A stretch of 64,000 nucleotides of DNA from Bacteroidia bacterium. Lineage in GTDB: Bacteria; Bacteroidota; Bacteroidia; UKL13-3. Shown here piece after piece: positions 1 to 64,000 of this stretch (position 1 is the stretch's first letter; the number at the start of each line of letters is the position of its first letter). Where the stretch lies: contig JAIBAK010000009.1 of NCBI GenBank assembly GCA_019695215.1, positions 13,389 to 77,388 of the forward strand, in the 5' to 3' direction. Under the pieces are notes generated by a model. That model did not search any database. It was given only the letters and a program-made list of their open reading frames with translations, and was not told the DNA's origin. The translations under genes were made by a program, and so were the position numbers.

Positions 1-1100
1 ATCCTGCCACCTTAAGTTTACGGGCACGCTGCTCATGTAATAATTTGCCTGATCAAGAGTAAACAGTTGAGTGTATTGCTGAAGGAGGCAAAGCCCTATC
101 CCGATTACGTTTCCTATTACCAATCCGTTAAATAATAAACGAGCCGACACATGAAAAAATATTTTGCCAATGGCAATATTTCCTGAGCCAAAGGTTTTCA
201 GCAACCCAATCATGTGGGTGCGCTCCAGTATAAGAATAAGCAATGCCGTTACCATATTAATTACAGAAACAACCAGCAGCAGGCCAATGATAACAATTAC
301 ATTCACATCAAGCAAATCGAGCCAGTCAAATAAATTCGGGTTAATTTCCTTAATTGATTTTGCTTCGTACTCATAGCCGGTTAAATAATTTACCCGCTCT
401 GTATTTTCGTCTAAGTGGTCAAACTGTTTAAGTTGAATTTCAAAACCTCCGACCATGGTTTTACTCCAATCATTTAGTTTTTGAATATGGCCCAAATCGC
501 AAATCATGTAAATTTTGTCAAACTCTTCTAATCCGGTTTCATAAATCCCGCTGATGATAAAACTTCTTACCCTCACCGGCTCCTGAATAAAATATACAAT
601 CAGTTTTTGTCCGGTATCTAAACGCAACTTGTCGGCTGTGAATTTAGAAATAAGCACCTCATCGGTTGGGACACTGTCATTTGGTATAATTTTATGCCCT
701 TTGGTGAGTTTAGTATTAAAAAACGTCCAGTTAAAGTCGGTGCCTATTCCCTTCAGCACAATAGCTTCCATATCGGTTTTGGTACGAATGATGCCCGCTT
801 TGGTGGCAAACACCTGTATATGGTTAAAATCGGGAAGAGATTTAATGGGTTTAATAAACTCCTGATGACGATACACAGGAGCCGTTTCATACGAATTATT
901 CAAATCGATATGTGCAATTTGAATATGCGACCCAAAGCCAATAATTTTGTCCCGTATCTCATGCTGAAATCCGGTTACAATGGAAATTGAAACAATCATC
1001 ACCGTTACACTTAACGCAACGCCTGCCGTAGCAATGCGTACAATAAGCCGTGAGAAGTTTTTATTTCTCCTGCCCGATAACCTTTTAGCAATAAAATACG
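1..1100 (-). CDS. FtsX/LolE-like ABC transporter permease, partial (C-terminus runs off window start); probable TTG start near 1100
   Basis: Reverse-strand translation reads LNYAYFIAKRLSGRRNKNFSRLIVRIATAGVALSVTVMIVSISIVTGF ... GLLKTFGSGN ... YYMSSVPVNLRWQD without stops to position 1. Not in the ORF track because it is truncated. The sense-strand small ORFs 164-990 are antisense to it. Confidence 0.6.
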
Positions 1101-1109
1101 CGTAATTCA

Positions 1110-2306
1110 ATGTATAAAATGAAAACGTTCAAATATAATAAAGCTATTCTTCTTTTAGTTACGTTGATTTGCTTTTCATCTGCGTGCTTTTCGGCAATAA
1201 TCACCGGAGCTGAAAGAACAGATTACTACCTGCCGTTGCTTAAAGGTAAAAAAATCGGGCTGGTTGTAAATCAAACTTCCATAGTTGGAACAAAACATTT
1301 GGTTGATACCCTAAAAAGCAGTGGAATAACCATTAAAAGAATTTTTGCCCCTGAGCATGGTTTCAGAGGAAATCACAGTGCCGGAGCTCACGTAAGCAGC
1401 GGCACCGACAGCCTCACCGGATTACCCGTAGTTTCGTTGTACGGAGATAATAAAAAACCAAAACCTGAACAACTAAAAGACCTTGACCTTATCATTTTCG
1501 ACATTCAGGATGTGGGGGCACGTTTTTACACCTTTATCTCCACGCTGCATTATGTTATGGAAGCCTGTGCCGAACAAAAAAAACCGCTTCTTATTTTAGA
1601 CCGGCCTAACCCCAATGGTTTTTACGTTGACGGACCGGTGCTCGATATGAAATTTAAATCATTCGTAGGCATGCATCCGGTTCCGGTGGTACACGGAATG
1701 ACCATTGGCGAATATGCCCAAATGATAAATGGTGAACGATGGTTGAAAGATTCGGTGCAATGTAAACTCACTATAGTTACCTGCCTAAATTACAAGCACA
1801 GCATGCTGTATAAGCTTCCGGTAAAACCTTCCCCCAATTTACCTACGATGGAATCGGTTTACCTCTATCCTTCCCTTTGTTTTTTTGAAGGTACAAACAT
1901 AAGCCTTGGACGTGGTACGGATAAACCTTTTGAATGTGTGGGTAAACCTGATTTTGACGGAGGCAATTATTCCTTCACGCCTAAAAGCATTCCGGGAGTG
2001 GCTGATGACCCTCCGTACAAAAACCAGCTTTGCAACGGGTACCTGTTAAGCGGCTTTAGTGATAAATACCTGTTATCCTCCCGTAAATTGTACCTGCTTT
2101 GGCTGAGCGGATGCTATGAAAAAGACAAAGCGAAAGAAACATTCTTCACTTCATTTTTTGATAAACTTGCCGGAACCGATTTGCTCCGAAAACAAATAAC
2201 CGGTGGCGTTCCTGAGAGTGTGATAAGGCAAAGCTGGGAACCCGGTTTGTCAAAATTTAAAGTAATGAGAAAGAAATACCTTCTTTATCCTGACTTTCCT
2301 GCTTAG
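1110..2306 (+). CDS. DUF1343 family protein (NamZ-like exo-beta-N-acetylmuramidase family), lipoprotein-like signal
   Basis: 398-aa ORF with an N-terminal hydrophobic signal (FSSAC) followed by ITGAERTDYYLPLLKGKKIGLVVNQTS. The size and motif pattern are typical of DUF1343. Confidence 0.5.
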   Translation: MYKMKTFKYNKAILLLVTLICFSSACFSAIITGAERTDYYLPLLKGKKIGLVVNQTSIVGTKHLVDTLKSSGITIKRIFAPEHGFRGNHSAGAHVSSGTDSLTGLPVVSLYGDNKKPKPEQLKDLDLIIFDIQDVGARFYTFISTLHYVMEACAEQKKPLLILDRPNPNGFYVDGPVLDMKFKSFVGMHPVPVVHGMTIGEYAQMINGERWLKDSVQCKLTIVTCLNYKHSMLYKLPVKPSPNLPTMESVYLYPSLCFFEGTNISLGRGTDKPFECVGKPDFDGGNYSFTPKSIPGVADDPPYKNQLCNGYLLSGFSDKYLLSSRKLYLLWLSGCYEKDKAKETFFTSFFDKLAGTDLLRKQITGGVPESVIRQSWEPGLSKFKVMRKKYLLYPDFPA

Positions 2307-2335
2307 TTTCTTTAAACTTGCGGTAAATTTACATT

Positions 2336-3271
2336 TTGCACCCGCTTCGAATTGTTTTTATAGGTACCCCCGATTTTGCCGTGGCTTCGCTGGATGCCAT
2401 GTACCAAAAAGGATATCATATTGCAGGGGTAATTACTGCCCCCGATAAACCAGCCGGAAGGGGAATGCATATGCACGAATCGGCTGTGAAAAAATATGCA
2501 GCCGAAAAAGGTTTGCACCTGATGCAGCCTGCTAACCTTAAAACACCTGAATTTATTGAAGAATTAAAGGCATTGAAAGCCGATTTACAGGTAGTAATTG
2601 CATTTAGGATGTTGCCCGAGATAGTTTGGAATATGCCACGTCTGGGCACTTTCAACCTTCACGCATCGCTGCTGCCACAGTACCGCGGAGCTGCTCCTAT
2701 AAACTGGGCTATTATAAACGGGGAAAAAGAAACTGGAATTACCACCTTCTTTTTAAAACATGAAATTGATACCGGGCAAATCATTCTTCAGGAAAAAGTA
2801 AGTATTGGTGAAAACACCACTGCAGGCGAATTGCACGATGAGTTAATGCTAAAAGGAGCACAATTAGTGGTAAAAACACTTGAGCTTATCGAAAGCGGCA
2901 ATTATCCATCATTTGAACAGGATCTTTCGCAGCCACTAAAACATGCCCCTAAAATTTTTACCCAACACTGTCAACTAAACTGGAACAACCAAGTGCATCA
3001 TTTACACAATCAAATAAGAGGACTAAGCCCTCATCCGGCTGCGTTATCCACTTTAAATGAAAAGGTTTTAAAAGTGTACCGTTCCAAACCTGAGCTGGCA
3101 AATCATACCTTTGCAAAAGGCACTTTTATATCGGATGGCAAATCGTATATTAAAGTGGCTGCATCTGACGGATTTATTCACTTGCTCGAATTACAACTTG
3201 AAGGCAAACGAAAAATGAGTGCAGAAGAGTTTTTAAGAGGATATAACAAAACCAAATTAACTATAATTTAA
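2336..3271 (+). CDS. fmt: methionyl-tRNA formyltransferase
   Basis: LRIVFIGTPDFAVASLDAMY, HIAGVITAPDKPAGRG and the NLHASLLPQYRGAAPINWAIING motif. The start is a TTG at 2336, which the ORF track renders as M. Confidence 0.85.
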   Translation: MHPLRIVFIGTPDFAVASLDAMYQKGYHIAGVITAPDKPAGRGMHMHESAVKKYAAEKGLHLMQPANLKTPEFIEELKALKADLQVVIAFRMLPEIVWNMPRLGTFNLHASLLPQYRGAAPINWAIINGEKETGITTFFLKHEIDTGQIILQEKVSIGENTTAGELHDELMLKGAQLVVKTLELIESGNYPSFEQDLSQPLKHAPKIFTQHCQLNWNNQVHHLHNQIRGLSPHPAALSTLNEKVLKVYRSKPELANHTFAKGTFISDGKSYIKVAASDGFIHLLELQLEGKRKMSAEEFLRGYNKTKLTII

Positions 3272-3284
3272 AAGTAATTCACCA

Positions 3285-4043
3285 ATGAAAAAACATGCCG
3301 TAACCCTTATAGTCATGCTATTATGCCTGACTACCTCTTTTGCGCAGCAAACTACTGCAGGTATACCACAAACCGATAAAAGCGGAGTAATCCGTTTAAA
3401 GGGGAAAGCCACTCAAATGGTTATGCCTGATATTGCTGTTGTGTATTTTAATGTTACTGCCAAAGAAAAAACGGAACAGGAAACGCTTGCCAAATTAAAT
3501 ACGCAAACTCAATCACTCATCTCCCGGATGGAATCGCTGGGATTTAAGAAAGAAGAAATGAAACTGGGCAACTACCAGATTTATGAAAACTACACGTACG
3601 AAGGCGGCAAGCAAAAAAGGTCTGGGTATATTGCCAGCAACAGCATTATCCTGAAATTCAAATTCGATAAGGAAAAACTAAGCAACCTTTTTGGCAAAAT
3701 TATGGGCGAAAAATCGGAAAATATTTCGGTGAATTTCTCTACCGAAGTATCGAAAGAACTTCAGCAGAAAACAAGTACACAACTGGTGCGCGAAGCCATT
3801 AAAGACGCCAGTATACGCGCTAAAACCATTGCCGAAGTAGCTGACCTGCGCATAGTGATGATTAAAGAAGTAAACTACCAGGTTTTCAATTTCAGGCCTG
3901 TGCCGATGCTAGAGAAAGCTTACTCTTTCGCAGAAGCGGATGTGACGGCAGCCGCTCCGGCATTTTCAAACGTGGATGTACAGGAAATAGAACTAAGCGA
4001 AGAGGTAGAAATCACATTTCAGGTAGAAAATCTGATGAAGTAA
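3285..4043 (+). CDS. SIMPL/DUF541 domain secreted protein (YggE-like)
   Basis: Signal peptide MKKHAVTLIVMLLCLTTSFAQQ followed by IRLKGKATQMVMPDIAVVYFNVTAK, a SIMPL-like pattern. Size about 250 aa. Confidence 0.45.
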   Translation: MKKHAVTLIVMLLCLTTSFAQQTTAGIPQTDKSGVIRLKGKATQMVMPDIAVVYFNVTAKEKTEQETLAKLNTQTQSLISRMESLGFKKEEMKLGNYQIYENYTYEGGKQKRSGYIASNSIILKFKFDKEKLSNLFGKIMGEKSENISVNFSTEVSKELQQKTSTQLVREAIKDASIRAKTIAEVADLRIVMIKEVNYQVFNFRPVPMLEKAYSFAEADVTAAAPAFSNVDVQEIELSEEVEITFQVENLMK

Positions 4044-4063
4044 TTCTATTTATCTATACCGAT

Positions 4064-4097
4064 AAAAAAGGCAGCCTATCGCTGCCTTTTTTATTTT
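4064..4097. terminator. bidirectional rho-independent terminator between convergent genes
   Basis: A-run, stem GGCAGC (4070-4075), loop CTATC, stem GCTGCC (4081-4086), then T-run TTTTTTATTTT (4087-4097), flanked by an A-run on the other side. Confidence 0.5.
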
Positions 4098-4848
4098 ATT
4101 CCCCACTTAGGATTCCTCCCAGTAAACCGCCCACACCGCGGCTTTGCTCTTTTCCTCCAGCCGAGGCTGCCAGAATGCGGTCAGCAAGGCGCGAAAACGG
4201 AACGCTCTGTAAGTACACGATTCCAGGACCCGTAACTACTGCATAAAACAATCCTTCGCCTCCAAATAAGGAATTGCGGAAACCTCCGATAAATTTAATA
4301 TCGTAATCAATGCTGCTGGTAAATGCTACCAAACATCCTGTATCCACCCGCAGGGTTTCCCCATGTTTCAGCTCACGTCTTATGATGGTCCCGCCTGCAT
4401 GTACAAAAGCTTTTCCATCACCCCGCAAGCGCTGAAGAATAAATCCTTCGCCACCAAATAAACCTGCACCTATTCGTTTGGTAAAGGCGATATCAATTTC
4501 AATTCCTTCGGCTGCGCATAAAAAACCATCTTTCTGACAGAGAATTTCGCCACCATACTGTTTTAAATCAAAAGGAATAATTTTTCCCGGATAAGGTGCT
4601 GCAAAAGCCACTTTACTTTTTCCGACACCCTGATTTAAAAATGAAGTGATGAAAAAACTTTCCCCGGTAAACATGCGTTTCAACCCGCTGAAAACTCCTC
4701 CGGTAGAGGTTTGCATTTGAATACCATTTTCCATATACAGCATAGCTCCCGCTTCGGCCCTTACTGCTTCCTGCGGGTCAAGTTCAATTTCTACTACCTG
4801 AATATCGTCACCGATAATGTTGTAATCAATTTCATGTGCAATGCCCAT
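4096..4848 (-). CDS. TIGR00266/AIM24 family protein (DUF124)
   Basis: Gly-rich repetitive beta-structure motifs: [62 protein letters not shown] and [22 protein letters not shown]. Confidence 0.55.
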
Positions 4849-4977
4849 AGCTTTAATATTTAGTCCTCAAAATTCTAAGTAATCCTTATTAATTCAAAAC
4901 AAAAGTGATAACCGTCTGCCATTTACCGATGAACAAAACTCTTAGTCTGGTAAAATGAAAAGATTAAATTTGCAGCT

Positions 4978-5628
4978 ATGAGGTTTTTAGCACTTTTGTT
5001 TAGTTTACTGCTGGTAAGTTTTACGCCAGCAACTACTTCGGTAAAAATTGCCCGCTTAAAATACAATGGCGGAGGAGACTGGTATGCAAATAAGACTTCG
5101 CTCCCCAATCTTATTCGTTTTTGCAACCAGCAACTCAAAACCAATATACAGGGAGAAGAGGACATTGCTGATGCAGGCAGTCCTGATATTTTTAATTATC
5201 CGTTTGTTCATATGACCGGCCATGGAAACGTGGTTTTTTCTTCTTCAGAAGCAGAAAACCTGCGCAAATACCTGATTGCCGGTGGCTTTTTGCATATTGA
5301 CGATAACTACGGCCTGGATAAATTCATTCGCAGGGAAATGAAAAAAGTTTTTCCCGAACTCAATTTTATAGAATTACCATTTAATCACCCTGTATATCAT
5401 CAGACGTTTCAATTTAGCAATGGATTGCCTAAGGTTCACGAGCATGACGGAAAACCAGCTCAGGGTTTCGGATTAATCTACAATGGCAGGCTGGTTTGTT
5501 TTTACAGCTACGAGTGTGATTTGGGTAACGGATGGGAAGATCAGGAAGTGTACAACGACCCTGAAGCCGTAAGACTAAAAGCGCTTCAAATGGGTGCCAA
5601 CCTTATTCAGTTTGCCTTTGCCCGTTAA
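4978..5628 (+). CDS. DUF4159 domain protein (secreted)
   Basis: Signal peptide followed by KIARLKYNGGGDWYANKTSLPNL, consistent with DUF4159. Confidence 0.4.
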   Translation: MRFLALLFSLLLVSFTPATTSVKIARLKYNGGGDWYANKTSLPNLIRFCNQQLKTNIQGEEDIADAGSPDIFNYPFVHMTGHGNVVFSSSEAENLRKYLIAGGFLHIDDNYGLDKFIRREMKKVFPELNFIELPFNHPVYHQTFQFSNGLPKVHEHDGKPAQGFGLIYNGRLVCFYSYECDLGNGWEDQEVYNDPEAVRLKALQMGANLIQFAFAR

Positions 5629-6182
5629 TTGAACCTGAGGTCGGGCGGAGAATTACCCAAAACCGCAAAATCAGTCCCCATTTTGGCTAAAACAGTTTTC
5701 CATAACAATTCCGGATGGTCATGAAAAATGCATTCAATTTCGGCCTTAGAAACAAACCAGGCATGCTCTGTGAGTTCGTCATCTAACTGGCCTGCCGACC
5801 ATCCTGAATAACCTATAAAAAAACGAATCTGATTTTCGCCAACAATTTCGTTTCGTATACCTAGGGCAATTGCCTCCAAATCACCTCCCCAGAATACACC
5901 CGGTTGAATTTGCTTGGAATCAAGTGAAAACTGCGGGCAGGAATGAATAAAATGAAGTGTGTTTTGCTCCACGGGGCCGCCATAAAACAACCTATGCGTA
6001 AGTCCGGTAAATTCAGGCAAAATATCAGAAAGAGTTAAATTAGTGGGGCGATTCACAACAAAACCTACGGCACCACTTGCATCATAAGCAGTAAGGTAAA
6101 CTGCAGTCCGGTTAAAATTGGGGTCGGGCAGAAAAGGATCTGAGAGAAGAAATCTGCCTGCCTTAAGAGGTATCCTATGCAT
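5625..6182 (-). CDS. YqgE/AlgH family protein (UPF0301/DUF179)
   Basis: LLSDPFLPDPNFNRTAVYLTAYDASGAVGFVVNRPT ... FYGGPVEQN ... GYSGWSAGQLDDEL, the characteristic AlgH/YqgE pattern. Its 3' end overlaps the convergent upstream gene by 4 nt. Confidence 0.75.
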   Translation of the reverse strand: MHRIPLKAGRFLLSDPFLPDPNFNRTAVYLTAYDASGAVGFVVNRPTNLTLSDILPEFTGLTHRLFYGGPVEQNTLHFIHSCPQFSLDSKQIQPGVFWGGDLEAIALGIRNEIVGENQIRFFIGYSGWSAGQLDDELTEHAWFVSKAEIECIFHDHPELLWKTVLAKMGTDFAVLGNSPPDLRFN

Positions 6183-6346
6183 GAAAGTGTTATTGAACGG
6201 GTTTATATAACGTCAAATTTAGTACATTGAACGAAACTTGACCGAAGATGTGGAATAAATACAGAGTTTTGCTCACTGATTGGAAAAATTAGAACCCGTT
6301 TTTTTAATTAATTATACTAATTTTATCCCGTTAAGCACCACACACA

Positions 6347-6709
6347 ATGAAGATATTAATTGCTGAAGATGAGCAGATGCTGAAGAAGGCCGTTGAGTTC
6401 AAACTTAAGAAGGATGGTCATGAAGTTTTCACAGCTGCCGATGGGCGGGAAGCGTTGAGCCTTATTAAAGAAAATTCATTTGATATGATTATTACTGATA
6501 TCATGATGCCATTTGCATCAGGATTGGAGATAATCAGCCATGTAAGGGCACAGGGACTTAAAATGCCTATTATTGTTGTGTCATCTATCGGACTTGAAAA
6601 TACTGTTCTGGAAGCATTTAAACTTGGAGCTGATGATTTTATTACAAAACCTTTCAGCCCAAATGAACTATCAATGCGTGTAAATAGATTATTGTCCAAA
6701 ATATCATAG
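6347..6709 (+). CDS. stand-alone response-regulator receiver domain (CheY-like), first gene of the exopolysaccharide locus
   Basis: MKILIAEDEQML ... MIITDIMMP ... IIVVSS ... KLGADDFITKPF. The acidic pocket, phospho-acceptor D and the K are all present. Its stop overlaps the start of the next gene at 6709. Confidence 0.8.
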   Translation: MKILIAEDEQMLKKAVEFKLKKDGHEVFTAADGREALSLIKENSFDMIITDIMMPFASGLEIISHVRAQGLKMPIIVVSSIGLENTVLEAFKLGADDFITKPFSPNELSMRVNRLLSKIS

Positions 6710-8415
6710 TGAAAACACAGAAATGGTGTACTACTCCCTTTTCACCTTCGGGGATTAAAACTTTTTTACTTGCTTTTTGGGTGATACTCTCGGGTATTTC
6801 CTCGTTTGGCCAACAGTTGCCCAATGTTGATTCGATGTATATAGCAGCTAAAAACATTGGATTCAGAGGTGTGTACGATACTGCGCGAATGGAAATGGAT
6901 ACCGTACTGCTGTATGCCCCCAATTATTTAGATGCTCGAACCTTTATTGCCCGTACATGGAGTTGGGAAAATCAATATGAAAAATCGCGTGCCCAACTTA
7001 AATTAGTATTAGATAAAGACCCGAATAATTATGAAGCACTGGATGCACTGGTTGATGCATTCAGGTGGCCAAATGAAATTGACACCGCTTTGGCCATATG
7101 CGAAAAAGGCATGAGCCTTTTTCCGTCCGATACCATGTTCAAGTATAAAAAGCATGAAGTAATACGGCAGCAGCGAAACATAAAACTCAGCTACAATCAA
7201 ATTATGGCCGATTCCTTTTATATGAAGGGAAGGTCACTTGCCTTCAAAGGTAAATACCAGGAAGGACGCGTGTGGCTTGATTCATCCATTAAAAGAGATC
7301 CGCTTTTTTTTGATGCGTATATTTTAAAAGCCCGCACTTTTAGCTGGCAAAAAAAATATGATGAAGGGCGGCCTGTGCTTAATTATGTGCTGCTCAACGA
7401 TACCCTGCCCTCAAGAAGGAAGGATGCTTACAGTGCCTTAGCTGATTTGGAAATGTATGCCTCAAAAAACAAAAAATCGGGAAAAGTGTGCGACACTGCA
7501 TTAACTCAATTTAAAAAGGCTGTTGAGTTTCATAAGAAAAAATCAATTACGCTGGCCAACGAAGATTATTACAAAGAAGCCATCCCCGAACTTCAGCTTT
7601 ACCTCGATTCGGTAAAAACCGATACCCCGGCCGTCAAAATGATGGAAGATTTTAAATTTAAAAAATTACGGAATTACGTGGGGGCAGGCTGGGTGCATCA
7701 GATGTATAATCCAAAAACCACCTTTGCCCCATGGGATTTTGGAAATCTGGAATACGGACACAGGTTTAGAAAAGTGCAGTCAATTGGTCGAATAAACTAC
7801 GCAAAACGATTCGGCAGGCAGGCATTGCAGTTTGAAGTTGATAATTATATAAAAATTTTCAGAGGCACTACCCTGTTTACCAATATTGGATTTTCAAATA
7901 AAAATATTTTGTATCCGCGCTTTCGTTTAGGTGCCGAGGTGTATCAGAATGTACATAGTAAATTTGACGTTTCGCTGGGATACCATATGCTTTTTTACGA
8001 ACCCGATTCGGTGCGGGAAACTTTTCATATGATGGTAGGTTCCGTTGGCTACTATTACAAAAAATGGTGGTTTTCCTACAGGCCTGTTGCCGTTTTAGAA
8101 CCTTATGGAAAAGGTTCAACCACGTTATCTAATACAGTTCAGGCAAGGTGGTATTATAAATCGGATTACGATTACATAACGTTCATGTTAGCCTATGCAA
8201 ACGGTGCTATAGGCCTAAACAATCCCACCGCTGTAATTCTGGGTGAAAAAAACTTTGTGAAACTTCAAACCATACGAGCCGGCATTGACTTTCAACGCAG
8301 ACTTAATACAACTGTTTTTGGAGGGCTCGGTACCTGGTGCGATTATGATGAGTACTCGGCCAACAAGTACCGTTACCGTTTTACGCTTACACTCAATCTG
8401 AAAAAAGTTTTTTAA
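6709..8415 (+). CDS. TPR-repeat N-domain plus C-terminal YaiO-like outer-membrane beta-barrel (PgaA/NfrA-like exopolysaccharide porin)
   Basis: Signal peptide, then TPR-like helical repeats (YEALDALVDAF, YILKARTFSWQKKYDEG). The C-terminal half has alternating aromatic beta-strand patterns and ends in a C-terminal Phe (LNLKKVF), the outer-membrane-protein signature. Confidence 0.5.
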   Translation: MKTQKWCTTPFSPSGIKTFLLAFWVILSGISSFGQQLPNVDSMYIAAKNIGFRGVYDTARMEMDTVLLYAPNYLDARTFIARTWSWENQYEKSRAQLKLVLDKDPNNYEALDALVDAFRWPNEIDTALAICEKGMSLFPSDTMFKYKKHEVIRQQRNIKLSYNQIMADSFYMKGRSLAFKGKYQEGRVWLDSSIKRDPLFFDAYILKARTFSWQKKYDEGRPVLNYVLLNDTLPSRRKDAYSALADLEMYASKNKKSGKVCDTALTQFKKAVEFHKKKSITLANEDYYKEAIPELQLYLDSVKTDTPAVKMMEDFKFKKLRNYVGAGWVHQMYNPKTTFAPWDFGNLEYGHRFRKVQSIGRINYAKRFGRQALQFEVDNYIKIFRGTTLFTNIGFSNKNILYPRFRLGAEVYQNVHSKFDVSLGYHMLFYEPDSVRETFHMMVGSVGYYYKKWWFSYRPVAVLEPYGKGSTTLSNTVQARWYYKSDYDYITFMLAYANGAIGLNNPTAVILGEKNFVKLQTIRAGIDFQRRLNTTVFGGLGTWCDYDEYSANKYRYRFTLTLNLKKVF

Positions 8416-8417
8416 AG

Positions 8418-10238
8418 ATGACTGTATGCCGCAACATTCTTTTACCATTTATATGCATTTTGCTGATTGCGGCAAACGTTGCAGCACAGAATACGCCAAA
8501 AGAAGTAATGTTACAACCGGTTTACTACCATGCTCCTGCCGGAGAAAACATACGTGTAGTAGCCAAAAAATATAAACTGAGTGAACGAACACTTGCCTCA
8601 CGTAACAGAATACCCGCGCACAAGCTCTTTCAAAAAACAACTGCGGTTATCATTGGGTACAGCATGGTACCGGCAGGGGAACTAAGCAACCCGCCCGAGA
8701 ATGCTTTTATCGTAGATGAAGAAACGGCTAAAATTTATTCGATCGTTCCTCAAAATTTTCTTGCCGATTCAGTTAGTATCTCCCCTTTCCTCTTTGCCAA
8801 ATTAACAATACAACCGGAAGAAGTAACGGCCACTACTCCTGAAATTATTCAGGAACCCGTAACTCCGGAAGTGAAAGAAAAGGGAACAGCTCCTCCTGCC
8901 GCACCCACCAGTACAGCTACGCCAACTGCAGGCGAATTAGCCAAAACAATTACGGATGATAAAGGAGATTTTGCGCAGGATACTACAGAAGACAGCGACC
9001 CTACCATCAATAATATTTCTCCAAAAAACCAGGCCGGCACCATGGAAAGCTATTTTGCCGACAGAGTTAGAGAAATCGAAGAAAGTGCCATAGACTCAAG
9101 TAATGTTGAGATTGAATTTTTCGAGTCCCCTTCAGGCTGGTTTGCCCAAACCTACCGGGCACAGCCAACCATTATCCAGCGCGGAATTATTATTTTATGT
9201 TTCTTTATTTTCGGGAACATTACTCTTTTCATTGTTATAATCAGTAGTCGTGTGTATAAATCTTACGTAGAGTTACGTAAAAAGCGGTTGATTGAAGTGT
9301 ATGAACCTTTGCTGGCTAATTTATTATTTGGTAAATACGACACGGAAGAACGCAGAATGCATGTGGTGAGGCGTATAAAAAAAAGATACCTTGTAAATGA
9401 ATTTAACAATGAAGTTTTTTTACAGGAGTTGTTAAATCTGCACAAAAATTTTTCGGGAGATGTATGCGATGAAATCCGAAACCTTTACCTGGAGTTTAAC
9501 CTGCTCAAATTTAGTATGAGAAAACTTAAAGCTTTTCCATGGGATGTGAAGATAAAAGGTATAAGGGAGCTTACCCAAATGGATATAAAAGACGCCTATG
9601 ATGAAATATTTAAATTTGTCGACAGCAAAAATCCAATCCTTCGTCTGGAAACGCTGTTATCCCTCATTCAGCTCAGCGAATCAGACCCGCTGAAATTTTT
9701 GAGCAATACCAAAGCTAAAATGACCGGCTGGCAACAGGTAAATATTTTAGCCATTCTTTCCATTTTAAATACTGACGATCTGCCGGATTTTAAACGCTGG
9801 CTTAATTCGCCCAACGACTCGGTATCATTATTTACCATTCGCATGATTAACCATTTTAAACAAATAGGTTCAGTAAACGCTGTAATACCTTTACTTGAAG
9901 ACCCAAGAGAAGAAATACGGGAAGCTATTATTGATACAATAGGTAATTTAGAATTATACGGATTTGCCGACCAGTTAATTGATACGTTTGGAAAAGAACA
10001 AGACAGGTTGAAGGTGAAAATACTGCAGGTAATGACTAAAATAAGTGATGATGACCAGATACCCTTTTTCAAACAGGAACTCTTCAGCCCTAACTTTGCA
10101 ATAGCCCTTAACTCGGCAATAGCGCTGGTAAAAACAGGCGCCAAAGGGAAAAATGAGCTGACATTATTATTGGAATCGGCAGATGAACGCAGTTCAAAAA
10201 TTATCAAACATGCACTTGACAAAAGAATAGTAAAATAA
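8418..10238 (+). CDS. modular membrane protein: signal peptide, LysM-like segment, Pro/Thr-rich linker, one TM helix, cytoplasmic HEAT/PBS-lyase-like repeats
   Basis: YYHAPAGENIRVVAKKYKLSERTLASRNRI is LysM-like. PEEVTATTPEIIQEPVTPEVKEKGTAPPAAPTSTATPTAGE is the linker and IIILCFFIFGNITLFIVIIS the TM helix. Repeated alpha-helical units follow (IRELTQMDIKDAYDEIFKFV ..., IREAIIDTIGNL ...). Starts 3 nt after the upstream stop. Confidence 0.45.
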   Translation: MTVCRNILLPFICILLIAANVAAQNTPKEVMLQPVYYHAPAGENIRVVAKKYKLSERTLASRNRIPAHKLFQKTTAVIIGYSMVPAGELSNPPENAFIVDEETAKIYSIVPQNFLADSVSISPFLFAKLTIQPEEVTATTPEIIQEPVTPEVKEKGTAPPAAPTSTATPTAGELAKTITDDKGDFAQDTTEDSDPTINNISPKNQAGTMESYFADRVREIEESAIDSSNVEIEFFESPSGWFAQTYRAQPTIIQRGIIILCFFIFGNITLFIVIISSRVYKSYVELRKKRLIEVYEPLLANLLFGKYDTEERRMHVVRRIKKRYLVNEFNNEVFLQELLNLHKNFSGDVCDEIRNLYLEFNLLKFSMRKLKAFPWDVKIKGIRELTQMDIKDAYDEIFKFVDSKNPILRLETLLSLIQLSESDPLKFLSNTKAKMTGWQQVNILAILSILNTDDLPDFKRWLNSPNDSVSLFTIRMINHFKQIGSVNAVIPLLEDPREEIREAIIDTIGNLELYGFADQLIDTFGKEQDRLKVKILQVMTKISDDDQIPFFKQELFSPNFAIALNSAIALVKTGAKGKNELTLLLESADERSSKIIKHALDKRIVK

Positions 10239-10239
10239 C

Positions 10240-11730
10240 ATGGATAAATACTTAGAGCTCATAGGCGACTTTTTTGATTCATTTATATTTTACTATGCCA
10301 TTTCATTGTGCTTCTCTTATTTTACCCTTGCTATTGTTTCGGCCTTTGAAATGCGGCACTACATGAAGAAAAACAGTTTTATTGACTATCGCACCATTCT
10401 CAGTTCACATTTGCAGCCATCTATTTCACTCATTGCACCTGCCTATAATGAAGGAGCCAATATTGTTGAAAATGTCCGGTCACTTTTATCCATTCACTAT
10501 GGCAACTACGAAGTAATTATTGTGAATGACGGAAGCAAAGATGACTCAATTGCCGTGTTAGTACAAAACTACGAACTTGAAAAGGTAGACTACGCTATAA
10601 ATGAACAATTGCACACTAAACCTGTTAGGGGGGTATATAAATCGAAAAACTCTGCCTTTAGCAAATTACTTGTGGTTGACAAGGAAAACGGAGGAAAAGC
10701 AGATGCATTAAACGTGGGTCTTAATATCTCACAGAGTGATTTGGTGGCATGTGTGGATGTAGACTGTGTGATAGAACAGGATGCACTTGTAAAAATGGTT
10801 AAGCCGTTTATTGAAGAAGAAACGAGGGTAATTGCAACTGGCGGTGTAGTGCGTATTGCCAATTCATGTGAAATAGAAAATGGCAAACTCATTAAAGTAA
10901 ACCTGCCTGACGAATTGCTGCCAAGAGTTCAGGTTATCGAATATATACGTGCTTTTTTGATGGGACGCATGGCCTGGAGTAAATTAAACGGCCTTTTACT
11001 TATCTCGGGCGCGTTTGGATTATTTGACCGCGATATTGCCATTAAAAGTGGCGGGTACAATCATAAAACAGTAGGCGAGGATATGGAACTGGTGGTGCGC
11101 ATGCGTATCTGGTGCCACGAAAATGATTTAAAATACAGAGTCGTTTATATTCCCGATCCGCTTTGCTGGACCGAAGCTCCCAATAATACCAAAATTTTGG
11201 GCCGCCAGCGAAACCGATGGGCCAGGGGCACTGCTGAAACATTGTGGTTTCACCGTAAAATTTTCCTCAATCCCAAATACGGAAAACTGGGAATTTTAAG
11301 TTACCCCTTCTGGCTGCTGTATGAGTGGCTTGCTCCGTTTATTGAATTTTTCGGAGTGTTGTTTTATATCATTCTTGCCATCCTTGGATTTTCTACCTGG
11401 CAATTCTTTTTCATGATCATCAGTTTGATTTACGCTTTTGCAGTGATGATGTCCATATCGGCAATTCTTTTTGAAGAAATGTCGTACCATCAGTATAAAA
11501 ATAAACGGGATATGTTCAGGATGATGGCAACTGCTTTAATAGAACCTATTTTCTATCACCCTATGACGGTAAAATGGTCGCTTGAAGGAAATATAGACCT
11601 GCTCACCGGTAAGAAAAACTGGGGTGAAATGACCAGGCAGGGATTGGGTAAAAAGAAAGCTAAAAAAGAAAAGACACAGGCCAAACCGGAAGAACCCGAT
11701 AAGGAAACACCGGCCCCGCCTTCTAGTTAA
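10240..11730 (+). CDS. processive family-2 glycosyltransferase (PgaC/IcaA/NfrB/BcsA-like polysaccharide synthase)
   Basis: N-terminal TM helices, then ISLIAPAYNEGANIVENVRSL, VIIVNDGSKDDS (DxD), VDVDCV, the TED-like acid GEDMEL, QRNRWARG (QxxRW) and C-terminal TM helices. The tail KKAKKEKTQAKPEEPDKETPAPPSS is low-complexity. Confidence 0.75.
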   Translation: MDKYLELIGDFFDSFIFYYAISLCFSYFTLAIVSAFEMRHYMKKNSFIDYRTILSSHLQPSISLIAPAYNEGANIVENVRSLLSIHYGNYEVIIVNDGSKDDSIAVLVQNYELEKVDYAINEQLHTKPVRGVYKSKNSAFSKLLVVDKENGGKADALNVGLNISQSDLVACVDVDCVIEQDALVKMVKPFIEEETRVIATGGVVRIANSCEIENGKLIKVNLPDELLPRVQVIEYIRAFLMGRMAWSKLNGLLLISGAFGLFDRDIAIKSGGYNHKTVGEDMELVVRMRIWCHENDLKYRVVYIPDPLCWTEAPNNTKILGRQRNRWARGTAETLWFHRKIFLNPKYGKLGILSYPFWLLYEWLAPFIEFFGVLFYIILAILGFSTWQFFFMIISLIYAFAVMMSISAILFEEMSYHQYKNKRDMFRMMATALIEPIFYHPMTVKWSLEGNIDLLTGKKNWGEMTRQGLGKKKAKKEKTQAKPEEPDKETPAPPSS

Positions 11731-12904
11731 AAACAGAAATCATTTCTTTACCCTGCCGTTTTCGGTGTTCGTTTATAGCCGTTCGGATAAGCGGAATATA
11801 ATATTCCCAAAAAAATCGTTTTCTGTTTTCAAGTTCAATCTGCGAATAAAACATGGAACGAAAATTACGAATGCCCCGCAACTTTGACGACATCATGCCT
11901 ATTTGATTGTCGCAAAAATCAGCTGAGAAATAATAATAATTGGAATCGCCCGAATGATGCTCGATAGATGCGATGAAAGTTTTAGGAATATGATAATAAT
12001 TCAAAATGGAATCGCCCGAACCATTTGTTTTCATATTGAAAACCGACATCACATTGTTGTTTGCCCTTGCATTCAGCGTTACTGCAAACCAAAAAGGATA
12101 TAAAATATTATCGGGAAGGTTATACGATTTCTGATACTTCTCATCGGTGTAAATAATCGGTATCGGAAAATTCATGTGCCTTTTCTCATCCAGTATAACA
12201 ATTTTATCGCTGGTGTGCACATATACCAGCCCCCCATCCTTAAAAGGATATTTACCTCCGTGTTGCTTGCGATACAGCCTCCAAACCCACGGAGGTAATT
12301 CTTTATTTTTTACGGTATCAAGTGATGAAAAATACCTTCCTACCCATCCGGTCCATTGTAATCCTAAAAGCTCTTCACATTTTTGCCGCAATGCATAAGA
12401 AGTAGGCAATGCATACAAACTAAATTCGGTAATAACAGTCTTTCTCTTTTCCACCATCTTTTTCAACAGCTCAAAATCGTTTCTGTGCAGTCCACCATAA
12501 ATTAATTCCGACCGTTCTTTGTCATTCCCCCTTTTGTACCATTCATTGTGATAAATACCATACGTATCGGTGTAATAGGCCATCTCATAATAGGATGCCA
12601 TACTATCTAATTCCGCATCCGTATAATCTGTCAAATCCTTTACATCAAACTGAAAATCTTCTAAAGGGAAAAAGCCCATATAATCTTTATCAATTTTGTA
12701 TAAATCCCCGTTAGGTTTGGTAATTTTCATGTGATCAAGAATCCAGTTGAACGATCGGTGCTCCAACCCTTCTTTAGTGAGCACGGTTTTATCAAGGATA
12801 AAAATTTTCATGGGATATTGGCTTTGAAACAACCAAATAACCCAGAGAATGAACGGGAATAGTAAAATTACCAGTAGAATAATCCGAACTGCTTTGCGTA
12901 CCAT
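11723..12904 (-). CDS. uncharacterised membrane-anchored protein (N-terminal TM, large Trp/Tyr-rich extracytoplasmic domain), convergent to the synthase
   Basis: 393-aa ORF. RIILLVILLFPFILWVIWLF is the TM anchor; no family recognised by eye. Its end overlaps the synthase stop by 8 nt. Confidence 0.4.
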   Translation of the reverse strand: MVRKAVRIILLVILLFPFILWVIWLFQSQYPMKIFILDKTVLTKEGLEHRSFNWILDHMKITKPNGDLYKIDKDYMGFFPLEDFQFDVKDLTDYTDAELDSMASYYEMAYYTDTYGIYHNEWYKRGNDKERSELIYGGLHRNDFELLKKMVEKRKTVITEFSLYALPTSYALRQKCEELLGLQWTGWVGRYFSSLDTVKNKELPPWVWRLYRKQHGGKYPFKDGGLVYVHTSDKIVILDEKRHMNFPIPIIYTDEKYQKSYNLPDNILYPFWFAVTLNARANNNVMSVFNMKTNGSGDSILNYYHIPKTFIASIEHHSGDSNYYYFSADFCDNQIGMMSSKLRGIRNFRSMFYSQIELENRKRFFWEYYIPLIRTAINEHRKRQGKEMISVFN

Positions 12905-12992
12905 GAATTACGAATATCATCAATATTGAGCAAACTTGTTGAAAAAACAAAAACATCAGCCGAAAATCATCAATTCAATCTAATTTTGCCGT

Positions 12993-13643
12993 ATGGAAAT
13001 GAGTAATGAACATATTGCGGCACTCCGTAAAGAATACCTGCTGAAAGAATTTGATGAAAGCCATTTAGTAGCCGACCCTTATAATCAGTTTAAGCTTTGG
13101 TTTAAAGAAGCCATTGAATCGGAAGTAAACGAACCCAATGCCATGATGCTGGCAACAGCTTCGGCAAACGGACAACCTCACGCCCGTATTGTACTGCTTA
13201 AAGGCTTTGATCACGAAGGACCCGTTTTTTTCACCAACTATCAAAGCGATAAGGGAGAACAGATAAAGGAAAATAATAAAGTAGCCCTTACTTTTTTCTG
13301 GCCCGAACTCGAGCGGCAGGTTCGTATTGAAGGAACCGCAGCGCTAATTCACCCCGAGCAATCGGATGAGTATTTTTACAGTCGCCCTATTGGCAGTCAG
13401 ATTGGTGCGCATGTGTCGCCCCAGAGTAAAGTAATTGTGAACAGGATGTTTTTAGAAGACCGCGTGAGGGAGTTTGAAAAAATATTTTCCGAACAACCTT
13501 TACTAAGGCCTGAACATTGGGGAGGTTATGTGGTAAAACCTCATTTATTTGAATTTTGGCAGGGACGCAGCAGCCGACTTCACGATCGTTTTTTATTTAC
13601 ACGTAAAGGTAAAGGATGGCAAATAGAACGACTTGCTCCCTAA
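12993..13643 (+). CDS. pdxH: pyridoxamine 5'-phosphate oxidase
   Basis: PHARIVLLKGFDHEGPVFFTNYQSDKG ... LERQVRIEG ... FWQGRSSRLHDRFLF, the canonical PdxH. Confidence 0.9.
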   Translation: MEMSNEHIAALRKEYLLKEFDESHLVADPYNQFKLWFKEAIESEVNEPNAMMLATASANGQPHARIVLLKGFDHEGPVFFTNYQSDKGEQIKENNKVALTFFWPELERQVRIEGTAALIHPEQSDEYFYSRPIGSQIGAHVSPQSKVIVNRMFLEDRVREFEKIFSEQPLLRPEHWGGYVVKPHLFEFWQGRSSRLHDRFLFTRKGKGWQIERLAP

Positions 13644-14764
13644 TTTTTTACCGGTGCAGGCATTCCCTGTTTATTGATAAAGAAAACATGATTCAGGTAT
13701 TGCACCTGTGCCAATCCAAAGCTAAAGGGCGAAACCCCGTCAAACTCGGGCTGAATAACCACCTTTCCTTTTTTATTCATAAAACCCCATCGGCCATGTT
13801 TACGTATAGCTGCCATTCCGTTTGAAAAACCCTGAGCTTCATCAAGAGTGAGCGGTACAAAAATGGCTCCTTTGCTATCTATAAATCCCCATTTTTTATT
13901 AATCATTACCGCTGCATACCCTTCGGAAAATGATTCGGCATAATCATACTCGGGTTTTATGATTACCTTTTGCTTAAGATTAATATATCCTATTTTATCT
14001 TTCATACGCACCGCAATTAATCCCTCGGCATAATCGGAGGCAAAAGTATATTTGGGTTTAATAAGTACTTTCCCTTTTGTATTCACAAAACCGGCCAATC
14101 CGCCTAAATCAATGCGGGCAACTCCGCCTGAAAACGGATAAATATAATCATACACAGCTGGCAGCAAAAATTTACCATGCGCATCTATCAGCCCGTATTT
14201 GTTTTTCATTTTTACACGCGCCACGCTATCCGCAAAATCTCCCGCATCAAAAAACTGACAGGGAATAACCAACGTACCGGTTTTATCCATATACCCGAAT
14301 TTAAAAACCAACATAGCGGTGCGTCCTTTAATTTTTACATCTTCCTGCACACTCACCACCGCTAGCCCGTTGTGAAACAATTGTGCATCATAAAAATCTA
14401 GAGGAACGTCAAGCACTTTAGCCCCTGTTTTGTCAATATAGTAGCGTTCGTTTTGGTCTCCGTGAATACGTGCCCATCCCTCCGAAAAAGCGGAGGCACT
14501 TTGGCAGGTAAGCGGCCCTATCACCACTTTACCTGCAGGGTCGATATAAAACTTCTTTCCCTCCCGCTCAACTAAAGCAAGGCCTTCGCTAAACTCATCG
14601 GCATATGAGTAAATGGTATCAATTGCCAAATGGCCTGTTTCATTCAGGTAGCCGTATTTTTTATTCCATTCAAAAGGAGTAAGGTTATTTCCCTGTGCCA
14701 TTAACCGCCCTGATAGGATGAGCAATGTTGATGTAACAAGAATGTACTTTTTGATATATCTCAA
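13640..14764 (-). CDS. WG-repeat (KWG) containing secreted protein
   Basis: Repeated WGFIDSKG / KYGLIDAHGKFLLP / IGYINLKQKVIIKPEYDY units. The longest ORF runs to 14845, but a TTG at 14764 gives a clean signal peptide (M)RYIKKYILVTSTLLILSGRLMAQ. The start is uncertain. Confidence 0.55.
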   Translation of the reverse strand: MRYIKKYILVTSTLLILSGRLMAQGNNLTPFEWNKKYGYLNETGHLAIDTIYSYADEFSEGLALVEREGKKFYIDPAGKVVIGPLTCQSASAFSEGWARIHGDQNERYYIDKTGAKVLDVPLDFYDAQLFHNGLAVVSVQEDVKIKGRTAMLVFKFGYMDKTGTLVIPCQFFDAGDFADSVARVKMKNKYGLIDAHGKFLLPAVYDYIYPFSGGVARIDLGGLAGFVNTKGKVLIKPKYTFASDYAEGLIAVRMKDKIGYINLKQKVIIKPEYDYAESFSEGYAAVMINKKWGFIDSKGAIFVPLTLDEAQGFSNGMAAIRKHGRWGFMNKKGKVVIQPEFDGVSPFSFGLAQVQYLNHVFFINKQGMPAPVKN

Positions 14765-14909
14765 AATAATGTAGTTAATATAGTAAGCAATAAACAAAAA
14801 TAACCTGTGCCGGCCATTTAATCCAAGGCACATTATCAACATCAACCGAAAACTGTTTGCTTTTATACCCTACCTTCGCCACAGGCATGATAGCCCTCTT
14901 TAATTCGGG

Positions 14910-15671
14910 TTAGGCATGAGGGGAGGTTGCGCGCAAAGGCAACCGTTTTTTTCGGAAAATGAATTCGAGCAAAACCCGTGAAGGTTTGGGTGTGCGCATG
15001 CGTTTTAACCCAAATTTTTCAATAGAATGTGCCGCAATATGCTGCACAGCCTCCTCTACCGAATCGGTGTACCGCACCAGGTTCAGGTCATTGGCATCAA
15101 TGGTTCCCTCGGCTACCATGGTATCGAGCATTTCCATCAGTTTTTTCCAGTAGTCTTTGCCAAACAATACCACCGGAAAATTTTCTACTTTATGCGTTTG
15201 AATCAGGGTGAGCGCCTCAAACATTTCATCCAGTGTGCCCATACCTCCGGGCATAATAACAAACCCATAGCTGTATTTAAACATCATAAACTTACGGATA
15301 AAAAAGTAATGAAAGGTTACCTCCTTATCTACATAGGGATTGGGCTTTTGTTCAAAAGGCAAAACGATATTGCAGCCCACCGAGCGGCCACCCGATTCAA
15401 AGGCTCCGCGATTGGCTGCTTCCATAATACCGGGGCCGCCACCGGTCATTACCGTAAACCCCAGTTTGGCCAACTGTTTTCCCATCTCACGGGCCTGCCC
15501 ATATTGCGGGTGATCTTCTTTAAAACGAGCCGAACCGAACACGGTGATGCACGGACCCACAAAATGCAATATTCTAAACCCTCTGATGGTTTCGGATAAA
15601 AAGCGGAACGTAAATTTTAACTCCTGCCATCGGGAGCGGGGACCCTCCAGGTAATAACTCTTTTTTGCCAT
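14910..15671 (-). CDS. LOG family / TIGR00730 Rossmann-fold nucleotide-binding protein
   Basis: VFGSARFKEDHPQYGQAREMGKQLAKLGFTVMTGGGPGIMEAANRGAFESGG and PGGMGTLDEMFEALTLIQT. The likely start MAKKSYY at 15671 is internal to the 296-aa ORF-track entry. Confidence 0.8.
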   Translation of the reverse strand: MAKKSYYLEGPRSRWQELKFTFRFLSETIRGFRILHFVGPCITVFGSARFKEDHPQYGQAREMGKQLAKLGFTVMTGGGPGIMEAANRGAFESGGRSVGCNIVLPFEQKPNPYVDKEVTFHYFFIRKFMMFKYSYGFVIMPGGMGTLDEMFEALTLIQTHKVENFPVVLFGKDYWKKLMEMLDTMVAEGTIDANDLNLVRYTDSVEEAVQHIAAHSIEKFGLKRMRTPKPSRVLLEFIFRKKRLPLRATSPHA

Positions 15672-15909
15672 GTACAAATAGAACGAAAAAAAACGTGACT
15701 TGAATATTACGCAAAGAAGAAATTTAGGATTCAATCCGACCGAACGGTTCAATGATTTTGAACCTACCGAAAACCATCCCCCTACCCCCTTTGCTTGCAC
15801 TCAACCCCACGCTGCAAGGGGGACTTAGAACATTTTTAGCACAAGACAATATGTTGGAGTGGAGAGTAAATCCTTAGCCGCAGGAAAAGGGTAGTTTAAT
15901 GGTAAAAAA

Positions 15910-16782
15910 TTAACCAAGAGAATCAATTAGTTCGGACGGAGTAATTGACAATATTTCCTTTTCTTTTATAAAAATATAATTCACAAGAAAAATAAAATTA
16001 TTAAGACTTAGAGGCAAAAGAAAATTACTTTCAAATATTTTTGTTAGCAATTCAATCCTGTCCACTTTAAAAAAATCTCTAATAAAGTCCTCCGTTAATA
16101 ATATTTCTAACTTCTCAGAAATGTCATAATCAGAAATACGGATTCTAAACTTTGTTCGAACCATTGGAATAAACTCCTTTGCTTTGTAGTGCCTAAAGCT
16201 TAACTGTTCAAAAAGTCTAAGGATTGCATACTCACTTGTCTCTAAGGAGGCTAATATCCCATTAAAACTCCTTTCCAATTCGCTATGATCCTGCCAATCT
16301 TTCTTACATTTATATCTTAAGTCATGATCTACTTCATGCCACCCTTCAGATAATACAGTTCTAAGTTGAATTTCAAAAGTGTCATCAACCATTTTACTTT
16401 TGATGATTTCCTTAAACTCCTTGTTAAAAGTAGTAGGAAGTTTAAATACTAAATTCAATTTGGTGGGAGCAAATTTAGTTGCCTCATTTTTGTCAATGGT
16501 TTCCTCAACAAATGGGAAAAACCCTTTGAGCCTGTTATAAACGATTGGAACATCATCAGAAAAATATAATATAACCCTTATTCCAATTGCATCTCTTATT
16601 AACTTCGTTTCCCCATCATAATAGTTTTTTCCCTTGGAAATTATTTTTGTATTCAAAGACTGATCTGTTTTTACTCGACTAAATATCCTAAAAATTAATC
16701 CGGCTCGAGAAATTTCATCTTCAATTAGTGTCGAAACATTTTTTGTAATTCTGTCGAGGTCTCTAGGTTGATACTTAATCAT
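15910..16782 (-). CDS. RelA/SpoT-domain (small alarmone synthetase / toxSAS-like) nucleotidyltransferase, second gene of the AT-rich island
   Basis: RIFSRVKTDQSLNTKIISKGK ... LIRDAIGIRVILYF and TFEIQLRTVLSEGWHEVDHDLRYK match the RSH synthetase fold motifs (R-x-K...GxR, E-x-Q-x-RT...W-x-E-x-x-H...YK). Its start overlaps the upstream gene in an ATGA overlap. Confidence 0.6.
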   Translation of the reverse strand: MIKYQPRDLDRITKNVSTLIEDEISRAGLIFRIFSRVKTDQSLNTKIISKGKNYYDGETKLIRDAIGIRVILYFSDDVPIVYNRLKGFFPFVEETIDKNEATKFAPTKLNLVFKLPTTFNKEFKEIIKSKMVDDTFEIQLRTVLSEGWHEVDHDLRYKCKKDWQDHSELERSFNGILASLETSEYAILRLFEQLSFRHYKAKEFIPMVRTKFRIRISDYDISEKLEILLTEDFIRDFFKVDRIELLTKIFESNFLLPLSLNNFIFLVNYIFIKEKEILSITPSELIDSLG

Positions 16783-18908
16783 AATTGTAATTCATCTCTT
16801 ATCTCCTGAATTTTATTGATATTAAAATTAATTTGCGACCCCCGAATCTGAATATAACCCTGATATTCCAGTTGATTAAGGGATTGCATAACAAGTTTCC
16901 TATTAATTGTATTCAATTTATGTAATAACTTAAGAATATGTTGAGACTTAGTGGAAGAAATTGACCATAATTCCTTAATAATAACTTCCTCAACCTCATC
17001 AAATAAATGATTATCTTGTTTAGAATGATAATCGTAATGTTCCAAAATTTCACATTCCTTTAATTTACTTTTTATGCTTGATATCTCTTTGGTAGAATCA
17101 AGATAAATTGAATTTTCGACTTTACAAGCATCAAAGGTACAATCAACGAAACTAACTCCATTAAATACAATAGGGTCAAAAATACAAGCTTTAAAATAAC
17201 AGTTTAGAAAAACAGAATTAGAAATACTATGTTTCAAAAAAGGAATATTAAAAAAAGTGGTGTCATAAACCGACAATTCATAATAATCTCTCTCCAGTTC
17301 CTCTCTAAGGATAATGTCATAATTAAAAATTGAAATAGGCTGGAGCTTATGAGTTACGCTATTAACTTTCTCCCATAGGCTTTGTTTATTTCTTTTATTT
17401 TGCACCTTGTATGCGGTACAAGCAAGGTCAAGCATATAATATGAATAATCCTTCTCGATCTTTTCAACAGGTGACTCACAGATTATTTCACCAATTAATA
17501 TTCCCAATACGAAATCATTGATAAATCCAATTTGACTTTCATCTCTCCCTTTCCTATCTAATAATGCGTGTGTGGCTAGTGTATCAACTAAATTCTCAAG
17601 AGTAGGTTTTTCGGCACCTGAGTATAAGGTCCTAGTGTATTCTAAAAGTTTACTATTTTGGTCTTTAATAATCTCCTTAAAAAACTCCTTAGATTCCACG
17701 GTTATATCAAATTCTAATAAAAGTTTTGCTACATTCTTAAAGATTTCGTACTGTTTCTCTTTTGTAATAATTAAGTTCTGGCGTTCCTTCTCTCTCTCAA
17801 GCATTCTATCAAAATACTGTTTAACTAATAAATCAGGACTAATGATCTGGCTCAAAAAATCTTCTCTTGAAATATTTTTTAGGTAAGTTAATAAAACTGG
17901 ATTAGCAATATATTGAATAGGAATATTTCTATCCTTGATTTGGTTAAACCTAGTAGTCCCAACCCAATCCTTAATCCTAGGCTCCTTTAAAGTTAACCTT
18001 GTAACATTGAACTTAGTATTCCATTTTGCAAGCCATTTATCAAACTCTAGTCCACTAAAAATTGCCGTCTTCCGTGTTGTGAGAATAATCTTTGCATTTT
18101 TTTCAAGGAGGTTTCCAATAGTATCAAGCATTGTTTCAATTTCGTCAAATGATTTTGACACATCACTATCTGAAATATTGACCTTTTCAAGAAGCTCATC
18201 AAAGCCATCAATTATTAGGGGGATTCTCCCATTTTTTATCTCGTGAATTACTAGCTCAGAATTAAGAGTTGGAAATTCTAAATCTATTTCATCTAAAAGA
18301 ATGTATCTAAATATTTTGGCTCCTCTATTCTTTGACAATTCAGTAAAAAGGGGGGAAACCAATTCACTTTTATTGTCAGTTAAAGTATTCAGTATCTCAT
18401 ATGCTGCACATGTTTTTCCGTAACCCGCTGCGGCTTCAATAATCAATAACTGGGGTGACCTCGTTGAGATAATTCCTTTTATCTTCTCTAACAATCCTAG
18501 ATTATTATTATTATTATCAAACTGCTCGTATACTTCAAAAGGACTTTCAATGTACTCGTACTTATTTCCGAGCAGTGCCTTTGTTTGTTTATTAACGAAA
18601 TCGTTGTATTTCTTCTTCAGTCGAAGAATAGTAAGGTCATAAGAAAAGAAACTCTTAAACAATTCGCGTTCTACATCTCTAATATCTTTAAAGCATTTAA
18701 CATAAGAAGCATAACCAAGTGCTGAATACCTAAGTTTTATTTTTTCTGCTCTTCCCTTAGTTTCTTCGTCTGAGACTAGTGGAACTATATCTACCCCAAA
18801 ATATCTACTTTTTTTAAACAAAAAACTTGCGATATTTTCTTCTTCATGCTTTACTTCAAATCCATATGTTTTGTAGGTAACTTCTAACTGTTTTAAATCT
18901 ATCTTCAT
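16779..18908 (-). CDS. NACHT-type STAND NTPase (bacterial NLR-like), first gene of the AT-rich island
   Basis: Walker A IIEAAAGYGKTCAA and Walker B LIIDGFDEL (the hhhhDGhDE NACHT signature), followed by ILTTRK. An unrecognised N-terminal domain of about 150 aa ends in an NNNNN tract. The C-terminus has Cys/Phe-rich pentapeptide-like repeats (NCYFKACIFDPIVFNGVSFVDCTFDACKV). Confidence 0.6.
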   Translation of the reverse strand: MKIDLKQLEVTYKTYGFEVKHEEENIASFLFKKSRYFGVDIVPLVSDEETKGRAEKIKLRYSALGYASYVKCFKDIRDVERELFKSFFSYDLTILRLKKKYNDFVNKQTKALLGNKYEYIESPFEVYEQFDNNNNNLGLLEKIKGIISTRSPQLLIIEAAAGYGKTCAAYEILNTLTDNKSELVSPLFTELSKNRGAKIFRYILLDEIDLEFPTLNSELVIHEIKNGRIPLIIDGFDELLEKVNISDSDVSKSFDEIETMLDTIGNLLEKNAKIILTTRKTAIFSGLEFDKWLAKWNTKFNVTRLTLKEPRIKDWVGTTRFNQIKDRNIPIQYIANPVLLTYLKNISREDFLSQIISPDLLVKQYFDRMLEREKERQNLIITKEKQYEIFKNVAKLLLEFDITVESKEFFKEIIKDQNSKLLEYTRTLYSGAEKPTLENLVDTLATHALLDRKGRDESQIGFINDFVLGILIGEIICESPVEKIEKDYSYYMLDLACTAYKVQNKRNKQSLWEKVNSVTHKLQPISIFNYDIILREELERDYYELSVYDTTFFNIPFLKHSISNSVFLNCYFKACIFDPIVFNGVSFVDCTFDACKVENSIYLDSTKEISSIKSKLKECEILEHYDYHSKQDNHLFDEVEEVIIKELWSISSTKSQHILKLLHKLNTINRKLVMQSLNQLEYQGYIQIRGSQINFNINKIQEIRDELQL

Positions 18909-19257
18909 AGCGTTTTAGACATCTAAACTATTATTGCTTTTTTCAATCAAACAAACGAAATATTAATCGAAATATTTAACAAAACTATTCACCCCAACTT
19001 TTTATAGCCGAATATGATAATCAAACCTCTTTAGGTTCTCAAATCTGAAATTATCTAATTTAAACACTTAAATTACTGCTCTAATGAATGCTTCATTGTC
19101 AAATATATGAATATCATTCAAAAAGTGCAAGAATATAACAGGTTATGAATCCAATAACCTTATTTTAGTAAGCCATTAAATTATGCCCAATGAAGTACAA
19201 TAAAACAAAATTTAATTCTATTAGAGTGGCAATCCACTTACTTAATAAAATTTAACT

Positions 19258-19298
19258 TTTAAAAATAAAAAAGCGCATCTTTTCTGAAGATGCGCTTT
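19258..19298 (-). terminator. rho-independent terminator downstream of hppD
   Basis: On the minus-strand RNA the stem AAGCGCAUCUU, loop CAGA, stem AAGAUGCGCUU are followed by UUUUUUAUUUUU (hairpin 19271-19298, A-run 19258-19270 on the + strand). Confidence 0.5.
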
Positions 19299-19318
19299 GG
19301 TGGTTATAGGCACAGAGG

Positions 19319-20443
19319 TTACAGGTTCCCTCTTATCTCCTGCTCACGTTCGATGGCTTCAAACAGGGCTTTAAAATTTCCTTTACCAAAACTTTTGGCT
19401 CCTTTGCGTTGTATAATTTCGTAAAACATGGTCGGGCGGTCTTCCACCGGTTTGGTAAACAACTGCAGCAGGTAACCCTCGTCATCGCGGTCAACCAAAA
19501 TACCCAGTTCCTTCAGCGGTTCAATATCTTCGTCAATGGGCCCTACCCTGTCCAATAAATCATCATAATAAGTAGATGGCACTTTTAAAAATTCCACCCC
19601 GCGGGCCATAAGTTGTTTTACGGTACTTACAATATCTTTGGTGGCAATGGCAATATGCTGGGTTCCCTCTCCTTCGTAAAATTCGAGGTACTCTTCTACC
19701 TGCGATTTTTTCTTTCCTTCAGCGGGTTCATTAATAGGGAATTTTACATACCCGTTTCCGTTACTCATTACTTTGCTCATTAAAGCCGAGTATTCGGTAC
19801 TGATATCTTTATCATCAAACGAGAGGATGTTTTTAAAACCCATCACATTTTCATAGAAATTTACCCAGGGGTTCATTTGGTTCCACCCAACATTTCCTAC
19901 GCAGTGGTCAACATAGAGCAATCCGGTTGGCTCGGGATTGTAATCACTTTTCCACTCTTTAAATCCCGGTATAAAAACTCCTTTGTAGTTTTTACGCTCA
20001 ATAAAAAGATGCACAACTTCGCCATAGGTATGAATACCACTCATGCGCACTTCCCCATGGGAGTCATTTAAGGTAGTTGGCTGCATGTATGGTTTACCTC
20101 CTCGTTTGGTGGTTTGCTCAAAGGCATCATACGCATCATCTACCCATAGCGCCAGTACTTTTACGCCATCACCATGTTTTTTATGATGCTCGGCAATCGG
20201 ACTGTTGCTGTGCAGGGGCGATGTAAGCACTAAGCGCATTTTATTTTGCACCAGTACATACGAGGCACGGTCTTTTAATCCGGTTTCAGGACCGGCATAG
20301 GCCAGTGACTGAAAGCCGAAAGCTGTTTTATAAAAATGTGCTGCCTGCTTGGCGTTGCCCACATACAACTCAATATAATCTGTGCCGTTAAGTGGCAGAA
20401 AATCGGTTGTCGTTTGTTTTGTTTTTACTTCTAATGTATCCAT
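19319..20443 (-). CDS. hppD: 4-hydroxyphenylpyruvate dioxygenase
   Basis: Two VOC modules: ELYVGNAKQAAHFYKTAFGF and GTQHIAIATKDIVSTVKQLMARGVEFLKVPSTYYDDL; C-terminal FGKGNFKALFEAIEREQ. Confidence 0.9.
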   Translation of the reverse strand: MDTLEVKTKQTTTDFLPLNGTDYIELYVGNAKQAAHFYKTAFGFQSLAYAGPETGLKDRASYVLVQNKMRLVLTSPLHSNSPIAEHHKKHGDGVKVLALWVDDAYDAFEQTTKRGGKPYMQPTTLNDSHGEVRMSGIHTYGEVVHLFIERKNYKGVFIPGFKEWKSDYNPEPTGLLYVDHCVGNVGWNQMNPWVNFYENVMGFKNILSFDDKDISTEYSALMSKVMSNGNGYVKFPINEPAEGKKKSQVEEYLEFYEGEGTQHIAIATKDIVSTVKQLMARGVEFLKVPSTYYDDLLDRVGPIDEDIEPLKELGILVDRDDEGYLLQLFTKPVEDRPTMFYEIIQRKGAKSFGKGNFKALFEAIEREQEIRGNL

Positions 20444-20470
20444 TTCAAAAGGTGTATTTATTCTTGTTCT

Positions 20471-21628
20471 TTATTCAACCCAGGTTTTATAATAACCGGG
20501 GTCTTCCATTTTCATCGCCTCTTTGGTAATCATAAGCGGGTAAAACGGATCAATCATCACGGCCAGTTCTTTTGTTTCTTTGGCCCCGATTGATTTCTCC
20601 ACCGTACCCGGGTGTGGCCCGTGGGGAATGCCTTTGGGGTGCAGGCTAATCATGCCCCGCTCCACATGCTTGCGGCTCATAAAATCCCCGTCAACATAAT
20701 AGAGCACTTCATCGCTGTCAACATTGCTGTGATTATACGGAGCCGGTATGGCATCGGGGTGGTAATCGTAAAGGCGCGGGACAAACGAGCAAATGACAAA
20801 ATTATGCCCTTCAAATGTTTGATGAATGGGTGGCGGCATATGCACCCGTCCGGTAATAGGTTCGTAATTGTGAATGGAAAAACCAAACGGATAGCTGTAC
20901 CCATCCCAGCCAATGGCATCAAACGGGTGAGTAGCTAATGTGTAGGGGAACATCATATCCTGTTTCTTAATCATCACCTTAAACTCTCCCTGCTCATCAT
21001 GCGTTTCCAGATTTTCGGGCAATTTAATATCGCGTTCGCAATAGGGTGAATGTTCCAGTAATTGCCCGAATTGATTCAGGTATCTTTTTGGAGGACGAAT
21101 GGGCGAAAACGATTCAGTAATAAAAAGGCGGTTGTTTTCCGAAGTAAAATGCAACTGATAAATGGTACCGCGCGGAATCACCAGGTAATCTCCGTACTCA
21201 AACGGAATTTGTCCGTACAATGTTTTCAGCACTCCACTTCCCTCATGAATAAAGAGTACTTCATCGGCATCGGCATTTTTGTAAAAGTAATCGGTCATCG
21301 ATTTTTTAGGCGCAGCCGATGCGAGGTACAAATCTTTATTGAACAACAGGTATACCCTGCTTTTCAGGTAATCGTCCTGAGGATTGGTTTTAAACGTAAG
21401 GAAGCTTCTGTTCTGCAGATTTTTTTCAATGGAGGCCTTTGGAGCCACATCATAGGGAGTGCCAATGCTTTTTACCAGTGTAGGCGGATGGCAATGATAC
21501 ACCAATGAATATATGCTGCTGAAGCCCTCGGTTGAAACCAGTTCTTCGGCATACAACGAACCATCAGGCTTACGAAATTGCGTATGTCGTTTCTGAGGAA
21601 TTTTCCCTAATCGGTGATAAAATGGCAT
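20471..21628 (-). CDS. hmgA: homogentisate 1,2-dioxygenase
   Basis: About 385 aa with a cupin HGD pattern (YQLHFTSENNRLFI ... SFVPRLYDYHP ... HPKGIPHGPHPG). Adjacent to hppD, forming the tyrosine catabolic pair. Confidence 0.85.
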   Translation of the reverse strand: MPFYHRLGKIPQKRHTQFRKPDGSLYAEELVSTEGFSSIYSLVYHCHPPTLVKSIGTPYDVAPKASIEKNLQNRSFLTFKTNPQDDYLKSRVYLLFNKDLYLASAAPKKSMTDYFYKNADADEVLFIHEGSGVLKTLYGQIPFEYGDYLVIPRGTIYQLHFTSENNRLFITESFSPIRPPKRYLNQFGQLLEHSPYCERDIKLPENLETHDEQGEFKVMIKKQDMMFPYTLATHPFDAIGWDGYSYPFGFSIHNYEPITGRVHMPPPIHQTFEGHNFVICSFVPRLYDYHPDAIPAPYNHSNVDSDEVLYYVDGDFMSRKHVERGMISLHPKGIPHGPHPGTVEKSIGAKETKELAVMIDPFYPLMITKEAMKMEDPGYYKTWVE

Positions 21629-21760
21629 AATTAAATTTATTTTTCAGTGCAACCTTTGTGTGCAGTATCTTTACAAAGTTACTGTTAAGCGGTGCGAAAA
21701 TAATTACAAAAGCTCGCAAAAATCACCAACTTTGCCCACAGGAAAAATGACAAAAGTCAG

Positions 21761-22774
21761 ATGATTAGAATTTTCATTATCAGCCTTATACTTGTAAATG
21801 TATTTCTTACCACCTCCTGCCACCGGGAGCAAAACAGCTTTTTAGCTCAGGCCGATTCCAATGCATCGGCCGCTATCAGGGAAATAAATGAGCAAATCCA
21901 AAAGGATCCGCAAAATCCGGAACTGTATTATAAAAAGGCTAAAACCTACTACACAGAGAAACGATTAGATAAAGCCGAAGAAGCCATTCAGGCTGCTATT
22001 GTACTCGACTCAACCAATGCCGTCTATCATTACCACAAGGGGGAAGTACTTTTTGCTCTGAATAAAACCATTGCAGCCGCAGCCGAGTTTGAAAAAGCCA
22101 CACAGCTAAAACCCGAATTTTACGAGGCTCATATTAAACTGGGTGAATTGTATTTGTTTGTGAAAAAACATAAAGAATCGCTCGAATGTTTTACAAAAGC
22201 GCAGGCATTACAACCCAATGAGGCAAAGACCTATTTTATGAAAGGACTCAATTTTAAAGGGCTTAAAGATACAGCTAATGCTATTGTAAGTTTTCAGCGC
22301 GCCACCGAAACCGATAACCATTTTATTGATGCGTACATTCAATTAGCTATTTTGCACAACGCGCAGGGAAATAAAAAACTGGCACTTGATTTTTATAACG
22401 GAGCCATAAGGGTAAATGAATTTAATGCAGATGCCCTTTACGGACGCGCACTGCTGCTGCAGGAAGCCGAAAAATTTGATGATGCCGTAAAAGATTACCG
22501 CAAAATAATTTCAATTAATCCCGGTTACTACCGCGCCTACTACAATATTGGCTTTATTAATTCCTTCAATCAAAAATATGAGGCGGCCATTGAAAATTTC
22601 AGCAAGGCCATTGAAGAAAATCCGGAATACCTAAGCGCCTATTACATGCGCGGCTGGTGTCACGAAAAATTGGGTCACAAACAGGATGCGCTGAATAATT
22701 ACGAATATACGCTGCAATTAGACCCTACCTATCCAAAAGCACTGGAAGGCAAAAAAAGACTGGGAGTAAACTAA
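21761..22774 (+). CDS. tetratricopeptide-repeat protein with signal peptide
   Basis: Repeated AxxYxxxGxxxxxxxxxxxAxxxFxKAxxLxP units throughout. Confidence 0.7.
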   Translation: MIRIFIISLILVNVFLTTSCHREQNSFLAQADSNASAAIREINEQIQKDPQNPELYYKKAKTYYTEKRLDKAEEAIQAAIVLDSTNAVYHYHKGEVLFALNKTIAAAAEFEKATQLKPEFYEAHIKLGELYLFVKKHKESLECFTKAQALQPNEAKTYFMKGLNFKGLKDTANAIVSFQRATETDNHFIDAYIQLAILHNAQGNKKLALDFYNGAIRVNEFNADALYGRALLLQEAEKFDDAVKDYRKIISINPGYYRAYYNIGFINSFNQKYEAAIENFSKAIEENPEYLSAYYMRGWCHEKLGHKQDALNNYEYTLQLDPTYPKALEGKKRLGVN

Positions 22775-22776
22775 AA

Positions 22777-25700
22777 TTACTGCACTACAATCTTTTTGGT
22801 ATCTGTTAACCCTGAATTACTTTCTACTTTCAATAAGTAAATTCCCCTCGAAAATCCCGATATCAGTTGTTCGGAATTAGTGTATGCCTCCATTAGTTTT
22901 ACTTCCCTTCCGGTTAAATCATAAATATGAATCTGGTAATTTCCGTTTTCAGAACTAAGCCAGTTCACTCTGATAAAACCGGCATTTGAGGGATTAGGAT
23001 AAACCAACAATTCACTTTTACCTGCCGCGTTAGAAACACCGTTTGGATTTACGTTTATATAGGATGATTTTGTTCTGGAAGTTGAGCAATTGCCGTCCTG
23101 ATTAAAGGCAGTAAGTTTTACGGTGTAAGAACCCTGTTGCTGATACGTATGAGAAGGAGTAAAAGCAACCGAAGTATTATTGGAACCACTTAACGAGTCA
23201 CCAAAATTCCACTCAAAACCCGAAAAACCTGCTGAAGAATTATTTGAAAAATTAACCGTAAAAGGTGCGTTACCAAGCACCGACATGGATGAGAAGTCGG
23301 CAGCCAGTACATTTACCAGCATACTATCTTTATTGGTGCATGCCTGAGCGGTATAAGCATACATAATTTTATACGCACCTGCTGCAATGCCGGTATTAAA
23401 TTTATTACCCGTTACGGAAGTTCCCGACCAAACTCCTCCGGCCGGATATCCCGACAGCGTAATATCTCCGTTGTTAATACAGGTTTTTCTGTCGCTTCCA
23501 GCATTAACCACCGGCAGTTGCTCAACTTTAATTAAAACAGAGTCCGTTGTTACACATCCGTTAGTATAAGTATAGGTATAGGTTTCAAAGTGATTTCCTG
23601 TTCCGGCAGCCGAAGGATTGAATGTTCCGTTGCTTTGAACACTGTTTCCGCTCCAGATTCCTCCTGAAGGATTTGCTAATAAAAACGCCTGATTCGAAGC
23701 TTCGCAGAAAACATATGATGGATTCGTAAATGAAATTTGTGCGCTGTACAATACATTGATATAAGTGCTGGCCTGAGTACCGCAGCCCCCCGCAGCCTGG
23801 TAGAAAATGGCATGAGTCCCAGTCCCCGCAACCGCAGGATAAAACTTATCTCCAATAATTCCGTTGCCGCTCCATGTACCGTTAGAAGGAGTTCCATTTA
23901 ACTGTAAAGGAGACGCATTGTAACATAATGGGGAATAACTTCCCGTTTGTGACTGGATACTATTTAGGATAGTTAAAGATAAAGTATCACTACCAGCACA
24001 TCCATAAACATCAGTATACCGATAAACAATTCGGTTAGGTCCTGCACAACTCAATTTGGGTGTAAAACTACTTCCGTTCAGGCAGGTGGAGGTGCTGCTC
24101 CAATTTCCACCTGATGGGTGACCGGAAAGAGATAATACCGGGCTGTTATAACAAACTGCGGTATCGGGTATTAAAATGGAAACAGATGGCAGGTTACGAA
24201 TCCCAACAGAAATTTGGGCGGTTTTACTGCACCCAAACGAATCAGTCATTAATAAATAAACTGTACCCGGTTGAGAAGATTGAAAAGTATAAGTGCCGTT
24301 GGAAGATAATGCGGAACCATTCCAACTATAACTGTAAGGTAATCGGCCGCCAATATAGGCCGCTGTAAGCAGTAAAGGAGTATTAGAGCATGCTATTGTA
24401 TCAGTTTTACCATTAATGGAAACCGAAAGCGGAATGTGCAGAGGCACCACAACAGAATCGTTTTTTATAAAATCGCCACAACTTTGAAGGGATGAAATAC
24501 GAATGGAGTAGTAATGTTTTCCGGTTGATGAATAAGTATGGGAAAAACTGGAATCTGTTGAAAACATCCCTCCTGTCCCGGCCCACTGGTATTGGCATGT
24601 TCCACTTCCGCTGGTTACCGTTGCCTGAAAATTAACTTTACCCGTGCAAGGGTTATAACCAGAAACCTCATTTGCATTAATTTGGTTGGCAGCAGCCTTA
24701 ACCTCGATGGCAATAACCTTAACAATAGAAGATCTTTTAGGGCAAGAGTTATCCGTTCCTCGAAACGTAATGTAGTAAGGTTCTGTTCTTACATCATTGG
24801 CAGAAGGAGTCCAGCAAAAAACCCCTTTTTCATTTTTTAATCCATTGGTTTGAAAAGTAGCTCCTGAAATAGTTCGGTCCCATACAATACTAGTACTATC
24901 CCCTGAATTCACATCAGAACTATAAACGTCAAAACATATGGATGACCCCGCACAAACTTTATATGAACCGGAAGAGGTGAATAAATTAGGGGTAGAATTA
25001 TTTCCGCCATTGCTAATAATGCATAAAGTATGACTGACCAATGTTTGACCAATTTTAACTCCACTTCTATAACGGGAAACAGTATAGGAAAGTAAATAAT
25101 AGGAATTTGCTCCGGTTGGGGTAATCCAATCCGATGCCCCGGCTTTTAATTGACCTGTTTTATTGTCAAATTGTAAAGCAAAAGCCGAAAAACCACTATA
25201 TGGAAAAGGTTTTGCTCCTGAAAATCCGCCTGTGTAGGTAACATTTGAACCAGGTCCTATCAAACCGGAGGTCATTGCATAAACAATACTATCATTATTT
25301 TGATTTAATGTACGGGCATTGTAATAATTTGGAATTCCGGTAGTAAATATTAACGGAAGCTCATAACAGAATTCGGGTCCTTCATTTATCCCAACTCCTT
25401 TCATAAAATAAGATTCCAGGTAATCATTACCCCCGGTGAAAGAAGCAAAAACTCCATCATAACAGCAGTCAGACCATGATATTTTAATTTCTGAATTTGA
25501 ATTAAAAGAGGCCAAACTTACCCTTTTGCTATAATAGTGTCGCTCAAAACCCACGTTAATATTGGTTCCACCGTTGCATAAATCTTTCGTTGTCGGGCAA
25601 AGATCAGTTACCCCGGTAATTGATAACCTATTTAAAGTAATATTTACTGTAGTGGCGCTTTGGGTAAGAACTACCGCTGGATTTGCATTAAGGGTAATTC

Positions 25701-25872
25701 CTGTACATGATCTGTAAAGCACAAGAATAATATCTGCACTATCGTTGGGTACAAGCTTATAACTTAGGTACCCCCCATGATATCCACTAGCAAAAGCATT
25801 GGAAAAAGATAAAAAAACAGCACTTACCAATAGAAAAAGTAAACGGCAAAGCCTAATAGCTGACCTTTTCAT
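22777..25872 (-). CDS. large secreted protein with PKD-like domain and type-9 secretion C-terminal sorting domain
   Basis: Signal peptide; FEWNFGDSLSGSNNTSVAFTPSHTYQQQGSYTVKLTAF is a PKD motif. The C-terminus LLVYPNPSNAGFIRVN ... YQIHIYDLTGREVK ... GIYLLKV matches the T9SS type-A sorting domain. Confidence 0.7.
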   Translation of the reverse strand: MKRSAIRLCRLLFLLVSAVFLSFSNAFASGYHGGYLSYKLVPNDSADIILVLYRSCTGITLNANPAVVLTQSATTVNITLNRLSITGVTDLCPTTKDLCNGGTNINVGFERHYYSKRVSLASFNSNSEIKISWSDCCYDGVFASFTGGNDYLESYFMKGVGINEGPEFCYELPLIFTTGIPNYYNARTLNQNNDSIVYAMTSGLIGPGSNVTYTGGFSGAKPFPYSGFSAFALQFDNKTGQLKAGASDWITPTGANSYYLLSYTVSRYRSGVKIGQTLVSHTLCIISNGGNNSTPNLFTSSGSYKVCAGSSICFDVYSSDVNSGDSTSIVWDRTISGATFQTNGLKNEKGVFCWTPSANDVRTEPYYITFRGTDNSCPKRSSIVKVIAIEVKAAANQINANEVSGYNPCTGKVNFQATVTSGSGTCQYQWAGTGGMFSTDSSFSHTYSSTGKHYYSIRISSLQSCGDFIKNDSVVVPLHIPLSVSINGKTDTIACSNTPLLLTAAYIGGRLPYSYSWNGSALSSNGTYTFQSSQPGTVYLLMTDSFGCSKTAQISVGIRNLPSVSILIPDTAVCYNSPVLSLSGHPSGGNWSSTSTCLNGSSFTPKLSCAGPNRIVYRYTDVYGCAGSDTLSLTILNSIQSQTGSYSPLCYNASPLQLNGTPSNGTWSGNGIIGDKFYPAVAGTGTHAIFYQAAGGCGTQASTYINVLYSAQISFTNPSYVFCEASNQAFLLANPSGGIWSGNSVQSNGTFNPSAAGTGNHFETYTYTYTNGCVTTDSVLIKVEQLPVVNAGSDRKTCINNGDITLSGYPAGGVWSGTSVTGNKFNTGIAAGAYKIMYAYTAQACTNKDSMLVNVLAADFSSMSVLGNAPFTVNFSNNSSAGFSGFEWNFGDSLSGSNNTSVAFTPSHTYQQQGSYTVKLTAFNQDGNCSTSRTKSSYINVNPNGVSNAAGKSELLVYPNPSNAGFIRVNWLSSENGNYQIHIYDLTGREVKLMEAYTNSEQLISGFSRGIYLLKVESNSGLTDTKKIVVQ

Positions 25873-25930
25873 AACGTTGGAATTTTATTACCACTAAGGT
25901 AATACTGAAAAAAAAGAAAAAAAAGAAAAT

Positions 25931-27814
25931 TTAGTAAGCCCTGGTCGTTTTCCCTTCCATGAAGTTAATAAAAGCACGATTCACCACTTTATTGCCTCCT
26001 GGTGTAGGGTAATTGCCCGAGAAGTACCAATCGCCAAGATTTAACGGACAGGCTTCATGAAGGTTCTCGATGGTTTGATAAATCACCTCTACTTCGGCCC
26101 GGCAGTCATCGGGAGTTACTATTCCGGCAACTTTATTACTTATTTCCTCATCGGTAAATAAGGCATACAATTGCTGCAAATGGTTTTTAATTTCCTCCTT
26201 AGGCAAATCTTCCTGTGCCTTACACTTCAAGTAGGTTTCATGCAGTAAATCTTCTTTACCGCGTTCTTTCAATAAAGCTATCATTGCCTGAAATGCTACA
26301 AACTCGCCCAGCCGCGACATATCAATTCCATAACAGTCAGGGTAACGAATTTGAGGGGCAGAAGAAACAATGATAATTTTTTTAGGATGCAGCCTGTCAA
26401 GTATACGAATGATGCTGGTGCGTAAAGTGGTACCCCGCACAATTGAATCATCGATTACCACCAGTGTATCTTTATCATTATTGATGATACCATAGGTAAC
26501 ATCATACACGTGTGCCACCATATCCTCCCGGTGGGTATCATCGGTGATAAACGTACGCAGTTTTGCATCCTTAACAGCAATTTTTTCCCTTCGGGGTTTT
26601 ATGCTCAAAATCTGCTTCATTTTTTCCATATCCGGTTTGGCACCGAGCTTCAGAATTTCCTGTGCCTTATAATCGGTAAGGTAATCGTGAACCCCGTCAA
26701 TTAACCCGTAAAATGCCGTTGCCGCTGTATTTGGAATATAAGAAAAAACGGAATTATCTAAATCGTAGTTTATCGCCTTTAACACTTTTGGCGATAACAA
26801 ATGTCCGAGTTTTTTTCGCTCAAGGTAAATATCCCGGTCATTTCCTCTCGAAAAATAAATCCGTTCAAACGAACAGGATTTGCGCTCAGCAGGCGGGATG
26901 ATATTTACTTCGCTTATTGCTCCTGTTTTGCGAATAATAAGCGCATTTCCGGGTTGCAGCTCCTTTATCTCAGTGAGTCGTATATTAAATCCGGTTTGAA
27001 TGGCGGGTCGCTCTGAAGTGACAACTACAATTTCATCATCATGGTAATAATAACATGGCCGTATACCAACCGGGTCGCGTACTACGAACGCATCTCCATG
27101 GCCCATCATTCCGGCAAGGGTATATCCTCCGTCAACTTCCTTGAGCGACCTTTTAAGAATATTTTCAATATTCAGGTTTTTGGCAATAAGCGGTGAAATG
27201 TCTTTGTTGCTGTAACCTTCCTTCTTGAACTGATCAAACCAAACCTGATTTTCTTCATCCAGAAAATGGCCAATTTTCTCCAGCATGGTAACTGTGTCGG
27301 CCTTTTCCCTCGGGTGCTGCCCAATATCTACCAATAATCCGAAAAGCTCATCAACATTGGTCATGTTAAAATTTCCGGCCAGCATCAGGTTACGGCTCAT
27401 CCAGTTGTTTTCACGAATAAAAGGATGGCATTTATCTTCCGAATTTTCTCCGTGCGTTCCGTAGCGTAAATGCCCAAGTAATAATTCACCGGCAAAGGGT
27501 GCATTGGCTTTCAAAAAATCGGCATCTTTATTTCCGCTCTGGTTTATTTTAGTGCTTATTCGGGCAAAAATATCAGCAATGGCACCGCTGCCAGCCGTAC
27601 GTTTTCTGAACACATACGGATTCCCCGGTTCCGGATCAAGTTTAATAACTCCTACACCTGCTCCATCCTGCCCGCGGTTGTGCTGCTTTTCCATAAGCAG
27701 GTACAGCTTTTTCAATCCGTAAAGGGCCGAACCGTATTTTTCCTGATAAAATGATAAGGGTTTTAGAAGACGAATAAGTGCGATTCCGCACTCGTGTTTT
27801 ATGGCGTCACTCAT
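25931..27814 (-). CDS. purF: amidophosphoribosyltransferase (long Bacteroidota-type)
   Basis: The N-terminal MSDAIKHECGIALI has the class-II glutamine amidotransferase Cys, then NRGQDGAGVG, with a PRTase region (VVIDDSIVRGTT). The length of about 627 aa is typical of the Bacteroidota form. Confidence 0.8.
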   Translation of the reverse strand: MSDAIKHECGIALIRLLKPLSFYQEKYGSALYGLKKLYLLMEKQHNRGQDGAGVGVIKLDPEPGNPYVFRKRTAGSGAIADIFARISTKINQSGNKDADFLKANAPFAGELLLGHLRYGTHGENSEDKCHPFIRENNWMSRNLMLAGNFNMTNVDELFGLLVDIGQHPREKADTVTMLEKIGHFLDEENQVWFDQFKKEGYSNKDISPLIAKNLNIENILKRSLKEVDGGYTLAGMMGHGDAFVVRDPVGIRPCYYYHDDEIVVVTSERPAIQTGFNIRLTEIKELQPGNALIIRKTGAISEVNIIPPAERKSCSFERIYFSRGNDRDIYLERKKLGHLLSPKVLKAINYDLDNSVFSYIPNTAATAFYGLIDGVHDYLTDYKAQEILKLGAKPDMEKMKQILSIKPRREKIAVKDAKLRTFITDDTHREDMVAHVYDVTYGIINNDKDTLVVIDDSIVRGTTLRTSIIRILDRLHPKKIIIVSSAPQIRYPDCYGIDMSRLGEFVAFQAMIALLKERGKEDLLHETYLKCKAQEDLPKEEIKNHLQQLYALFTDEEISNKVAGIVTPDDCRAEVEVIYQTIENLHEACPLNLGDWYFSGNYPTPGGNKVVNRAFINFMEGKTTRAY

Positions 27815-28019
27815 GGTGAAATTTCAAAGTGCAAAAATAGTTAATTTAACAAGGAATGGCGCACAATCGGGTTTTATAAATTAACCATCAATTAACATTC
27901 AGGTAAAACCCGCAGGTTGTGCCGTGCTAACCACATTGCTTTGAACATAAAATAATTTTGGTAAGCAATTTTTTGCCACCTAATTTTCAGTAAAAATATA
28001 AGCAGAAGAAATCTAACCC

Positions 28020-28343
28020 CTAAGGGTTGCCATCCGGTTGTTTGGCAAAAGCTACTGCATACTTTAAGATATAACTCTGCGAAACCTGATCGAGTTTCGC
28101 CCTTGACGACATAACCGGAATAATACTCATCCATTCCAGCTCAGTATGTTCTTCGGGTTTATGGTACTTATGGCACTTGTTGCAATTTTGCTCAAATAAC
28201 ATTTTTCCCTTAGTGAGCTCGGCCAAGGTAACCTGAGGAAAACGTTTGGCCGCCTGTTTCACCTGCTGCTCTCCAGGAGCAGGTAATTTCTGAACTGAGC
28301 ATGCCATAGCCAGTAAAAGCAACAGTACAACAAAATATTTCAT
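28020..28343 (-). CDS. small secreted c-type cytochrome (heme-binding CxxCH)
   Basis: Signal peptide plus FEQNCNKCH. Confidence 0.5.
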   Translation of the reverse strand: MKYFVVLLLLLAMACSVQKLPAPGEQQVKQAAKRFPQVTLAELTKGKMLFEQNCNKCHKYHKPEEHTELEWMSIIPVMSSRAKLDQVSQSYILKYAVAFAKQPDGNP

Positions 28344-28364
28344 ATGTAACCTAAACCGGTAAAA

Positions 28365-28664
28365 CTACCCGCGTTTTTGTTCCCCTTTGGGGCGGATAAG
28401 TGTGAGCGCATTGATAATGATATCGAGTTGCTCTATCAGATCCTTATTTTCCGTTTGGCAAACCACAAAAACCGGTTCAAGGGTAATGAGGTAGGGAGCA
28501 GCGGCTAAAACACCTGCTATATATGCCTTCTGTAATTTCATGGCCGGCTTACTGCCCGGTTTCACTTCATTTACAATAAAAACAATATTCAGGCGATCCT
28601 TTATTTTTTTCAGACGGTTGATTCGATGGTTAATTTTCTGATCGTTCTTCTTTAATGGTTTCAT
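28365..28664 (-). CDS. hypothetical protein (99 aa)
   Basis: Intact ORF between two minus-strand genes; no family recognised. Confidence 0.3.
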   Translation of the reverse strand: MKPLKKNDQKINHRINRLKKIKDRLNIVFIVNEVKPGSKPAMKLQKAYIAGVLAAAPYLITLEPVFVVCQTENKDLIEQLDIIINALTLIRPKGEQKRG

Positions 28665-28797
28665 TTCTCTACAGTATGGAGTTATTATCTAAATTATTTC
28701 TAAGCATGCAGAAAAATAGGTAAGAAAAAAATTTAGCAACATTTTTATTAGACGTAAAGAAGTTTAACGAACTGCTTAGTAACTAACAGGTGAATCG

Positions 28798-29301
28798 TTA
28801 TGAAGTTATATGGTCAAATTTAAGCTTTTTTATCTTTTTTAAAGGCCCCGGGCAATTTTCTGTATGACATTGAATACAAGCATCAAGCACCAAATTAAAT
28901 CGCCCCATCACATTCCCTCCTGGCTGAACCAACTCATTAAACCTTCGTTTAAACTGTCCGGCCCGCATAAAAAACTGGTCGGTGAGAACACTTGAATCGG
29001 TGGGTTCGGCATAAATAAAATCTACCATTTTAAACTGACCGGTTTGCAATTCATCGCCCCTTTCAATTTGGGCACGTATTGCCACCATCTGTTCATACAT
29101 GGCCCGCATACCCACTGCCATTGGTTTCATATTATCGGAGTATGGATTGGTGCAGGATGACATGGAATCATTTTCCATAGACGAACTGTCTGCTAAAGAT
29201 GTCTTTTCCCCCTCTCCTTTATGTTCAGAGGTACAGGCTGCCGCCAATACAAATAAAGTAACTATACAGAGTACGATAACCCGATGCATACCTGATATCA
29301 A
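28798..29301 (-). CDS. lipoprotein with CxxCH heme-binding motif
   Basis: Lipobox LAAAC and C-terminal CIQCH. Confidence 0.4.
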   Translation of the reverse strand: MISGMHRVIVLCIVTLFVLAAACTSEHKGEGEKTSLADSSSMENDSMSSCTNPYSDNMKPMAVGMRAMYEQMVAIRAQIERGDELQTGQFKMVDFIYAEPTDSSVLTDQFFMRAGQFKRRFNELVQPGGNVMGRFNLVLDACIQCHTENCPGPLKKIKKLKFDHITS

Positions 29302-29742
29302 CTACAGAATAAGTACACCGTCAGCTTCAAAAACCAATTCACGTTTTGGTTCTTTTATAGCATCAATTTCGGCCTGTGATTTACCAGCATCTTTAGCATA
29401 ATGTTTTAACTCTTCAACCGAAGTTTCCTGCCAGCTGGCTACCCCTTCAATAACTACCGTTTTACCGGCAGCATTTTTTGGAATAAAAAACGCATAATCT
29501 TTAAAGGTAATACGCATGGATTGTCCATTACCTAAATCAAGCTTCATCCAACAGCCTTTTTTCTGACATACTTCCAGAATTTTGCCGGTGAGTTTAACTT
29601 TTACTTCCTTTTTCCCTTTCATCATTGACGAAAGTTCGGAAGCTGGTTTGGCATCGTCTTTAGTAACCTTTGCTCCGTAATTTTGCGCAAAACCTGCTAC
29701 TGAAAACAGGCTGATTAAAGTAAGAATAAATAAACGCTTCAT
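29302..29742 (-). CDS. DUF4920-like secreted protein
   Basis: Signal peptide; KGCWMKLDLGNGQSMRITFKDYAFFIP. Confidence 0.35.
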   Translation of the reverse strand: MKRLFILTLISLFSVAGFAQNYGAKVTKDDAKPASELSSMMKGKKEVKVKLTGKILEVCQKKGCWMKLDLGNGQSMRITFKDYAFFIPKNAAGKTVVIEGVASWQETSVEELKHYAKDAGKSQAEIDAIKEPKRELVFEADGVLIL

Positions 29743-29757
29743 ATTTTTTCTTCAAAT

Positions 29758-31605
29758 TTAATAACTGAACTCGTCACTACCTGATTTTCCTTTATTTTTT
29801 GAGAATTTATCTTTCCTGCTTCCGCCAAAGGAGCTTTTTTCCCCTTTGCTGTGGAAAGATGATCGGCTGCTGCCACCTCTGTCGCTTCTTCCGTATCCTC
29901 CCCGTCCGCGGGATTCATTGCCACTTCCTCCGTTTCTTCTTCCTCCGCCAAAACCTCCCCTGTCTCCTCCTCTTTCAAATTTACGACCTCCGTCACGCGA
30001 GCGTGGTTCCTCGCCCGATACTTCAGCTCTTATTTTACGCCCGCGATACTGCTGGTTGCGCATATTATCTATAAATTGTTCGGCAAGAGATGAACTTACT
30101 TCAACAAAAGAATATGCATTTTTAAGACTTATGCGGCCAATATCGGTTTTATTGTAATTGGTGCAATCCAATACAAACCTGAACAGCGACCCTTTATCAA
30201 ATCCATCCATGGTTCCTACGCTCACAAATACACGGGTAAAATCACCCGAGTCGCGCGAAGAAAACTCCTTCTGGCTGGCATCGTAATTCAAATCGGGAGC
30301 ATTTTTGTAATAATTCAGAAAACGATTGAACTCTACCGAAGCAAATTTTTTGATTAATTCTTCTTTGGTTAAATCCTGAAGTTCTTCCATAATGCGGCCA
30401 ACATAAGGCTCTATGGCCGAATCATTCACTTCTACCTTATGTACATTATTAATGATATGGAACAATTGCTTTTCGCACACATCAACTCCGCTGGGAATAA
30501 TTTCTTTTTCAAACTTTGCTTTAGTTAGTCGCTCCATTTGCCTCAGTTTTCCTACCTCCTTCGGGTTAACAATAGTAATTGAAATTCCTTTTTTACCGGC
30601 ACGTGCAGTACGTCCGCTACGGTGTGTATAGCTTTCCAGCTCATCAGGAATGGAGTAATTAATTACGTGGGTAATATCATTCACATCAATACCTCTTGCG
30701 GCCACATCGGTTGCAACTAACAACTGCAACGAACGCTGACGAAAACGGTTCATTACCTTATCGCGCTGTTGCTGACTTAAGTCTCCGTGCAGCGCATCTG
30801 CGTTATATCCTTCACGAATTAATTTCTCGGCAATTTCCTGAGTTTCGATTTTTGTCTGGGCAAAAATAATCCCGAAAATATCGGGCTGATAATCGATAAC
30901 CCTTTTCAGCGCATCAAATTTGTGATTAGCCCGGGTGATGTAATACACATGCTTAATATTTTCGGCAGTAGTGTTCTTATGTCCAACGGTTAACTCAAAC
31001 GGATCAACCATAAAACGCTCGGCAATCTGACGAACCTCGCGTGGCATGGTAGCCGAGAACAACCAAACATTTTTCTCTCCGGTAACATGCGAAAGAATAA
31101 ATTCAATATCGTCACGAAAACCCATGTTCAGCATTTCATCGGCTTCGTCAAGCACTACATATCTGATTGCCGCAAGGTTTATCACTTTGCGCTCCATTAA
31201 ATCCATTAACCGGCCGGGAGTAGCCACAATAATTTGTGCACCGCGTTTTATTTCCGAAATCTGCCCGCTGATACTTGCACCACCATATACTGCTACCAAA
31301 TGCGCTCCTTTGGTGTGAGAAGAATATTTTTCCAAATCACTTTTAACCTGCATACACAACTCGCGTGTAGGGCAAAGAATAAGACCCTGCGTTGTTTTTA
31401 TGGAGAAATTCAAATGATTGATAAGCGGTAATCCAAATGCGGCTGTCTTTCCGGTTCCCGTTTGGGCAAGGCCCATAAAATCTCTTGTACCTGTGAGCAA
31501 TACGGGAATAGATTGCTCCTGGATTGGCGTTGGTTGTTGAAAGCCTAACTCTTCTACTGCCTTGGCAATCTCCGGCTTCAACCCCAGCGTTGAAAATAAT
31601 GTCAT
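29758..31605 (-). CDS. DEAD-box ATP-dependent RNA helicase with DbpA-like RNA-binding domain and RG/GG-rich C-terminal tail
   Basis: Q motif, AQTGTGKT, PTRELC, DEAD (VLDEADEMLNMGF), SAT, HRSGRTARAG. The tail is RGRGGYGRSDRGGSS .... Confidence 0.9.
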   Translation of the reverse strand: MTLFSTLGLKPEIAKAVEELGFQQPTPIQEQSIPVLLTGTRDFMGLAQTGTGKTAAFGLPLINHLNFSIKTTQGLILCPTRELCMQVKSDLEKYSSHTKGAHLVAVYGGASISGQISEIKRGAQIIVATPGRLMDLMERKVINLAAIRYVVLDEADEMLNMGFRDDIEFILSHVTGEKNVWLFSATMPREVRQIAERFMVDPFELTVGHKNTTAENIKHVYYITRANHKFDALKRVIDYQPDIFGIIFAQTKIETQEIAEKLIREGYNADALHGDLSQQQRDKVMNRFRQRSLQLLVATDVAARGIDVNDITHVINYSIPDELESYTHRSGRTARAGKKGISITIVNPKEVGKLRQMERLTKAKFEKEIIPSGVDVCEKQLFHIINNVHKVEVNDSAIEPYVGRIMEELQDLTKEELIKKFASVEFNRFLNYYKNAPDLNYDASQKEFSSRDSGDFTRVFVSVGTMDGFDKGSLFRFVLDCTNYNKTDIGRISLKNAYSFVEVSSSLAEQFIDNMRNQQYRGRKIRAEVSGEEPRSRDGGRKFERGGDRGGFGGGRRNGGSGNESRGRGGYGRSDRGGSSRSSFHSKGEKSSFGGSRKDKFSKNKGKSGSDEFSY

Positions 31606-32004
31606 AAATTGTGTTTCCTAAAATGAGGCGCAAAGGTATTGAAATATATCCGGCTTACAAAGAACTTATTGAAATTCAGACATTCGGATTATTCAGACAT
31701 TGCTCCATTAGCCAATTGCATTCCCACATGGCCACCTGCGCTGATTCTTTTTGTTTTATTTTACTTTTAACAAACTCAAAAAGGCTAACCAACAGATAGA
31801 TAATAACAAATAAGATAAACTGCACAACCAAAACAGGAACGAGAAAAGGAGGTAGAATTGTTTCCATATTGAAAGCTATTTGTAAACTTTATTTTATCAC
31901 TTCAAAGAAAATACAGACGGATTAAGCAATTGTTTACTTCAGGTTATAATTATAATTTATTTGTCATCATGTAAATTATATTCCTCATAATCTGCTTATC
32001 GATT

Positions 32005-32012
32005 TATATTTG
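32005..32012 (+). promoter_or_regulatory. candidate Bacteroidota -7 promoter element TAnnTTTG upstream of trhO
   Basis: TATATTTG ends 10 nt before the ATG at 32022. The ORF-track start at 32010 is the TTG inside this box. Confidence 0.3.
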
Positions 32013-32021
32013 CAGCTTAAT

Positions 32022-32963
32022 ATGAACGAAAAAACAAAGTACCTGATTTTACTCTATTACTGTTACAGCCCGATAGAACATGCCGAACAGTTTGCAATTG
32101 ACCATCTGGCATTTTGCAAAGAGTTAAAACTCAGGGGAAGAATAATTGTTGCCGGTGAAGGCCTGAACGGAACCATAAGCGGAACCCGTGAGGCTTGTGA
32201 AAAATATATGGCAACTATACTTGCCGACCCGCGCTTTGCAAAAACCGATTTTAAAATTGATGAGAGCGACAGTCATACATTTCAAAAAATGCATGTGAGG
32301 TACAAACCCGAAATTGTACACTCGGGCCTCAGAAATCCGGAGGAGGTTAATCCGAATAAAAAAACGGGCATTCACCTGAGCGGTGAAGAATTTCAAAAAC
32401 TAAAAGAAAACGATGATGTGGTGGTGCTTGATGTGCGTTCAAACTACGAACATCATGTTGGTCACTTTAAGGGAGCAATTACCCTTGATATGGAAAATTT
32501 CAGAGAGTTTCCGGAAAAAGTAAAAGAACTGGAGCACCTGAAAGATAAAAAAATTATTACTTACTGCACCGGAGGAATTAAATGCGAAAAAGCATCTGCA
32601 CTGCTTTTAAAAGAAGGATTTAAGGATGTTTTTCAGCTTCACGGTGGCATTATAAAGTATGCAAAAGAAACCGGAGGTAAAGATTTTGACGGTGTTTGTT
32701 ATGTGTTTGATAACCGTGTCACGGTTCCCGTAAATTCAGTTAATCCTTCCACCGTAAGCAAGTGTCATATTTGCGGTATTCCCACTTTCAGAATGATTAA
32801 TTGTGCCAACCCCGAATGTAACAATCACCTGCCGGTTTGTGAAGAATGCGGTTGGGAAATGGAGGGAGCATGTTCAGCCGAATGCAAAGAACATCCAAAG
32901 AAAAGGACTTATAACGGAACAGGTTACTATGTTAAAAACACCGACCCTGCTCATCTTGACTAA
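32022..32963 (+). CDS. trhO: tRNA uridine(34) hydroxylase (rhodanese-domain, UPF0176/YceA family)
   Basis: LILLYYCYSPIEH ... RGRIIVAGEGLNGTISG, a rhodanese module (YCTGGIKCEKAS) and a C-terminal Cys cluster. The start was moved to ATG 32022. Confidence 0.8.
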   Translation: MNEKTKYLILLYYCYSPIEHAEQFAIDHLAFCKELKLRGRIIVAGEGLNGTISGTREACEKYMATILADPRFAKTDFKIDESDSHTFQKMHVRYKPEIVHSGLRNPEEVNPNKKTGIHLSGEEFQKLKENDDVVVLDVRSNYEHHVGHFKGAITLDMENFREFPEKVKELEHLKDKKIITYCTGGIKCEKASALLLKEGFKDVFQLHGGIIKYAKETGGKDFDGVCYVFDNRVTVPVNSVNPSTVSKCHICGIPTFRMINCANPECNNHLPVCEECGWEMEGACSAECKEHPKKRTYNGTGYYVKNTDPAHLD

Positions 32964-32968
32964 GGTGA

Positions 32969-33547
32969 ATGAATACGATAAAGTCAAACCTGAATCCGGA
33001 ACTGTGGGTAGATTTATATGCCGATTCTCTTTTTCGCTATGCCTGTAAACGAATAAATCAGAGGGAAACCGCAAAAGAACTTGTTCAGGAAACTTTTTTG
33101 GCTGCACTTAAAGCACTGCCAAACTTTAAAGGAGCTATTTCAGAAAAAAACTGGCTCTATACAATTCTGAAAAATAAAATTATTGATTATTACCGAAAAA
33201 AAACTCCGGTTTACATTGAAGATTTTACAACAAACGAAAAAGAATACAGCTATAGTTTTGACGATTCGGGCCATTGGAAACAGGAAAAAAGTAAACCCGG
33301 ATGGATTGCAAACGAAAATGATGTTCTGCTGAATAAAGAGTTTATGCAGGTGCTTGCCAAATGCCGCCAAAAACTAAATGAAATACAAGACGCGGTTTTC
33401 TCCATGAAATATATTGACGAAACAAATTCGGAAGAGATATGTAAGGAACTAAACATAACAACGTCTAATTATTGGGTGATTATGCATAGGGCAAAACTCC
33501 TGCTGAGGGCGTGTATCCAAAAGAACTGGTTAAATGAAAAATTATAA
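32969..33547 (+). CDS. RNA polymerase ECF sigma factor (sigma-70 regions 2 and 4)
   Basis: ELVQETFLAALKAL and a C-terminal HTH (EEICKELNITTSNYWVIMHRAKLLL). Confidence 0.8.
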   Translation: MNTIKSNLNPELWVDLYADSLFRYACKRINQRETAKELVQETFLAALKALPNFKGAISEKNWLYTILKNKIIDYYRKKTPVYIEDFTTNEKEYSYSFDDSGHWKQEKSKPGWIANENDVLLNKEFMQVLAKCRQKLNEIQDAVFSMKYIDETNSEEICKELNITTSNYWVIMHRAKLLLRACIQKNWLNEKL

Positions 33548-33778
33548 ATGAGACTGAAAATTACCTGCAAAGAAGCCAGCCTGCTGATAATAAAAAGTGA
33601 GGAACATCACCTGGGCTACAGCGAAAAAATTAGGATGAATTTTCATTTGTTTATTTGCAAAATGTGCCGCTTATTCAAACGTCAAAATAAAATACTGGAT
33701 AAAGCTTTGGCAGTAAACAATACTCAGGAGCAATTAACCGTTTCGGAAAAAGAAAACCTTAAAGAATTAATAAAGTAA
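33548..33778 (+). CDS. putative zinc-finger (HxxxCxxC) anti-sigma factor
   Basis: The start abuts the sigma-factor stop. HLFICKMC matches the zf-HC2 H-x3-C-x2-C motif. Confidence 0.4.
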   Translation: MRLKITCKEASLLIIKSEEHHLGYSEKIRMNFHLFICKMCRLFKRQNKILDKALAVNNTQEQLTVSEKENLKELIK

Positions 33779-33850
33779 TGGTTGTTTTGTGCATACCCCG
33801 TTGCTTGCAAAGGCAATTACGAAACGACAAACTATCTCCTATATTTGTAT

Positions 33851-34729
33851 ATGGCAAAATCAAAAATTATTGGTAACAGCGAACTCATATTAAACAAAGA
33901 CGGATCTGTTTATCACCTGCATTTATTACCCGAAGATATTGCTGATACTATATTTTTGGTAGGTGACCCCGACAGAGTAAAAAAAGTATCGAAATTTTTC
34001 GACCGCATTGAGCTGAAAAAGCAAAAACGAGAATTCATCACACATACCGGATATGTAGGAAGAAAAAGATTCACGGTGCTTTCTACCGGCATTGGAACGG
34101 ATAATATAGATATTGTACTGAACGAACTGGATGCTTTAGCCAATATTGATTTAAAAGCACGTGTGCCGAATAAGAAAACAAAATCACTGCAGTTAATAAG
34201 GCTTGGTACCTCGGGAGCTTTGCAAAAAGACATTCCGGTAGATTCAATGGTGGTTTCAACACACGGGCTGGGTCTTGACGGACTTTTAAACTACTATATG
34301 CTTAATTATGGCAAAAAAGAAAAAGACTTACTCCAATCGTTTAATGAATATTTTCATGATGAACACCTTTTCCCCAAAACCTACCTTGCAAAAGCAGATA
34401 ACGAATTGCTTGTAAAACTGGGAAAGAATGAGATTTCAGGAATCACTGCTACCTGTTCGGGCTTTTACGGGCCACAGGGACGTACTGTAAGAACAACTCT
34501 GAAAAAGCCTGATTTGATTGATATACTTGCCGCCTTTCGTCACGGTAAAAGTCGTATTACCAATTTTGAGATGGAAACCTCGGCCATTTATGGTTTAGCT
34601 TCCGTTTTTGGCCACAGAGCCTGTTCGGTAAACGCCATTATTGCCAACCGGCCAAATAAAATTTTCAGCACTAAAGCCGATAAAAGTGTTGACGGGATGA
34701 TTAAAAAAGTTATCGATTTACTGGCATAG
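33851..34729 (+). CDS. nucleoside phosphorylase (PNP/UDP family)
   Basis: YHLHLLPEDIADTIFLVGDPDRVKKV ... VLSTGIGTDNIDIVLNEL ... RLGTSGAL ... FEMETSAIY. The start was chosen at ATG 33851 (MAKSK), internal to the ORF-track entry. Confidence 0.65.
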   Translation: MAKSKIIGNSELILNKDGSVYHLHLLPEDIADTIFLVGDPDRVKKVSKFFDRIELKKQKREFITHTGYVGRKRFTVLSTGIGTDNIDIVLNELDALANIDLKARVPNKKTKSLQLIRLGTSGALQKDIPVDSMVVSTHGLGLDGLLNYYMLNYGKKEKDLLQSFNEYFHDEHLFPKTYLAKADNELLVKLGKNEISGITATCSGFYGPQGRTVRTTLKKPDLIDILAAFRHGKSRITNFEMETSAIYGLASVFGHRACSVNAIIANRPNKIFSTKADKSVDGMIKKVIDLLA

Positions 34730-34736
34730 CCTCCGC

Positions 34737-35669
34737 TTACTGGCTGTTCAGTATTTGCAATAACTCGTCTAATTTAGGAGTTAAAATAATTTCGGTTCTT
34801 CGGTTTTTCTTACGTGCTTCGGCAGTTTTAGCAGGAGCCACGGGATAATATTCACCCCTTCCGGCTGCAACAAATCTTTTGGGATCAACTTTGCCGTCTG
34901 TGGTAAGAAGCTTCACTATATTAGTTGCTCGCAGTACGCTCAAATCCCAATTGTCTTTAATGGCCCCACCGCTAATCGGAACATCATCAGTATGGCCCTC
35001 TACCAGCACGTTTACATCTTTTTCCTTATTCAATGCTTCGGCCAATTTTAGCAACGCTTCTTTCCCTTTTTCATCCACTTCCGTTTTTCCCGATTTAAAA
35101 AGTAATTGTTCCTCAAGCGAAACATATACTTTCCCGTTTCTTATCTCTACGGTGAGTCCTTTATCTTTAAAGCCCAATAATGCGTTGCTGATATTTGCCT
35201 TTAATGCCCTCACAGCTGAATCCTTGGCATTGAGTACACTTTGTAATTCATTAATTTTTGCCTGAGAAAGTTTCAGGTTATCCTCCTTAGCATCCAAATC
35301 TTTTTGCTTGGCTGTAAGTTTTGCATCTAAATCTTTTAAGCTGGCCAGCATCTTTTTCTGCTCTACTTCGCTCATTTTACTAAAATCACGGAATTTTTCA
35401 TCCAGTTCCTGCATTGATTTAGTAGTTTTGGATAAGAGTGTGGCCAATTCGGTTGAATCAACCTTTAGATTTTTAACCTGTGATTCCAGCGCATTAGCTG
35501 TATTAGTTAATGAATCATTAGAAGACATGGCCTTCTCTAGCCTGTCTTTACATTCGGCATTACTTTTCTCGAGTTCTTTTTTGGTAAACTCAAGCGCATC
35601 ATATTTTTTTCGCGAAACGCAACCGGTAAATACTACCAGAGCAGCCAACGCAATCATCAGCTTCTTCAT
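34737..35669 (-). CDS. OmpA/MotB-domain lipoprotein with long coiled-coil region
   Basis: Lipobox FTGC, heptad-rich middle, C-terminal EGHTDDVPI ... NWDLSVLRATNIVKLL ... NRRTEIIL. Confidence 0.75.
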   Translation of the reverse strand: MKKLMIALAALVVFTGCVSRKKYDALEFTKKELEKSNAECKDRLEKAMSSNDSLTNTANALESQVKNLKVDSTELATLLSKTTKSMQELDEKFRDFSKMSEVEQKKMLASLKDLDAKLTAKQKDLDAKEDNLKLSQAKINELQSVLNAKDSAVRALKANISNALLGFKDKGLTVEIRNGKVYVSLEEQLLFKSGKTEVDEKGKEALLKLAEALNKEKDVNVLVEGHTDDVPISGGAIKDNWDLSVLRATNIVKLLTTDGKVDPKRFVAAGRGEYYPVAPAKTAEARKKNRRTEIILTPKLDELLQILNSQ

Positions 35670-35694
35670 AAAATCATTTAATTAATAAGGAGGC

Positions 35695-37245
35695 TCAGAG
35701 TTTAACCTCTTCACCATTTTTATCAAAGAAATGATACTCCGACAAATAATAGGATGAAACGGGCTTAATTTTTATCCACTTACCATACTTGAGAAACCAG
35801 TTAAAGCGCTTTGATTTGACGCCTTTGGTGAGGTAAGACTCTATGTATGGGTGTACTTGCAGGGTAATTGACTTAATGTTCAATTCTTCATACAGGTACT
35901 CCATATTCCTTTCAATCTCATCAACCAAAAGTATGCTGGCTGCACTTTGACCGGTACCGTTGCACATGGCACAAACCTCGGTTGTAACTACATTTGTTTC
36001 GGGCCGCACCCGCTGACGGGTGATTTGAACCAACCCAAATTGGCTCATAGGAAGAATTTTGTGTTTGGCCTTATCATTTTTCATAGCCTCCTTCAACCTT
36101 TCATAAACCTGCCTGCGGTTACCGGCATTTTTCAGGTCAATAAAGTCTATTACCACAATGCCACCCATATCGCGTAAACGCAGTTGCCGGGCAATTTCAT
36201 CCGCAGCCTCTATGTTTACATTGAGCGCGTTTTCTTCCTGATTTTTTTCAACCACCGTCTTGCCGCCACTGTTCACATCAATTACGTGCATAGCTTCGGT
36301 GTGTTCAATAATGAGGTAAGACCCTCCGCTTAGTACTACTTCTTTTCCAAATGCAGTTTTAATTTGCTTCTCTACACCATAGTGCTCAAATAGTGATGTT
36401 TTTCCGTGGTGCAGTTTAACAATTTTTTCGAGATGTGGGGCAATGGTTTTAATATACAGTTTTACCTGCTGAAAAACATAGGGATCATTTACGTGAATAC
36501 CTGAAAAATCGTCATTCAGCATATCCCTTAGCATGGAAATAAAACGGTCGCTTTCACCCAGAATTTTTTGAGGAGGCGATACCTTTTTTAATTGCTTGAA
36601 AATGCTCTCCCATTTCTCCACCAAATCGTAATAATCCCGCTCTACATCTTCAAGGTTTGCTCCTTCGGCCACCGTTCTCACAATTACCCCGAACTGATTT
36701 CCGCGAATACCCTGAAACAATTGTTTCAGTCGCAGCCGTTCTTCGTTACGTTTTATTTTTTTAGAAACAGTAATTGAATTACTAAAGGGTACCAGCACCA
36801 AAAACCGGCCGGCTAATGAAATCTGTGAACTTAACCTGGGGCCTTTCGACTGGATAGGTTCCTTTACAATTTGAACAAGCAATTGTTTTTCCTTACCAAG
36901 AACGGTAGTTATTTTGCCTGTTTTATCAATATCCTTCTCAGGCTCAAATTTGCTTAGATCGGAAGTTTTAATACTTCCGCCCTGAACCTGCCTTGAATAT
37001 TTTATGAGGGATTTTATCTGCGGACCCAAATCAAGGTAATGCAAAAAAGCATCCCTCTCATGCCCCACATTGATAAATGCGGCATTTAATCCGGGCATTA
37101 TTTTATTTACAACCCCAAGGTAAATATCGCCTACCGAAAAATTATTGGAATTTTTTTCCTGATGTAATTCAGTAAGCTTTTTGTTTACAGTAAGGGCTAT
37201 TACTACACCCGAAGAGTCGGAACTAACAAATAGTTCACTACTCAC
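35695..37245 (-). CDS. ribonuclease E/G family endoribonuclease
   Basis: S1-like N-terminus (GDIYLGVVNKIMPGLNAAFINVG) and catalytic core (GGIVVIDFIDL, LVQITRQR). Confidence 0.85.
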   Translation of the reverse strand: MSSELFVSSDSSGVVIALTVNKKLTELHQEKNSNNFSVGDIYLGVVNKIMPGLNAAFINVGHERDAFLHYLDLGPQIKSLIKYSRQVQGGSIKTSDLSKFEPEKDIDKTGKITTVLGKEKQLLVQIVKEPIQSKGPRLSSQISLAGRFLVLVPFSNSITVSKKIKRNEERLRLKQLFQGIRGNQFGVIVRTVAEGANLEDVERDYYDLVEKWESIFKQLKKVSPPQKILGESDRFISMLRDMLNDDFSGIHVNDPYVFQQVKLYIKTIAPHLEKIVKLHHGKTSLFEHYGVEKQIKTAFGKEVVLSGGSYLIIEHTEAMHVIDVNSGGKTVVEKNQEENALNVNIEAADEIARQLRLRDMGGIVVIDFIDLKNAGNRRQVYERLKEAMKNDKAKHKILPMSQFGLVQITRQRVRPETNVVTTEVCAMCNGTGQSAASILLVDEIERNMEYLYEELNIKSITLQVHPYIESYLTKGVKSKRFNWFLKYGKWIKIKPVSSYYLSEYHFFDKNGEEVKL

Positions 37246-37293
37246 TCTGATTCATATAAAAGTTAATAAGTAAGAGGTAACCTCATTGAGAGA

Positions 37294-37383
37294 TTACTTC
37301 TTCTTATGCCTGTTTTTCCTTAACCTCTTTTTGCGTTTGTGAGTGGCAATTTTGTGTCTTTTTCTTTTCTTTCCGCTTGGCAT
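37294..37383 (-). CDS. 29-aa hyper-basic micro-ORF (MPSGKKRKRHKIATHKRKKRLRKNRHKKK)
   Basis: ATG at 37383, stop at 37294, in the 140-nt gap between the RNase and TPR genes on the same strand. 22 of 29 residues are K/R/H. Not in the ORF track because it is under the size cutoff. Confidence 0.3.
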   Translation of the reverse strand: MPSGKKRKRHKIATHKRKKRLRKNRHKKK

Positions 37384-37387
37384 AGCT

Positions 37388-38212
37388 CTAATTATTTTGA
37401 ATTTCTTTAATTAAATCGTCAATTCTGTTTTTGGCCTTTTGTTCCTTGGTAAGTGCTTTACATTCCTCCAGCATCATTACCGCTTTTTCTTTTCTTCCCA
37501 ACTGATTGTAAATATCGGCCAGGTAGTAGTAGTACTCCGTATTATAAGGCTCCAGTCTGCGAAGCTTCTCAAAACGGTCAGCAGCTTTATCCATTTGTCC
37601 TGACTGGATGGCAAGCATGCCTAAAGTAAATGTAGCCTGAACATTATTTGAATCAATTGCTAACACCTCTCTGAGCATTTTTACCGCTGACATAATCTGA
37701 GTAGGGTTTTGAGCTAAACAAAGCGCTAACGAATTTTTTGCATCGAGGTTGCCTTCGTTGTAAGAAAGAACCTTTTCAAATGATTCAGTTGCCTTGCCTA
37801 TACAAAAAAACACCTCGGCAGAGTCTGTTGCATTTCTTGCGGCCTGTATGTACGCTTTTCCTGCACTAAGCCAGCTGGCTTCTGAAGGAGCTGCAATTGC
37901 AGCTTTGAAATAATAACTCCCTGAAACAGGCCATGCTTTCAGGGAGTCATATAAATTGGCCAATGCCATATAAGCAGAGGCACTACCTGAAGACGACTTT
38001 ACGTCCGCTTCAAGTAAATCAACATGTTTCTTTATACCCTCAGGCAACGAATTAATGACCTTTTGCTCCGTTGCCTTCTCATCAAAAGCAACAACAGTTG
38101 TCTGCCCGGTTTCTATCGTCTTTACTGCACTTTTATACCCTTTTACAAAAAGGATGGAGCAACAGGAAAGAATAATAATCCCTAAAAGCAGGGGGCCTTT
38201 TATTCCCTTCAT
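37388..38212 (-). CDS. tetratricopeptide-repeat protein with signal peptide
   Basis: TPR-like units throughout, for example YYYYLADIYNQLGRKEKAVMMLEE. Confidence 0.6.
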   Translation of the reverse strand: MKGIKGPLLLGIIILSCCSILFVKGYKSAVKTIETGQTTVVAFDEKATEQKVINSLPEGIKKHVDLLEADVKSSSGSASAYMALANLYDSLKAWPVSGSYYFKAAIAAPSEASWLSAGKAYIQAARNATDSAEVFFCIGKATESFEKVLSYNEGNLDAKNSLALCLAQNPTQIMSAVKMLREVLAIDSNNVQATFTLGMLAIQSGQMDKAADRFEKLRRLEPYNTEYYYYLADIYNQLGRKEKAVMMLEECKALTKEQKAKNRIDDLIKEIQNN

Positions 38213-38232
38213 CGGGTAATGCGAATAAACCC

Positions 38233-38556
38233 TTAAGCTTTAGTGGCTGATTTTTTTGCAGCCATTGTCTTAACTGTTTCGCTCTTTTTTACTTTGTCAA
38301 CAAAGGTTTTAGCCGGTTTGAAGGCAGGAATCCAATGCTCATCAATTACCATTGCCGTATTTTTTGAAATATTACGGGCAATTTTTTTAGCTCTTTTCTT
38401 TACGATGAAACTTCCGAAACCTCTGAAATACACGTTTTTGCCTTCAACCATTGAATTGCGTACAACTTTAAAAAAAGTTTCAACACACTCTTGAGCGGCA
38501 AGTTTTTCAACTCCTGTTTTAGCAGAGATTTCTGCAATTACTTCAGCTTTTGTCAT
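38233..38556 (-). CDS. HU-family DNA-binding protein with Lys-rich C-terminal extension
   Basis: MTKAEVIAEISAKTGVEKLAAQECVETFFKVV ... FRGFGSF. Confidence 0.85.
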   Translation of the reverse strand: MTKAEVIAEISAKTGVEKLAAQECVETFFKVVRNSMVEGKNVYFRGFGSFIVKKRAKKIARNISKNTAMVIDEHWIPAFKPAKTFVDKVKKSETVKTMAAKKSATKA

Positions 38557-38696
38557 TGTTCTGTAGCTTTTAATTTTTTATGATTCAACTATTTAATAAA
38601 AACTTTTGATATTAGTTTTTGGGACGGCAAATTTAGTTAAATTTCTATTTAAAAAAACTTTTTCTGCTTGAAACAAAATTATTTGGGAATAATTTT

Positions 38697-39761
38697 GTGC
38701 AATTCATGAGCTTCTCAACCCAACTTATTCGATGGTATCGCAAAAACAAGCGTGACTTGCCCTGGCGCGAAACAACTGACCCTTACCAAATTTGGCTATC
38801 GGAAATAATATTACAACAAACACGTGTTGAACAGGGACTTCCATACTTTTTAAAGTATATCAAGGCATACCCTACCTTAGCTGATTTTGCACAGGCTCCG
38901 GAAGACGAAATCCTTAAATACTGGCAGGGATTGGGCTATTACAGCCGGGCCAGAAACATGTTAAACACTGCCAGGCAACTAATTAAATTGTACCAGGGAA
39001 AGTTTCCCAAAAAATATGAAGAGCTTATACTCCTAAAAGGAATTGGGCCATATACAGCCGCAGCCATTGCCTCTTTTGCTTTTAACCAAGCCGTTCCGGT
39101 AGTTGACGGCAATGTGTTCAGGGTATTGAGTAGGTTTTTAGGAATTTATGAACCCATTAACAGTTCGGTAGCCAGAAAACTTTTTACCAAAGCCGCTTTT
39201 GAACTGCTGGATAAAAAAAATCCGTCCGAATTTAATCAGGCGATAATGGAATTTGGAGCCACCTTATGTAAGCCGGCCAAACCTGATTGTGACAACTGCC
39301 CCATTTCATCTTCTTGTTTTGCTTTTGCCAAAAATAAAATTGCTGAATTACCGGTTAAAACTCCGAAAACAAAACAGAGAATCAGATATTTCAATTATAT
39401 ACATTTCACAAAAAACGGAAGCACTTTCTTAAAAAAACGGGGCCCTAAAGATATTTGGCAGGGGCTTTATGAATTTCCACTGATTGAAACTCAGAAAGCT
39501 ATTAACCCCGAAGAACTTTTTGACCATCCCGACTTTATTGCTTGGACTCAAAAAACTAAAATCAAATTAATAAATTGGCAATCAGCCAAAAAACACATTC
39601 TAAGCCACCAAATTATTTATGCCCGGTTTTGGCAAATTGAGGTTATGAAAGGAAATTTGAAGCCGGACAAATCTACCATCATAGTTTCTGAAGAGAGATT
39701 GGCAGCGTACCCTGTTCCTCGGATTTTGGATATATATTTGAAAAAAATTAATTTAGTTTAA
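38697..39761 (+). CDS. mutY: A/G-specific adenine DNA glycosylase
   Basis: RDLPWR, ILQQTRVEQ, the HhH-GPD region (LPGIGPYTAAAIASFAF), a [4Fe-4S] Cys cluster (CKPAKPDCDNCPISSSC) and a C-terminal NUDIX-like domain. Confidence 0.85.
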   Translation: MQFMSFSTQLIRWYRKNKRDLPWRETTDPYQIWLSEIILQQTRVEQGLPYFLKYIKAYPTLADFAQAPEDEILKYWQGLGYYSRARNMLNTARQLIKLYQGKFPKKYEELILLKGIGPYTAAAIASFAFNQAVPVVDGNVFRVLSRFLGIYEPINSSVARKLFTKAAFELLDKKNPSEFNQAIMEFGATLCKPAKPDCDNCPISSSCFAFAKNKIAELPVKTPKTKQRIRYFNYIHFTKNGSTFLKKRGPKDIWQGLYEFPLIETQKAINPEELFDHPDFIAWTQKTKIKLINWQSAKKHILSHQIIYARFWQIEVMKGNLKPDKSTIIVSEERLAAYPVPRILDIYLKKINLV

Positions 39762-39780
39762 GAATTAGCATTGAATCTCT

Positions 39781-40218
39781 ATGTCAGTAAATAAAGTAAT
39801 TTTATTGGGGAATTTGGGAAAAGACCCTGAAGTTAGAAATTTAGAAGGCGGAGCAAAAGTGGTAAAGTTTCCACTGGCCACTTCAGAAACTTATAAAGAC
39901 AAAAGCGGGAACAAAGTAGAACAAACCGAGTGGCATAATATTGTTGTGTGGAGAGGTCTGGCCGATATTGCTGAAAAATACTTACGCAAAGGAAGCTCTG
40001 TTTTTATTGAAGGTAAAATCAGATCCCGCTCGTGGGACGACAAAGACGGGAACAAAAGATACATTACTGAAATTGTTGCCGACAACTTAACACTTGTAGG
40101 CGGAAAACGGGATGAAAATTCCGGTGGAAACCCATCTTCAGTCAACACAACAAGTGGCGATTTCAGTTCGGCAAATCCAGTAGTAACAAGTGACAGTTCT
40201 GATGATCTGCCATTTTAA
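39781..40218 (+). CDS. ssb: single-stranded DNA-binding protein
   Basis: OB fold (NKVILLGNLGKDPEVR ... TEWHNIVVWRGLA) and an acidic C-terminal tip DDLPF. Confidence 0.9.
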   Translation: MSVNKVILLGNLGKDPEVRNLEGGAKVVKFPLATSETYKDKSGNKVEQTEWHNIVVWRGLADIAEKYLRKGSSVFIEGKIRSRSWDDKDGNKRYITEIVADNLTLVGGKRDENSGGNPSSVNTTSGDFSSANPVVTSDSSDDLPF

Positions 40219-40240
40219 GTTTCACTTAATCAGGTAAATT

Positions 40241-41599
40241 TTGGAAAGTTCCCTTCCTAACCCATTCTTAACTCTACTTCACGTACCGTTATCGGTTTTA
40301 AAACAGAATATTCCGGCATCCGATCTGGTTAGTGTACTCATAAGTATTATTCTGATAATTATTTTTCTGGCCTGTGTGGCGGTGTTCTCAGCCTCTGAAA
40401 ATGCTTTTTTTTCCATAACCCCGACCACTGTTGACGAACTTAGGGAAGACGATAGCCGCTTTGCCAAGGCAACTGTTTTCTTAATGACTCATCCCAAAAA
40501 ACTATTGGCTACCATTCTTATAGGTACAAATTTCGTGAATGTGGGTATAGTAGTTTTATCTTCCTTCATCATAAATATTCTGTTTGATTTTTCCTTTAAC
40601 CCTGTTGCCGGATTTATTTTTCAGGTGGTTATTGTAACCTTTTTAATTGTGATGATTGGGGAAGTGCTCCCTAAAATATATGCCGTACAAAACAGCATGA
40701 AGATGGTAAAATTTATCGCTTCGCCCATGTATACATTGAGCAAAGTGTTAAGTCCGCTGGTATTTATACTTGAAAAATCAACTTCAATTATTGATAAGCG
40801 CATCACTAAAAAAGGGCATATGCTTTCCATTGATGAACTTAATCATGCCATTGATATTACTAGCGAAGAAGATGCCCCGGAAGAAGAAAAGGAAATTCTC
40901 AAGAGTATTGTAAACTTTGGGAATATAAGTGTAAAAGAAATTATGAAACCCCGTATGGACGTGGTGGCATATGATAAAAAAACCGACTTGTCTTCCCTTA
41001 TAAAAGAAATAAACGAATGGGGTTACTCCCGAATACCCATTTTTGAAGGAAACTTTGATCGTATTGTAGGTGTGTTATACATTAAAGATTTACTTCCTCA
41101 TCTGGGCAAGGTAAATGATTTAGCCTGGCAAAAACTGATAAAGCCTCCCTATTTCGTTCCGGAAAGTAAAAAAATTGATGACCTGCTGAAAGAGTTTCAG
41201 AATAAACGGGTGCATTTAGCCATTGTAGTTGACGAGTTTGGAGGTACCAGCGGCATTGTTACCATGGAAGATATTCTGGAAGAAATTTTTGGGGAGATAA
41301 AAGATGAATTTGACGAAGATGAATTGTTTTACTCTAAACTTGATGAAAGCACTTATGTATTTGAAGCTAAAATTTCTTTGAATGATATGTGCCGCCTGAT
41401 GGAAATCGAGGATAATAGTTTTGATGATATAAGAGGAGATGCTGATACCCTGGGAGGATTAATTCTGGAGATGACAGGCAAAATCCCTAATCTCAAACAA
41501 AAAATAGAATACAATCATTTTATGTTCACAATTGAATCGGTTGACAAACGAAAAATTAAACGGGTAAAAGTGGAATTAACTCCGCTGCTTGAAGGATAA
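40241..41599 (+). CDS. gldE: CNNM-TM / CBS-pair / CorC-HlyC family protein; gliding-motility GldE-like
   Basis: Domain order and position (immediately after ssb, followed by a GldD-like lipoprotein) match the flavobacterial gldE arrangement. The symbol is an inference from synteny. Confidence 0.6.
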   Translation: MESSLPNPFLTLLHVPLSVLKQNIPASDLVSVLISIILIIIFLACVAVFSASENAFFSITPTTVDELREDDSRFAKATVFLMTHPKKLLATILIGTNFVNVGIVVLSSFIINILFDFSFNPVAGFIFQVVIVTFLIVMIGEVLPKIYAVQNSMKMVKFIASPMYTLSKVLSPLVFILEKSTSIIDKRITKKGHMLSIDELNHAIDITSEEDAPEEEKEILKSIVNFGNISVKEIMKPRMDVVAYDKKTDLSSLIKEINEWGYSRIPIFEGNFDRIVGVLYIKDLLPHLGKVNDLAWQKLIKPPYFVPESKKIDDLLKEFQNKRVHLAIVVDEFGGTSGIVTMEDILEEIFGEIKDEFDEDELFYSKLDESTYVFEAKISLNDMCRLMEIEDNSFDDIRGDADTLGGLILEMTGKIPNLKQKIEYNHFMFTIESVDKRKIKRVKVELTPLLEG

Positions 41600-41601
41600 C
41601 C

Positions 41602-42186
41602 ATGAAGGGAATTTTTATTGTATTCGTGTGCAGTGTATTAATCGGAGTATTTGTTTCGTGCGGAGATGAGTATATTCCAAAACCAAGAGGATACAACCGC
41701 ATCGAATTTCCGTTAAAATCATATACCACATATGACTCCCTTTGTCCGTTCACGTTTCAATATCCGGTATATGCAAAAGTATTACCGTATACGGGAAACG
41801 ATGGCCCTCATCCATGCTGGCTCAACCTGTATTTCCCGGAACTAAAAGCTACACTTCACTTAAGTTACCTTGATATACAATCGAAGGAACAACTAATAAA
41901 AATGATTGAAGACTCCAGACGCTTAGTATTTAAACATACCGTAAAGGCTGAAGAGATAATAGAAAATTACCTCGAAAAGCCGGGCAAATACGGCATTGTT
42001 TACGAGCTTACAGGATCAACAGCCAGTTCTTTACAGTTTTATATAACCGATAGTACCCAACACTTTTTAAGAGGCTCACTTTATTTTAATGTTGCCACTA
42101 ATCCCGATTCGGTAGCACCTGTTGTCAGGTTCATTAATAAAGATGTGGAGCGCTTTCTTGAAAGTTTGGCCTGGAAGTTGAAATGA
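41602..42186 (+). CDS. gldD: gliding-motility lipoprotein GldD-like
   Basis: Lipobox (FVSCGDEY); size about 190 aa; downstream of the gldE-like gene. The assignment rests mainly on synteny. Confidence 0.5.
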   Translation: MKGIFIVFVCSVLIGVFVSCGDEYIPKPRGYNRIEFPLKSYTTYDSLCPFTFQYPVYAKVLPYTGNDGPHPCWLNLYFPELKATLHLSYLDIQSKEQLIKMIEDSRRLVFKHTVKAEEIIENYLEKPGKYGIVYELTGSTASSLQFYITDSTQHFLRGSLYFNVATNPDSVAPVVRFINKDVERFLESLAWKLK

Positions 42187-42246
42187 CCATGTTTCAGGAA
42201 AATAATTTCCTGTAGTTCCTGATTTTATTAACCTAAACCAACCGTT

Positions 42247-43980
42247 ATGAAGTACACCATTTTACTTTATTTCGCCACCTGCTATTTAACCCTGTCATCT
42301 GTTAATTTAAAGGCTCAAACTGTACCCGATATTAAAAACGGGTTACTGGTTTATTACCAGCTAAACGGCAATACAAAGGATTCATCTGGGCTTAACAAAC
42401 ATGCGAAAGCCACAGGCACCGCTTTTATACCGGATAAAATGGGAAACCTCACAAGAGCTGTAAACTTTAGTAAAGGGGATAAAATTGAAATCCCGGCTCC
42501 TTCGGTTTCAATAAAGAGTTTTACGTTTAATATATGGTTCAAAACAACCGATACAGCCTTTACATTTTTAAGCGGATATAACCCGACTGCTAAAAACGAA
42601 CTGTATGTAGGGATAGCAGACAAGGGCTCAAAACTTTCCATCGGCTACCATGACTCAACAGGAGAAAACCTCACTTCTTACACCGGTGTTCCGATTGACG
42701 GAGCATGGCATATGCTCACTGTAATGGCGACTGAAGATTTTACTAAAATATTTATTGATGCAAAACCAACGGATGCTGAAGATATTGGAACTGAATCGGG
42801 ATTAAATATAAAAAATTTATTTTTAGGAGCAAGACAGCAATGTGCAGCATCATGCTGGGACGAAAGTAAATATTTTGAAGGCTCATTGGATGAATTGAGA
42901 ATTTACAACCGCGTTTTAACTGAGCCGGAAATTTCATTGCTGTTTGAAGACATAAAAGATATTACTGCCCCTAAAATTATCATCAGTGCCCCGCTGGTAA
43001 CCAGAGGTCTTAAAATAATAGAACGCGACCGCTCCCTTCAAACCGTTGTTTCGGGTAAAATTACCGAAGAGGGAAGCCTGAAAAAAGTTTGGGTAAATAA
43101 TATTCCGGTGCAGGTAAATGCGGATGGTAATTTTTCGTTGCCTGTAGAATTGCAAAAAAATGTTTTTGTAGTTACCGCTGAAGATGCGGCAGGAAACAAA
43201 ACAGTAGAGCAGTTTTCAGTAGATGAACAAAATTTTGCAAAAACCGATACCTCAAAAGCCGTTAAGCAAATGGGGAAATATTATGCCATCATTATTGGTG
43301 TGGAAGACTACAACGATCCCAATATTAACGACCTTGAAAACCCTGTAAAAGATTCGGAACGATTGATGAATTTACTGCGTACTAAATATACGTTTGAAGA
43401 CAGCAATATTATTTTTCTTAAAAATCCAAAGAGAGAAGAAATTACCCGGCAATTTGATTTGCTCACAGATAAAATGACCGAAAATGATAACCTCCTGATT
43501 TTTTATGCCGGACACGGATACTGGGATGAAAAACTAAAACAGGGATACTGGCTTCCGTCTGATGCGTCAAAGGGAAACCGTGGAAGCTGGTTTTCGAATT
43601 CTGACTTAAAAACATATATAGGAGGCATAAGCAGCAAACATACCCTGCTTATTGCCGATGCCTGTTTTGGCGGTAGCATTTTTAAAACCCGTGATGCATT
43701 TTCAAATAACACTTTTGCTATTAACGAACTTAACAAAATGCCAAGCCGAAAAGCCATGACCAGCGGTGCCATGAAAACTGTACCCGATAAAAGTGTATTT
43801 ATTGAATACCTAGTAAAAAGGCTTAATGACAATACGGAAAAATACCTGAGCACCGAACAGCTTTTTGCCAGTTTTAAAACCGCGGTTATTAACAACAGTC
43901 CAAACGGACAGATTCCGCAATTTGGAGATATTAGAGAAACCGGAGATGAAGGCGGGGATTTTATTTTTATCCTGAAATAA
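42247..43980 (+). CDS. secreted LamG/ConA-like domain fused to caspase-family (peptidase C14) domain
   Basis: Signal peptide; FEGSLDELRIYNRVLTEPEI is a LamG signature. C-terminal YYAIIIGVEDYN ... LIFYAGHGY ... LLIADACFGGSIF supplies the His/Cys catalytic dyad context of caspases. Confidence 0.6.
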   Translation: MKYTILLYFATCYLTLSSVNLKAQTVPDIKNGLLVYYQLNGNTKDSSGLNKHAKATGTAFIPDKMGNLTRAVNFSKGDKIEIPAPSVSIKSFTFNIWFKTTDTAFTFLSGYNPTAKNELYVGIADKGSKLSIGYHDSTGENLTSYTGVPIDGAWHMLTVMATEDFTKIFIDAKPTDAEDIGTESGLNIKNLFLGARQQCAASCWDESKYFEGSLDELRIYNRVLTEPEISLLFEDIKDITAPKIIISAPLVTRGLKIIERDRSLQTVVSGKITEEGSLKKVWVNNIPVQVNADGNFSLPVELQKNVFVVTAEDAAGNKTVEQFSVDEQNFAKTDTSKAVKQMGKYYAIIIGVEDYNDPNINDLENPVKDSERLMNLLRTKYTFEDSNIIFLKNPKREEITRQFDLLTDKMTENDNLLIFYAGHGYWDEKLKQGYWLPSDASKGNRGSWFSNSDLKTYIGGISSKHTLLIADACFGGSIFKTRDAFSNNTFAINELNKMPSRKAMTSGAMKTVPDKSVFIEYLVKRLNDNTEKYLSTEQLFASFKTAVINNSPNGQIPQFGDIRETGDEGGDFIFILK

Positions 43981-44118
43981 TTTTCACGCGTGCTGCGACT
44001 GATAACGCCTCAGTTTCCAATGAGCATCCTTACAAAAATTCAGAAGGGCTGAATTCCTTAGGAATTTTTACCTTTTACCTGTTTCATTTTTGATACATTT
44101 TAGTGCACTTTTGCATTT

Positions 44119-46221
44119 GTGAGTGATTTTCTGCAAACGCCCATTGAATTTTTGAAAGGAGTTGGTCAGGCCCGGGCTGATTTACTCAAGAAAGAATTAA
44201 ATATATTCACTTTTGAAGACCTGCTTTATTTCTATCCATACCGTCATATAGACCGAACCCGCTTCTACAAAATTTCGGAACTGCAGGATGATTTACCGTA
44301 TATACAGCTGCGTGGAAAATTTACCGATTTCAGAACCGAAAAATTAAATCGGGGACAACGTTTAACGGGTAGCTTTACCGATGGAACAGGTCATTTGGAG
44401 ATTGTGTGGTTTCAGGGGGCAAAATGGGTGAAAGAATTGATTAAACCCCAAACCGAATATATTCTGTTTGGCAAGCCTGCTATTTTTAACGGCAAGTTTA
44501 ATATGGTACACCCTTCAGTTGATTTGTACAACGATGAAAACATAAAAATGCTTTCAGCCCTGATGCCCATGTACAACACAACTGAAAAAATGAAACAACG
44601 TAATTTTGAAAGCAAATCCATACTTAAACTTTTGCATAACCTTTTAAAAGACGAACGCCTGATAATTCCCGAAAACTTACCAGATAAACTCATCAGCAAA
44701 GAAAACATGTTAGCCCGAGGAAAAGCTATTCATGCCATACATTTTCCGGGGAGTGCAGCTGAATTGACACAAGCTACCGAAAGACTAAAGTTTGAAGAAT
44801 TGTTTTTTCTTCAGATTAGAATTCTGCGATATAAAGTTCAACGGGGGAAACTTCATAACGGAATATGCTTTGAACATATTGGAGAATTATTCAATACTTT
44901 TTATGAGAAACATCTACCATTTAACCTGACTGAAGCGCAAAAAAGAGTAATTCGGGAAATAAGAGGAGATATGAAAAGCGGGGTACAAATGAACCGCTTG
45001 TTGCAGGGGGATGTGGGCAGTGGTAAAACAATTGTTGCCCTGCTGTGCATGTTAATTGCCATTGACAATAACTACCAGGCCACGTTAATGGCCCCAACGG
45101 AAATTTTGGCTCAGCAACACTTCCACAATCTGCAAGAACTATTAAGCGGATTGCCCGTTTCTATCCGGTTGCTCACCGGAAATACATCATCCAAAGACCG
45201 GAAAAAGATGTTACAGGATCTTGAATCGGGCTCCTTAAATATTCTTATAGGCACGCATGCTTTGATTGAAAATGCCGTTCAATATAAAAATCTGGGTCTT
45301 GTTATCATTGACGAACAACATCGGTTCGGGGTAGAACAGCGATCGAGGTTATGGCAAAAAAATGAAAAACCACCGCATGTACTGGTGATGACAGCTACTC
45401 CTATTCCGCGCACTCTGGCTATGACAGTTTACGGGGATTTGGATGTATCGGTCATTGATGAACTTCCTGCCGGAAGGAAACCAATAAAAACGATTCACCG
45501 TTTTGAGAGCGGACGACTGGCTGTGTTTGAATTTATGAAGCAGGAACTAAGCAAAGGAAGGCAGATTTATATTGTGTATCCGTTGATAGCCGAAAGCGAA
45601 AAAATGGACTATATGAATTTACAGGACGGATTTGAAAGTGTATCGCGGGCATTTCCGTTGCCGCAATATAAAGTAAGTATTGTACATGGAAAAATGAAGC
45701 CCGCAGATAAAGATTTTGAGATGGCTCGTTTTGTAAAAGGAGAAACCAATATAATGGTTGCTACCACCGTGATTGAAGTAGGAGTGAATGTTCCGAATGC
45801 CTCGGTTATGATTATTGAAAGTGCCGAACGTTTCGGATTATCTCAATTGCATCAACTGCGTGGGCGAGTGGGCCGCGGAGCCGAACAAAGCTATTGTATA
45901 TTAATGACCGGCAATAAATTGGGAAATGAGGCAAAAACCCGGATTAAAACAATGGAGCAAAGCAACGATGGATTTTATATTTCGGAAGTTGATTTAAAGT
46001 TGCGAGGCCCCGGTGATTTGGAGGGTACACAACAAAGCGGATTGCTCGATTTAAAATTAGCCGATTTAAAAACGGATGATCAGATTTTACAAAGAGCCCG
46101 GAATAGCGCATCCAAATTACTGGGGGAAGATGCCGGTTTTTCGCAACCCGAAAATCTTCCGGTAAAATTATGGCTGAGCAAACAACAGCGTCACGCTAAA
46201 GTGTGGTCCAGAATTTCGTAA
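44119..46221 (+). CDS. recG: ATP-dependent DNA helicase RecG
   Basis: Wedge domain, GDVGSGKT, DEQHRFG, the TATPIPRT motif, and a C-terminus typical of RecG. Confidence 0.9.
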   Translation: MSDFLQTPIEFLKGVGQARADLLKKELNIFTFEDLLYFYPYRHIDRTRFYKISELQDDLPYIQLRGKFTDFRTEKLNRGQRLTGSFTDGTGHLEIVWFQGAKWVKELIKPQTEYILFGKPAIFNGKFNMVHPSVDLYNDENIKMLSALMPMYNTTEKMKQRNFESKSILKLLHNLLKDERLIIPENLPDKLISKENMLARGKAIHAIHFPGSAAELTQATERLKFEELFFLQIRILRYKVQRGKLHNGICFEHIGELFNTFYEKHLPFNLTEAQKRVIREIRGDMKSGVQMNRLLQGDVGSGKTIVALLCMLIAIDNNYQATLMAPTEILAQQHFHNLQELLSGLPVSIRLLTGNTSSKDRKKMLQDLESGSLNILIGTHALIENAVQYKNLGLVIIDEQHRFGVEQRSRLWQKNEKPPHVLVMTATPIPRTLAMTVYGDLDVSVIDELPAGRKPIKTIHRFESGRLAVFEFMKQELSKGRQIYIVYPLIAESEKMDYMNLQDGFESVSRAFPLPQYKVSIVHGKMKPADKDFEMARFVKGETNIMVATTVIEVGVNVPNASVMIIESAERFGLSQLHQLRGRVGRGAEQSYCILMTGNKLGNEAKTRIKTMEQSNDGFYISEVDLKLRGPGDLEGTQQSGLLDLKLADLKTDDQILQRARNSASKLLGEDAGFSQPENLPVKLWLSKQQRHAKVWSRIS

Positions 46222-46225
46222 GAAA

Positions 46226-47167
46226 TTAGTTGCAGTATTTTTTCAATAACTCATTGGCTCTTTTCTCCCCAAGTGCCAAAGCAGCTTTCCAGTCGGCACA
46301 GGAGTCTTTCTTTTCACCTGCTTCTCTCCTTGCCCATGCTCTTATCATTAAAATTTCGGCAGAACCTGGTTTAATTTTTACTGCCATATCCATGTCTTCC
46401 AAAGCTTCCTTAAATTTTTTCTGCTGCTGTTTTACTTTACCTCGTCCGGCATAAGCCTCGGCCATATTCGGGTCTTCTTTAATAGCCAGCGTATAGTTTT
46501 TTATTGCTTCATTGTAATTTCCAGCCTTAAAATTCACTTCACCCATTTTACAATATGACAATGCAAGTTTATACTCATATTGAATGGCTTTTGCATAATC
46601 TGCTGCTGCTTCTATAAACTCATCTAAATTTTTCCTTGCCTCGGCTCGTTGAAAATAGGTTTCGCCCGAGGATGGCTCCAGTTCAATGGCTTTATTAAAA
46701 TCCAGAATGGCCCACTCGTATTCATTTACTCTTAATTTTCGCACCCCGCGTCCGTAGTAAGCAAAGGAAGTAGGCAATGCTTTATCATTATCCCCAAGCC
46801 TTAGTATGATCGCATCGAGCCATATATTTTTTTCTTTCCCAAGTTCTGGATTAAGATTATCAGGGGTATTTAAGGTTGGATCAGACTGAGCGTAAACAGC
46901 AAAACTCTCTTTCAGAAACGGAATCATATCAATGCTGTCATGCTGCGTTCTGAATCGTTTAATTTCAGCTTCCACTTTTGCTCTGAATTGAGGATACAGG
47001 TTAATGTAAAACCACATGGCTTTTGAATACTCCTTTCGGGCAATCAACTCGTCTGCTTTTTCAAACGTATAAGTGGCGGGATAGGCATCCTTTTTATCAC
47101 TGTCATCCTGCCCGCTGGCCCGGAAAACAATAAGCGTTGATAAAAGAAGGTAAATGAGCTTATTCAT
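46226..47167 (-). CDS. tetratricopeptide-repeat protein with signal peptide
   Basis: Multiple TPR units (YFQRAEARKNLDEFIEAAADYAKAIQ ...). Confidence 0.6.
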   Translation of the reverse strand: MNKLIYLLLSTLIVFRASGQDDSDKKDAYPATYTFEKADELIARKEYSKAMWFYINLYPQFRAKVEAEIKRFRTQHDSIDMIPFLKESFAVYAQSDPTLNTPDNLNPELGKEKNIWLDAIILRLGDNDKALPTSFAYYGRGVRKLRVNEYEWAILDFNKAIELEPSSGETYFQRAEARKNLDEFIEAAADYAKAIQYEYKLALSYCKMGEVNFKAGNYNEAIKNYTLAIKEDPNMAEAYAGRGKVKQQQKKFKEALEDMDMAVKIKPGSAEILMIRAWARREAGEKKDSCADWKAALALGEKRANELLKKYCN

Positions 47168-47240
47168 TCAATTAAGGTAATATGGAATACGATTATAGCT
47201 GCTTTTTAAAAGAATGCCAAAACATATTTTAAACCGGGAG

Positions 47241-48896
47241 TTAATTGCCGGAGTAAACCAACTCTCCGTTGAGGTACGTTGCCAATACTTTTGCCTTTAC
47301 CACATCCGATATTAAAACTTTGGCAATATCCATATCCATAACTACAAAATCGGCCGCCATACCGTTTTGAAGGCAACCTTTTTCTTTTTCTTCAAACTGT
47401 GCATAAGCAGCCCAGTAAGTCATCCCTTTAAGAGCTTCCCAAATGGTAAGTGCGTTATGTATCTGAAAAGAACCCATCGGATGTTCCTGAATGGTTGTAC
47501 GCATCACAGCCGAATAAAGTGTAGCCATAGGATTTGCTCCTTCAACCGGGAAATCTGTTCCCAAAGCCAGCCTGCCCGAATATGGAAGAAATGATTTATA
47601 TGCATAAGCCCTTTCTAACCGTGCCTGCCCCAAACGCAAGGGCACCCAGTTTTTATCGGAACTTACATGAGTGGGTTGCACTGAAGGAATAACCGAATAA
47701 AGATTTATTTTAATCCAATCGGCCTGATGTATTACCTGGGCATGCTCAATGCGCCAGCGAAAATCATTTTTCTGTTTTAAAACCTCCCCGTAAATATCAA
47801 GCATTACCCTGCTTGCCGAATCTCCTATACAATGCGTGTTTAATTGATATCCCGCTGCAAAAACCCTTTTAGCCATTGCTCGTAAATAACTTGTATCTTT
47901 ATTCATTAGGCCATAATACCCGGGCTTATCCGAATAGGGTTCGAGTAAACACGCCCCGCGGCTTCCTAATGCCCCGTCAGCATACAGCTTTACAGATTGA
48001 ATATGAATATTGCCGTTACGATATGGCCCTTTTGACATTACTTTTTTGAAATTTTCTTCGGTAGGATTAAGCATTACATAGGACTTGATTTTAAGTAATC
48101 CCGCCTTTTGCAAGGACTCCATTTTCTTGATGACAAAATAATCAACCCCCGCATCCTGAACCGAAGTAATGCCATACATAAAACAAATGCGCTGTGCTTC
48201 CAAAAGAGCATCCTGCATTTCGGTATCGGCAGGCTTTGGAATTATCCTCTCCACCAAATCCATGGCATTATCCACTAGTAAACCGGTAGGATTCCCACCG
48301 GCATCACGTATAATCTCCCCTCCGTCTGTTTTGGTTTTTGAACCAATTTTAGCCAGTTTCAATGCCTTGGAATTTACTAAGGCGGCATGCCCGTCCACAC
48401 GCTTTAAAATAACCGGAGTTTTAGGAAACAGGGAATCTAATTTTTCCTTAGTAGGAAATTCTTTTACAACCCAAATATTCTGGTCCCACCCTCGGCCCTG
48501 TATCCATTTAAGTTTTTTCTTTTTTGCCAGCGCATCCTGCTCGTATTTCTTCAAAAGAACAAGTACCTCATCATACGACTTTGCTCCGCGCAAATCTGCC
48601 TGCATCATCATCATGCCCAAACCCATAAAATGACAATGAGCATCGTTAAATCCGGGATAAATAAACTTGCCTTGCAGGTCGATGATTTTTTTACTGGTAT
48701 ACTTGCTGAAGATATCATCTTTCATCATAGAAACCGCCACTACTTTACCCTGATGAACGGCCATGTAATATCCATTACTAAGCCGGGCATCCATGGTGTA
48801 AATAAATCCGTTCACAAAAATCATGTCCACTTCCTGCTGCGCTTTTGCTCCCAGCCAGAACAGAAGCGAAAAAAGTAAAATGAGTGTTTTTTTCAT
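47241..48896 (-). CDS. amidohydrolase-family (Amidohydro_3-like) metal-dependent hydrolase, secreted
   Basis: Signal peptide; PGFNDAHCHF metal-binding HxH; about 550 aa. Confidence 0.65.
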   Translation of the reverse strand: MKKTLILLFSLLFWLGAKAQQEVDMIFVNGFIYTMDARLSNGYYMAVHQGKVVAVSMMKDDIFSKYTSKKIIDLQGKFIYPGFNDAHCHFMGLGMMMMQADLRGAKSYDEVLVLLKKYEQDALAKKKKLKWIQGRGWDQNIWVVKEFPTKEKLDSLFPKTPVILKRVDGHAALVNSKALKLAKIGSKTKTDGGEIIRDAGGNPTGLLVDNAMDLVERIIPKPADTEMQDALLEAQRICFMYGITSVQDAGVDYFVIKKMESLQKAGLLKIKSYVMLNPTEENFKKVMSKGPYRNGNIHIQSVKLYADGALGSRGACLLEPYSDKPGYYGLMNKDTSYLRAMAKRVFAAGYQLNTHCIGDSASRVMLDIYGEVLKQKNDFRWRIEHAQVIHQADWIKINLYSVIPSVQPTHVSSDKNWVPLRLGQARLERAYAYKSFLPYSGRLALGTDFPVEGANPMATLYSAVMRTTIQEHPMGSFQIHNALTIWEALKGMTYWAAYAQFEEKEKGCLQNGMAADFVVMDMDIAKVLISDVVKAKVLATYLNGELVYSGN

Positions 48897-48944
48897 TGAA
48901 ATATTTTTCTATATGACGTTTGTCCGTTTGAAGATGTTGCAAAC

Positions 48945-50540
48945 TCAGGTTTGTAAAATACCCGGATTGTAGGCCCGTGTTAATGGAGCATGATTAGCAG
49001 CTTCAATACCGGTTGAAATCAACTGCCGCGTTTTTACGGGATCAATAATCGCATCAACCCACAACCTTGCTGCTGCATAATACGGGGTAGTTTGTTTCAG
49101 GTATCTGTCGGTAATGGTTTTTAATAATTCCTTTTCTTTTTCCGCAGTAATCTCCACTCCCTTTGCTTTGAGGTTGGCCTCCTGTATCTGCAGGAGAGTT
49201 TTAGCGGCCTGAGCTCCGCCCATTACCGCAATTTGCGCGGTAGGCCATGCTACAATAAGCCGGGGGTCATATGCTTTACCGCACATAGCGTAGTTACCTG
49301 CTCCGTATGAATTACCCGTGACGATGGTAAATTTGGGCACCACCGAATTAGCTACCGCGTTTACCATTTTCGCCCCGTCTTTTATTATTCCTCCGTGCTC
49401 ACTGCGCGAACCCACCATAAAACCGGTTACGTCCTGCAAAAACACCAGCGGAATTTTTTTCTGATTACAATTTGCTATAAAACGGGCCGCCTTATCGGCA
49501 GAATCGGAATAAATTACTCCTCCAATCTGCATCTCCCCCTTTTTTGATTTAACAATTTTACGGTTGTTGGCTACAATACCTACCGCCCATCCGTCAATGC
49601 GGGCGTATCCGCACAGAATGCTTTTACCATATAACTCTTTATACTGTTCAAATACCGAATCATCCACCAGGCGCTCTATCAATTCCATGGTATCATATGG
49701 TTTTGATGTATCAGACGGAATGATATCATAGATCTCGCTTATATTTTTCAACGGAGGTTTAGGTTCAGCTCTGTCAAATCCTGCTTTTTCTTTATGCCCA
49801 ATCTTATCCATGATTGCACGTATTCGATCAAGGCAGGCTTCATCATTCGGAAATTTGTAATCAGTTACACCCGATATTTCGCAGTGAGTGGTTGCACCTC
49901 CCAAAGTTTCGTTGTCAATATCTTCGCCAATGGCAGCTTTAACCAGATACGAACCTGCCAGAAATATTGAACCGGTTTTATCTACTATCATGGCCTCATC
50001 ACTCATAATGGGAAGGTAAGCACCTCCGGCCACGCAACTCCCCATGATAGCGGCAATTTGAATAATGCCCATAGAACTCATCACCGCATTGTTTCTGAAA
50101 ATGCGTCCAAAATGTTCTTTATCGGGAAATATTTCATCCTGCATAGGCAGGTATACTCCGGCACTATCTACCAGGTAAATAATTGGCAGGTTATTTTCCA
50201 TGGCAATTTCCTGCGCACGCAAATTCTTTTTGCCTGTTATCGGAAACCATGCTCCGGCTTTTACGGTAGCATCATTGGCTACAATTACACAAAGGCGTTT
50301 ACTCACATGTCCCAAACCAACAATTACTCCTGCTGCAGGACATCCTCCTTCCTCTTCATACATTTCGTATCCGGCAAAAGCACCCAGTTCAATAAAGTCG
50401 GAGCCCTTATCAATAAGGTAAGCCACACGTTCCCGTGCAAGCAGTTTCCCTTTCTCTTTTTGTTTGGCAGCCGCTTTTGCTCCGCCACCAAGAAATATTT
50501 TTTCTTCCCGTTTTTTTAACTCTGTGAGTTTATCTTTCAT
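48945..50540 (-). CDS. acyl-CoA carboxylase carboxyltransferase (beta) subunit (propionyl-/methylcrotonyl-CoA carboxylase type)
   Basis: Two crotonase-like CT halves (GGGAKAAAKQKEKGKLLARERV ... ; YGAGNYAMCG ...). Confidence 0.8.
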   Translation of the reverse strand: MKDKLTELKKREEKIFLGGGAKAAAKQKEKGKLLARERVAYLIDKGSDFIELGAFAGYEMYEEEGGCPAAGVIVGLGHVSKRLCVIVANDATVKAGAWFPITGKKNLRAQEIAMENNLPIIYLVDSAGVYLPMQDEIFPDKEHFGRIFRNNAVMSSMGIIQIAAIMGSCVAGGAYLPIMSDEAMIVDKTGSIFLAGSYLVKAAIGEDIDNETLGGATTHCEISGVTDYKFPNDEACLDRIRAIMDKIGHKEKAGFDRAEPKPPLKNISEIYDIIPSDTSKPYDTMELIERLVDDSVFEQYKELYGKSILCGYARIDGWAVGIVANNRKIVKSKKGEMQIGGVIYSDSADKAARFIANCNQKKIPLVFLQDVTGFMVGSRSEHGGIIKDGAKMVNAVANSVVPKFTIVTGNSYGAGNYAMCGKAYDPRLIVAWPTAQIAVMGGAQAAKTLLQIQEANLKAKGVEITAEKEKELLKTITDRYLKQTTPYYAAARLWVDAIIDPVKTRQLISTGIEAANHAPLTRAYNPGILQT

Positions 50541-50647
50541 ATGCGCTTATCCTAATCTTTATTAGCCTTAGGTTCACGGCAAATCTAACCTATAGCTTAA
50601 AAAGATGGAAATCACTTTCCGTGTTTTACCAAAAATAAATACTTTTG

Positions 50648-50750
50648 CGCCCGGGTAGGCGTCATACGACCAGCTCCCTTTGAACTCCCCCAGGCCTTGA
50701 CCGGAGCAAGGGCAAAAGGTTGTAGCGGTGCGATATGATGGCCGCCCTTT
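50648..50750 (+). ncRNA. candidate approximately 105-nt structured small RNA (weak small-SRP-like resemblance) in the divergent intergenic region
   Basis: The 5' GGGUAGGCGUCAUA can pair with the 3' UAUGAUGGCCGCCC (12 of 14 pairs). An internal hairpin CCUUG-ACCGGAG-CAAGG is present. The segment CCAGGCCUUGACCGGAGCAAGGGCAAAAGG loosely resembles the SRP domain-IV region. A U-run follows at 50748-50754. Strand is uncertain. Confidence 0.25.
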
Positions 50751-50856
50751 TTTGTTTATCAGCTCATTACAAAACGGTGAGTTGTTTGTGTACAAGTTGA
50801 CGGGTGCATAATCAACCTCCCCCTTATTTTTGATACCATACCAGAAAGCACATACC

Positions 50857-51513
50857 ATGAAATTTTTTATTGACACAGCCAACCTTGCCCAGATTAAAGA
50901 AGCCAACTCTTTAGGAATTCTTGACGGAGTAACCACCAATCCTTCGCTAATGGCTAAGGAAGGAATAACCGGCCGGGACAATATCCTGAAGCATTATGTG
51001 GATATATGTAAAATTGTAAAAGGCGATGTGAGTGCCGAGGTTATTTCAACCGATTTTGAAGGTATCATTCGCGAAGGAGAAGAACTGGCCTCGCTGCATG
51101 AAAACATTGTGGTAAAGGTTCCCATGATTAAAGACGGAATAAAAGCCATCAGTTATTTTAAGTCGGAAGGAATTCGTACCAACTGCACCTTAGTATTTTC
51201 ACCGGGTCAGGCAATTTTAGCTGCCAAAGCCGGTGCTACTTATATCTCCCCTTTTATAGGCAGGTTAGATGATATTGCTTTTAACGGGCTGGAGTTAATT
51301 GCTCAAATTGCAGGTATTTTTGCCATGCAGGGTTACGAAACGCAAGTATTGGCTGCCTCAATCAGAAATCCTATTCATATTGTAAAATGTGCCGAAATCG
51401 GGGCTCACGTTATCACAAGTCCGTTAGAACCAATTCTGGCTTTACTTAATCATCCGCTCACCGATAGCGGACTACAGAAGTTTTTAGCCGATCACAAAAA
51501 AGCGAACGGGTAA
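50857..51513 (+). CDS. transaldolase / fructose-6-phosphate aldolase family (short form)
   Basis: MKFFIDTANL ... GVTTNPSL ... the Schiff-base Lys context VKVP ... FSPGQA. Start chosen at ATG 50857. Confidence 0.8.
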   Translation: MKFFIDTANLAQIKEANSLGILDGVTTNPSLMAKEGITGRDNILKHYVDICKIVKGDVSAEVISTDFEGIIREGEELASLHENIVVKVPMIKDGIKAISYFKSEGIRTNCTLVFSPGQAILAAKAGATYISPFIGRLDDIAFNGLELIAQIAGIFAMQGYETQVLAASIRNPIHIVKCAEIGAHVITSPLEPILALLNHPLTDSGLQKFLADHKKANG

Positions 51514-51519
51514 TCTTAT

Positions 51520-52002
51520 TTAATCAATTTTATTAATCAAAAGGGTAAGGTCTGAATTTGATTCAGCCAAAATACCCCTTACTCCTGCTTTGGCTGCGGC
51601 TTCTATATCACGATGGGCATCGCCAATAAACCAACTTGCAGCTGCATTCAGTTTAAACCTTGCAATAGCCTTTTCTACCATCAGCGAATCAGGTTTACGG
51701 CAAATGCACTTTCCAAAATCGGGGTGGTGCGGGCAATAATATATTTCGAGCAAGGGTATTTGGGCGGCAGACAACAAATTGATTAACTTTTGATGAATTC
51801 TATCTAAAAAAGCATGGTTATATAAATTTTTAGCAACCCCGCCCTGATTGCTGATGACTACAAACTGAAACCCTTTAGCCTGCATGACTTTAAGAAACGG
51901 AACAAGGCTTGGATTGATATGAAAATCCGGTTCTGAGGTAACATAATTGCCTATTTCTGTATTAATAATGCCATCTCTGTCTAAAAAAATTGCTTTTTGC
52001 AT
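51520..52002 (-). CDS. HAD-IIIA hydrolase, D,D-heptose 1,7-bisphosphate phosphatase (GmhB)-like
   Basis: FLDRDGIIN with catalytic DxD, VISNQ, GDAHRDIEAA, and the Cys cluster typical of GmhB (CPHHPDFGKCICRKP). Confidence 0.7.
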   Translation of the reverse strand: MQKAIFLDRDGIINTEIGNYVTSEPDFHINPSLVPFLKVMQAKGFQFVVISNQGGVAKNLYNHAFLDRIHQKLINLLSAAQIPLLEIYYCPHHPDFGKCICRKPDSLMVEKAIARFKLNAAASWFIGDAHRDIEAAAKAGVRGILAESNSDLTLLINKID

Positions 52003-52790
52003 TAGTTTTATTAATTATTGCGTTAGTTATCGGATACAAAGAAAGAATAAATATTTTGTCAGACAGCATTGTTATTATTCCAACCTACAATGAAATAGAA
52101 AACATCGAACGGATGGTGAGGAAGGTATTTTCGTATGAAAAGGACTTCCATATTCTGGTAGTAGATGATAACTCGCCTGACGGAACCAGAACAGTTATTA
52201 AAAATTTGATGCCCGAATTTAGCGGAAGACTTCATATGCTGGAACGGGCAGGGAAAGAAGGATTGGGCCGCGCTTATATTGCAGGATTTAAATGGTGCCT
52301 GCAAAAAAACTATGGGTATATTTTTGAAATGGATGCCGATTTTTCGCACAACCCTGATGACCTGATAAAATTATATACCGCCTGCGTGCAGGGAGCCGAT
52401 ATGGCCATTGGTTCACGTTACAAAACGGGGATAAATGTGGTAAACTGGCCAATGAGCCGGGTAATGATGTCGTACTACGCCTCGTGGTATGTAAGATTTA
52501 TTACCGGCATGAGCATAAGAGATACTACAGCCGGATTTGTTTGTTACCGCAGAAAAGTGCTTGAAACAATTGAACTGGATAAAATTAAATTTAAAGGGTA
52601 CGCTTTTCAGATAGAGATGAAACATACCGCCTGGAAAATAGGTTTCCGTATTGAAGAAGTATCAATTATTTTTACTGACCGTACCGTGGGACAAAGCAAA
52701 ATGACCAAAGGAATTTTTAAAGAAGCTATTCTGGGAGTAATTGAATTATTTTTTAAAGGGCTGGTAAGAAAATATCCATCCATAAATTAA
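51990..52790 (+). CDS. polyprenol-phosphate sugar synthase (Dpm1-like GT2, dolichyl-phosphate mannosyltransferase family)
   Basis: IVIIPTYNEIENI, VVDDNSPDGT, and the DADFSH motif. The longest ORF overlaps the divergent gmhB start; a TTG at 52056 (MSDSIVIIP) is the more plausible start. Confidence 0.75.
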   Translation: MLFALVLLIIALVIGYKERINILSDSIVIIPTYNEIENIERMVRKVFSYEKDFHILVVDDNSPDGTRTVIKNLMPEFSGRLHMLERAGKEGLGRAYIAGFKWCLQKNYGYIFEMDADFSHNPDDLIKLYTACVQGADMAIGSRYKTGINVVNWPMSRVMMSYYASWYVRFITGMSIRDTTAGFVCYRRKVLETIELDKIKFKGYAFQIEMKHTAWKIGFRIEEVSIIFTDRTVGQSKMTKGIFKEAILGVIELFFKGLVRKYPSIN

Positions 52791-52796
52791 TATCAT

Positions 52797-53780
52797 TTGA
52801 CTCCTTCCAGTCATCCTGACATTTCATCCATTAACCGGATCAATTACCTGAATGTTTTTTTAATGCTTTTGTCCATGCTGCTTTCATGGTACAGGCCTTT
52901 CGAAGTTTTTACCCTATCACTTATCCTTATCGGTCCGCTTCATTATTTTACTGAAATTTCTTGGCTCGATAAAAGAAACTATTTCGCATTTTCCCGCTCA
53001 CAGTTTTGGTTATTTATTCCCATTAGTTTTTTTATTACCATAGGCGGACTGAACCGCGCCTCACCAATTAATCAGTATGCGGTAAGCCTTCTATTCGGCT
53101 GTTTTGTTTACGCATTTTTTTCAATACGCATACCAAATCTGCTAAAAAATCTGGCCGTTTATTTCGTAGCAGTTGCCATAGCGCATATAAGCGGAATGGA
53201 CATGCAGCCTTATTTCATCATCACCTTTGCTGTTTTATTGCCTACCATTTTGCATGTACTGGTATTTACTTTTTTATTTATGATTGCAGGAGTTAAAAAG
53301 AATCCCTTGCTCTCGGGCTTTGTTTCCCTTGCAGTATTTTTAGGTTGCACCGTTTTACTTTTAGTTCTCAACCCGTTTAAAAACGTGAATGAGCCGGGGC
53401 ATTTCTATATGGACTTTTATAAAAATATGGCTTCGCTTAATAAAGTACTGAGTGACTTATTGCATATTGGCCGAATTAATCAACCATCAGAAGTTTTTTC
53501 GGGCGATGCTCCGTATCGAATCATGTCGCTTATTTCATTTGCCTACCTTTACCATTACCTGAACTGGTTTTCGAAAACAGAAGTGATAGGCTGGCATAAG
53601 GTGAGCAAAAAAAGACTTATTTTTATTTTTGCTTTATGGATAGCAACAGTTGGCTTATACCTTATGGATCATAAAACAGGAATAAACGTAATTTTGTATC
53701 TGAGTTTGCTTCATGTTTTACTTGAATTTCCGCTTAATGCGTTATCCTTAAAACAGGTATTTACTTCAGGAGCCAAATAA
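52797..53780 (+). CDS. polytopic integral membrane protein of unknown function (about 9 TM)
   Basis: Hydrophobic helices throughout. Immediately downstream of the Dpm1-like gene, so a candidate lipid-linked-sugar-utilising glycosyltransferase partner. Confidence 0.4.
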   Translation: MTPSSHPDISSINRINYLNVFLMLLSMLLSWYRPFEVFTLSLILIGPLHYFTEISWLDKRNYFAFSRSQFWLFIPISFFITIGGLNRASPINQYAVSLLFGCFVYAFFSIRIPNLLKNLAVYFVAVAIAHISGMDMQPYFIITFAVLLPTILHVLVFTFLFMIAGVKKNPLLSGFVSLAVFLGCTVLLLVLNPFKNVNEPGHFYMDFYKNMASLNKVLSDLLHIGRINQPSEVFSGDAPYRIMSLISFAYLYHYLNWFSKTEVIGWHKVSKKRLIFIFALWIATVGLYLMDHKTGINVILYLSLLHVLLEFPLNALSLKQVFTSGAK

Positions 53781-53782
53781 GT

Positions 53783-54460
53783 TCAGAGAATCACATATCC
53801 CTTCTGGATGGCGTAAATTACTAAGCCGGCTGTATTTCTCGATTTGGTTTTAGCAAGCATTTTCATACGGTAATTCTCAATTGTTTTAGCACTTAATGAA
53901 AGGATGTCGCCAATTTCCTGTGTGGTATGCTCCTTACATATTAGTTCTAAAATGCTTATTTCCGTTTTGTTTAAATCAGGCGCATCGGCCACAGGAAGTG
54001 AAAATACCGGATGATTATTATTCACTAGTTTTTTGAAGAGAGTCACCGATAAATTATCAGCGAAATAATACTCTCCGGAGTTTACTATTTGAATAGCTTT
54101 AATAATTTCTTCGGGGTCGGCATCTTTTAAAATATATCCTCTGGCTCCGGCATCAAACATTTTTGAAACATACAGCTCCTGATTGGAAACAGACAATGCA
54201 ATAACCCGTGCATCAGGGAAAGCCTGCGTTAGTTGTTTTGTAGTACTTATCCCGTCCAATTTCGGCATATTAATGTCCATTAAAAAAATATCAGGACGTA
54301 CTCTGGGATAATTTAACAAAAGCTCTTCCCCGTTATCCGATTCAAGTACAATTTCAAAATCGGGGCAAACAGACAAAGCTGTTTTCAAACCTTCTCTGAA
54401 AATTTTATGATCGTCAGTAATTGAAATTTTAATTTTATCCATGCATTTAGTTTTCTTCAT
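53783..54460 (-). CDS. NarL/FixJ-type response regulator (receiver plus LuxR HTH)
   Basis: ISITDDH, IFLMDINMP, C-terminal HTH LTKTEISILELICKEHTTQEIGDILSLSAKTIENYRMKML. Confidence 0.85.
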   Translation of the reverse strand: MKKTKCMDKIKISITDDHKIFREGLKTALSVCPDFEIVLESDNGEELLLNYPRVRPDIFLMDINMPKLDGISTTKQLTQAFPDARVIALSVSNQELYVSKMFDAGARGYILKDADPEEIIKAIQIVNSGEYYFADNLSVTLFKKLVNNNHPVFSLPVADAPDLNKTEISILELICKEHTTQEIGDILSLSAKTIENYRMKMLAKTKSRNTAGLVIYAIQKGYVIL

Positions 54461-55265
54461 TCAGTTTCTGTTCTGGGGCCACTCGTATTTCCACTCTCAG
54501 CCCGTTTCCGGGTGATGAAATCCAATCAATACTTCCGCCTATCATTTGCACCCTGCTCTCAATATTCCGTAACCCCAAACCTTTCTTTTTGCCGCCCGTT
54601 GCAAAGTCTTTCGGATTAAATCCTGTTCCGTTATCCTCATAGGTATAAATTAAACCGGCATCAGAAACAGTTACTCCTAATTTAATTTTTGTTGCTGAAG
54701 CATATTTTATGGTATTATTAACCAGCTCCTGACTTATTCTGAACAATGCCAGTTCCGCTTCGGCCGGTATGGCGGCCTCACCTGCCTCATAAAAAAATGT
54801 AGTTTCCGTTGTGTTGCTTTCAAAATTACTGAGCAATTGAGCCAGCGCTTCTTTTAATCCAAAATCGAGCAATACTCCCGGCAACAGGCTGTGCGAAATG
54901 GAACGTACTTCTTGTATAGACTGTGTTGTGAGGGTTAAGCTCTGAGCAACCATAGAATCGATTTCTTCCTGATTTTTATTTGCCCGCTTTATTCCGTTAA
55001 TATTTAACTTAATTGCCGAAAGCATTTGGCCAACACTATCGTGTAACTCCCGTGCAAAATACTGCCGCTCCTTTTCCTGAGTATTAATTATAGCATTTAG
55101 TAATTCCTGCTGCCGCTCAATCTCCATTTGCTTTAGCATAAGCTTATAACTCTCCTTACGCTTTAAATACAAAACAACAAACGAAACAATGAATCCAATA
55201 AGGATAATCATTAACAAGGTTCCCCCAATAACGAAATAACTTATCGAATTGATTTTTTCAGACAT
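54447..55265 (-). CDS. sensor histidine kinase (HisKA_3 plus HATPase_c) with single N-terminal TM
   Basis: RELHDSVGQMLSAIKL (H-box), NTIKYASAT (N-box), GTGFNP, GLGLRNIESR (G-boxes). Confidence 0.8.
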   Translation of the reverse strand: MSEKINSISYFVIGGTLLMIILIGFIVSFVVLYLKRKESYKLMLKQMEIERQQELLNAIINTQEKERQYFARELHDSVGQMLSAIKLNINGIKRANKNQEEIDSMVAQSLTLTTQSIQEVRSISHSLLPGVLLDFGLKEALAQLLSNFESNTTETTFFYEAGEAAIPAEAELALFRISQELVNNTIKYASATKIKLGVTVSDAGLIYTYEDNGTGFNPKDFATGGKKKGLGLRNIESRVQMIGGSIDWISSPGNGLRVEIRVAPEQKLNEEN

Positions 55266-55870
55266 AAAAAAGCTGCCCCAAAAATTATATTGGTAAAAAT
55301 GTTAACTAACCCATGAAATGAATACAATTCTATTGGTAATTTCCTAACATACTTAGAGTAGTCATAGAATGAAAAAATAAAAAAATTAACCGAAAAGTAA
55401 ATGAATACTCCAGTAATAATCAGTGAATCACTTCGAAATAGCCCAAAATTATCCTGCTCTAATAACTTATATATGGTAAGCCCACTCCAAAAACACAACC
55501 ATATACATAAAATAGAAATGGGAATAGAATAAAAACGCATGATATTATCCCCCGTCATGGAATAGCAAATAGAAAAAAAACAAAAGAGAATTATGCCTAA
55601 ATACTGAATCTTATTAATAAATGGCTCCCACTTGTAAAATTCTGAAAAAAGATATGTATAAATAATAAAATCCATTAGACTATGTGCCTGAATAATAAAT
55701 AAATTATTTGTACGTGTGGCTGCCAAAACCAACGACCAGAATTCAGTAAACACGGTGACAATACAAAAAATAAAAAATGCCCTGTAGGGTGCATTTAGTT
55801 TGCGCACTACAACCAGCCCGCAAACGGCAGGTATAAGGGAAGAATAAATGGTCAATATGCCAATTGACAC
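55241..55870 (-). CDS. polytopic membrane protein (about 6 TM), probable separate sensor module of the downstream kinase
   Basis: Entirely hydrophobic helices. Its 3' end overlaps the kinase start. Confidence 0.45.
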   Translation of the reverse strand: MSIGILTIYSSLIPAVCGLVVVRKLNAPYRAFFIFCIVTVFTEFWSLVLAATRTNNLFIIQAHSLMDFIIYTYLFSEFYKWEPFINKIQYLGIILFCFFSICYSMTGDNIMRFYSIPISILCIWLCFWSGLTIYKLLEQDNFGLFRSDSLIITGVFIYFSVNFFIFSFYDYSKYVRKLPIELYSFHGLVNIFTNIIFGAAFLCLKKSIR

Positions 55871-56184
55871 TAGCTATTTAATGGATTATTAACGCTACAA
55901 TTAGTAGGACATGGTAAGCCAAAATCGGCTATTACCCCGCGTGTCATATCATTTTCTGAAGAATCGGCACCCACAAATACCAAGGTTGGCTGATTAGTAG
56001 TATCATTAAAAGCGTAGTAAACTCTGATGCCCATACAATCGGGCTGAGCCAGAATTTGATTTAATAAATCGCGGCCCATAAAAATCGCATTGACTGCATC
56101 CTGACCTTTTGCCCGGTAATTGGCGGTTAATGTGGCTGCTTCGTTTAGGGTGATGGCCGAACCCTCTGTTCCGTTAAATGGCAT
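55870..56184 (-). CDS. hypothetical 104-aa soluble protein, first gene of the two-component operon
   Basis: ATG at 56184 (MPFNGTEGSAITLNEAATL ...). The upstream part of the ORF-track entry runs over the repeat hairpins and is probably not translated. Confidence 0.35.
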   Translation of the reverse strand: MPFNGTEGSAITLNEAATLTANYRAKGQDAVNAIFMGRDLLNQILAQPDCMGIRVYYAFNDTTNQPTLVFVGADSSENDMTRGVIADFGLPCPTNCSVNNPLNS

Positions 56185-56244
56185 ACTAGTTATTTGGTTT
56201 AATGTTAAAAATAGCTTCCCTGATTCAGATATCTTCTGAAAAAA

Positions 56245-56283
56245 AGAGGGTTTTCCCTCTATAAAAAAGAGGGTTTTCCCTCT
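56245..56283. repeat. two tandem copies of palindromic element AGAGGGTTTTCCCTCT (third copy at 58952-58965)
   Basis: 56245-56260 and 56268-56283 are identical 16-mers, each a GAGGG-TTTT-CCCTC hairpin. 58952-58965 carries the same core with the same TTGT extension. Confidence 0.5.
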
Positions 56284-56553
56284 TGTGCTTATAGAAGCGT
56301 TCGCTCTAATTTTACATCCAAAAAATACCTGAACTATGAGGGCCCTATTTCTAGTTTGATCAGATTGATCCATCGCAGGTGTCGTTGCATCCCCCTAAAA
56401 TCTCTGACACTTTGCGGTGGGTCGGTTTGATTCTGTCAAATATACATAAAGCACCTCAAATGGTAAAAAGACGAAATTCTAATTTATGATAATGCGTTGA
56501 AACTAAATTTATTTATCCCGGGCAATCGAATAAATCGGATAGCCCACTTTTCA

Positions 56554-56570
56554 CCCTTTAGGGTAAATAC
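56554..56570. promoter_or_regulatory. ACCCTTTAGGGTAAATA motif immediately upstream of ATG 56575 (second copy ACCCTAAAGGGTAAATA at 58921-58937)
   Basis: A 12-bp near-palindrome ACCCTnnAGGGT plus TAAATA occurs exactly twice in the window, each time ahead of one sub-operon of the 56.5-62.4 kb cluster. Confidence 0.35.
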
Positions 56571-56716
56571 GCAAATGAAAAAGAAAAAACAGACAGGGAA
56601 AAAAGAAACCACTAAACAAAAAAAAGAGAAGAAATCTTTTTTAAAGACCTACTTACAATCGGTAATGATTAATTTTGAAGAAGGATATCGTTATATCGAA
56701 ACAATCAAACAACCCG

Positions 56717-57415
56717 ATGCAGGCACAAATAAATAATCAGGCTTCGTTTATTCAATTACCCGGCCTCATAAATAACCACTTTCTGACTGAAATTGATAAG
56801 CTGCTTGAAAATGCCAGTTTTATTGACGGGCAGGCAACCGCCACCATGGGCGCTAAAATGGTTAAGAATAATCTTCAGGCAAACCCTGCCCAACAGGAGT
56901 TAATGCAACATTTACAGTATTACATACTTCAGGCTTTTAACCAATCGGGCCTGTTTCAAAATGCTACTTTGCCAAAACAAATTTACGCCCCGGTTTTCAG
57001 TCGCTATTCCCCCGGAATGTACTATGGCTGGCATGTAGATAGCCCGGTAATGGGCCATCCTGCCGTGCGTACCGATATTGCCATGACTATCTTTTTGGAA
57101 GACCCTGATCAATACGAAGGAGGCGAACTTGAAATACAAACTGAAAATGGAACAGTAAAAATTAAACTGAATAAAGGAGATGCCGTTTGTTACCCGTGTC
57201 ACTACCTGCACCGCGTATGCGAGGTAACCAGTGGTACACGGAAAGTAGCCGTTACCTGGATTCAAAGCATGATAAAAAGTCCCGAACAGCGCAATATTCT
57301 TTTCCGGCTTAAAGAACTTCACACGCGTTTATTTGAAAAAGATGCTCAGTCGCCCGAAGCCAATGAATTGCTGCAAACCTATAGCAACCTGCTACGGATG
57401 TGGGCCGAAATATAA
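56717..57415 (+). CDS. Fe(II)/2-oxoglutarate-dependent oxygenase (PKHD-type hydroxylase, YbiX/PiuC-like)
   Basis: GQATA ... YSPGMYYGWHVDS gives an HxD facial triad; EGGELEI; distal RKVAVTWIQS. The ORF-track start at 56675 is possible; 56717 gives a YbiX-like length. Confidence 0.65.
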   Translation: MQAQINNQASFIQLPGLINNHFLTEIDKLLENASFIDGQATATMGAKMVKNNLQANPAQQELMQHLQYYILQAFNQSGLFQNATLPKQIYAPVFSRYSPGMYYGWHVDSPVMGHPAVRTDIAMTIFLEDPDQYEGGELEIQTENGTVKIKLNKGDAVCYPCHYLHRVCEVTSGTRKVAVTWIQSMIKSPEQRNILFRLKELHTRLFEKDAQSPEANELLQTYSNLLRMWAEI

Positions 57416-57990
57416 TAGACTCAGCAATGATTGACTTCTATAAATTTCCCTTCACTTTTAATATAAGTGAAACCCGAAAATTAGTACTTGAACTACCTTC
57501 AAACACCTGGATCCCTCATTACAACAAAAACGATTATGAAGGAGACTGGAGTGTAATTGCCCTGCGCTCGGGGTGGGGACATGAATCCAACATTTACTCT
57601 GTGCCTATGCCCGCTCATTCTTTTCAGGATACGCCTGTCATGAGCCAATTTTCTGATGTACAAAAAATATTAGAACGGCTTAAATGCGATAAAACATCGG
57701 TGAGGTTTATGAAATTGAGTAAGGGTGCCGATATAAAAGAACACTGTGACGACAACTTAGATGCTGAAACCTCGGGTGAAGCCCGACTGCATATTCCAAT
57801 ACAAACGCATAATGATGTTGCCTTTTATTTGAATAAACAACTCGTTAAAATGAAAGAGGGCGAATGCTGGTATCTTAATTTTAATTTGCCGCACAGCGTG
57901 GCAAATCCCGGACCGCTTGACCGCATACATCTGGTAATTGATTGCGTGGTGAACGATTGGTTAAGGCAACTGCTCTTTCATTCTGCCTGA
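57400..57990 (+). CDS. aspartyl/asparaginyl beta-hydroxylase-family cupin (AspH/LpxO/OlsC-like, no TM)
   Basis: RLHIPIQTHNDVAFYLNKQLVKMKEGECWYLNFNLPHSVANPGPLDRIHLVIDC matches the Asp_Arg_Hydrox core. An alternative start is ATG 57427. Confidence 0.6.
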   Translation: MGRNIIDSAMIDFYKFPFTFNISETRKLVLELPSNTWIPHYNKNDYEGDWSVIALRSGWGHESNIYSVPMPAHSFQDTPVMSQFSDVQKILERLKCDKTSVRFMKLSKGADIKEHCDDNLDAETSGEARLHIPIQTHNDVAFYLNKQLVKMKEGECWYLNFNLPHSVANPGPLDRIHLVIDCVVNDWLRQLLFHSA

Positions 57991-57992
57991 CC

Positions 57993-58928
57993 ATGCCAGT
58001 ATTTCCGTTACGGCCGGTTCTGGTTGCCGATCAAATTTATTTTTCGCCAGTTGAACTCAATGAAGATGCCTTTGGTGAACCGTTTTTTGATGATTGTTTA
58101 AAAACTACTCCTGTTAACGAAAAGTGCGACTTAGATACCTGCGAAGTTCCTCTTCACATCATCGAACCCGAAGCATTTATTTTTCATCTTTCCCATTGTG
58201 GTTCCACCCTGATGGCCCAATCACTGGCCGCCATAAACAGCCACCGGGTAATAAGCGAACCTGAAATAATTAATACCATTTTTTTATCTAAGGTATTTAA
58301 TAACGACCCTGACGAAAAATGTATTAACCGGCTGCGTTTAGCCATTCGCTTACTGCTGCAACCCGTTAATGCGAATGAAAAACATGCTTTTATTAAATTC
58401 ACCTCCTGGAATATTTTTCATGCTGAGTTAATAAGAAAAGCGTTTCCCGAAACTCGGTTTATATATATACACCGGGAGCCTGCCGAAGTTATCGCATCAC
58501 TTAAAAAAGATCCGAATGGTTTTGCTCAATGGAATAAACATGCTGCACCTGTACTTGCATCCCGGTATTTAAAAAAATCGGCTGATGAAATTTACCGGCT
58601 TACCACTGATGAATACCTTGGTGAAATGCTTTTGCTGCATATGCATCATGCGCTTCATTCATTGCCCGCGCATACTGGTTATCTCATTTTTCCGGATTGG
58701 ATAAAACAATTCCCCGATAACATTTTTAACGATTCCGCGCGCCTAACAGTCATTCGCAAAAAAATGACTCAACGCCTTTTATTCAATGCCAAAAAACCTG
58801 CTGAAAAATTTAATAAGTCCGGTGAACCAGCTGAAAAAATACTACTAAGCAATTCATTACGGATAAAAATACAGGAAATTCATCTTCGTATATTAGACCG
58901 TACAAGCAATAAAATTGGTTCAAAATAA
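57993..58928 (+). CDS. sulfotransferase-like protein (P-loop-like 5'-PSB HLSHCGSTL)
   Basis: Start ATG 57993 (MPVFPLRP), 2 nt after the upstream stop. HLSHCGSTLMAQSL and a later RFIYIHREPAEVIASL resemble PAPS-binding 5'-PSB/3'-PB elements. The family call is tentative. Confidence 0.45.
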   Translation: MPVFPLRPVLVADQIYFSPVELNEDAFGEPFFDDCLKTTPVNEKCDLDTCEVPLHIIEPEAFIFHLSHCGSTLMAQSLAAINSHRVISEPEIINTIFLSKVFNNDPDEKCINRLRLAIRLLLQPVNANEKHAFIKFTSWNIFHAELIRKAFPETRFIYIHREPAEVIASLKKDPNGFAQWNKHAAPVLASRYLKKSADEIYRLTTDEYLGEMLLLHMHHALHSLPAHTGYLIFPDWIKQFPDNIFNDSARLTVIRKKMTQRLLFNAKKPAEKFNKSGEPAEKILLSNSLRIKIQEIHLRILDRTSNKIGSK

Positions 58929-59056
58929 TTACCCTAAAGGGTAAATATTTTTAAAAAAAATGAGGGTTTTCCCTCTTGTTTTAAAACAAACAAAATCGGT
59001 TTTTTACAAAACTGATATCTGAAAAAATAAAATTTAAACCAAAGCAAAAACAAAAA

Positions 59057-59587
59057 ATGACCGCCAACCCAATAACCGGCCAACAGCCATTTACCAATGA
59101 AATGGCGAAAAAAATGATTGACTTTGTAAGGAGCCTTGGTATTGAAGTAAAACATGCAAGCGTTCCCGACAATCCGCTTATCCCCGGTATTCGGGTGCAG
59201 CATGGTGTAATGCTCATTGATGAAAATAATCTTACTTATCCGGGAGATATTTTATATCAGGCAGGTCGCATGGCCATTCTTCCGGCAGGCGAACGTGCTT
59301 CATATAACGGAGAAGATCATCCGGATAAAACAACTGAAGCCGCACAGGCCATGACGGCTATGTGCTGGTCGTGGGCCGCACTTACTCATTTGCAAATTGC
59401 ACCTGAAGTAGTATTTCACAACGGAGGATATAAAGGACAATCCATGCAAATAATTCATGGATATCAAAGCGGGGCCTATATGGGGCTTCCTATTATGCAA
59501 ATGTATGAGATGGCCTATGAACCGCATCAGGCAGCGGCTAAAGGATTAAACCCTTTTCCCTACATGTACAAATGGATTAACAGCTAA
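59057..59587 (+). CDS. hypothetical 176-aa protein preceding the tail-collar triplet
   Basis: Intact ORF with ATG start; no family recognised. Confidence 0.45.
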   Translation: MTANPITGQQPFTNEMAKKMIDFVRSLGIEVKHASVPDNPLIPGIRVQHGVMLIDENNLTYPGDILYQAGRMAILPAGERASYNGEDHPDKTTEAAQAMTAMCWSWAALTHLQIAPEVVFHNGGYKGQSMQIIHGYQSGAYMGLPIMQMYEMAYEPHQAAAKGLNPFPYMYKWINS

Positions 59588-59631
59588 GCTTTATCTAAAA
59601 TAAATTTTCAAACTAAAAAAAATTACACTTT

Positions 59632-60192
59632 ATGGAAGGAATGATTGGTGAAATCCGCATGTTCGCGGGAAATTTCGCCCCCAAAACATGGGCATTTTGT
59701 TCAGGGCAAACCGTGAACATTGCCTCCAACACCGCCCTCTTCAGTATTCTGGGTACAACCTACGGAGGGAATGGAACCACCACCTTTGCTTTGCCCGACC
59801 TGCGCGGTCGTATGGCTGTAGGACAAGGGACCGGACCGGGTTTATCTCCTATTGCTCTTGGAGAAAAAGCCGGTTCTGAAACGGTAACCCTAACAACTAA
59901 CAACATCCCTCCCCACTCGCATGTGGGTGCAGGTACTTTTAGCGGCACCTGGAAAATGCCGGCCAGCACTGAAAGTGGTGGTGCTACCCCTACCGGTAAT
60001 GCCATTGGTGTTACTTCAAGCAACATGTTCGATGGGGGTACAGATGCATCTCTTGCCAATGCGCCCATCACGGGCAATGTAACTGCCGCAATCAGCCCGA
60101 ATGGCGGAGGTTTTCCTTTCTCCGTGCTCGGGCCGTACATTGCCGTCTATTATATAATTTGCCAGTTTGGCGTTTTCCCTTCGAGAAACTAA
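59632..60192 (+). CDS. phage tail-collar domain protein (MdpB-like), paralog 1 of 3
   Basis: MEGMIGEIRMFAGNFAPKTWAFCSGQTVNIASNTALFSILGTTYGGNGTTTFALPDLRGR ... C-terminal ICQFGVFPSRN. The canonical Collar-domain N-terminal block and G-x-FPSR ending are present. Confidence 0.8.
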   Translation: MEGMIGEIRMFAGNFAPKTWAFCSGQTVNIASNTALFSILGTTYGGNGTTTFALPDLRGRMAVGQGTGPGLSPIALGEKAGSETVTLTTNNIPPHSHVGAGTFSGTWKMPASTESGGATPTGNAIGVTSSNMFDGGTDASLANAPITGNVTAAISPNGGGFPFSVLGPYIAVYYIICQFGVFPSRN

Positions 60193-60231
60193 GACTATTC
60201 ATTTATTAAAACTTAATTTAAAAACACATTT

Positions 60232-60807
60232 ATGGAAGGATATATAGCAGAAATGAGGTATTTCGCCTCCAATTTCGCCCCAAAAAACTGGGCATTATGT
60301 GCCGGTCAGCTGATGGCCATTTCAACCAATCAGGCTCTTTTTAGTTTATTAGGTACTACCTATGGTGGTGATGGACGTACCACTTTTGCACTGCCTGATG
60401 CACGCGGCAGATTTATAGTGAGCCCCGGACAAAGCCAGGGCACAAGCAATTATGCGCTTGGACAAAAGTCCGGTTCGCCTACTACTACCCTCACCTTACA
60501 GAATCTCCCTTCGCACACACATACTATTGTGAGTAGCGCTGTGTCTGGCAGCGTTACTCCGGTAGGATCAACCGAAACGTCAACTAGCGAACCCAATGGA
60601 ATGCGGTTTGGTGCCGGAGACGGAATAAATCCATATTCGCAAACAGGGTCGCCTGATACTACGCTTACTCCGGCATCGGTTTCGGGCATTACCAACAATA
60701 TAAGTATTGGTACCTCGGGTGGCTCACAACCCATGCCCATTCTCAGTCCGTACCTCGGGCTAAATGTGGTGATTTGCCAGTTTGGTATTTTCCCATCCAG
60801 AAATTAA
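60232..60807 (+). CDS. phage tail-collar domain protein (MdpB-like), paralog 2 of 3
   Basis: MEGYIAEMRYFASNFAPKNWALCAGQLMAISTNQALFSLLGTTYGGDGRTTFALPDARGR ... ICQFGIFPSRN. Confidence 0.8.
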   Translation: MEGYIAEMRYFASNFAPKNWALCAGQLMAISTNQALFSLLGTTYGGDGRTTFALPDARGRFIVSPGQSQGTSNYALGQKSGSPTTTLTLQNLPSHTHTIVSSAVSGSVTPVGSTETSTSEPNGMRFGAGDGINPYSQTGSPDTTLTPASVSGITNNISIGTSGGSQPMPILSPYLGLNVVICQFGIFPSRN

Positions 60808-60853
60808 TTCTTAAACTCTTAATTCAATTTATTTAAACTTAATATAAATTTAC

Positions 60854-61423
60854 ATGGAAGGATATATGTCAGAAATAAGACTCTTCGGAGGCAACTTTGC
60901 CCCTCAGGGTTATATGCTGTGTCAGGGCCAGCAAATGAGTATTGCTCAATGGTCGGCACTATACGCATTACTTGGAACTATGTATGGTGGAGACGGTGTA
61001 CAAACTTTTAACCTCCCAGATTTGCGTGGCCGTACTCCAATTGGGGCAGGACAGGGCCCCGGACTTCCTATGATGGATGAAGGACAGGCAGGTGGTTCTG
61101 AAAGCATGACCATGACAACGCAATACATGCCTGTTCATAATCATGCATTAACTGTTAGCTCCATTACGGCCAGCGCTTCACTCAAAGCGTTTACAACAGC
61201 CGGAAGTTCAGACCAGCCTATAGCAAGTTTTATGGCCAGCGCACCTGAATTGTACGTTGCCCCTGCATCGGCTGATGCATTCATGGCTCCTCAAACTGTT
61301 AGTGGTACAGTATCGCTTTCCCTAAGTGCAACCGGTAGCGGCCAACCTTTCAGCAACCGATCTCCTTATCTTGGTATTAATTTCATTATTTGTGTAGAAG
61401 GTATATTCCCTAGCAGAAATTAA
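60854..61423 (+). CDS. phage tail-collar domain protein (MdpB-like), paralog 3 of 3
   Basis: MEGYMSEIRLFGGNFAPQGYMLCQGQQMSIAQWSALYALLGTMYGGDGVQTFNLPDLRGR ... ICVEGIFPSRN. Confidence 0.8.
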   Translation: MEGYMSEIRLFGGNFAPQGYMLCQGQQMSIAQWSALYALLGTMYGGDGVQTFNLPDLRGRTPIGAGQGPGLPMMDEGQAGGSESMTMTTQYMPVHNHALTVSSITASASLKAFTTAGSSDQPIASFMASAPELYVAPASADAFMAPQTVSGTVSLSLSATGSGQPFSNRSPYLGINFIICVEGIFPSRN

Positions 61424-61508
61424 TATTTAACGTAATTACAACTATTTAAAACCTGTAACCTTCGGATAACTAAAATCCGGAGGTTGCAGGTTTTTAGTAA
61501 TTCAAAGA

Positions 61509-62426
61509 ATGAAAATTTCGGTTTTATGTAACAGTCGCCTGGCTATTCCGGCCATTCAACAGTTAGCCCTTTCGGGTGAACTGAAGGGAGTAGGTGTTCC
61601 CGATCGTGCTCATGAAGATAATGAGGAAATCTCTTATGTGTGCAACCGGCTAAATATTCCTGTTCACACCCTTCAGCATACCGGTTTAGAAACAAATCTG
61701 GTCGAATGGATCAAGAAATGGAATCCGGATGTGGTGCTGGTATTTACCTTTCCCTATAAAATTCCTGAAACGGTTTTACCAATTCCCGATTACGGATTCA
61801 TTAATTTTCATTTTGGGTTATTACCCGCTTACAGAGGTTCGGATGCCATTTTCTGGCAAATAAAAAACCGGGAACCCATGGGCGGTATCAGCGTGCACCA
61901 AATGACCGGTGAACTGGACCGAGGGCCCATTTATTTTATTCAAAAAGTTGCGATTGTTCCCGATGACACTTATGGCTCTCACAGCAACGCTTTAAGTTTT
62001 GCCGGTGCAGGTGCCGTGTCAAACTTGCTTTTGATGCTTAAACAGGGCAAACAAGCCACTGCTCAAAACGAACAGGAGGCATATTATTACCACCGCCCCA
62101 CGCTGGAAGATGTGATGATAGACTGGACTAAACCCGCTGATGACATCATCGCTTTAATTAACGCCTGCAACCCATGGAATAAGGGAGCGTTTACTATCCA
62201 AAATAACACTCCAGCAAAAATTATTCATGCATATAAAATAACATATGAAGAAAAACACCATTTACCAGGGTTTATAAAAAGTATCACCGATAAAGGACTT
62301 TTGGTTTGTTGTAGCAAAAATGATCACTTGCTTATACAAACCATTTTTGTTAATAATGAATTTTTGAATAGTTGCCGATTTCAAAAGACTAGTTGGAAAG
62401 AGGGTTTTTGTTTCTATAATCCTTAA
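61509..62426 (+). CDS. formyltransferase-family protein (Fmt/ArnA-N-like), last gene of the cluster
   Basis: GFINFHFGLLPAYRGSDAIFWQIKN carries the formyltransferase SLLP/HxSLLPxxRG-type motif with the catalytic His; a C-terminal Fmt-C-like domain follows. This is distinct from the bona fide fmt at 2336. Confidence 0.7.
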   Translation: MKISVLCNSRLAIPAIQQLALSGELKGVGVPDRAHEDNEEISYVCNRLNIPVHTLQHTGLETNLVEWIKKWNPDVVLVFTFPYKIPETVLPIPDYGFINFHFGLLPAYRGSDAIFWQIKNREPMGGISVHQMTGELDRGPIYFIQKVAIVPDDTYGSHSNALSFAGAGAVSNLLLMLKQGKQATAQNEQEAYYYHRPTLEDVMIDWTKPADDIIALINACNPWNKGAFTIQNNTPAKIIHAYKITYEEKHHLPGFIKSITDKGLLVCCSKNDHLLIQTIFVNNEFLNSCRFQKTSWKEGFCFYNP

Positions 62427-62534
62427 ATCTAGCATCTAACTTTATCTTATACTTCGATTGCAACATTTAATTAGGTTAATTTACATTCGAATACTATAGA
62501 AAACTTGTATTTATTCAATATTTAGTTATAAAAA

Positions 62535-64000
62535 ATGAAAAAAAATGCGCTTTTATTTTGCTTGCTTCTTGTCTTGTTGAAGCATTCAATTGCTCAAAAT
62601 CCAAACCCACGTTGGCTATATGTAGACAACCTCGCAGGCATTTTAGGTACGCCTTATCAGGCGGAACTTATTACATACCTCGATAATCAAAACATAACAT
62701 ACATTGCCGCTTATCAGGTGCATGAAATATCTATAGCACACCCTTGTTTGCTGGCAGATTTTATAAGTCAATGTCATGCGGTGGGTACGGGCGTGGGTGC
62801 TATTCTCAGCAGCCCCTGTTCAGCCGGCAGCAGCCACGTTTCCATTGGCACCTTCTGGTATGATAAATACCTGAATATTGTTGATTATAACAACCAAAGT
62901 GTAACCACCCTTCCTGCCATGTGCGGTTCGGGATGGAATTTCACCTCTCCCCAGATTGACGCTATCCACATAGAGAACGAATACTGGAATATGCACCCTG
63001 ACGATTACAACGATATGGTGACCAATATGAACAGTATGATAAGTCATCGCAGTATCAATAGCACCAATATAGAGTTCCATATTCATATGGCCAGGTATCC
63101 TTCAGGTGGAAGTTGGCCAAGCGTTGCTACACAGGCCGGATTTATTGCTGATAACTTTAATGTGGTGCAGGTCGTCAATTACGCTTCTGACGAAAATAAA
63201 TTGCTCGACAATACTTTAAACATAGTAAAACCACTGCTTGATAACACAACGAAAAGCCAACTGAATGTTTCCATACTTTTTTCAAACCTCTGCAATGCAT
63301 CAGGCGATTGGTTGAGAAGTAATAGCTGGAACCATGACCTTTTATATGCGGATAAGTACACCAACAAACTTAACGCATTTAATAGCTCATCCCAAGCCTG
63401 TTCAACCTCGTATTATGGATGCAACCAATCAAAATTGAACTTAATGCCTCCAACCTGGTTCTCCTACTCCTTTGAATTCTCATTTCCCGATATCCTATGT
63501 GATGGAGTATTTCACCCCAATCATCCCGAAAACAGCACCTCAAACCTATCCAAAGAATTTGGCACGATTGAAACCCTACCTGGGGGGGCTAAGCGCAATG
63601 CCAGTCAGGATCGGGTTGTTATCCAGCCACCACAATTACAATTAATGACTAACCTTCATCAGTTAACTGACCCTTTTCATAGTTACACATTTGAGGCCTG
63701 GATCAATGTACCGGCCGTGGTATTATCAACCGAATATGCTACCAACAACACTATACGTACTCTTTTTGTCAACTACTCATACTCTTGGGAGATTACAGAA
63801 GACGATATTATCGTTTTTGCGCATCATCCCGTCAACGGTTTTCGTATTGCGCTTGATAATAGCAACCACCTCATGGTAGCATCGCCCAACTTCACTGATG
63901 CTTCAGGCAACACCTTTTATATGCCTCCCGCCAATTACTCCCCCACTTTTACCAGAACACTCGATGAGATTAGGGTAACAGATGACAATGCTCTTCCGAC
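62535..64000 (+). CDS. secreted protein of unknown function, partial (runs off window end); possible glycoside-hydrolase-like (IENEYW motif)
   Basis: ATG 62535, signal peptide MKKNALLFCLLLVLLKHSIAQ, open frame to position 64000 with no stop. Not in the ORF track because it is truncated. Confidence 0.4.
   Translation, partial: MKKNALLFCLLLVLLKHSIAQNPNPRWLYVDNLAGILGTPYQAELITYLDNQNITYIAAYQVHEISIAHPCLLADFISQCHAVGTGVGAILSSPCSAGSSHVSIGTFWYDKYLNIVDYNNQSVTTLPAMCGSGWNFTSPQIDAIHIENEYWNMHPDDYNDMVTNMNSMISHRSINSTNIEFHIHMARYPSGGSWPSVATQAGFIADNFNVVQVVNYASDENKLLDNTLNIVKPLLDNTTKSQLNVSILFSNLCNASGDWLRSNSWNHDLLYADKYTNKLNAFNSSSQACSTSYYGCNQSKLNLMPPTWFSYSFEFSFPDILCDGVFHPNHPENSTSNLSKEFGTIETLPGGAKRNASQDRVVIQPPQLQLMTNLHQLTDPFHSYTFEAWINVPAVVLSTEYATNNTIRTLFVNYSYSWEITEDDIIVFAHHPVNGFRIALDNSNHLMVASPNFTDASGNTFYMPPANYSPTFTRTLDEIRVTDDNALP

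What the first reader, a model, noticed from the sequence alone, without database searches (positions are those of the whole stretch)
6347..12904. Synthase-dependent exopolysaccharide locus of the PgaAC / NfrAB / YaiOP type with unusual accessory components
Seen in sequence. There are four tightly coupled plus-strand genes (stop/start overlaps or 2-3 nt gaps). They encode a receiver-only response regulator; a secreted TPR protein whose C-terminal half looks like a YaiO-type beta-barrel ending in Phe; a LysM-like/TM/HEAT-repeat protein; and a GT2 synthase with DxD, TED-like and QRNRW motifs and N- and C-terminal TM helices. An unknown TM-anchored 393-aa protein lies convergent to them. Established knowledge: PgaA and NfrA combine periplasmic TPR with an outer-membrane porin, and PgaC, NfrB and BcsA are QxxRW GT2 synthases. 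In those systems c-di-GMP receptors (PgaD, MshEN, PilZ) provide activation. Here there is no PgaB-like deacetylase, PilZ or MshEN domain. Instead there is a phospho-receiver and a HEAT protein with a periplasmic LysM-like glycan-binding segment. Inference: this is a phosphorylation-controlled secretion system for a GlcNAc- or ManNAc-type polymer with a non-canonical co-polymerase or activator.
Basis: partly seen in the sequence, partly recalled or inferred. Interest (0 to 1): 0.65.

Follow-up and report, generated by a model that had tools for sequence, protein, structure and literature searches.

The report
Phosphorelay-linked polysaccharide secretion operon in Bacteroidota
This is a real four-gene operon, conserved across Bacteroidota but never described, for making and exporting a surface polysaccharide; its PgaC-like synthase is always paired with a membrane-anchored HEAT-repeat protein and a stand-alone phospho-receiver where other bacteria use a c-di-GMP sensor.

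Summary
Four tightly packed plus-strand genes encode a receiver-only response regulator (RR), a TPR + YaiO-family outer-membrane protein, a signal peptide/TM/HEAT-repeat protein, and a PgaC-like GT2 synthase with every processive-synthase motif. A 393-aa membrane-anchored protein (P393) lies convergent to them. There is no PgaB, PgaD, PilZ or MshEN.

Comparative genomics adds the main result. Thirty-one further related loci were examined. In the 28-locus ORF set (27 relatives plus the window), TM-HEAT and GT2 occur in all 28, with a gap of -14 to +11 nt in 27 of 28 adjacent pairs. A single-domain RR accompanies the pair in every complete locus. In many relatives a hybrid kinase with HPt, or a stand-alone HPt, lies directly upstream. 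In one locus the terminal receiver is fused to the kinase.

The TM-HEAT family has 1,945 50%-identity clusters, and none carries a functional name. The "LysM-like" segment fails every HMM test. It has a beta-alpha-alpha-beta model and aligns with genuine LysM in orthologues; other members carry SPOR.

P393 has a glutamine-amidotransferase-like fold without a conserved Cys and is an optional accessory.

Still untested: the polymer's identity, direct gating by the phosphorylated RR, and co-transcription. Verdict: a new variant of synthase-dependent exopolysaccharide secretion.

The parts
6183..6346 (+). Intergenic region upstream of the RR gene. It is shared with the divergent DUF179 gene and presumably holds the operon promoter.
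   Evidence: 164 bp, AT-rich. There is no exact Bacteroidota -7 motif TAnnTTTG on the + strand. One lies on the - strand at 6214-6221 and would serve the divergent gene. The motif is not enriched in the window (85 found, 82 expected). The promoter is therefore not identified.
6347..6709 (+). Stand-alone receiver (single-domain response regulator, 120 aa) with no output domain.
   Evidence: Response_reg 6e-29 over residues 3-112. E7, D8, D51, K101 and P102 are invariant, and S79 is conserved in >=75%, among 20 module-linked RRs. Orthologues share 42-63% identity across distant Bacteroidota. It is fused to an HK-REC-HPt protein in L010.
6709..8415 (+). Secreted TPR + YaiO-family outer-membrane protein (568 aa), the putative export porin with a periplasmic TPR scaffold.
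   Evidence: GTG start overlapping the RR stop. A weak N-terminal hydrophobic segment at 15-33 is consistent with a signal peptide. TPR families and the YaiO domain were assigned.
6823..7608 (+). TPR region of the 568-aa protein (about residues 39-300).
   Evidence: TPR_19 1e-8, TPR_14, TPR_17 and TPR_2. The only PDB sequence matches are designed TPR proteins. The family HMM picks up the TPR parts of NfrA (4e-8) and PgaA (9e-6).
7672..8412 (+). YaiO-family beta-barrel domain (residues 322-568), ending in Phe.
   Evidence: PF19413 4.2e-34 and TIGR04390 3.1e-28. Gly/Tyr/Phe are enriched relative to the N-terminal half, and the C-terminal residue is F in 20 of 23 family members.
8418..10238 (+). 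Bitopic inner-membrane HEAT-repeat protein (606 aa): signal peptide, periplasmic N-terminal module, disordered linker, one TM helix and a cytoplasmic alpha-solenoid.
   Evidence: HEAT_2 2e-13. AF2 model with pLDDT 67.7. Hydrophobic segments at 1-19 and 257-275. The core (residues ~250-606) occurs in all 28 loci of the ORF set (27 relatives plus the window), next to GT2 in 27.
8502..8666 (+). Degenerate LysM-derived beta-alpha-alpha-beta module (residues 29-83), periplasmic.
   Evidence: AF2 gives strand 29-39, helix 45-51, helix 56-63 and strand 75-83 at pLDDT ~83. It aligns with LysM-1 of orthologue P0140, which scores Pfam LysM 1.9e-25. No Pfam hit at E<=10. hhalign probability is 2.3%.
9171..9257 (+). 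Single TM helix of the HEAT protein (about residues 252-280).
   Evidence: Kyte-Doolittle peak of 2.99 at 257-275. The AF2 helix 252-304 has pLDDT 87-90. The preceding PTIIQ motif is conserved as far as Flavobacterium.
9345..10217 (+). Cytoplasmic HEAT/ARM-like solenoid (residues 310-600), the proposed docking platform.
   Evidence: About 19 helices. Foldseek finds only generic alphaRep, armadillo, importin-alpha, beta-catenin and PP2A-A matches. The family has 1,945 50%-identity clusters at E<=1e-3.
10240..11730 (+). Membrane-embedded processive GT2 synthase (496 aa), PgaC-like.
   Evidence: Pfam GT2 families. PgaC_IcaA scores 1.3e-40 but falls below the equivalog cut-off. Motifs are invariant in 29 homologues. 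PDB sequence match to hyaluronan synthase over residues 61-397. 27% identity to E. coli PgaC.
11723..12904 (-). P393: an N-terminally membrane-anchored, probably periplasmic protein with a GATase1/ThuA/GIFT-like fold. Optional accessory.

Best explanation
The locus encodes a trans-envelope, synthase-dependent polysaccharide secretion machine of a Bacteroidota-specific design.

Proposed parts and roles:
- The GT2 (PgaC-like, with D/DxD/GED/QRxRW motifs) polymerises a sugar from a nucleotide-sugar donor. The donor is probably a HexNAc; this is inferred, not shown. The enzyme threads the chain through its own membrane channel.
- The TPR-YaiO protein receives the chain in the periplasm and passes it across the outer membrane.
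- The bitopic HEAT protein is an obligate inner-membrane partner of the synthase. It is translated from the adjacent, translationally coupled gene.
- Its single TM helix packs against the synthase, and its cytoplasmic alpha-solenoid is a docking platform.
- Its variable periplasmic N-terminus tethers the machine to peptidoglycan or touches the nascent glycan. That N-terminus is a degenerate LysM here; it is genuine LysM or SPOR in relatives and is absent in most.
- The stand-alone receiver is the last acceptor of a hybrid-kinase-to-HPt phosphorelay. In its phosphorylated form it binds the HEAT/GT2 complex and switches polymerisation on. It thus fills the role that c-di-GMP receptors (PgaD, PilZ, MshEN) have in Proteobacteria.
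- P393 is an optional periplasmic polymer-handling accessory of unknown activity.

Shown here: the domain content, the motif integrity, and the conservation and coupling of the genes.

Inferred: the RR-HEAT-GT2 contacts, post-translational gating, the polymer type and the peptidoglycan tethering.
For: - Domains and motifs.
- The synthase is closest to PgaC, and the match extends into the C-terminal TM region (family HMM 1.8e-32). It matches hyaluronan synthase over the whole catalytic and TM core.
- HEAT and GT2 are each in 28 of 28 loci of the ORF set. HEAT is directly upstream of GT2 in 27 loci (all but L014). The gap is -14 to +11 nt in 27 of the 28 adjacent pairs; L028 contributes two pairs.
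- The same module is recovered when anchoring on HEAT or on P393.
- A single-domain RR with an intact phospho-acceptor pocket is in every complete locus. It has no DNA-binding domain, so its output must be a protein contact.
- A hybrid HK-REC-HPt or a stand-alone HPt lies directly upstream in many loci. L010 carries MASE7-HK-REC-HPt-REC as one polypeptide, whose terminal REC is 44% identical to the window RR.
- HEAT solenoids are protein-binding scaffolds.
- Peptidoglycan-binding modules (LysM once or twice, SPOR) recur at the periplasmic N-terminus.
- The outer-membrane component is present in 22 of 28 loci of the ORF set within the flank held, and in L031 and L038-L040.
- Precedent for direct activation of EPS synthesis by a phosphorylated single-domain RR: EpsW-EpsZ in Myxococcus (PMC12802240).
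- An early census found many histidine kinases but no diguanylate cyclases in four Bacteroidetes genomes (PMC1183210).
Against: - No experiment and no complex model supports RR-HEAT or HEAT-GT2 contact. No HEAT-GT2 or RR-HEAT fusion was found; the long family members are only longer HEAT proteins.
- Sequence conservation of the HEAT domain across the family is modest.
- The window has no kinase or HPt gene within 64 kb, so the RR here is an orphan.
- In L028 a second HEAT-GT2-YaiO copy has no RR of its own.
- The barrel was assigned by HMM only. A crude beta-moment scan was not discriminating.
- Promoter and terminator scans do not exceed chance, so co-transcription rests only on spacing.
- The polymer is unknown. 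The GT2 fails the PgaC equivalog cut-off.
- The census cited for c-di-GMP covers only four genomes and dates from 2005.
Confidence: 0.6

Rival explanations
1. The secretion machine is as described, but the receiver does not touch the synthase complex. It would act as a phosphate sink or connector within a branched phosphorelay. Control of polysaccharide production would then be transcriptional or indirect, and the HEAT protein would be a purely structural co-polymerase or assembly factor.
For: - Single-domain receivers often serve as phosphate sinks or relay intermediates (established knowledge of two-component systems).
- Several loci carry extra RR-like genes and HPt proteins, which points to branched relays.
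- The second HEAT-GT2-YaiO copy in L028 works without its own RR.
- The window's RR has no nearby kinase.
Against: - The RR gene sits inside or at the head of the structural operon in every complete locus. It stays there through rearrangements that move YaiO and P393.
- The module-linked RRs form their own orthologous group, 42-63% identical across orders against ~30% to other receivers.
- No DNA-binding regulator is conserved in the loci.
- The EpsW precedent shows that direct activation exists.
Confidence: 0.22
2. The product is not a free secreted exopolysaccharide. It would be an envelope-retained glycan: a periplasmic or peptidoglycan-associated polymer, analogous to osmoregulated periplasmic glucans or a wall-linked glycan. 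The LysM/SPOR modules and the LtaS/OpgB-like transferase would then reflect envelope attachment and phosphoglycerol decoration.
For: - An LtaS/OpgB-like (phosphoglycerol-transferase-type) membrane enzyme follows the GT2 in 7 of 28 loci of the ORF set, and in L031 and L038.
- Peptidoglycan-binding modules sit on the HEAT protein.
- The two-component input could report envelope stress.
Against: - A TPR + outer-membrane barrel gene accompanies the synthase in most loci. That is the hallmark of export across the outer membrane in the Pga, Bcs, Alg and Nfr systems.
- Periplasmic decoration of a secreted polymer has a precedent: BcsG on cellulose (established knowledge).
- The window locus has no LtaS-like gene.
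Confidence: 0.1
3. It is simply a divergent orthologue of the canonical Pga poly-beta-1,6-GlcNAc system, and nothing is functionally new.
For: The best NCBIfam hit of the GT2 is PgaC_IcaA (1.3e-40). PgaC is the closest E. coli synthase.
Against: - The score is 139.7 bits against an equivalog cut-off of 422.3.
- There is no PgaB, PgaD or PgaA-type porin. The barrel is YaiO-family.
- The HEAT and RR partners have no counterpart in pga operons.
Confidence: 0.05

Closest known systems
E. coli PgaABCD (poly-beta-1,6-N-acetylglucosamine synthesis and export)
   Same: - A membrane-embedded processive GT2 with the same motif set. PgaC is the nearest characterised synthase (27% identity over 276 aa; family HMM 1.8e-32).
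- An outer-membrane protein that combines periplasmic TPR with a C-terminal barrel.
- A small inner-membrane partner encoded next to the synthase.
   Different: - No PgaB deacetylase/hydrolase.
- No PgaD and no c-di-GMP-binding element.
- The barrel is YaiO-family, not PgaA-type.
- The partner is a bitopic HEAT-repeat protein encoded upstream of the synthase rather than downstream.
- A stand-alone receiver is part of the operon.
- The GT2 fails the PgaC equivalog cut-off.
E. coli YaiO-YaiP(-YaiS) locus (uncharacterised)
   Same: A YaiO-family outer-membrane domain (PF19413/TIGR04390) encoded near a GT2.
   Different: - E. coli YaiO is a 257-aa barrel without TPR.
- YaiP matches only the N-terminal GT-A domain (1.9e-14).
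- The E. coli locus has a putative deacetylase and an acyltransferase pseudogene, but no HEAT protein and no receiver.
- No function has been published. YaiO appears in the searchable literature only as a PCR marker.
E. coli NfrB-NfrA-YbcH (c-di-GMP-activated ManNAc-polymer secretion, the phage N4 receptor glycan; PMC8669469, PMC8669472)
   Same: The overall logic: a GT2 synthase, a TPR + outer-membrane barrel protein, and an auxiliary protein. Activity is controlled post-translationally by a signalling input.
   Different: - NfrB is not detectably similar to this GT2 by BLAST (E 0.47).
- NfrB carries a C-terminal MshEN c-di-GMP domain that is absent here.
- NfrA shares only TPR similarity.
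Myxococcus xanthus EpsW-EpsZ (PMC12802240)
   Same: A phosphorylated single-domain response regulator, fed by a dedicated kinase system, activates exopolysaccharide synthesis post-translationally by binding a membrane enzyme of the pathway.
   Different: - That system is a Wzx/Wzy-dependent pathway, and the target is the initiating phosphoglycosyl transferase.
- Here the pathway is synthase-dependent. The candidate target is a HEAT-protein/GT2 complex.
- The interaction here is only inferred.
BcsG / OpgB / LtaS-type periplasmic transferases (seen in relatives only)
   Same: About a quarter of related loci encode a multi-TM + sulfatase-fold enzyme directly after the GT2. This has the same architecture as the enzymes that decorate cellulose, OPGs or LTA with phospho-head-groups.
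   Different: Absent from the window locus. All scores are far below the equivalog cut-offs.

Membership tests
Synthase-dependent exopolysaccharide secretion systems (generic: Bcs, Pga, Alg, Pel, Nfr) | An inner-membrane processive family-2 glycosyltransferase with D, DxD, [TG]ED and QxxRW motifs and its own TM channel. | tested here: met
   Motifs are present and invariant in 29 homologues. TM segments flank the catalytic domain. GT2 HMMs hit. Alignment to hyaluronan synthase covers residues 61-397.
Synthase-dependent exopolysaccharide secretion systems (generic) | An outer-membrane beta-barrel porin coupled to a periplasmic TPR scaffold. | tested here: met
   TPR families plus YaiO PF19413 (118.5 bits, cut-off 23.9) and TIGR04390 (99.3 bits, cut-off 32). 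C-terminal Phe. The barrel topology itself was not modelled.
Synthase-dependent exopolysaccharide secretion systems (generic) | A c-di-GMP receptor element (PilZ, PgaD, MshEN or a degenerate GGDEF I-site) that activates the synthase. | tested here: not met
   No such domain in any of the five proteins. The HEAT family HMM does not hit PgaD. A receiver and a HEAT protein occupy this position instead.
Pga (PNAG) system | A PgaC equivalog (TIGR03937 at or above 422.3 bits). | tested here: not met
   139.7 bits.
Pga (PNAG) system | PgaB deacetylase/hydrolase, PgaD, and a PgaA-type porin. | tested here: not met
   No hits among the window proteins. BLAST and HMM against E. coli PgaA/B/D give only TPR-level similarity to PgaA.
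Nfr system | An NfrB-type GT2 with a C-terminal MshEN domain. | tested here: not met
   BLASTP E 0.47 against NfrB. The GT2 C-terminus after the TM region is a ~35-aa low-complexity tail.
YaiO family (PF19413 / TIGR04390) | The family HMM scores above its curated cut-off. | tested here: met
   However, an HMM built from the Bacteroidota TPR-YaiO proteins does not retrieve E. coli YaiO itself, so the relationship is distant.
LysM domain (PF01476) | Match to the family HMM. | tested here: not met
   No hit at E<=0.1 on the full protein. No hit at E<=10 on the isolated N-terminal 226 aa. hhalign against LysM of L031/L021 gives probability 2.3%.
LysM domain (PF01476) | Beta-alpha-alpha-beta fold, and homology by position to genuine LysM domains. 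| tested here: met
   AF2 gives strand-helix-helix-strand at residues 29-83 with pLDDT ~83. The end-to-end BLASTP alignment places it on LysM-1 of P0140, which scores LysM 1.9e-25. Orthologues in L031 and L040 have LysM hits. Glycan binding was not tested.
Two-component receiver (CheY-like) | An intact acidic pocket, phospho-acceptor Asp, Thr/Ser and Lys. | tested here: met
   E7, D8, D51, S79 and K101-P102 are conserved in 20 module-linked RRs. Response_reg 6e-29.
Class I glutamine amidotransferase-like superfamily (for P393) | Three-layer alpha/beta fold. | tested here: met
Class I glutamine amidotransferase-like superfamily (for P393) | A catalytic Cys-His-Glu triad. | tested here: not met
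   No Cys among the invariant or near-invariant columns of 52 homologues. P393 is therefore not a glutaminase. No sequence-level PDB relative exists.

The most novel reading that the evidence does not exclude
Bacteroidota, which are reported to have few or no diguanylate cyclases, may have replaced c-di-GMP control of synthase-dependent exopolysaccharide secretion with a dedicated phosphorelay. In this reading, a phosphorylated stand-alone receiver docks on the cytoplasmic HEAT solenoid of a previously unrecognised bitopic synthase subunit and licenses a PgaC-like enzyme. The same subunit would reach across the membrane to peptidoglycan through LysM or SPOR modules. This would be a new class of synthase co-subunit and a new activation principle for this type of secretion system.
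Probability: 0.35. Interest if true: 0.78.

Novelty: new variant of a known kind. Interest (0 to 1): 0.6.

Why it matters
Synthase-dependent exopolysaccharide systems (cellulose, PNAG, alginate, Pel, Nfr) are the best-understood biofilm-matrix machines. Their activation is regarded as a c-di-GMP paradigm.

This module is widespread in Bacteroidota from soil, water, sludge and gut-related habitats. Its TM-HEAT family has 1,945 50%-identity clusters. Every member that carries a name is annotated 'hypothetical' or 'HEAT repeat domain-containing', and nine literature searches found no description of it.

If the proposed mechanism holds, it gives three things:
- A second activation principle for this class of machine, phosphorylation-based instead of c-di-GMP-based.
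- A new type of synthase partner subunit.
- A handle on matrix or capsule production in a phylum whose biofilm polysaccharides are poorly known.

It is directly testable in cultured carriers found here: Flavobacterium spp., Zobellia alginiliquefaciens, Nibribacter koreensis, Foetidibacter luteolus, and Zhouia and Salinimicrobium isolates.

Tried and rejected
1. **HEAT-GT2 fusions.** Many TM-HEAT family members are 750-1196 aa with the homologous part at the N-terminus, which suggested fusions to the synthase. Pfam shows only additional HEAT repeats. Rejected.
2. **LysM by HMM or profile.** Nothing on the full protein or the isolated N-terminus. hhalign is not significant. The LysM link is kept only as 'LysM-derived', on structural and orthology grounds.
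3. **Kinase in the window.** tblastn with hybrid kinases and HPt proteins from relatives finds only receiver domains, at 6347-6697 and 54089-54292.
4. **Promoter and terminator evidence for co-transcription.** Sigma-70-type, Bacteroidota -7 motif and terminator scans are all at or below chance. Uninformative.
5. **Simple beta-strand hydrophobic-moment scan of the YaiO domain.** Only 4 strong peaks, so not discriminating.
6. **P393 as an obligate member.** Three of four P393-anchored neighbourhoods lack the module within 7 kb. Downgraded to an optional accessory.
7. **P393 as a glutaminase.** There is no conserved Cys.
8. **Fold search of P393 against AFDB50.** The library was unavailable.
9. 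**Foldseek of the HEAT model.** Only generic solenoids.
10. **PDB sequence searches for P393 and TPR-YaiO.** Nothing useful.
11. **Literature.** Searches on YaiO, HEAT + GT2 + RR, PNAG in Bacteroidota, and family accessions found no description of this module.

Full report
**1. Observation**

- The RR is at 6347-6709 (+).
- The TPR-YaiO protein is at 6709-8415 (+). It has a GTG start that shares one base with the RR stop.
- The HEAT protein is at 8418-10238 (+), after a 2-nt gap.
- The GT2 is at 10240-11730 (+), after a 1-nt gap.
- P393 is at 11723-12904 (-). Its 3' end overlaps the GT2 3' end by 8 nt.

Pfam and NCBIfam confirm the domain calls.
- Response_reg scores 6e-29 with no output domain.
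- Several TPR families cover residues ~40-225.
- YaiO PF19413 scores 4e-34 and TIGR04390 scores 3e-28 in the C-terminal half.
- HEAT_2 scores 2e-13.
- The membrane GT2 families hit, with weak Chitin_synth_2.

The 568-aa protein ends in Phe, as do 20 of 23 relatives. No PgaB, PgaD, PilZ or MshEN-type domain is present. Two details needed correction. LysM is not detected by any HMM. The 393-aa protein belongs to no described family.

**2. The synthase**

The motifs are invariant in all 29 family members collected: NDGS-D, NGGKADALN, DVD (172-174), GGY...VGEDMEL (GED at 278-280), CWTE and QRNRW (322-326). Hydrophobic segments lie at 15-33, 364-382 and 393-411.

The nearest curated family is PgaC/IcaA (1.3e-40), but at 139.7 bits against a cut-off of 422.3 it is not an equivalog.

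- PgaC is closest: 27% identity over 276 aa. The family HMM scores 1.8e-32 and reaches into the C-terminal TM region.
- YaiP matches only the GT-A domain (1e-13 to 1e-14).
- NfrB is not detectably similar.

In the PDB, the only full-core sequence match is hyaluronan synthase, over residues 61-397. The enzyme is therefore a processive, membrane-embedded synthase. Its sugar is unknown; a HexNAc is the best guess from the PgaC, HAS and chitin-synthase affinities.

**3. Conserved context (the main new result)**

A scan of one genome per species found 26 related loci, all in Bacteroidota: Bacteroidia MAGs, Nibribacter, Pontibacter, Foetidibacter, Zhouia, Salinimicrobium, Paludibacter, Chitinophagaceae and others. 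tblastn and ORF clustering were then applied to a 28-locus ORF set: 27 related loci plus the window itself. Four further loci came from look-ups anchored on HEAT or P393. That makes 31 related loci examined beyond the window.

In the 28-locus ORF set:
- TM-HEAT is in 28 of 28 loci.
- GT2 is in 28 of 28 loci.
- HEAT is directly upstream of GT2 in 27 loci. The exception is L014, where a kinase is interposed.
- The stop-to-start distance is -14 to +11 nt in 27 of the 28 adjacent pairs, with a median of 1. L028 contributes two pairs.

A single-domain RR is present in every complete locus. It is usually the first gene of the module. It is fused to the kinase in L010 and lies on the other strand in L017.

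The YaiO-family gene is within the flanks held in 22 of 28 loci, but its position varies. It can sit between the RR and HEAT, after the GT2, or on the opposite strand.

Look-ups anchored on the HEAT protein recover the same module.
- Zobellia: HPt-RR-HEAT-GT2-sulfatase-TPR/YaiO.
- L039: RR-RR-TPR/YaiO-SPOR/HEAT-GT2, with P393 convergent.
- L040: RR-LysM/HEAT-GT2-TPR/YaiO-P393.

A P393-anchored look-up (L031) gives RR-TPR/YaiO-LysM/HEAT-GT2-sulfatase, with P393 convergent. Flavobacterium sp. LB2R40 carries two tandem HEAT-GT2-YaiO copies, and only the first has a kinase and an RR.

**4. Signalling input**

The RR keeps E7, D8, D51, S79 and K101-P102. These are invariant or nearly so in 20 module-linked RRs, which share 42-63% identity across orders.

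In many relatives the gene directly upstream is one of two kinds.
- A hybrid sensor kinase. The L013 example is PAS-HisKA-HATPase-REC-HPt.
- A stand-alone HPt protein.

In L010 a single 970-aa protein reads MASE7-kinase-REC-(HPt)-REC. Its last receiver is 44% identical to the window RR. This makes the RR the terminal acceptor of a His-Asp-His-Asp relay.

The window, like its closest relatives L001-L005, has no kinase or HPt gene nearby. tblastn finds none in the whole 64 kb.

**5. The HEAT protein**

The AF2 model has mean pLDDT 67.7, about 80-90 in the folded parts. Its segments are:
- a signal peptide;
- a beta-alpha-alpha-beta unit at residues 29-83;
- small elements up to residue ~130;
- a disordered Pro/Thr/Ala/Glu-rich linker at 134-246;
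- one long TM helix from residue 252;
- about 19 helices of alpha-solenoid at 310-600.

Foldseek finds only generic alphaRep, armadillo, importin-alpha, beta-catenin and PP2A-A matches. That marks it as a protein-binding scaffold.

Only residues ~250-606 are conserved across the family. An exhaustive profile search finds 1,945 50%-identity clusters at E<=1e-3, of which 687 are at <=1e-30. Every named member is 'hypothetical' or 'HEAT repeat domain-containing' and comes from Bacteroidota.

Long members (750-1196 aa) are not GT2 fusions. They only carry more HEAT repeats.

The N-terminal extension is variable. It is absent in most members. It is low-complexity in L007 and multi-TM in L009, L013 and L016. 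It is one or two genuine LysM domains in L031, L021, P0140, P0163 and P0239, and SPOR in P0197.

The window's segment gives no LysM signal by HMM or hhalign. An end-to-end BLASTP alignment with P0140 (1e-76) nevertheless places 'PVYYHAPAGENIRVVAKKYKLSERTLASRNRIP' on P0140's first LysM, 'PKYHRVKAGESLFSIAQQYQLKLHTLQKLNKIE'. I conclude that it is a degenerate LysM-derived module. LysM and SPOR are both peptidoglycan-binding modules. This suggests the extension tethers the machine to the cell wall, or alternatively binds a GlcNAc-containing product. Both readings are inference.

**6. P393 and other accessories**

- ThuA-like proteins;
- the GH42 trimerisation domain;
- OST48/WBP1;
- IFT52-N;
- domains of Agd3 and PelA.

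No Cys is conserved among 52 homologues. The invariant residues are Asp, Lys, His, Glu, Tyr and Trp. It is therefore not a glutaminase, and its activity is unknown.

It is next to the module in 10 of 28 loci of the ORF set, and in L031, L039 and L040. In L040, L017 and L020 it is co-directional and operonic. Three of four distant homologues sit elsewhere. It is an optional accessory.

A different optional accessory is absent from the window. It is a multi-TM + sulfatase-fold protein closest to LtaS/OpgB-type phosphoglycerol transferases. It follows the GT2 in about a quarter of loci, which suggests that some versions of the polymer are decorated in the periplasm.

**7. Mechanism**

The best-supported reading is a synthase-dependent secretion machine. 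The GT2 polymerises and translocates the chain. TPR-YaiO exports it. The bitopic HEAT protein is an obligate partner subunit. The phosphorylated stand-alone receiver is the switch.

The following are shown here:
- the parts and their motifs;
- their universal co-occurrence;
- translational-coupling distances;
- the upstream phosphorelay in relatives.

The following are inferred:
- the physical RR-HEAT-GT2 contacts;
- post-translational gating;
- peptidoglycan tethering;
- the polymer type.

Two literature points bear on plausibility. In Myxococcus, the phosphorylated single-domain RR EpsW activates EPS synthesis by binding the initiating phosphoglycosyl transferase (PMC12802240). An early census noted many histidine kinases but no diguanylate cyclases in four Bacteroidetes genomes (PMC1183210). 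That sample is old and small.

The rivals are:
- The RR is a relay or phosphate sink with indirect control (0.22).
- The glycan is retained in the envelope rather than secreted (0.10).
- The locus is a plain Pga orthologue (0.05). This is contradicted by the failed membership tests.

**8. Limits**

- Co-transcription rests on spacing only, because promoter and terminator scans are at chance.
- The barrel was not modelled, since the two structure jobs went to P393 and the HEAT protein.
- No multimer prediction was available.
- The AFDB50 fold library was unavailable.
- The genome scan depends on peptide patterns and is not exhaustive.

**9. Novelty and score**

Nine full-text searches found no description of this module. 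YaiO appears only as an E. coli PCR marker. I class the locus as a new variant of a known kind: synthase-dependent EPS secretion with an undescribed TM-HEAT partner and a phosphorelay in place of c-di-GMP. Interest is 0.6. The module is coherent, widespread and directly testable, but the distinctive mechanistic claim is still inference.

Noticed in passing
window 15910-18908 (- strand), within the low-GC stretch 16001-20000: GC falls to 0.31-0.35 here, against ~0.40 elsewhere. Two overlapping genes encode a 290-aa RelA_SpoT-like nucleotidyltransferase (2e-13) and a 709-aa NA-iREase2 + NACHT STAND NTPase (7e-23; 1.5e-4). This looks like a horizontally acquired candidate anti-phage defence pair.
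   Followed up: partly
L001 (CAZHTC010000005.1): This is the closest relative of the window: all nine compared genes are 82-98% identical and fully syntenic. It is labelled 'uncultured Bifidobacteriaceae bacterium', while every other relative is Bacteroidota and the GC is ~40%. It is probably a mis-binned or mislabelled MAG.
   Followed up: no
L028 10001-20323 (Flavobacterium sp. LB2R40): Two tandem HEAT-GT2-YaiO modules. The first has a PAS sensor protein, an RR and a sulfatase-fold/TPR protein. The second has no RR of its own. There is an unannotated gap at 8211-9602 between the PAS protein and the RR.
   Followed up: partly
L010 1172-4084: A 970-aa single polypeptide reads MASE7 - histidine kinase - REC - (HPt-like) - REC. 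It lies directly upstream of HEAT-GT2. Its terminal REC is orthologous to the window's stand-alone RR, so the whole phosphorelay is in one protein.
   Followed up: partly
L006 9411-11423; L028 12564-14954; L031 8577-10601; L038 11321-13708: A multi-TM + sulfatase-fold protein, closest to LtaS/OpgB-type phosphoglycerol transferases, follows the GT2 in about a quarter of loci. In L028 it is fused to C-terminal TPR that resembles PgaA TPR. This implies periplasmic decoration of the polymer in those species.
   Followed up: partly
L009 6274-7998; L013 6253-7974; L016 6023-7741: In these loci the HEAT protein has an N-terminal ~250-aa multi-pass membrane domain instead of a periplasmic module. This domain has no counterpart in the window protein and was not characterised.
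   Followed up: no
L032, L033, L034 (P393-anchored loci): Where P393 homologues are not next to the GT2 module, they share a different recurrent neighbourhood: DHO_dh, an RNase_T/GIY-YIG protein, DUF4197 and CN_hydrolase. In L032 and L033 a large PAS hybrid kinase, and in L033 also a sulfatase gene, lie 4-7 kb away at the edge of the locus. The module may lie just beyond the flank.
   Followed up: no
window 4978-5628 (+) and 5625-6182 (-): A DUF4159 protein (4.7e-73) and a DUF179 (YqgE-like) protein lie directly upstream (DUF179 assigned from the orthologous gene in L029). They are syntenic only in the closest relatives L001-L005, so they are not part of the module.
   Followed up: partly
window 54089-54292 (- strand): This is the only other receiver-domain match in the window to the hybrid-kinase queries. 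Its gene was not examined.
   Followed up: no
window 13640-14845 (- strand): A 401-aa protein made of seven WG_beta_rep repeats (1e-87). It is syntenic with the locus only in the close relatives.
   Followed up: no

Follow-up and report, generated by a model that had tools for sequence, protein, structure and literature searches.

Two genes on the minus strand lie between a LOG-family gene (PF03641) and hppD in the window, by which we mean the whole 64,000-nucleotide stretch of DNA analysed. One open reading frame (16779..18908), with 1460 homologous clusters, encodes a 709-aa NACHT protein, and the other (15910..16782) encodes a 290-aa RelA/SpoT-type partner, whose start overlaps the NACHT stop (ATGA, junction -4). 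This arrangement is as described in the initial annotation, and so is the AT-richness of the region; windowed GC is 0.27-0.34 over 15750-19250 versus 0.40-0.47 on either side, the two genes have GC of 0.30-0.32 versus about 0.42, and the cassette is the lowest-GC stretch of the 64-kb window. The 410-bp non-coding stretch annotated at 18909-19318 does exist, but it includes the intrinsic terminator of hppD (19270-19298). Because this terminator occupies part of the stretch, the AT-rich leader or promoter region 5' of the two genes, read from the sequence as 18909..19269 on the minus strand, downstream of the terminator, is only about 360 bp long. A tandem 12-nt direct repeat, AATATTTCG(A/T)TT, is present in the leader at 18953-18976, and comparison of the leader with Rfam gave no family above threshold.

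The real start of the LOG-family gene is 15671, and the non-coding 3' flank between the partner stop and this start, read on the minus strand, covers 15672..15909. Folding of this flank is no better than that of shuffled sequences (z -0.45), and it contains a unique GC-rich stretch at 15779-15825. It also contains the hairpin GGTTCAA-TGATT-TTGAACC, which had been proposed to mark the border of the island. The hairpin is located at 15746-15764, 9 bp away from the position originally given (15737-15755), and it provides no border evidence because such hairpins occur at chance frequency (the window has 41 perfect hairpins of 7 bp versus 28 +/- 6 in shuffles). Direct or inverted repeats flanking the cassette were searched for and none were found; the right-hand insertion limit is somewhere within 15672..15909.

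Motifs and predicted structure identify the 709-aa protein as a NACHT STAND NTPase, as had been proposed. In Foldseek searches with the AF2 model (pLDDT 84.8), the best matches were NOD2, NLRC4 and NLRP3 (E 5e-10 to 1e-7), and these together with NAIP5 make up the first 28 fold matches. The NACHT P-loop NTPase domain covers aa 150-310 (17979..18461, minus strand like all domains below), with Walker A AAAGYGKT at 18411-18434, Walker B LIIDGFDEL at 18192-18218 and the TTR sensor-1 at aa 277-279. It is followed by the helical and winged-helix domains of the NACHT module (aa 311-465, 17514..17978), which were assigned from AF2 secondary structure and H447 and are supported by long Foldseek alignments to NLR NACHT modules. 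All of 46 relatives keep K165, T166, D234, G235, F236, D237, E238 and R279, and the D[GAS]hDE signature, Walker A, the sensor-1 Arg and the winged-helix His H447 are invariant in the same 46. The motifs quoted in the initial annotation (AAAGYGKT, LIIDGFDEL, ILTTRK and three RelA/SpoT motifs) are present as quoted and are kept in 45-46 of the 46 relatives.

The N-terminal part of about 150 aa, which had been called unrecognised, is assigned by Pfam to NA-iREase2 at aa 8-126 (18531..18887; PF22723, E 7e-23, 81.7 bits versus a cutoff of 27). This domain has a restriction-endonuclease-like fold, and its residues show that the active site has degenerated: only position 40 keeps a conserved acidic residue (46/46), acidic positions 78 and 80 persist, the lysine position of (D/E)xK holds V/I42, and the conserved first Asp is absent. 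NA-iREase2 is curated as inactive in Pfam, and we regard it as a candidate docking platform for the partner. The poly-Asn tract that had been placed at the end of this region falls in a linker that is non-conserved in the alignment and of low confidence in the model. The predicted C-terminal pentapeptide-like region was borne out as a β-helix with a Cys/Phe ladder (aa 539-620, 17049..17294) by weak Pfam pentapeptide matches, a β-strand ladder in the AF2 model, and profile matches to Qnr (E 2e-5), MfpA and SV2 luminal domains; it is a putative sensor surface. A C-terminal winged helix-turn-helix-like domain (aa 638-707, 16788..16997) was recognised from the order H-H-H-E-E-H in the AF2 model and gave no match in a Pfam search. 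This domain, which is compatible also with a DNA-binding regulator, had been missed in the initial annotation, as had the helical domain of the partner (aa 166-290). Mean pairwise identity is 57% in the NACHT domain, the most conserved one, 28% in the poorly conserved β-helix, and 26% in the winged helix-turn-helix domain, the most variable folded one; we counted this gradient as suggestive of a sensor at the C terminus, and the 709-aa protein is a putative sensor or switch.

The 290-aa protein matches PF04607 (RelA_SpoT, E 2e-13), and the best fold matches of its AF2 model (pLDDT 86.3) are RelQ, RelP and Rel, in agreement with the synthetase fold first suggested for it. The synthetase catalytic domain (aa 31-165, 16288..16692, minus strand) carries RxKxxxSxxxK, DxxGxR, ExQxRT and WH..HD.RYK, and all synthetase motifs are kept in 45-46 of 46 relatives; by motifs and model, the protein is a small-alarmone-synthetase fold with an intact catalytic site. 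In sequence comparison with solved structures, matches were obtained to RelP and RelQ alone and none to CapRel or Tas1, and the partner is closer to housekeeping RelQ, RelP and Rel than to solved toxSAS structures. Because of this likeness to housekeeping enzymes, toxicity of the partner is our assumption, and we call this RelA/SpoT-type pyrophosphokinase a putative effector. The all-α C-terminal domain (aa 166-290, 15913..16287, minus strand) is family-specific, with no match to a known domain. It recurs in stand-alone relatives of 600-730 aa, which suggests a capacity as an autonomous regulatory unit, and it may be regulatory or NACHT-binding.

The two genes form an obligate, co-diverging unit. 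On contigs with one genome per species, the partner is immediately downstream of the NACHT gene in 45 of the 47 informative loci, and the paired loci span at least four phyla (Bacteroidota, Gammaproteobacteria, Desulfobacterota and Deinococcota). The search started from the partner side gave the same pairing; no partner without a NACHT gene was found in the contexts examined, and one solitary NACHT exists (L052). The junctions overlap or are no more than 17 nt apart, with -4 in 16 loci and -1 in 11, and the pairwise identities of the two proteins are correlated (Mantel r 0.85, 0/999 permutations). Since no shared adaptor domain links the proteins (hhalign probability 0.04), their physical interaction stays putative.

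The pair is a horizontally acquired, mobile, AT-rich inserted cassette and no syntenic core locus. Its GC is below that of the flanks in 51/51 loci (mean -0.086), with 0.40 versus 0.64 in a Pseudomonas example, and the flanks differ at every locus. Examination of the hppD-LOG junction, which the initial annotation had recommended, showed it to be empty in three relatives (133-189 bp), with just the terminator and 20-40 nt ahead of LOG, and none of 80 hppD loci examined carries the pair. Plasmid-borne copies occur in Klebsiella, Pantoea and Yersinia beside recombinases and IS elements, integrases also adjoin some copies, and decayed copies are frequent. The acquired AT-rich island of the initial annotation is thus upheld. 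A search of 50,697 phage genomes found no copy of the cassette, and copies are rare in IMG/VR; this is neutral and gives no support for a prophage hot spot.

Defence genes are found around a number of copies. At one locus (L004) the cassette is inserted within a type I R-M operon, at others type IIG and type ISP restriction enzymes adjoin it, and at another (L063) the neighbours are a reverse transcriptase, an AAA_21 ATPase and a relaxase; PARIS/Gabija/Septu-type ATPases are also among the neighbours. PADLOC gave 136 family-hits in 150 cassette neighbours versus 11 in 112 control neighbours, a crude census because the hits are redundant and the control loci phylogenetically clustered. Most immediate neighbours are ordinary metabolic genes. 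Neither protein matched the PADLOC v2 models, and a literature search found no experimental phenotype for any member of the pair family.

We consider it reasonably probable that the cassette is a mobile two-gene member of the bNACHT conflict/anti-phage class, which arrests growth on a trigger and has its effector encoded separately. In this proposal, the usual effector domain at the N terminus would have degenerated into a restriction-endonuclease fold without activity, and its function would have been taken over by the separate, translationally coupled RelA/SpoT-type pyrophosphokinase. The resting NACHT protein would be ADP-bound and closed, and an infection cue would be bound by the variable C-terminal region of pentapeptide β-helix and winged helix. 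NTP exchange and oligomerisation would then cluster the NA-iREase2 domains into a platform that recruits or activates the partner enzyme, or lifts its inhibition, probably via the family-specific C-terminal helical domain of the partner. The enzyme would move pyrophosphate from ATP onto a purine nucleotide ((p)ppGpp or (p)ppApp) or the tRNA 3' end, and growth and translation would halt, aborting infection. In this scheme we infer the role in defence, the direction in which the signal passes, the surfaces used for docking and the substrate of the enzyme. The sensor and trans-effector model that we infer fits all evidence, namely the strict pairing, co-divergence, variable C-terminus, intact catalytic sites, and defence or mobile neighbours.

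The cassette might instead serve its own maintenance on plasmids and islands as an addiction or toxin-antitoxin system, in which the NACHT protein, as a large antitoxin or regulator that depends on ATP, holds a toxSAS toxin, the RelA/SpoT protein, in a neutralised state, and infection is not specifically sensed. The tight bicistronic arrangement of overlapping genes, the copies on conjugative plasmids beside IS elements and recombinases, and the failure to find a partner without NACHT in the contexts examined agree with this, as does the fact that toxSAS are established toxins with very diverse antitoxins (PMC7229694). However, a 700-aa four-domain STAND NTPase with invariant motifs and fast-evolving C-terminal repeats exceeds the needs of neutralisation, the regulator-first order and long leader are equally like sensor-effector systems, and it is a solitary NACHT that is known and not a solitary toxin; we therefore consider this reading unlikely. 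It overlaps with the anti-phage reading, in that many toxin-antitoxin systems are defence systems.

A role in host physiology and not in defence would require the NACHT protein to be a STAND transcription factor like MalT, AfsR and GutR, binding DNA via its C-terminal winged helix, and the partner to supply an alarmone signal or respond to one. Regulators that combine a STAND NTPase with a DNA-binding domain are known, and the predicted C-terminal winged helix-turn-helix-like domain, the fold of the partner nearest to housekeeping (p)ppGpp synthetases, and the metabolic genes among many neighbours are compatible with such a role. AfsR and GutR are cited in a 2026 STAND survey. Against it, the distribution is sporadic with the site empty in close relatives, the cassette is AT-rich versus its host in 51/51 loci, and plasmid carriage, R-M operon insertion and frequent decay are seen, all of which is typical of accessory conflict genes. 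Furthermore, the cassette has no conserved target genes next to it, as its surroundings change from locus to locus, and conservation is lowest in the winged helix, which would be unusual if this domain bound an operator; we hold this role to be quite improbable. Nucleotide second messengers are common in defence systems (CBASS, Thoeris, type III CRISPR), and the polarity could be reversed, with the RelA/SpoT enzyme as sensor or signal generator, receiving a cue, for example, via its C-terminal helical domain, whose stand-alone relatives point to regulatory autonomy. The NACHT protein would be switched on by the nucleotide that this enzyme makes and would execute the response by the REase-like domain, with its acidic positions 40, 78 and 80, or by a DNA-mimicking pentapeptide helix titrating a host target; proteins with pentapeptide repeats, such as the matched Qnr and MfpA, can act as DNA mimics and inhibit gyrase. 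We regard this as very improbable, because the REase-like domain has neither the (D/E)xK lysine nor the conserved first Asp and is classed as inactive by Pfam curators, and because in STAND/NLR systems that have been characterised the NTPase acts as the sensing switch and the effector is a domain at the N terminus or on a partner (Kibby et al.). In addition, the greatest variability is in the NACHT C-terminus and not in the partner.

Avs/AVAST proteins directly recognise conserved phage proteins. They have in common with the cassette the STAND logic of effector, NTPase and C-terminal sensor and are, like it, mobile and associated with defence islands, but they belong to non-NACHT STAND clades with fused nuclease, Sir2 or other effectors, and PADLOC found no Avs match for the 709-aa protein. 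The EAD-coupled ternary/STAND conflict systems of Kaur et al. 2020 (PMC7159879), in which a RelA nucleotidyltransferase is a rare effector, share the principle of an NTPase core deploying a neighbour-encoded effector; however, they carry an effector-associated domain on both proteins, whereas the cassette proteins have no shared domain. Of the toxSAS enzymes, which are growth-arresting effectors (Jimmy et al. 2020, PMC7229694), we compared FaRel, FaRel2, PhRel, PhRel2 and CapRel (PMC7229694; CapRelSJ46, PMC9712102) together with the T6SS effector Tas1; they are regulated by small antitoxins or by a pseudo-zinc-finger domain fused to the enzyme, whereas here the regulator would be a 700-aa NACHT NTPase.

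In fungal NLRs, RelA_SpoT is an N-terminal effector (RelA_SpoT-NACHT-WD40; Dyrka et al. 2014, PMC4986451), and a Tox-RelA and NACHT fusion occurs in Reticulomyxa. These forms, none of which has a known product or phenotype, couple identical modules, a NACHT switch and a RelA/SpoT nucleotidyltransferase in effector position, but in one polypeptide; in the cassette a degenerate REase fills the N-terminal effector slot, and the enzyme has an extra C-terminal domain and is encoded by a gene of its own, which is translationally coupled to the NACHT gene. The closest bacterial relatives are in clade 15 of Kibby et al. 2023 (bioRxiv 10.1101/2022.07.19.500537), with which the 709-aa protein shares domain architecture, Pfam N-terminal domain and NACHT signature motifs. 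Table S1 of that work lists an NA-iREase2+NACHT+Pentapeptide architecture in Vibrio cholerae, Paenibacillus, Ignavibacteriales, Acinetobacter, Pseudomonas and Sphingobacterium, and its searchable text and tables describe other bNACHT proteins as proven anti-phage with the Walker A lysine required, other clade-15 members as carrying a TIR or phospholipase domain as N-terminal effector, bNACHT09, 34 and 69 as the tested clade-15 systems, and 'alarmone synthetases' as among bacterial NACHT effector domains. In the same text and tables no NA-iREase2 member was found among the tested bNACHTs, and a conserved downstream RelA/SpoT gene is unmentioned; the tested bNACHTs are mostly single-gene, with the effector fused or none, whereas here there are two genes. 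The pairing had been put forward as an unnamed system; since the architecture is catalogued and fusions are known, this is too broad, but no description or test of an operonic NACHT and RelA/SpoT pair was found in the literature, and the conserved two-gene form appears to be undescribed. The cassette is accordingly a variation on known bacterial NLR defences and does not found a separate type of system.

The NACHT protein gene and its partner lie in the window as two overlapping AT-rich genes on the minus strand between the LOG-family gene and hppD, and the initial annotation was right in this respect, with the ORFs, the overlap and the GC profile in agreement. The NACHT gene (16779..18908, 709 aa) ends in a stop codon that overlaps the start codon of the partner gene (15910..16782, 290 aa) as ATGA, giving a junction of -4. 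The LOG-family gene (PF03641) is located downstream of the cassette on the same strand, and its real start is the methionine of MAKKSYY at 15671; hppD and the homogentisate dioxygenase gene are found upstream. The GC content is 0.27-0.34 in the cassette vs 0.40-0.47 in the flanks on both sides, and the cassette accounts for the three lowest-GC kilobases of the 64-kb window at 1-kb resolution.

The non-coding stretch upstream of the NACHT gene (18909-19318) is present as annotated, but its first 50 nt belong to the intrinsic terminator of hppD (19270-19298). In the remaining 360-nt leader, no riboswitch or other known RNA was found, and the sole sub-threshold matches fall on that terminator. 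The AT-rich leader contains a tandem 12-nt direct repeat, AATATTTCGATT / AATATTTCGTTT, at 18953-18976 of the minus strand, which sits 45-68 nt upstream of the NACHT start codon and could be a candidate promoter or operator element. On the other side, a hairpin had been regarded as the border of the island. It is located at 15746-15764, 9 nt away from the 15737-15755 initially assigned to it. Perfect 7-bp hairpins like this one number 41 across the window, compared with 28 +/- 6 in shuffled sequences. Since such hairpins occur at chance frequency, it is uninformative on the border and was rejected as a marker. The 3' flank between the partner stop and LOG folds no better than shuffled sequence. 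This otherwise AT-rich flank has a GC-rich imperfect palindrome (CCCCCTTGCAGCGTGGGG...GGGGG) at 15779-15825, with no second copy within the window. Elsewhere in the window, the next lowest-GC kilobases are 55001-56000 (0.336) and 33001-34000 (0.350), vs about 0.40. The gene adjoining LOG (13640-14845, minus strand) encodes seven WG-containing β repeats (PF14903, E 4e-88), and its start as listed (TTG, 401 aa) is probably too far upstream.

Koonin and Aravind are said to have set apart the NACHT clade in 2000 by a Walker B motif of the form D[GAS]hDE. We used this signature as the clade criterion, in the definition quoted from Kibby et al. (bioRxiv 10.1101/2022.07.19.500537). In all 46 unique family members, which reach down to about 27% identity, the Walker B residues D234-G-F-D-E238 are invariant, and so are G164, K165 and T166 of Walker A (GxxxxGK[ST]), the sensor-1 arginine R279 after the hhhTTR strand, and H447 of the winged-helix domain. 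From its position rather than from superposition, H447 would be equivalent to H443 of NLRC4. The window protein scored 22.1 bits against Pfam PF05729 NACHT, below the gathering cutoff of 26.7, and precomputed PF05729 matches are present on several homologs; as judged at the level of sequence profiles, the family is divergent. An AlphaFold2 model of the 709-aa protein, built with 25 homologs as input (mean pLDDT 84.8), consists of an α/β REase-like domain (aa 1-126), a disordered linker with the poly-Asn tract (aa about 129-134), a P-loop domain (aa 150-310), helical and winged-helix (WHD) modules (aa 311-465), a helical spacer (aa 466-538), a short β-helix (aa 540-620) and a terminal winged-helix-like domain (aa 638-707). 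In the Foldseek search of this model against the PDB, NOD2, NLRC4, NLRP3, NLRP7/9/14 and NAIP5 make up the top 28 matches (E 5e-10 to 3e-6), and plant and animal AP-ATPases and ORC/Cdc6 rank below the NLRs. The invariant signature motifs and the NLR top fold matches thus bear out the assignment of this protein as a NACHT STAND NTPase.

The N-terminal domain, previously described as unrecognised, belongs to a curated family. Pfam PF22723 NA-iREase2, whose full name is 'NACHT-associated inactive restriction endonuclease 2', matches aa 8-126 with 81.7 bits vs a cutoff of 27 (E 7e-23) and spans 118 of the 119 profile positions. The acidic residue at position 40 is the sole conserved active-site residue of this REase-like domain: the lysine position of (D/E)xK is occupied by V/I42, and a conserved Asp on the preceding strand is missing. 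Such a degenerate site fits the 'inactive' label, short of proof. Pentapeptide-repeat proteins are defined by tandem A(D/N)LXX-type repeats that build a right-handed quadrilateral β-helix. At the C-terminal side, pentapeptide Pfam matches at 554-606 are weak (18.6 vs a gathering cutoff of 38); the model has a short β-strand ladder at aa 540-620, and the family profile of this β-helix matches Qnr (E 2e-5), MfpA and the luminal domains of SV2. Mean pairwise identity is highest in the NTPase (57%) and falls to 28% in the β-helix and 26%, the lowest, in the C-terminal winged helix. This gradient of conservation is the pattern that would be expected for a C-terminal recognition surface.

The partner was correctly annotated as a protein with the RelA/SpoT synthetase fold, and Pfam, motifs and fold agree on this point. 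It matches PF04607 RelA_SpoT with 51.1 bits vs a cutoff of 27 (E 2e-13). The synthetase motifs RxKxxxSxxxK, DxxGxR and ExQxRT, which mark the synthetase domain of RSH and small alarmone synthetases (SAS), are all found in the partner: R36, K38, S42, K46, D64, G67, R69, E137, Q139 and R141 are invariant in 46 of 46 members and T142 is kept in 45, while W148, H149, H153, D154, R156, Y157 and K158 are also kept in 45-46 of 46. Since all synthetase motifs are retained, the enzyme is expected to be catalytically active. Its model (pLDDT 86.3) has a synthetase domain at aa 1-165 and an all-α C-terminal domain at aa 166-290, and the latter is an extra domain of 125 aa relative to the RelQ/RelP SAS. 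The score against the NCBIfam equivalog of these housekeeping enzymes, GTPPhKinYjbM, is only 25 bits vs a cutoff of 320. In a PDB search with the partner family profile (E up to 1), only RelP, RelQ and related structures were obtained, those of RelP and RelQ at 3e-11 to 2e-9, and CapRel (7ZTB) and Tas1 (6OX6) were unmatched. The structural ranking of fold matches does not discriminate among substrates.

Both families are large, the NACHT family comprising at least 1460 clusters at 90% identity and the partner family about 887. The pairing was scanned with one genome per species, which gave 49 loci from Bacteroidota, Gammaproteobacteria (Pseudomonas, Enterobacter, Photobacterium, Alteromonadaceae, Kangiella and Neptuniibacter), Desulfobacterium and Deinococcales. 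The partner lies directly downstream of the NACHT gene in 45 of the 47 loci for which the contig is long enough. One of the two exceptions (L033, 5998-8698) has a RAYT/IS200-like transposase in place of the NACHT 3' end and has lost the partner. The other, in a Prevotellaceae MAG (L052, 5959-9231), has a 714-aa NACHT without the partner; the next two genes, a small one and one with a PIN domain, resemble a TA pair, and the locus could be a case of partner loss or effector swap. When searched from the partner side, an NA-iREase2 NACHT was found upstream in V. parahaemolyticus, whose copy is indexed in 334 blocks of the collection, in Pseudoalteromonas and in two divergent metagenomic members. 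At their junctions, the genes overlap by 4, 1 or 8 nt or are separated by up to 17 nt, a spacing that suggests translational coupling. The pairwise identities of NACHT are correlated with those of the partner (Mantel r 0.85, 0 of 999 permutations), and the lengths of both proteins are nearly constant (701-714 aa for NACHT and 285-301 aa for the partner).

Relatives of the partner are also found without NACHT. An exhaustive profile search gave 234 representatives at E up to 1e-30. The whole module of the partner, i.e., the synthetase together with the C-terminal helical domain, makes up the N-terminal half of the proteins in a separate, large family of 600-730 aa, which comprises at least 681 clusters and comes from gut Lachnospiraceae, Clostridia and Bacteroides MAGs (proteins P0296, P0399, P0431 and relatives; loci L149-L155). 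These members stand alone, and a MarR-type gene directly follows in four of the loci (L150-L153). Their extension of about 330 aa is unmatched in Pfam and unrelated to the NACHT protein, and single relatives bear NUDIX, HD_4, CYTH or AAA_28 in its place. A Rosetta-stone fusion of partner and NACHT was looked for and rejected; the longer proteins with the partner module have the unrelated C-terminal extension. The distribution hints that the module may be regulated in cis in the 600-730-aa lineage, which may be a CapRel-like relative, and in trans by NACHT in the cassette.

Comparison with relatives at the LOG-hppD site, as the initial annotation had proposed, revealed an empty site. In three close relatives with hppD 85-89% identical, the order is HGD-hppD-LOG and the hppD-LOG gap is 133-189 bp, consisting of a terminator and a short spacer, and the gap in the window is about 3.65 kb. 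The pair was inserted at this site and is horizontally mobile. Neither cassette gene was found in any of 80 metagenomic hppD loci, and the flanks in the window are common to no other cassette locus compared. Terminal direct or inverted repeats, a target-site duplication, a tRNA and an integrase were searched for at the window copy and none was found. Between hppD and LOG, the empty-site relatives have diverged too far for the insertion borders to be mapped at the base level. In 51 of 51 loci, the GC content of the cassette is lower than that of its flanks (mean difference -0.086), e.g., 0.40 vs 0.64 in Pseudomonas sp. 2FG and 0.32 vs 0.50 in Enterobacter. Six plasmids carry the pair beside recombinases and IS3 elements (Klebsiella IncFIB/FII, Pantoea and Yersinia), and RefSeq labels these copies as hypothetical or as NACHT domain-containing protein plus RelA/SpoT domain-containing protein. 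On the K. pneumoniae IncFIB/FII plasmid NZ_CP043587.1 (L147, 9379-10467), the pair adjoins an IS3 element and a tyrosine recombinase, and pifC, which represses the F-type pif phage-exclusion locus, is about 3 kb away. Further copies are those of K. pneumoniae plasmid p1_020151 (WP_102040422.1 and WP_102040423.1), V. parahaemolyticus (L005) and Enterobacter sichuanensis (L043). A megablast search with the Klebsiella copy gave no match in E. coli.

Several copies are in decay. Besides the transposase-truncated locus L033, the first 84 aa of NACHT are located 2.4 kb upstream of the remainder in Arcticibacter (L020, 3232-8001), a frameshift occurs near aa 80 in Photobacterium (L047, 5986-8116), and both genes are in fragments at L057 (6582-8983), which could be a long-read assembly error. 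The pair was unmatched in 50,697 phage genomes. Four IMG/VR contigs with the pair (L060-L063) encode a MobA/VirD2 relaxase, an ankyrin-repeat protein, a DUF4928 fragment, an AAA_21/AAA_15 ATPase and a reverse transcriptase, and the pair lies among the relaxase, the DUF4928 fragment, the AAA_21 ATPase and the reverse transcriptase in L063 (1-14524). These contigs resemble a mobilisable element that carries a defence cluster rather than a phage.

Other neighbourhoods also contain defence genes. In a Saprospiraceae MAG (L004, 416-12218 of JADKGO010000010.1), the pair and an ISL3 transposase are inserted between hsdS and hsdR of a type I R-M operon that also holds a PIN-domain gene, and this is a nested defence island. 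The pair adjoins a type IIG methyltransferase-endonuclease, an integrase and an IS66 element at two loci (L144, L145), and lies between an integrase, RadC and a type ISP enzyme at another (L146). We conducted a census of the two nearest genes on each side using PADLOC families at E up to 1e-10, and obtained 136 family-hits for the 150 cassette neighbours vs 11 for 112 neighbours of control hppD loci, although the census is crude in that family-hits are redundant per protein and the control loci are related to one another. The families include type I REase, HerA, AriA, GajA, PtuA, Old, AbiL and SoFic, and the majority of the neighbours are ordinary metabolic genes. The association with defence genes is real but moderate. 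Anti-phage bNACHT systems are defined by Walker-A-dependent protection against phage, and for the NA-iREase2 members the evidence comes from these neighbourhoods. The two proteins themselves had no meaningful match in PADLOC-DB v2.0.0, including Avs and CBASS: the best matches of NACHT are to P-loops only (BrxC, E 3e-4; Cas3e, E 0.014), and the partner has none. Neither protein is above the NCBIfam cutoffs, and to our knowledge, the pair has no name in DefenseFinder or PADLOC.

The analysis establishes the domain parts, the intact catalytic sites and the obligate pairing of the cassette, which is most likely a system of the bNACHT type whose N-terminal slot has degenerated into an inert REase fold and whose effector is supplied by the neighbouring gene. 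The variable C-terminus of the NACHT protein would detect an infection cue, whereupon the NACHT module would oligomerise in an NTP-dependent manner and the NA-iREase2 domains would cluster. The RelA/SpoT enzyme would then be recruited and activated, or de-repressed, probably via its private C-terminal domain, and would make a toxic alarmone or pyrophosphorylate tRNA, so that growth stops. The direction of signalling, docking, product and phenotype in this scheme are inferred from established knowledge of NLRs and toxSAS. Its most specific form, in which the NACHT oligomer docks the free RelA/SpoT pyrophosphokinase on the decayed REase domain and activates it allosterically, is offered tentatively, and we consider it somewhat improbable.

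A plain addiction module, with NACHT as an over-sized antitoxin, overlaps this explanation and is hard to separate from it. The terminal winged-helix-like domain could be read as the wHTH through which a STAND-type transcriptional regulator acts; such a reading accords poorly with a cassette that is mobile, AT-rich, found embedded in an R-M operon and subject to decay. The polarity might also be the reverse, with the synthetase making a signal that NACHT reads, and this is poorly compatible with the degeneration of the REase site and the location of the variability in the protein. Coupling through a shared adaptor (EAD) is excluded because the two families share no domain, the hhalign comparison of their alignments giving a probability of 0.04. 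The preferred reading, a NACHT sensor with a RelA/SpoT effector in trans, agrees with the initial interpretation, a hypothesis that is sound and can be tested.

Phage-defence research is active both on bacterial NLR-related proteins and on toxic RelA/SpoT enzymes, and no experimentally studied system is known to link them. The cassette unites the two modules in a pair of genes, an arrangement that is compact, widespread and strictly conserved, and it is found in tractable settings that include V. parahaemolyticus, an IncF Klebsiella plasmid, Enterobacter and Pseudomonas. With the sensor and the effector on separate polypeptides, it should be possible to dissect activation genetically and biochemically into docking surface, oligomerisation and product. 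The cassette also illustrates how an N-terminal REase effector could decay into a probable adaptor, with the effector function moved to a neighbour gene. If the NACHT oligomer does activate the free enzyme allosterically on the decayed REase domain, the pair would provide the first demonstrated case of an NLR-type receptor that signals via a free-standing nucleotide or tRNA pyrophosphokinase, and would be a widespread anti-phage system, with members in Vibrio parahaemolyticus, Klebsiella plasmids, Pseudomonas and many Bacteroidota. The RelA_SpoT effector domains of fungal NLRs, so far unexplained, would then also become accessible to experiment. If the function is not defence, the pair is still an unannotated mobile module missed by current defence-finding tools.

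All components belong to known kinds, and the defence function is putative. In the accessible part of Kibby et al. (bioRxiv 10.1101/2022.07.19.500537), Table S1 places NA-iREase2+NACHT+Pentapeptide proteins in clade 15, and the supplementary discussion lists alarmone synthetases among NACHT-fused effectors. Other clade-15 members have TIR or phospholipase in the N-terminal slot, where the cassette NACHT has NA-iREase2; in the same accessible material, this architecture is not among the 27 tested bNACHTs, and the text and tables make no mention of a downstream RelA/SpoT gene. RelA_SpoT has been reported as an N-terminal effector of fungal NACHT NLRs, with a speculative role (Dyrka et al., 2014; PMC4986451). 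The NLR-RelA_SpoT proteins of fungi and protists are fusions, hard to dissect, and their output has been a guess since 2014, whereas sensor and enzyme are encoded by separate genes in the cassette. The two-gene system could explain such eukaryotic fusions. Kaur et al. (2020; PMC7159879) include RelA as an infrequent effector in other systems built around an NTPase, and the EAD-coupled systems of that study carry the same adaptor on core NTPase and effector, unlike the cassette proteins. The toxSAS toxins are established (Jimmy et al., 2020; PMC7229694), and the cassette has a conserved bicistronic layout; by the PDB profile search, the partner falls outside CapRel and Tas1. No description of an operonic NACHT and RelA/SpoT pair was found in the literature or in the text of a 2026 STAND survey, and the claim of novelty holds to this extent; it was overstated, however, in that the architecture and the coupling of NACHT with RelA_SpoT had already been catalogued. 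Since the clade-15 architecture, RelA_SpoT-NACHT NLRs, RelA effectors and toxSAS toxins have all been described, the pair is therefore best regarded as an NLR-like sensor with an in-trans toxSAS-like effector, rather than as a new category.

Follow-up and report, generated by a model that had tools for sequence, protein, structure and literature searches.

The window, that is, the whole stretch of 64,000 nucleotides analysed, contains a gene cluster in which a minus-strand operon for a two-component system (104-aa protein, membrane protein, kinase and regulator) diverges from a plus-strand operon of oxygenase, hydroxylase and sulfotransferase genes. The intergenic space between them is referred to as region A. 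Region B lies after the sulfotransferase gene and ahead of a second plus-strand operon for a 176-aa protein, tail-collar-domain proteins and a formyltransferase. Two families of short palindromes, family 1 (GAGGGTTTTCCCTC) and family 2 (ACCCTWWAGGGTAAATA), are found in this cluster and are collected with the neighbouring features in Table 1. The first-pass annotation had named both families as probable operator sites of a common regulator and/or small hairpins; all of its motifs are present, but three of its coordinates were 10 nt too low.

Table 1. Genes, palindromic motifs and predicted promoter elements of the cluster (window coordinates).
Feature	Position	Strand	Remarks
NarL/FixJ-family response regulator	53783–54460	−	Pfam matches PF00072 and PF00196; receiver and GerE/LuxR helix-turn-helix
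HisKA_3 histidine kinase	54447–55265	−	Pfam matches PF07730 and PF02518; partner of the regulator
209-aa polytopic membrane protein	55241–55870	−	no family match
104-aa protein, first gene of the module	55870–56184	−	start ATG 56184; orthologs 102–107 aa
Predicted −7 box TATTTTTA	56206–56213	−	104-aa/membrane/kinase/regulator operon; read from sequence
Family-1 site A-distal	56246–56259	.	centre 56252.5
Family-1 site A-proximal	56269–56282	.	centre 56275.5; 23 bp from A-distal
Predicted −33 TTG, oxygenase operon	56283–56285	+	abuts A-proximal (CCCTCTTG); read from sequence
Predicted −7 box TAATTTTA	56307–56314	+	21 nt after TTG; consensus TAnnTTTG
Family-2 copy a ACCCTTTAGGGTAAATA	56553–56569	+	hairpin (T)CACCC-TTTA-GGGTAA plus ATA
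Family-2 copy b ACCCTAAAGGGTAAATA	58931–58947	+	hairpin TTACCC-TAAA-GGGTAA, then ATATTTTT
Family-1 site B	58962–58975	.	centre 58968.5; single copy in the window
Predicted −33 TTG, 176-aa/collar operon	58976–58978	+	abuts site B
−7-like box GTTTTTTA	58999–59006	+	aligned with TACTTTTA of orthologs; weak match in the window lineage

The closest solved relatives of the regulator are VraR, NarL and DevR, and its homology to 1a04 is full-length (E = 7e-27). It is a NarL/FixJ-family protein encoded together with its putative regulon, and by Pfam it is the only protein of the module with a recognisable DNA-binding domain. Its recognition helix, SAKTIENYRMKM, carries a KT[VI]ExYR signature, which is also found in regulators neighbouring motif arrays elsewhere (see below). 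The order of genes around the 209-aa membrane protein is kept in the related clusters L014, L017, L140 and L150 as well as in Flavobacterium (L091). A 167-aa reading frame running through the hairpins (55870–56373, start at 56373) was rejected, as the orthologs of the 104-aa protein start at the ATG equivalent of 56184. The 104-aa protein was also considered as a DNA binder and dismissed, its AF2 model (pLDDT 82) having no PDB fold match at E ≤ 0.001. A metagenome scan with the 104-aa family gave 4 loci only.

Family 1 occurs three times in the window and its exact common core is a 14-bp inverted heptad, GAGGGTT|TTCCCTC, i.e., an inverted repeat of two heptad half-sites in the size range of a binding unit (~14–16 bp). 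The extended form AGAGGGTTTTCCCTCT is found at 56245–56260 and 56268–56283, as had been described. The third copy, TGAGGGTTTTCCCTCT, differs from it in the first base and lies at 58961–58976, not at 58952–58965. A search with the 14-mer at ≤2 mismatches gave 4 matches in the 64-kb window against 0.37 expected, a number reached in 0 of 100 shuffles, and no further exact copy of GAGGGN4CCCTC was found in that window. A 20-codon mini-ORF overlapping the third copy had been regarded as incidental. We agree, and reject it as a gene, since its ATG reads AAG in the relative L150; its span is 58960–59022 rather than 58950–59012. Rfam returned nothing at the motifs or the leader, either over the whole window at the gathering threshold or over 56150–59100 at E ≤ 1.

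To find out whether the motifs are specific to the locus or dispersed had been proposed as a check, and within the window the answer is clear: the copies of both families are confined to a 2.7-kb stretch of the cluster, and the other 61 kb has none. It is therefore most improbable that both motifs are REP- or MITE-like palindromic repeats which landed here by chance and have no regulatory role. Both are indeed short palindromes in intergenic DNA, their centres invert between TTTT and AAAA as in hairpin-forming repeats, and in one Bacteroidales MAG (L040, L045, L113, L122) a similar unit forms many tandem arrays at contig ends. Nevertheless, many scattered copies without a fixed relation to genes were seen neither in the 64 kb nor in the 20-kb orthologous loci, where no copy lies off a promoter. 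Moreover, position, copy number and phasing are kept between lineages at 65% protein identity, and the distance from the family-1 units to the promoter boxes is fixed.

The orthologous clusters were reached through protein homology and not by motif, those of L014 type having 65% protein identity to the window. They carry TAGGG(T4/A4)CCCTA at the same intergenic positions as family 1 in the window. In L014, L015, L017–L019, L140, L114, L012 and L147–L149, two to three AGGG-W4-CCCT units were found in the homologous intergenic regions and zero elsewhere in 20 kb, where ~0.1 would be expected. Neighbouring units are spaced by exactly 22 bp, centre to centre, in 16 of 18 pairs and by 23 bp in the other two, which belong to the window lineage; spacing by helical turns is thus seen in loci that the motif had no part in selecting. 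Within region A, the proximal site is intact in all relatives (L146, L150, L152, L014, L017, L140), and the distal one reads TAGGG(W4)CCCTA in L014, L017 and L140 and is partly degenerate (CCTT) in L146 and L150. In region B, upstream of the 176-aa/tail-collar operon, the single site of the window is matched in orthologs by two to three copies at 22-bp spacing. The L014-type clusters have an extra third array ahead of a PhyH operon, and in their 104-aa promoter in-phase half-sites lead from full sites down to the core promoter.

The unit TAGGGWW|WWCCCTA occurs 31 times in the orthologs. The outer pair is G..C in every copy of the window lineage, while it is T..A in 31 of 32 sites of the L014 lineage and C..A in the remaining one. 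The recognition helix likewise differs between the lineages (RMK vs RNK) at a residue that aligns, by eye, with Lys192 of NarL, a base-contacting residue (PMC10853779). As read from these sequences, the outer pair has changed in concert. Whether the centre is TTTT or AAAA varies from copy to copy and from ortholog to ortholog, and L017 and L019 differ in it although they are near-identical strains; the function is therefore symmetric about the dyad. Clusters with the 176-aa and collar genes that have no two-component system (L141–L145) contain zero family-1 sites. In these comparisons the presence of sites and that of the two-component system are confounded by phylogeny, the clusters without the system being also the most distant.

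The "TTGT extension" described earlier is real on the second and third copies, and we interpret it as a −33 TTG promoter element. The Bacteroidetes −7 consensus is TAnnTTTG at −12 to −5 (PMC9723704), and downstream of the proximal unit the pattern N-TTG-N20/21-TAnnTTTA recurs in regions A and B of either lineage; the start sites given here are predictions from that consensus. As the last copy abuts the −33 TTG of a predicted Bacteroidetes −33/−7 promoter, the centre of the proximal site would fall at about −43. In region A, the implied start of the oxygenase operon is ~56319, which puts A-proximal at −43.5 and A-distal at ~−66.5. The CCCT-N-TTG arrangement of this region is kept in the window, L146, L150, L152 and L014 (TGG in L017 and L140), and the TAATTTTA box is identical in L146, L150 and L152. 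In region B, the same arrangement is kept in the window, L011, L150, L012, L014, L017, L140 and L114, and an anchored alignment revealed a conserved block, (T/G)(A/T)CTTTTACAAAAC. The predicted start at 59011 places the centre of site B at −42.5, the −7 box being weak in the window lineage.

The tandem pair at 56245–56283 had been assigned to the promoter of the minus-strand two-component operon. This needs refinement, as the pair lies in a divergent region and its orientation towards the plus-strand oxygenase operon (site-TTG-N21-TAATTTTA) is no less clear. The TATTTTTA box of the minus strand is conserved in L146, L150 and L152 and implies a start at ~56201, from which the two sites would lie at ~−51.5 (A-distal) and ~−74.5. 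Given these non-canonical distances, direct autoregulation of the regulator operon is inferred only.

The possibility that the family-1 units are RNA hairpins, which would insulate the sub-operons as attenuators or as weak intrinsic terminators working in both directions, is unlikely to account for them. Like Rho-independent terminators, the units have a short G+C stem, a 4-nt loop and, in the window lineage, adjacent T-runs. Each folds at −8 to −10.7 kcal/mol, on the minus strand 7 of the 8 nt after each of the three window copies are T, the third copy has TTGTTTTA behind it on the plus strand as well and lies downstream of the sulfotransferase gene, and a terminator scan lists them. Unlike terminators, however, they are helically phased and sit on the 5′ side of operons. 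Copies 1 and 2 are not at the 3′ end of a transcription unit; they lie between divergent genes, as do the orthologous arrays in divergent regions, so that no gene is upstream on the strand of the T-run. The 7-T run accompanies every site of the window lineage on one strand, but it is not conserved in the L014 lineage, where many sites have 0–3 T on either side. Exact 22-bp phasing and a fixed distance to the TTG and −7 elements would be meaningless for RNA, the stem is invariant within a genome over 3–7 copies with no copy-by-copy co-variation, and the predicted starts place the sites upstream of the transcripts. What is left of the earlier suggestion of a weak intrinsic terminator is lineage-specific: family 1 may have a hairpin or terminator side-role in the window lineage.

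Arrays of the unit were also sought by motif in species-representative genomes; the pattern used already contains AGGG/CCCT, which accounts for part of the apparent conservation across phyla. At least 120 loci were obtained against ~2–5 expected by chance, with per-genome copy numbers at least as high as those listed. Among the matches listed, a homolog of the regulator lies within 3.5 kb at 19 loci, and ~13 of these arrays lie immediately beside it; they come from unrelated Bacteroidota, Chlorobi and Chloroflexi. The Flavobacterium locus L091 has the same four-gene module (104-aa/membrane/kinase/regulator) with arrays on both sides. In Tenacibaculum, one regulator paralog (T1) is always found by TTAGGGTTAACCCTAA arrays and the other (T2) always by (A/C)AGGGTWWACCCT(T/G) arrays. 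No regulator homolog was found in 140 kb of array-free control sequence, a sample too small to fix the base rate, and the argument from enrichment rests on direct adjacency and on the pairing of paralogs with site variants. Some of the scanned arrays are plainly other things, such as 24-bp tandem repeats and one Alcaligenaceae locus.

These data also bear on whether family 1 could be the operator of another DNA-binding protein, with its gene at some other place in the genome, or of a different product of the module, with the regulator as bystander or target. The regulator is linked to the sites by sequence comparison, most of the scanned arrays have no regulator gene in their 8-kb block among the matches listed, and the 104-aa and 209-aa proteins have no assigned function. 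This alternative is improbable, since in the conserved module a DNA-binding domain is recognisable in the regulator only, the 104-aa model matches no DNA-binding fold, the arrays flank homologous regulator genes in unrelated taxa, and in Tenacibaculum the paralog co-varies with the site variant. In addition, a 14-bp 7+7 layout with 22-bp stacking is documented for this very protein family (PMC7250471).

The documented case is BvgA of Bordetella (Pfha, Pptx and Pfim3 promoters), also a NarL/FixJ regulator, whose dimers are arranged head to head and line up on a single helical face at 22-bp intervals, the last abutting −35; its 14-bp inverted-heptad primary site, TAAGAAATTTCCTA in Pfha, may be compared with TAGGGAAAACCCTA or GAGGGTTTTCCCTC here (PMC7250471). 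The most downstream site thus abuts −35 in BvgA promoters and, by prediction, −33 in the present ones, and the succession of a strong upstream site and weaker in-phase sites is found likewise in the L014-type 104-aa promoter. The systems differ in the half-site (AGGA/AAGA for BvgA, AGGG here), in the host, which is a member of the Bacteroidota with a sigma-A promoter of −33 TTG and −7 TAnnTTTG instead of −35/−10, and in the kinase, where a small HisKA_3 protein and a membrane protein of its own gene take the place of BvgS. BvgA has been defined by experiment, whereas the present system is predicted from sequence. NarL dimers, which recognise DNA by helix α-9, are positioned at −43.5, −44.5 and −77.5 (PMC10853779); at the E. 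coli yeaR and ogt promoters an activator dimer at −43.5/−44.5 is likewise accompanied by a second site upstream (−77.5). NarL sites, however, are 7-2-7 (16 bp, TACYYMT heptamers) and not 7+7 (14 bp), and the sites in ogt are 33 bp apart and not 22 bp. Literature searches with the motif strings and the gene cluster gave nothing relevant, and no operator for Bacteroidota NarL-type regulators is described in the literature searched.

Taken together, these results favour the reading, to which we give a probability of roughly three in four, that family 1 serves the adjacent NarL/FixJ regulator as operator and that family 2 is a separate, lineage-specific element, the latter being the less secure part. 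The earlier proposal of operator sites for the adjacent LuxR-type regulator thus gains comparative support for family 1: position, number and 22-bp phasing are conserved, no sites are seen in clusters that lack the two-component system, and they recur beside related regulator genes in other Bacteroidota. The product of 53783–54460 is most likely the protein that binds them, and family 1 would most likely be an ordinary control element that is unusually well conserved. In the proposed mechanism, one head-to-head regulator dimer would occupy each 14-bp unit (GAGGGTT|TTCCCTC here, TAGGGWW|WWCCCTA in relatives), with units stacked two helical turns (22–23 bp) apart, so that all dimers lie along the same side of the helix. 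Nearest the promoter, a unit centred at ~−43 would abut the −33 TTG of a sigma-A promoter of Bacteroidetes type, a position resembling that of class-II activators. Once phosphorylated by the HisKA_3 kinase, the regulator would activate the oxygenase/hydroxylase/sulfotransferase operon as well as the 176-aa/tail-collar/formyltransferase operon, probably with feedback on its own operon by way of the shared divergent region. The sequence features, their conservation and phasing and the presence of the regulator beside them are observed, whereas binding by the regulator, a positive and not a negative effect on transcription, and the start sites are inferred.

Family 2 behaves differently. A search with TACCCTNNAGGGTA at ≤1 mismatch gave 2 matches against 0.06 expected. 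The coordinates reported at first (56554–56570 and 58921–58937) are replaced by those in Table 1, and the gap between copy a and ATG 56575, the start of a conserved 53-aa ORF, is 5 nt and not 4 nt. Copy b begins 2 nt after the stop codon of the sulfotransferase gene, so the two copies bracket the oxygenase–sulfotransferase block before its first start codon and after its last stop codon. The family was found only in the close lineage of the window, with an invariant stem and a variable loop. Copy a reads TTACCC-TTTT-GGGTAAACA in L150 and L152, where it is kept within otherwise diverged sequence, and copy b reads CTACCC-GAAA-GGGTAA followed by ATATTTTTTT in L150 and is absent from the L014-type orthologs. 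The idea that family 2 marks promoters or operators is not supported, as it is missing in the orthologs at 65% identity, sits at the ends of a coding block and not at predicted promoters, and is not associated with family-1 arrays elsewhere.

It is somewhat less improbable than the alternatives above, though still unlikely, that family 2 is an auxiliary DNA site of the same regulator with everted CCCT/AGGG half-sites. The pentamers ACCCT and AGGGT are common to both families, in region B copy b has its centre 32 bp, close to three turns of the helix, ahead of the family-1 site, and the 9-mer GGGTAAAYA recurs as an in-phase half-site in the 104-aa promoter of L014-type clusters. The superficial resemblance to a 7-2-7 site of NarL was also considered and rejected, TACCC-N4-GGGTA being 14 bp and not 16 bp and the inner pair being lost in L150 and L152. 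Half-sites inverted in place could not be read by the same dimer geometry, and copy a lies ~240 nt downstream of the predicted start. In L150, where the copies read ACCCG..AGGGT and ACCCT..TGGGT, the loss of the inner T/A pair leaves only a 4–5-bp stem and a free tetraloop as conserved features. Family 2 was also dismissed as a general partner of family 1, for in other lineages CCCT-N2-AGGG shows no enrichment around arrays, with 1 of 10 occurrences in 1.1 Mb of loci lying near one. Family 2 probably works at the level of RNA, as a hairpin or terminator and not as a mark of promoters, most likely as a stem-loop, TACCC-N4-GGGTA, that would act on the transcript and flank the block from the small ORF to the sulfotransferase gene. 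Terminator-like placement is seen only in copy b, a plus-strand stem-loop and T-tract right after the stop codon, and this copy is likely a weak terminator or a 3′ hairpin or stabiliser.

To our knowledge, very few transcription-factor motifs are known for Bacteroidota outside gut Bacteroides. If family 1 is the operator, the 14-bp motif together with 22-bp stacking would predict the regulon of this system, namely the oxygenase, hydroxylase and sulfotransferase genes and those for tail-collar-domain proteins, to which the relatives would add a PhyH/GH25 operon and genes for T9SS-secreted proteins. Regulons of related systems in Flavobacterium, in Tenacibaculum, a genus of fish pathogens, and in many uncultured lineages would become predictable in the same way. 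It would also mean that activators stacked in the manner of BvgA can operate on the divergent promoter type of Bacteroidetes. General concepts would be unchanged, as this is a standard type of control element. We tentatively extend the proposal, at somewhat less than even confidence, to a large undescribed HisKA_3/NarL-type subfamily of Bacteroidota and their Chlorobi/Ignavibacteria relatives, often encoded in the four-gene module. AGGG-W4-CCCT heptads every 21–23 bp could be its shared operator signature, with BvgA-style cooperative stacking on −33/−7 promoters and with the outer pair and a recognition-helix residue co-evolving by lineage. If so, the motif alone would give the regulons of many uncultured Bacteroidota from sequence.

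A search of the window sequence bore out the presence of both motif families reported in the first-pass annotation. The coordinates of its first two family-1 copies also stood, while the third family-1 copy, the second family-2 copy and a mini-ORF had each been placed 10 nt too low. The three copies of family 1, a palindrome of AGGG-W4-CCCT type arranged as an inverted heptad, share exactly the 14-mer core GAGGGTTTTCCCTC, which with up to two mismatches gives 4 matches in the window against 0.37 expected; no further exact GAGGGN4CCCTC occurs in the 64 kb. For family 2, a TACCC-N4-GGGTA hairpin, TACCCTNNAGGGTA gives 2 matches against 0.06 expected. Chance origin is dismissed for either family. 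The half-site-like string listed in the table may be chance.

Features of the cluster and its surroundings, in window coordinates
Feature	Position	Strand	Remarks
Small SRP RNA, Bacteroidales type	50646-50751	+	Rfam RF04183, 85.9 bits
Response regulator	53783-54460	-	receiver and GerE domains
209-aa membrane protein, HisKA_3 kinase		-	between 104-aa gene and response regulator
104-aa protein	55870-56184	-	first gene of module; real start ATG 56184
Family-1 copy 1	56245-56260		AGAGGGTTTTCCCTCT; core 56246-59
Family-1 copy 2	56268-56283		AGAGGGTTTTCCCTCT; core 56269-82
Long G.U-rich hairpin	56354-56441	+	inside predicted 255-nt leader
Family-2 copy a	56553-56569	+	ACCCTTTAGGGTAAATA; 5 nt ahead of first ATG of small-ORF-to-sulfotransferase block
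53-aa ORF, conserved	56575-56736	+	Lys-rich N-terminus; overlaps dioxygenase start
PKHD-type Fe(II)/2OG dioxygenase, Asp/Asn beta-hydroxylase-like protein, sulfotransferase	sulfotransferase end 58928	+	after 53-aa ORF
Family-2 copy b	58931-58947	+	ACCCTAAAGGGTAAATA; 2 nt past last stop of block (sulfotransferase)
Family-1 copy 3	58961-58976		TGAGGGTTTTCCCTCT; core 58962-75
176-aa protein, three tail-collar-domain proteins, formyltransferase			after sulfotransferase gene
Half-site-like string	62397-62415		AAAGAGGGTTTTTGTTTC; 3' end of formyltransferase gene, ~110 nt ahead of next ATG

The small SRP RNA and the closest database relatives, which are Bacteroidia MAGs, assign the organism to Bacteroidota. 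The start of the 104-aa gene was assigned from its orthologs, which measure 102-107 aa. This protein family always stands first in the two-component module and conserves a CPxxC near its C-terminus; it has no Pfam or NCBIfam match, and the AF2 model (pLDDT 82) found no fold match in the PDB. The 53-aa ORF is among the called genes of L150 and L152 and shows a weak, sub-threshold Pfam match to DUF6852; it is missing from L014-type clusters.

Orthologous clusters were found by searches with the 176-aa and 104-aa proteins, and their contigs were fetched. A close lineage (L011, L146, L150-L153) has 86-88% protein identity to the window; a second lineage (L012, L014-L019, L114, L140, L147-L149), with 55-70%, keeps the gene order and the two-component module. 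In the second lineage TAGGG(TTTT or AAAA)CCCTA occurs in exactly the two intergenic regions homologous to those of the window, namely region A, between the divergent two-component and oxygenase operons, and region B, before the 176-aa/tail-collar operon. A third region that contains it separates a PhyH/GH25 operon from a 163-179-aa gene. There are two or three copies per region, and none was found elsewhere in 20 kb (~0.1 expected). The spacing of neighbouring units is exactly 22 bp in 16 of 18 pairs and 23 bp in the other two, both from the window lineage. In L011, an 86% relative, an IS element with HTH and rve transposase genes (3525-4609) replaces the upstream oxygenase and sulfotransferase genes, and neither the family-2/family-1 pair nor the 176-aa operon promoter is disrupted by it.

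Alignment anchored on the gene-proximal family-1 copy revealed a common arrangement in both regions and both lineages: the copy is followed by one base, TTG, 20-21 nt and a TAnnTTTA-like box. Region A of the window reads CCCTC-TTG-N21-TAATTTTA and region B of L014 reads CCCTA-TTG-N20-TACTTTTA, while the region B box of the window, GTTTTTTA, is a weak match. The layout is that of a predicted Bacteroidetes sigma-A promoter (-33 TTG, -7 TAnnTTTG). As the -7 box spans -12 to -5 in the start-site map of F. psychrophilum (PMC9723704), transcription is predicted to start at ~56319 and ~59011. Relative to these starts, the centres of the proximal sites fall at -43.5 and -42.5 and that of the distal window site at -66.5. 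For the minus strand, a predicted start near 56201 puts the two sites of the window at ~-51.5 and ~-74.5, a less canonical spacing. In the L014 lineage, the half-sites AGGGAAAACATT, AATGTTTACCCT and AGGGTAAACATT extend the array at the 104-aa promoter, keeping exactly the 22-bp phase of the two full sites as far as the core promoter.

BvgA, a member of the same family as the cluster's regulator, binds as head-to-head dimers spaced by 22 bp on one helix face, the last dimer abutting the -35 element, and it binds best to the 14-bp inverted heptad TAAGAAATTTCCTA (PMC7250471). NarL activates from -43.5 at yeaR and from -44.5 plus -77.5 at ogt (PMC10853779). Judged by these geometries, family 1 follows the layout of BvgA-type activator arrays, with the difference that it is set on a Bacteroidetes promoter, and we file it as a further case of this known arrangement with putative sites. 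In the literature searched, the motif strings of family 1 and family 2 were not found in a bacterial regulatory context.

The first-pass annotation had also proposed that family 1 may act as weak intrinsic terminators or small bidirectional hairpins. Every window-lineage unit carries 7 T in 8 nt on one flank, and these T-rich flanks explain both that proposal and the matches obtained in the terminator scan. However, the units fold weakly (-8 to -10.7 kcal/mol), many units of the second lineage have only 0-3 T on either flank, and at copies 1 and 2 there is nothing to terminate because both sit between divergent genes. Moreover, the arms are identical across all copies of one genome with no copy-by-copy co-variation, and helical phasing and constant distance to the promoter boxes are meaningful for DNA only. 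The 4-bp centre switches between TTTT and AAAA among copies, among orthologs and even from L017 to L019, two near-identical strains. This implies functional symmetry of the element about its dyad, as predicted for a dimer site. At one site of these strains (L017 4367, L019 4365) the centre is wholly flipped from TTTT to AAAA, suggesting a hairpin-mediated micro-inversion and not point mutation.

The regulator is a NarL/VraR/DevR relative over its full length, and within the module it alone carries a DNA-binding domain. A motif-first scan for AGGGWWWWCCCT-N9-12-AGGGWWWWCCCT, using one genome per species, returned at least 120 loci, where by our own estimate about 2-5 are expected by chance. Among the matches listed, about 19 represent a single orthologous site of Alcaligenaceae, and unrelated tandem repeats account for some others. 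At 19 of the listed loci, mostly from Bacteroidota with a Chlorobiaceae and Chloroflexi, the window's regulator has a homolog within 3.5 kb; a HisKA_3 kinase is present at 14, and in ~13 an array (two or more family-1-like units in tandem) lies immediately beside the regulator gene. The 104-aa/membrane/kinase/regulator module recurs in Flavobacterium sp. BFFFF1 (L091), with arrays on either side, and 104-aa homologs adjoin arrays in three further listed loci. Array-adjoining regulators have the recognition-helix signature KT[VI]ExYR in common. Tenacibaculum paralog T1 has TTAGGGTTAACCCTAA arrays upstream in 2/2 loci, and paralog T2 has (A/C)AGGGTWWACCCT(T/G) arrays in 4/4. An array-free control of 140 kb contained no regulator homolog, a sample too small for a base rate; the enrichment argument rests on array-regulator adjacency and on the pairing of paralog with variant.

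In the Tenacibaculum genomes (L024, L108, L079, L123, L126, L128) each of two NarL-type paralogs has its own variant, with TTAA or TWWA centres and different flanks, and several more arrays of the matching variant occur elsewhere. At 19 Alcaligenaceae/Burkholderiales loci among the listed matches (L021, L022, L026, L033, L037, L060, L061 and others), a conserved TAGGGTAAACCCTAG-N9-TAGGGTTTACCCTATAAT overlaps a -10-like TATAAT between a UvrD/Rep-like helicase gene and a 77-aa ORF; this pair looks like a different, repressor-type operator sharing the core. In Ignavibacteria (L077 195-294, L023 3682-3737, L065 6758-6811) the array takes an extreme, iteron-like form, with the 22-bp unit GTAGGGATTTCCCTACTCATTT repeated head to tail up to six times.

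With conserved position, 22-bp phasing, array-regulator adjacency and paralog/variant pairing, comparative genomics supports well the first-pass reading of family 1 as an operator, to which we give a probability of roughly three in four. The outer pair is G..C at every window-lineage site and T..A at 31 of 32 second-lineage sites (C..A at the other), and the regulators of the two lineages differ, RMK (window lineage) versus RNK, at the by-eye equivalent of Lys192, which contacts bases in NarL (PMC10853779); this pairing, aligned by eye, is only a hint. Both motif and two-component module are absent from L141-L145 (Pedobacter, Spirosoma and others), which hold distant 176-aa/collar homologs, a correlation confounded by phylogenetic distance.

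The operator proposal was not sustained for family 2, which is confined to the close lineage (window, L001-L011, L150-L153) and missing from the 55-70% orthologs; nor is CCCT-N2-AGGG associated with arrays in other lineages. As a NarL 7-2-7 site it was rejected, since the element does not fit. Copies a and b, in direct orientation, bracket the four-gene block exactly. In the 87-88% relatives family 2 persists amid diverged flanking sequence with its stem unchanged and its loop different, reading TTACCC-TTTT-GGGTAAACA before the small ORF and CTACCC-GAAA-GGGTAAATA, then seven T, after the sulfotransferase stop. What has been conserved is thus a stem of 5-6 bp, closed by a free tetraloop and followed by an oriented 3' extension; the element always lies on the coding strand. 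Our best guess, held with low confidence, is action at the RNA level, copy b as a weak terminator or 3' stabiliser and copy a as a 5'-proximal hairpin; an auxiliary site of the regulator is a minority alternative of similarly low confidence.

Region A measures 390 bp in the window lineage versus 181 bp in the second, and the extra part is the predicted leader of the oxygenase operon, which folds at -65.9 kcal/mol (z = -3.4). Its long hairpin is strand-specific because it is G.U-rich. L146, L150 and L152 (87-88% relatives) show 100% identity in both arms, whereas the 20-nt loop has 4-5 changes; the hairpin has no counterpart in the 65%-identity orthologs, and Rfam gave no match for it. An RNase III/processing site is one possibility and a regulatory structure another. 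Combined with the family-2 hairpins that bracket the block, the leader hairpin hints that the oxygenase operon mRNA is processed post-transcriptionally.

A fourth array, on another contig of the L014 MAG (L078 7479-7512), adjoins genes for proteins with T9SS C-terminal sorting domains; given this array, the regulon may reach past the cluster. Family 1 would be an ordinary type of control site, yet one that is sharply defined and widely conserved.
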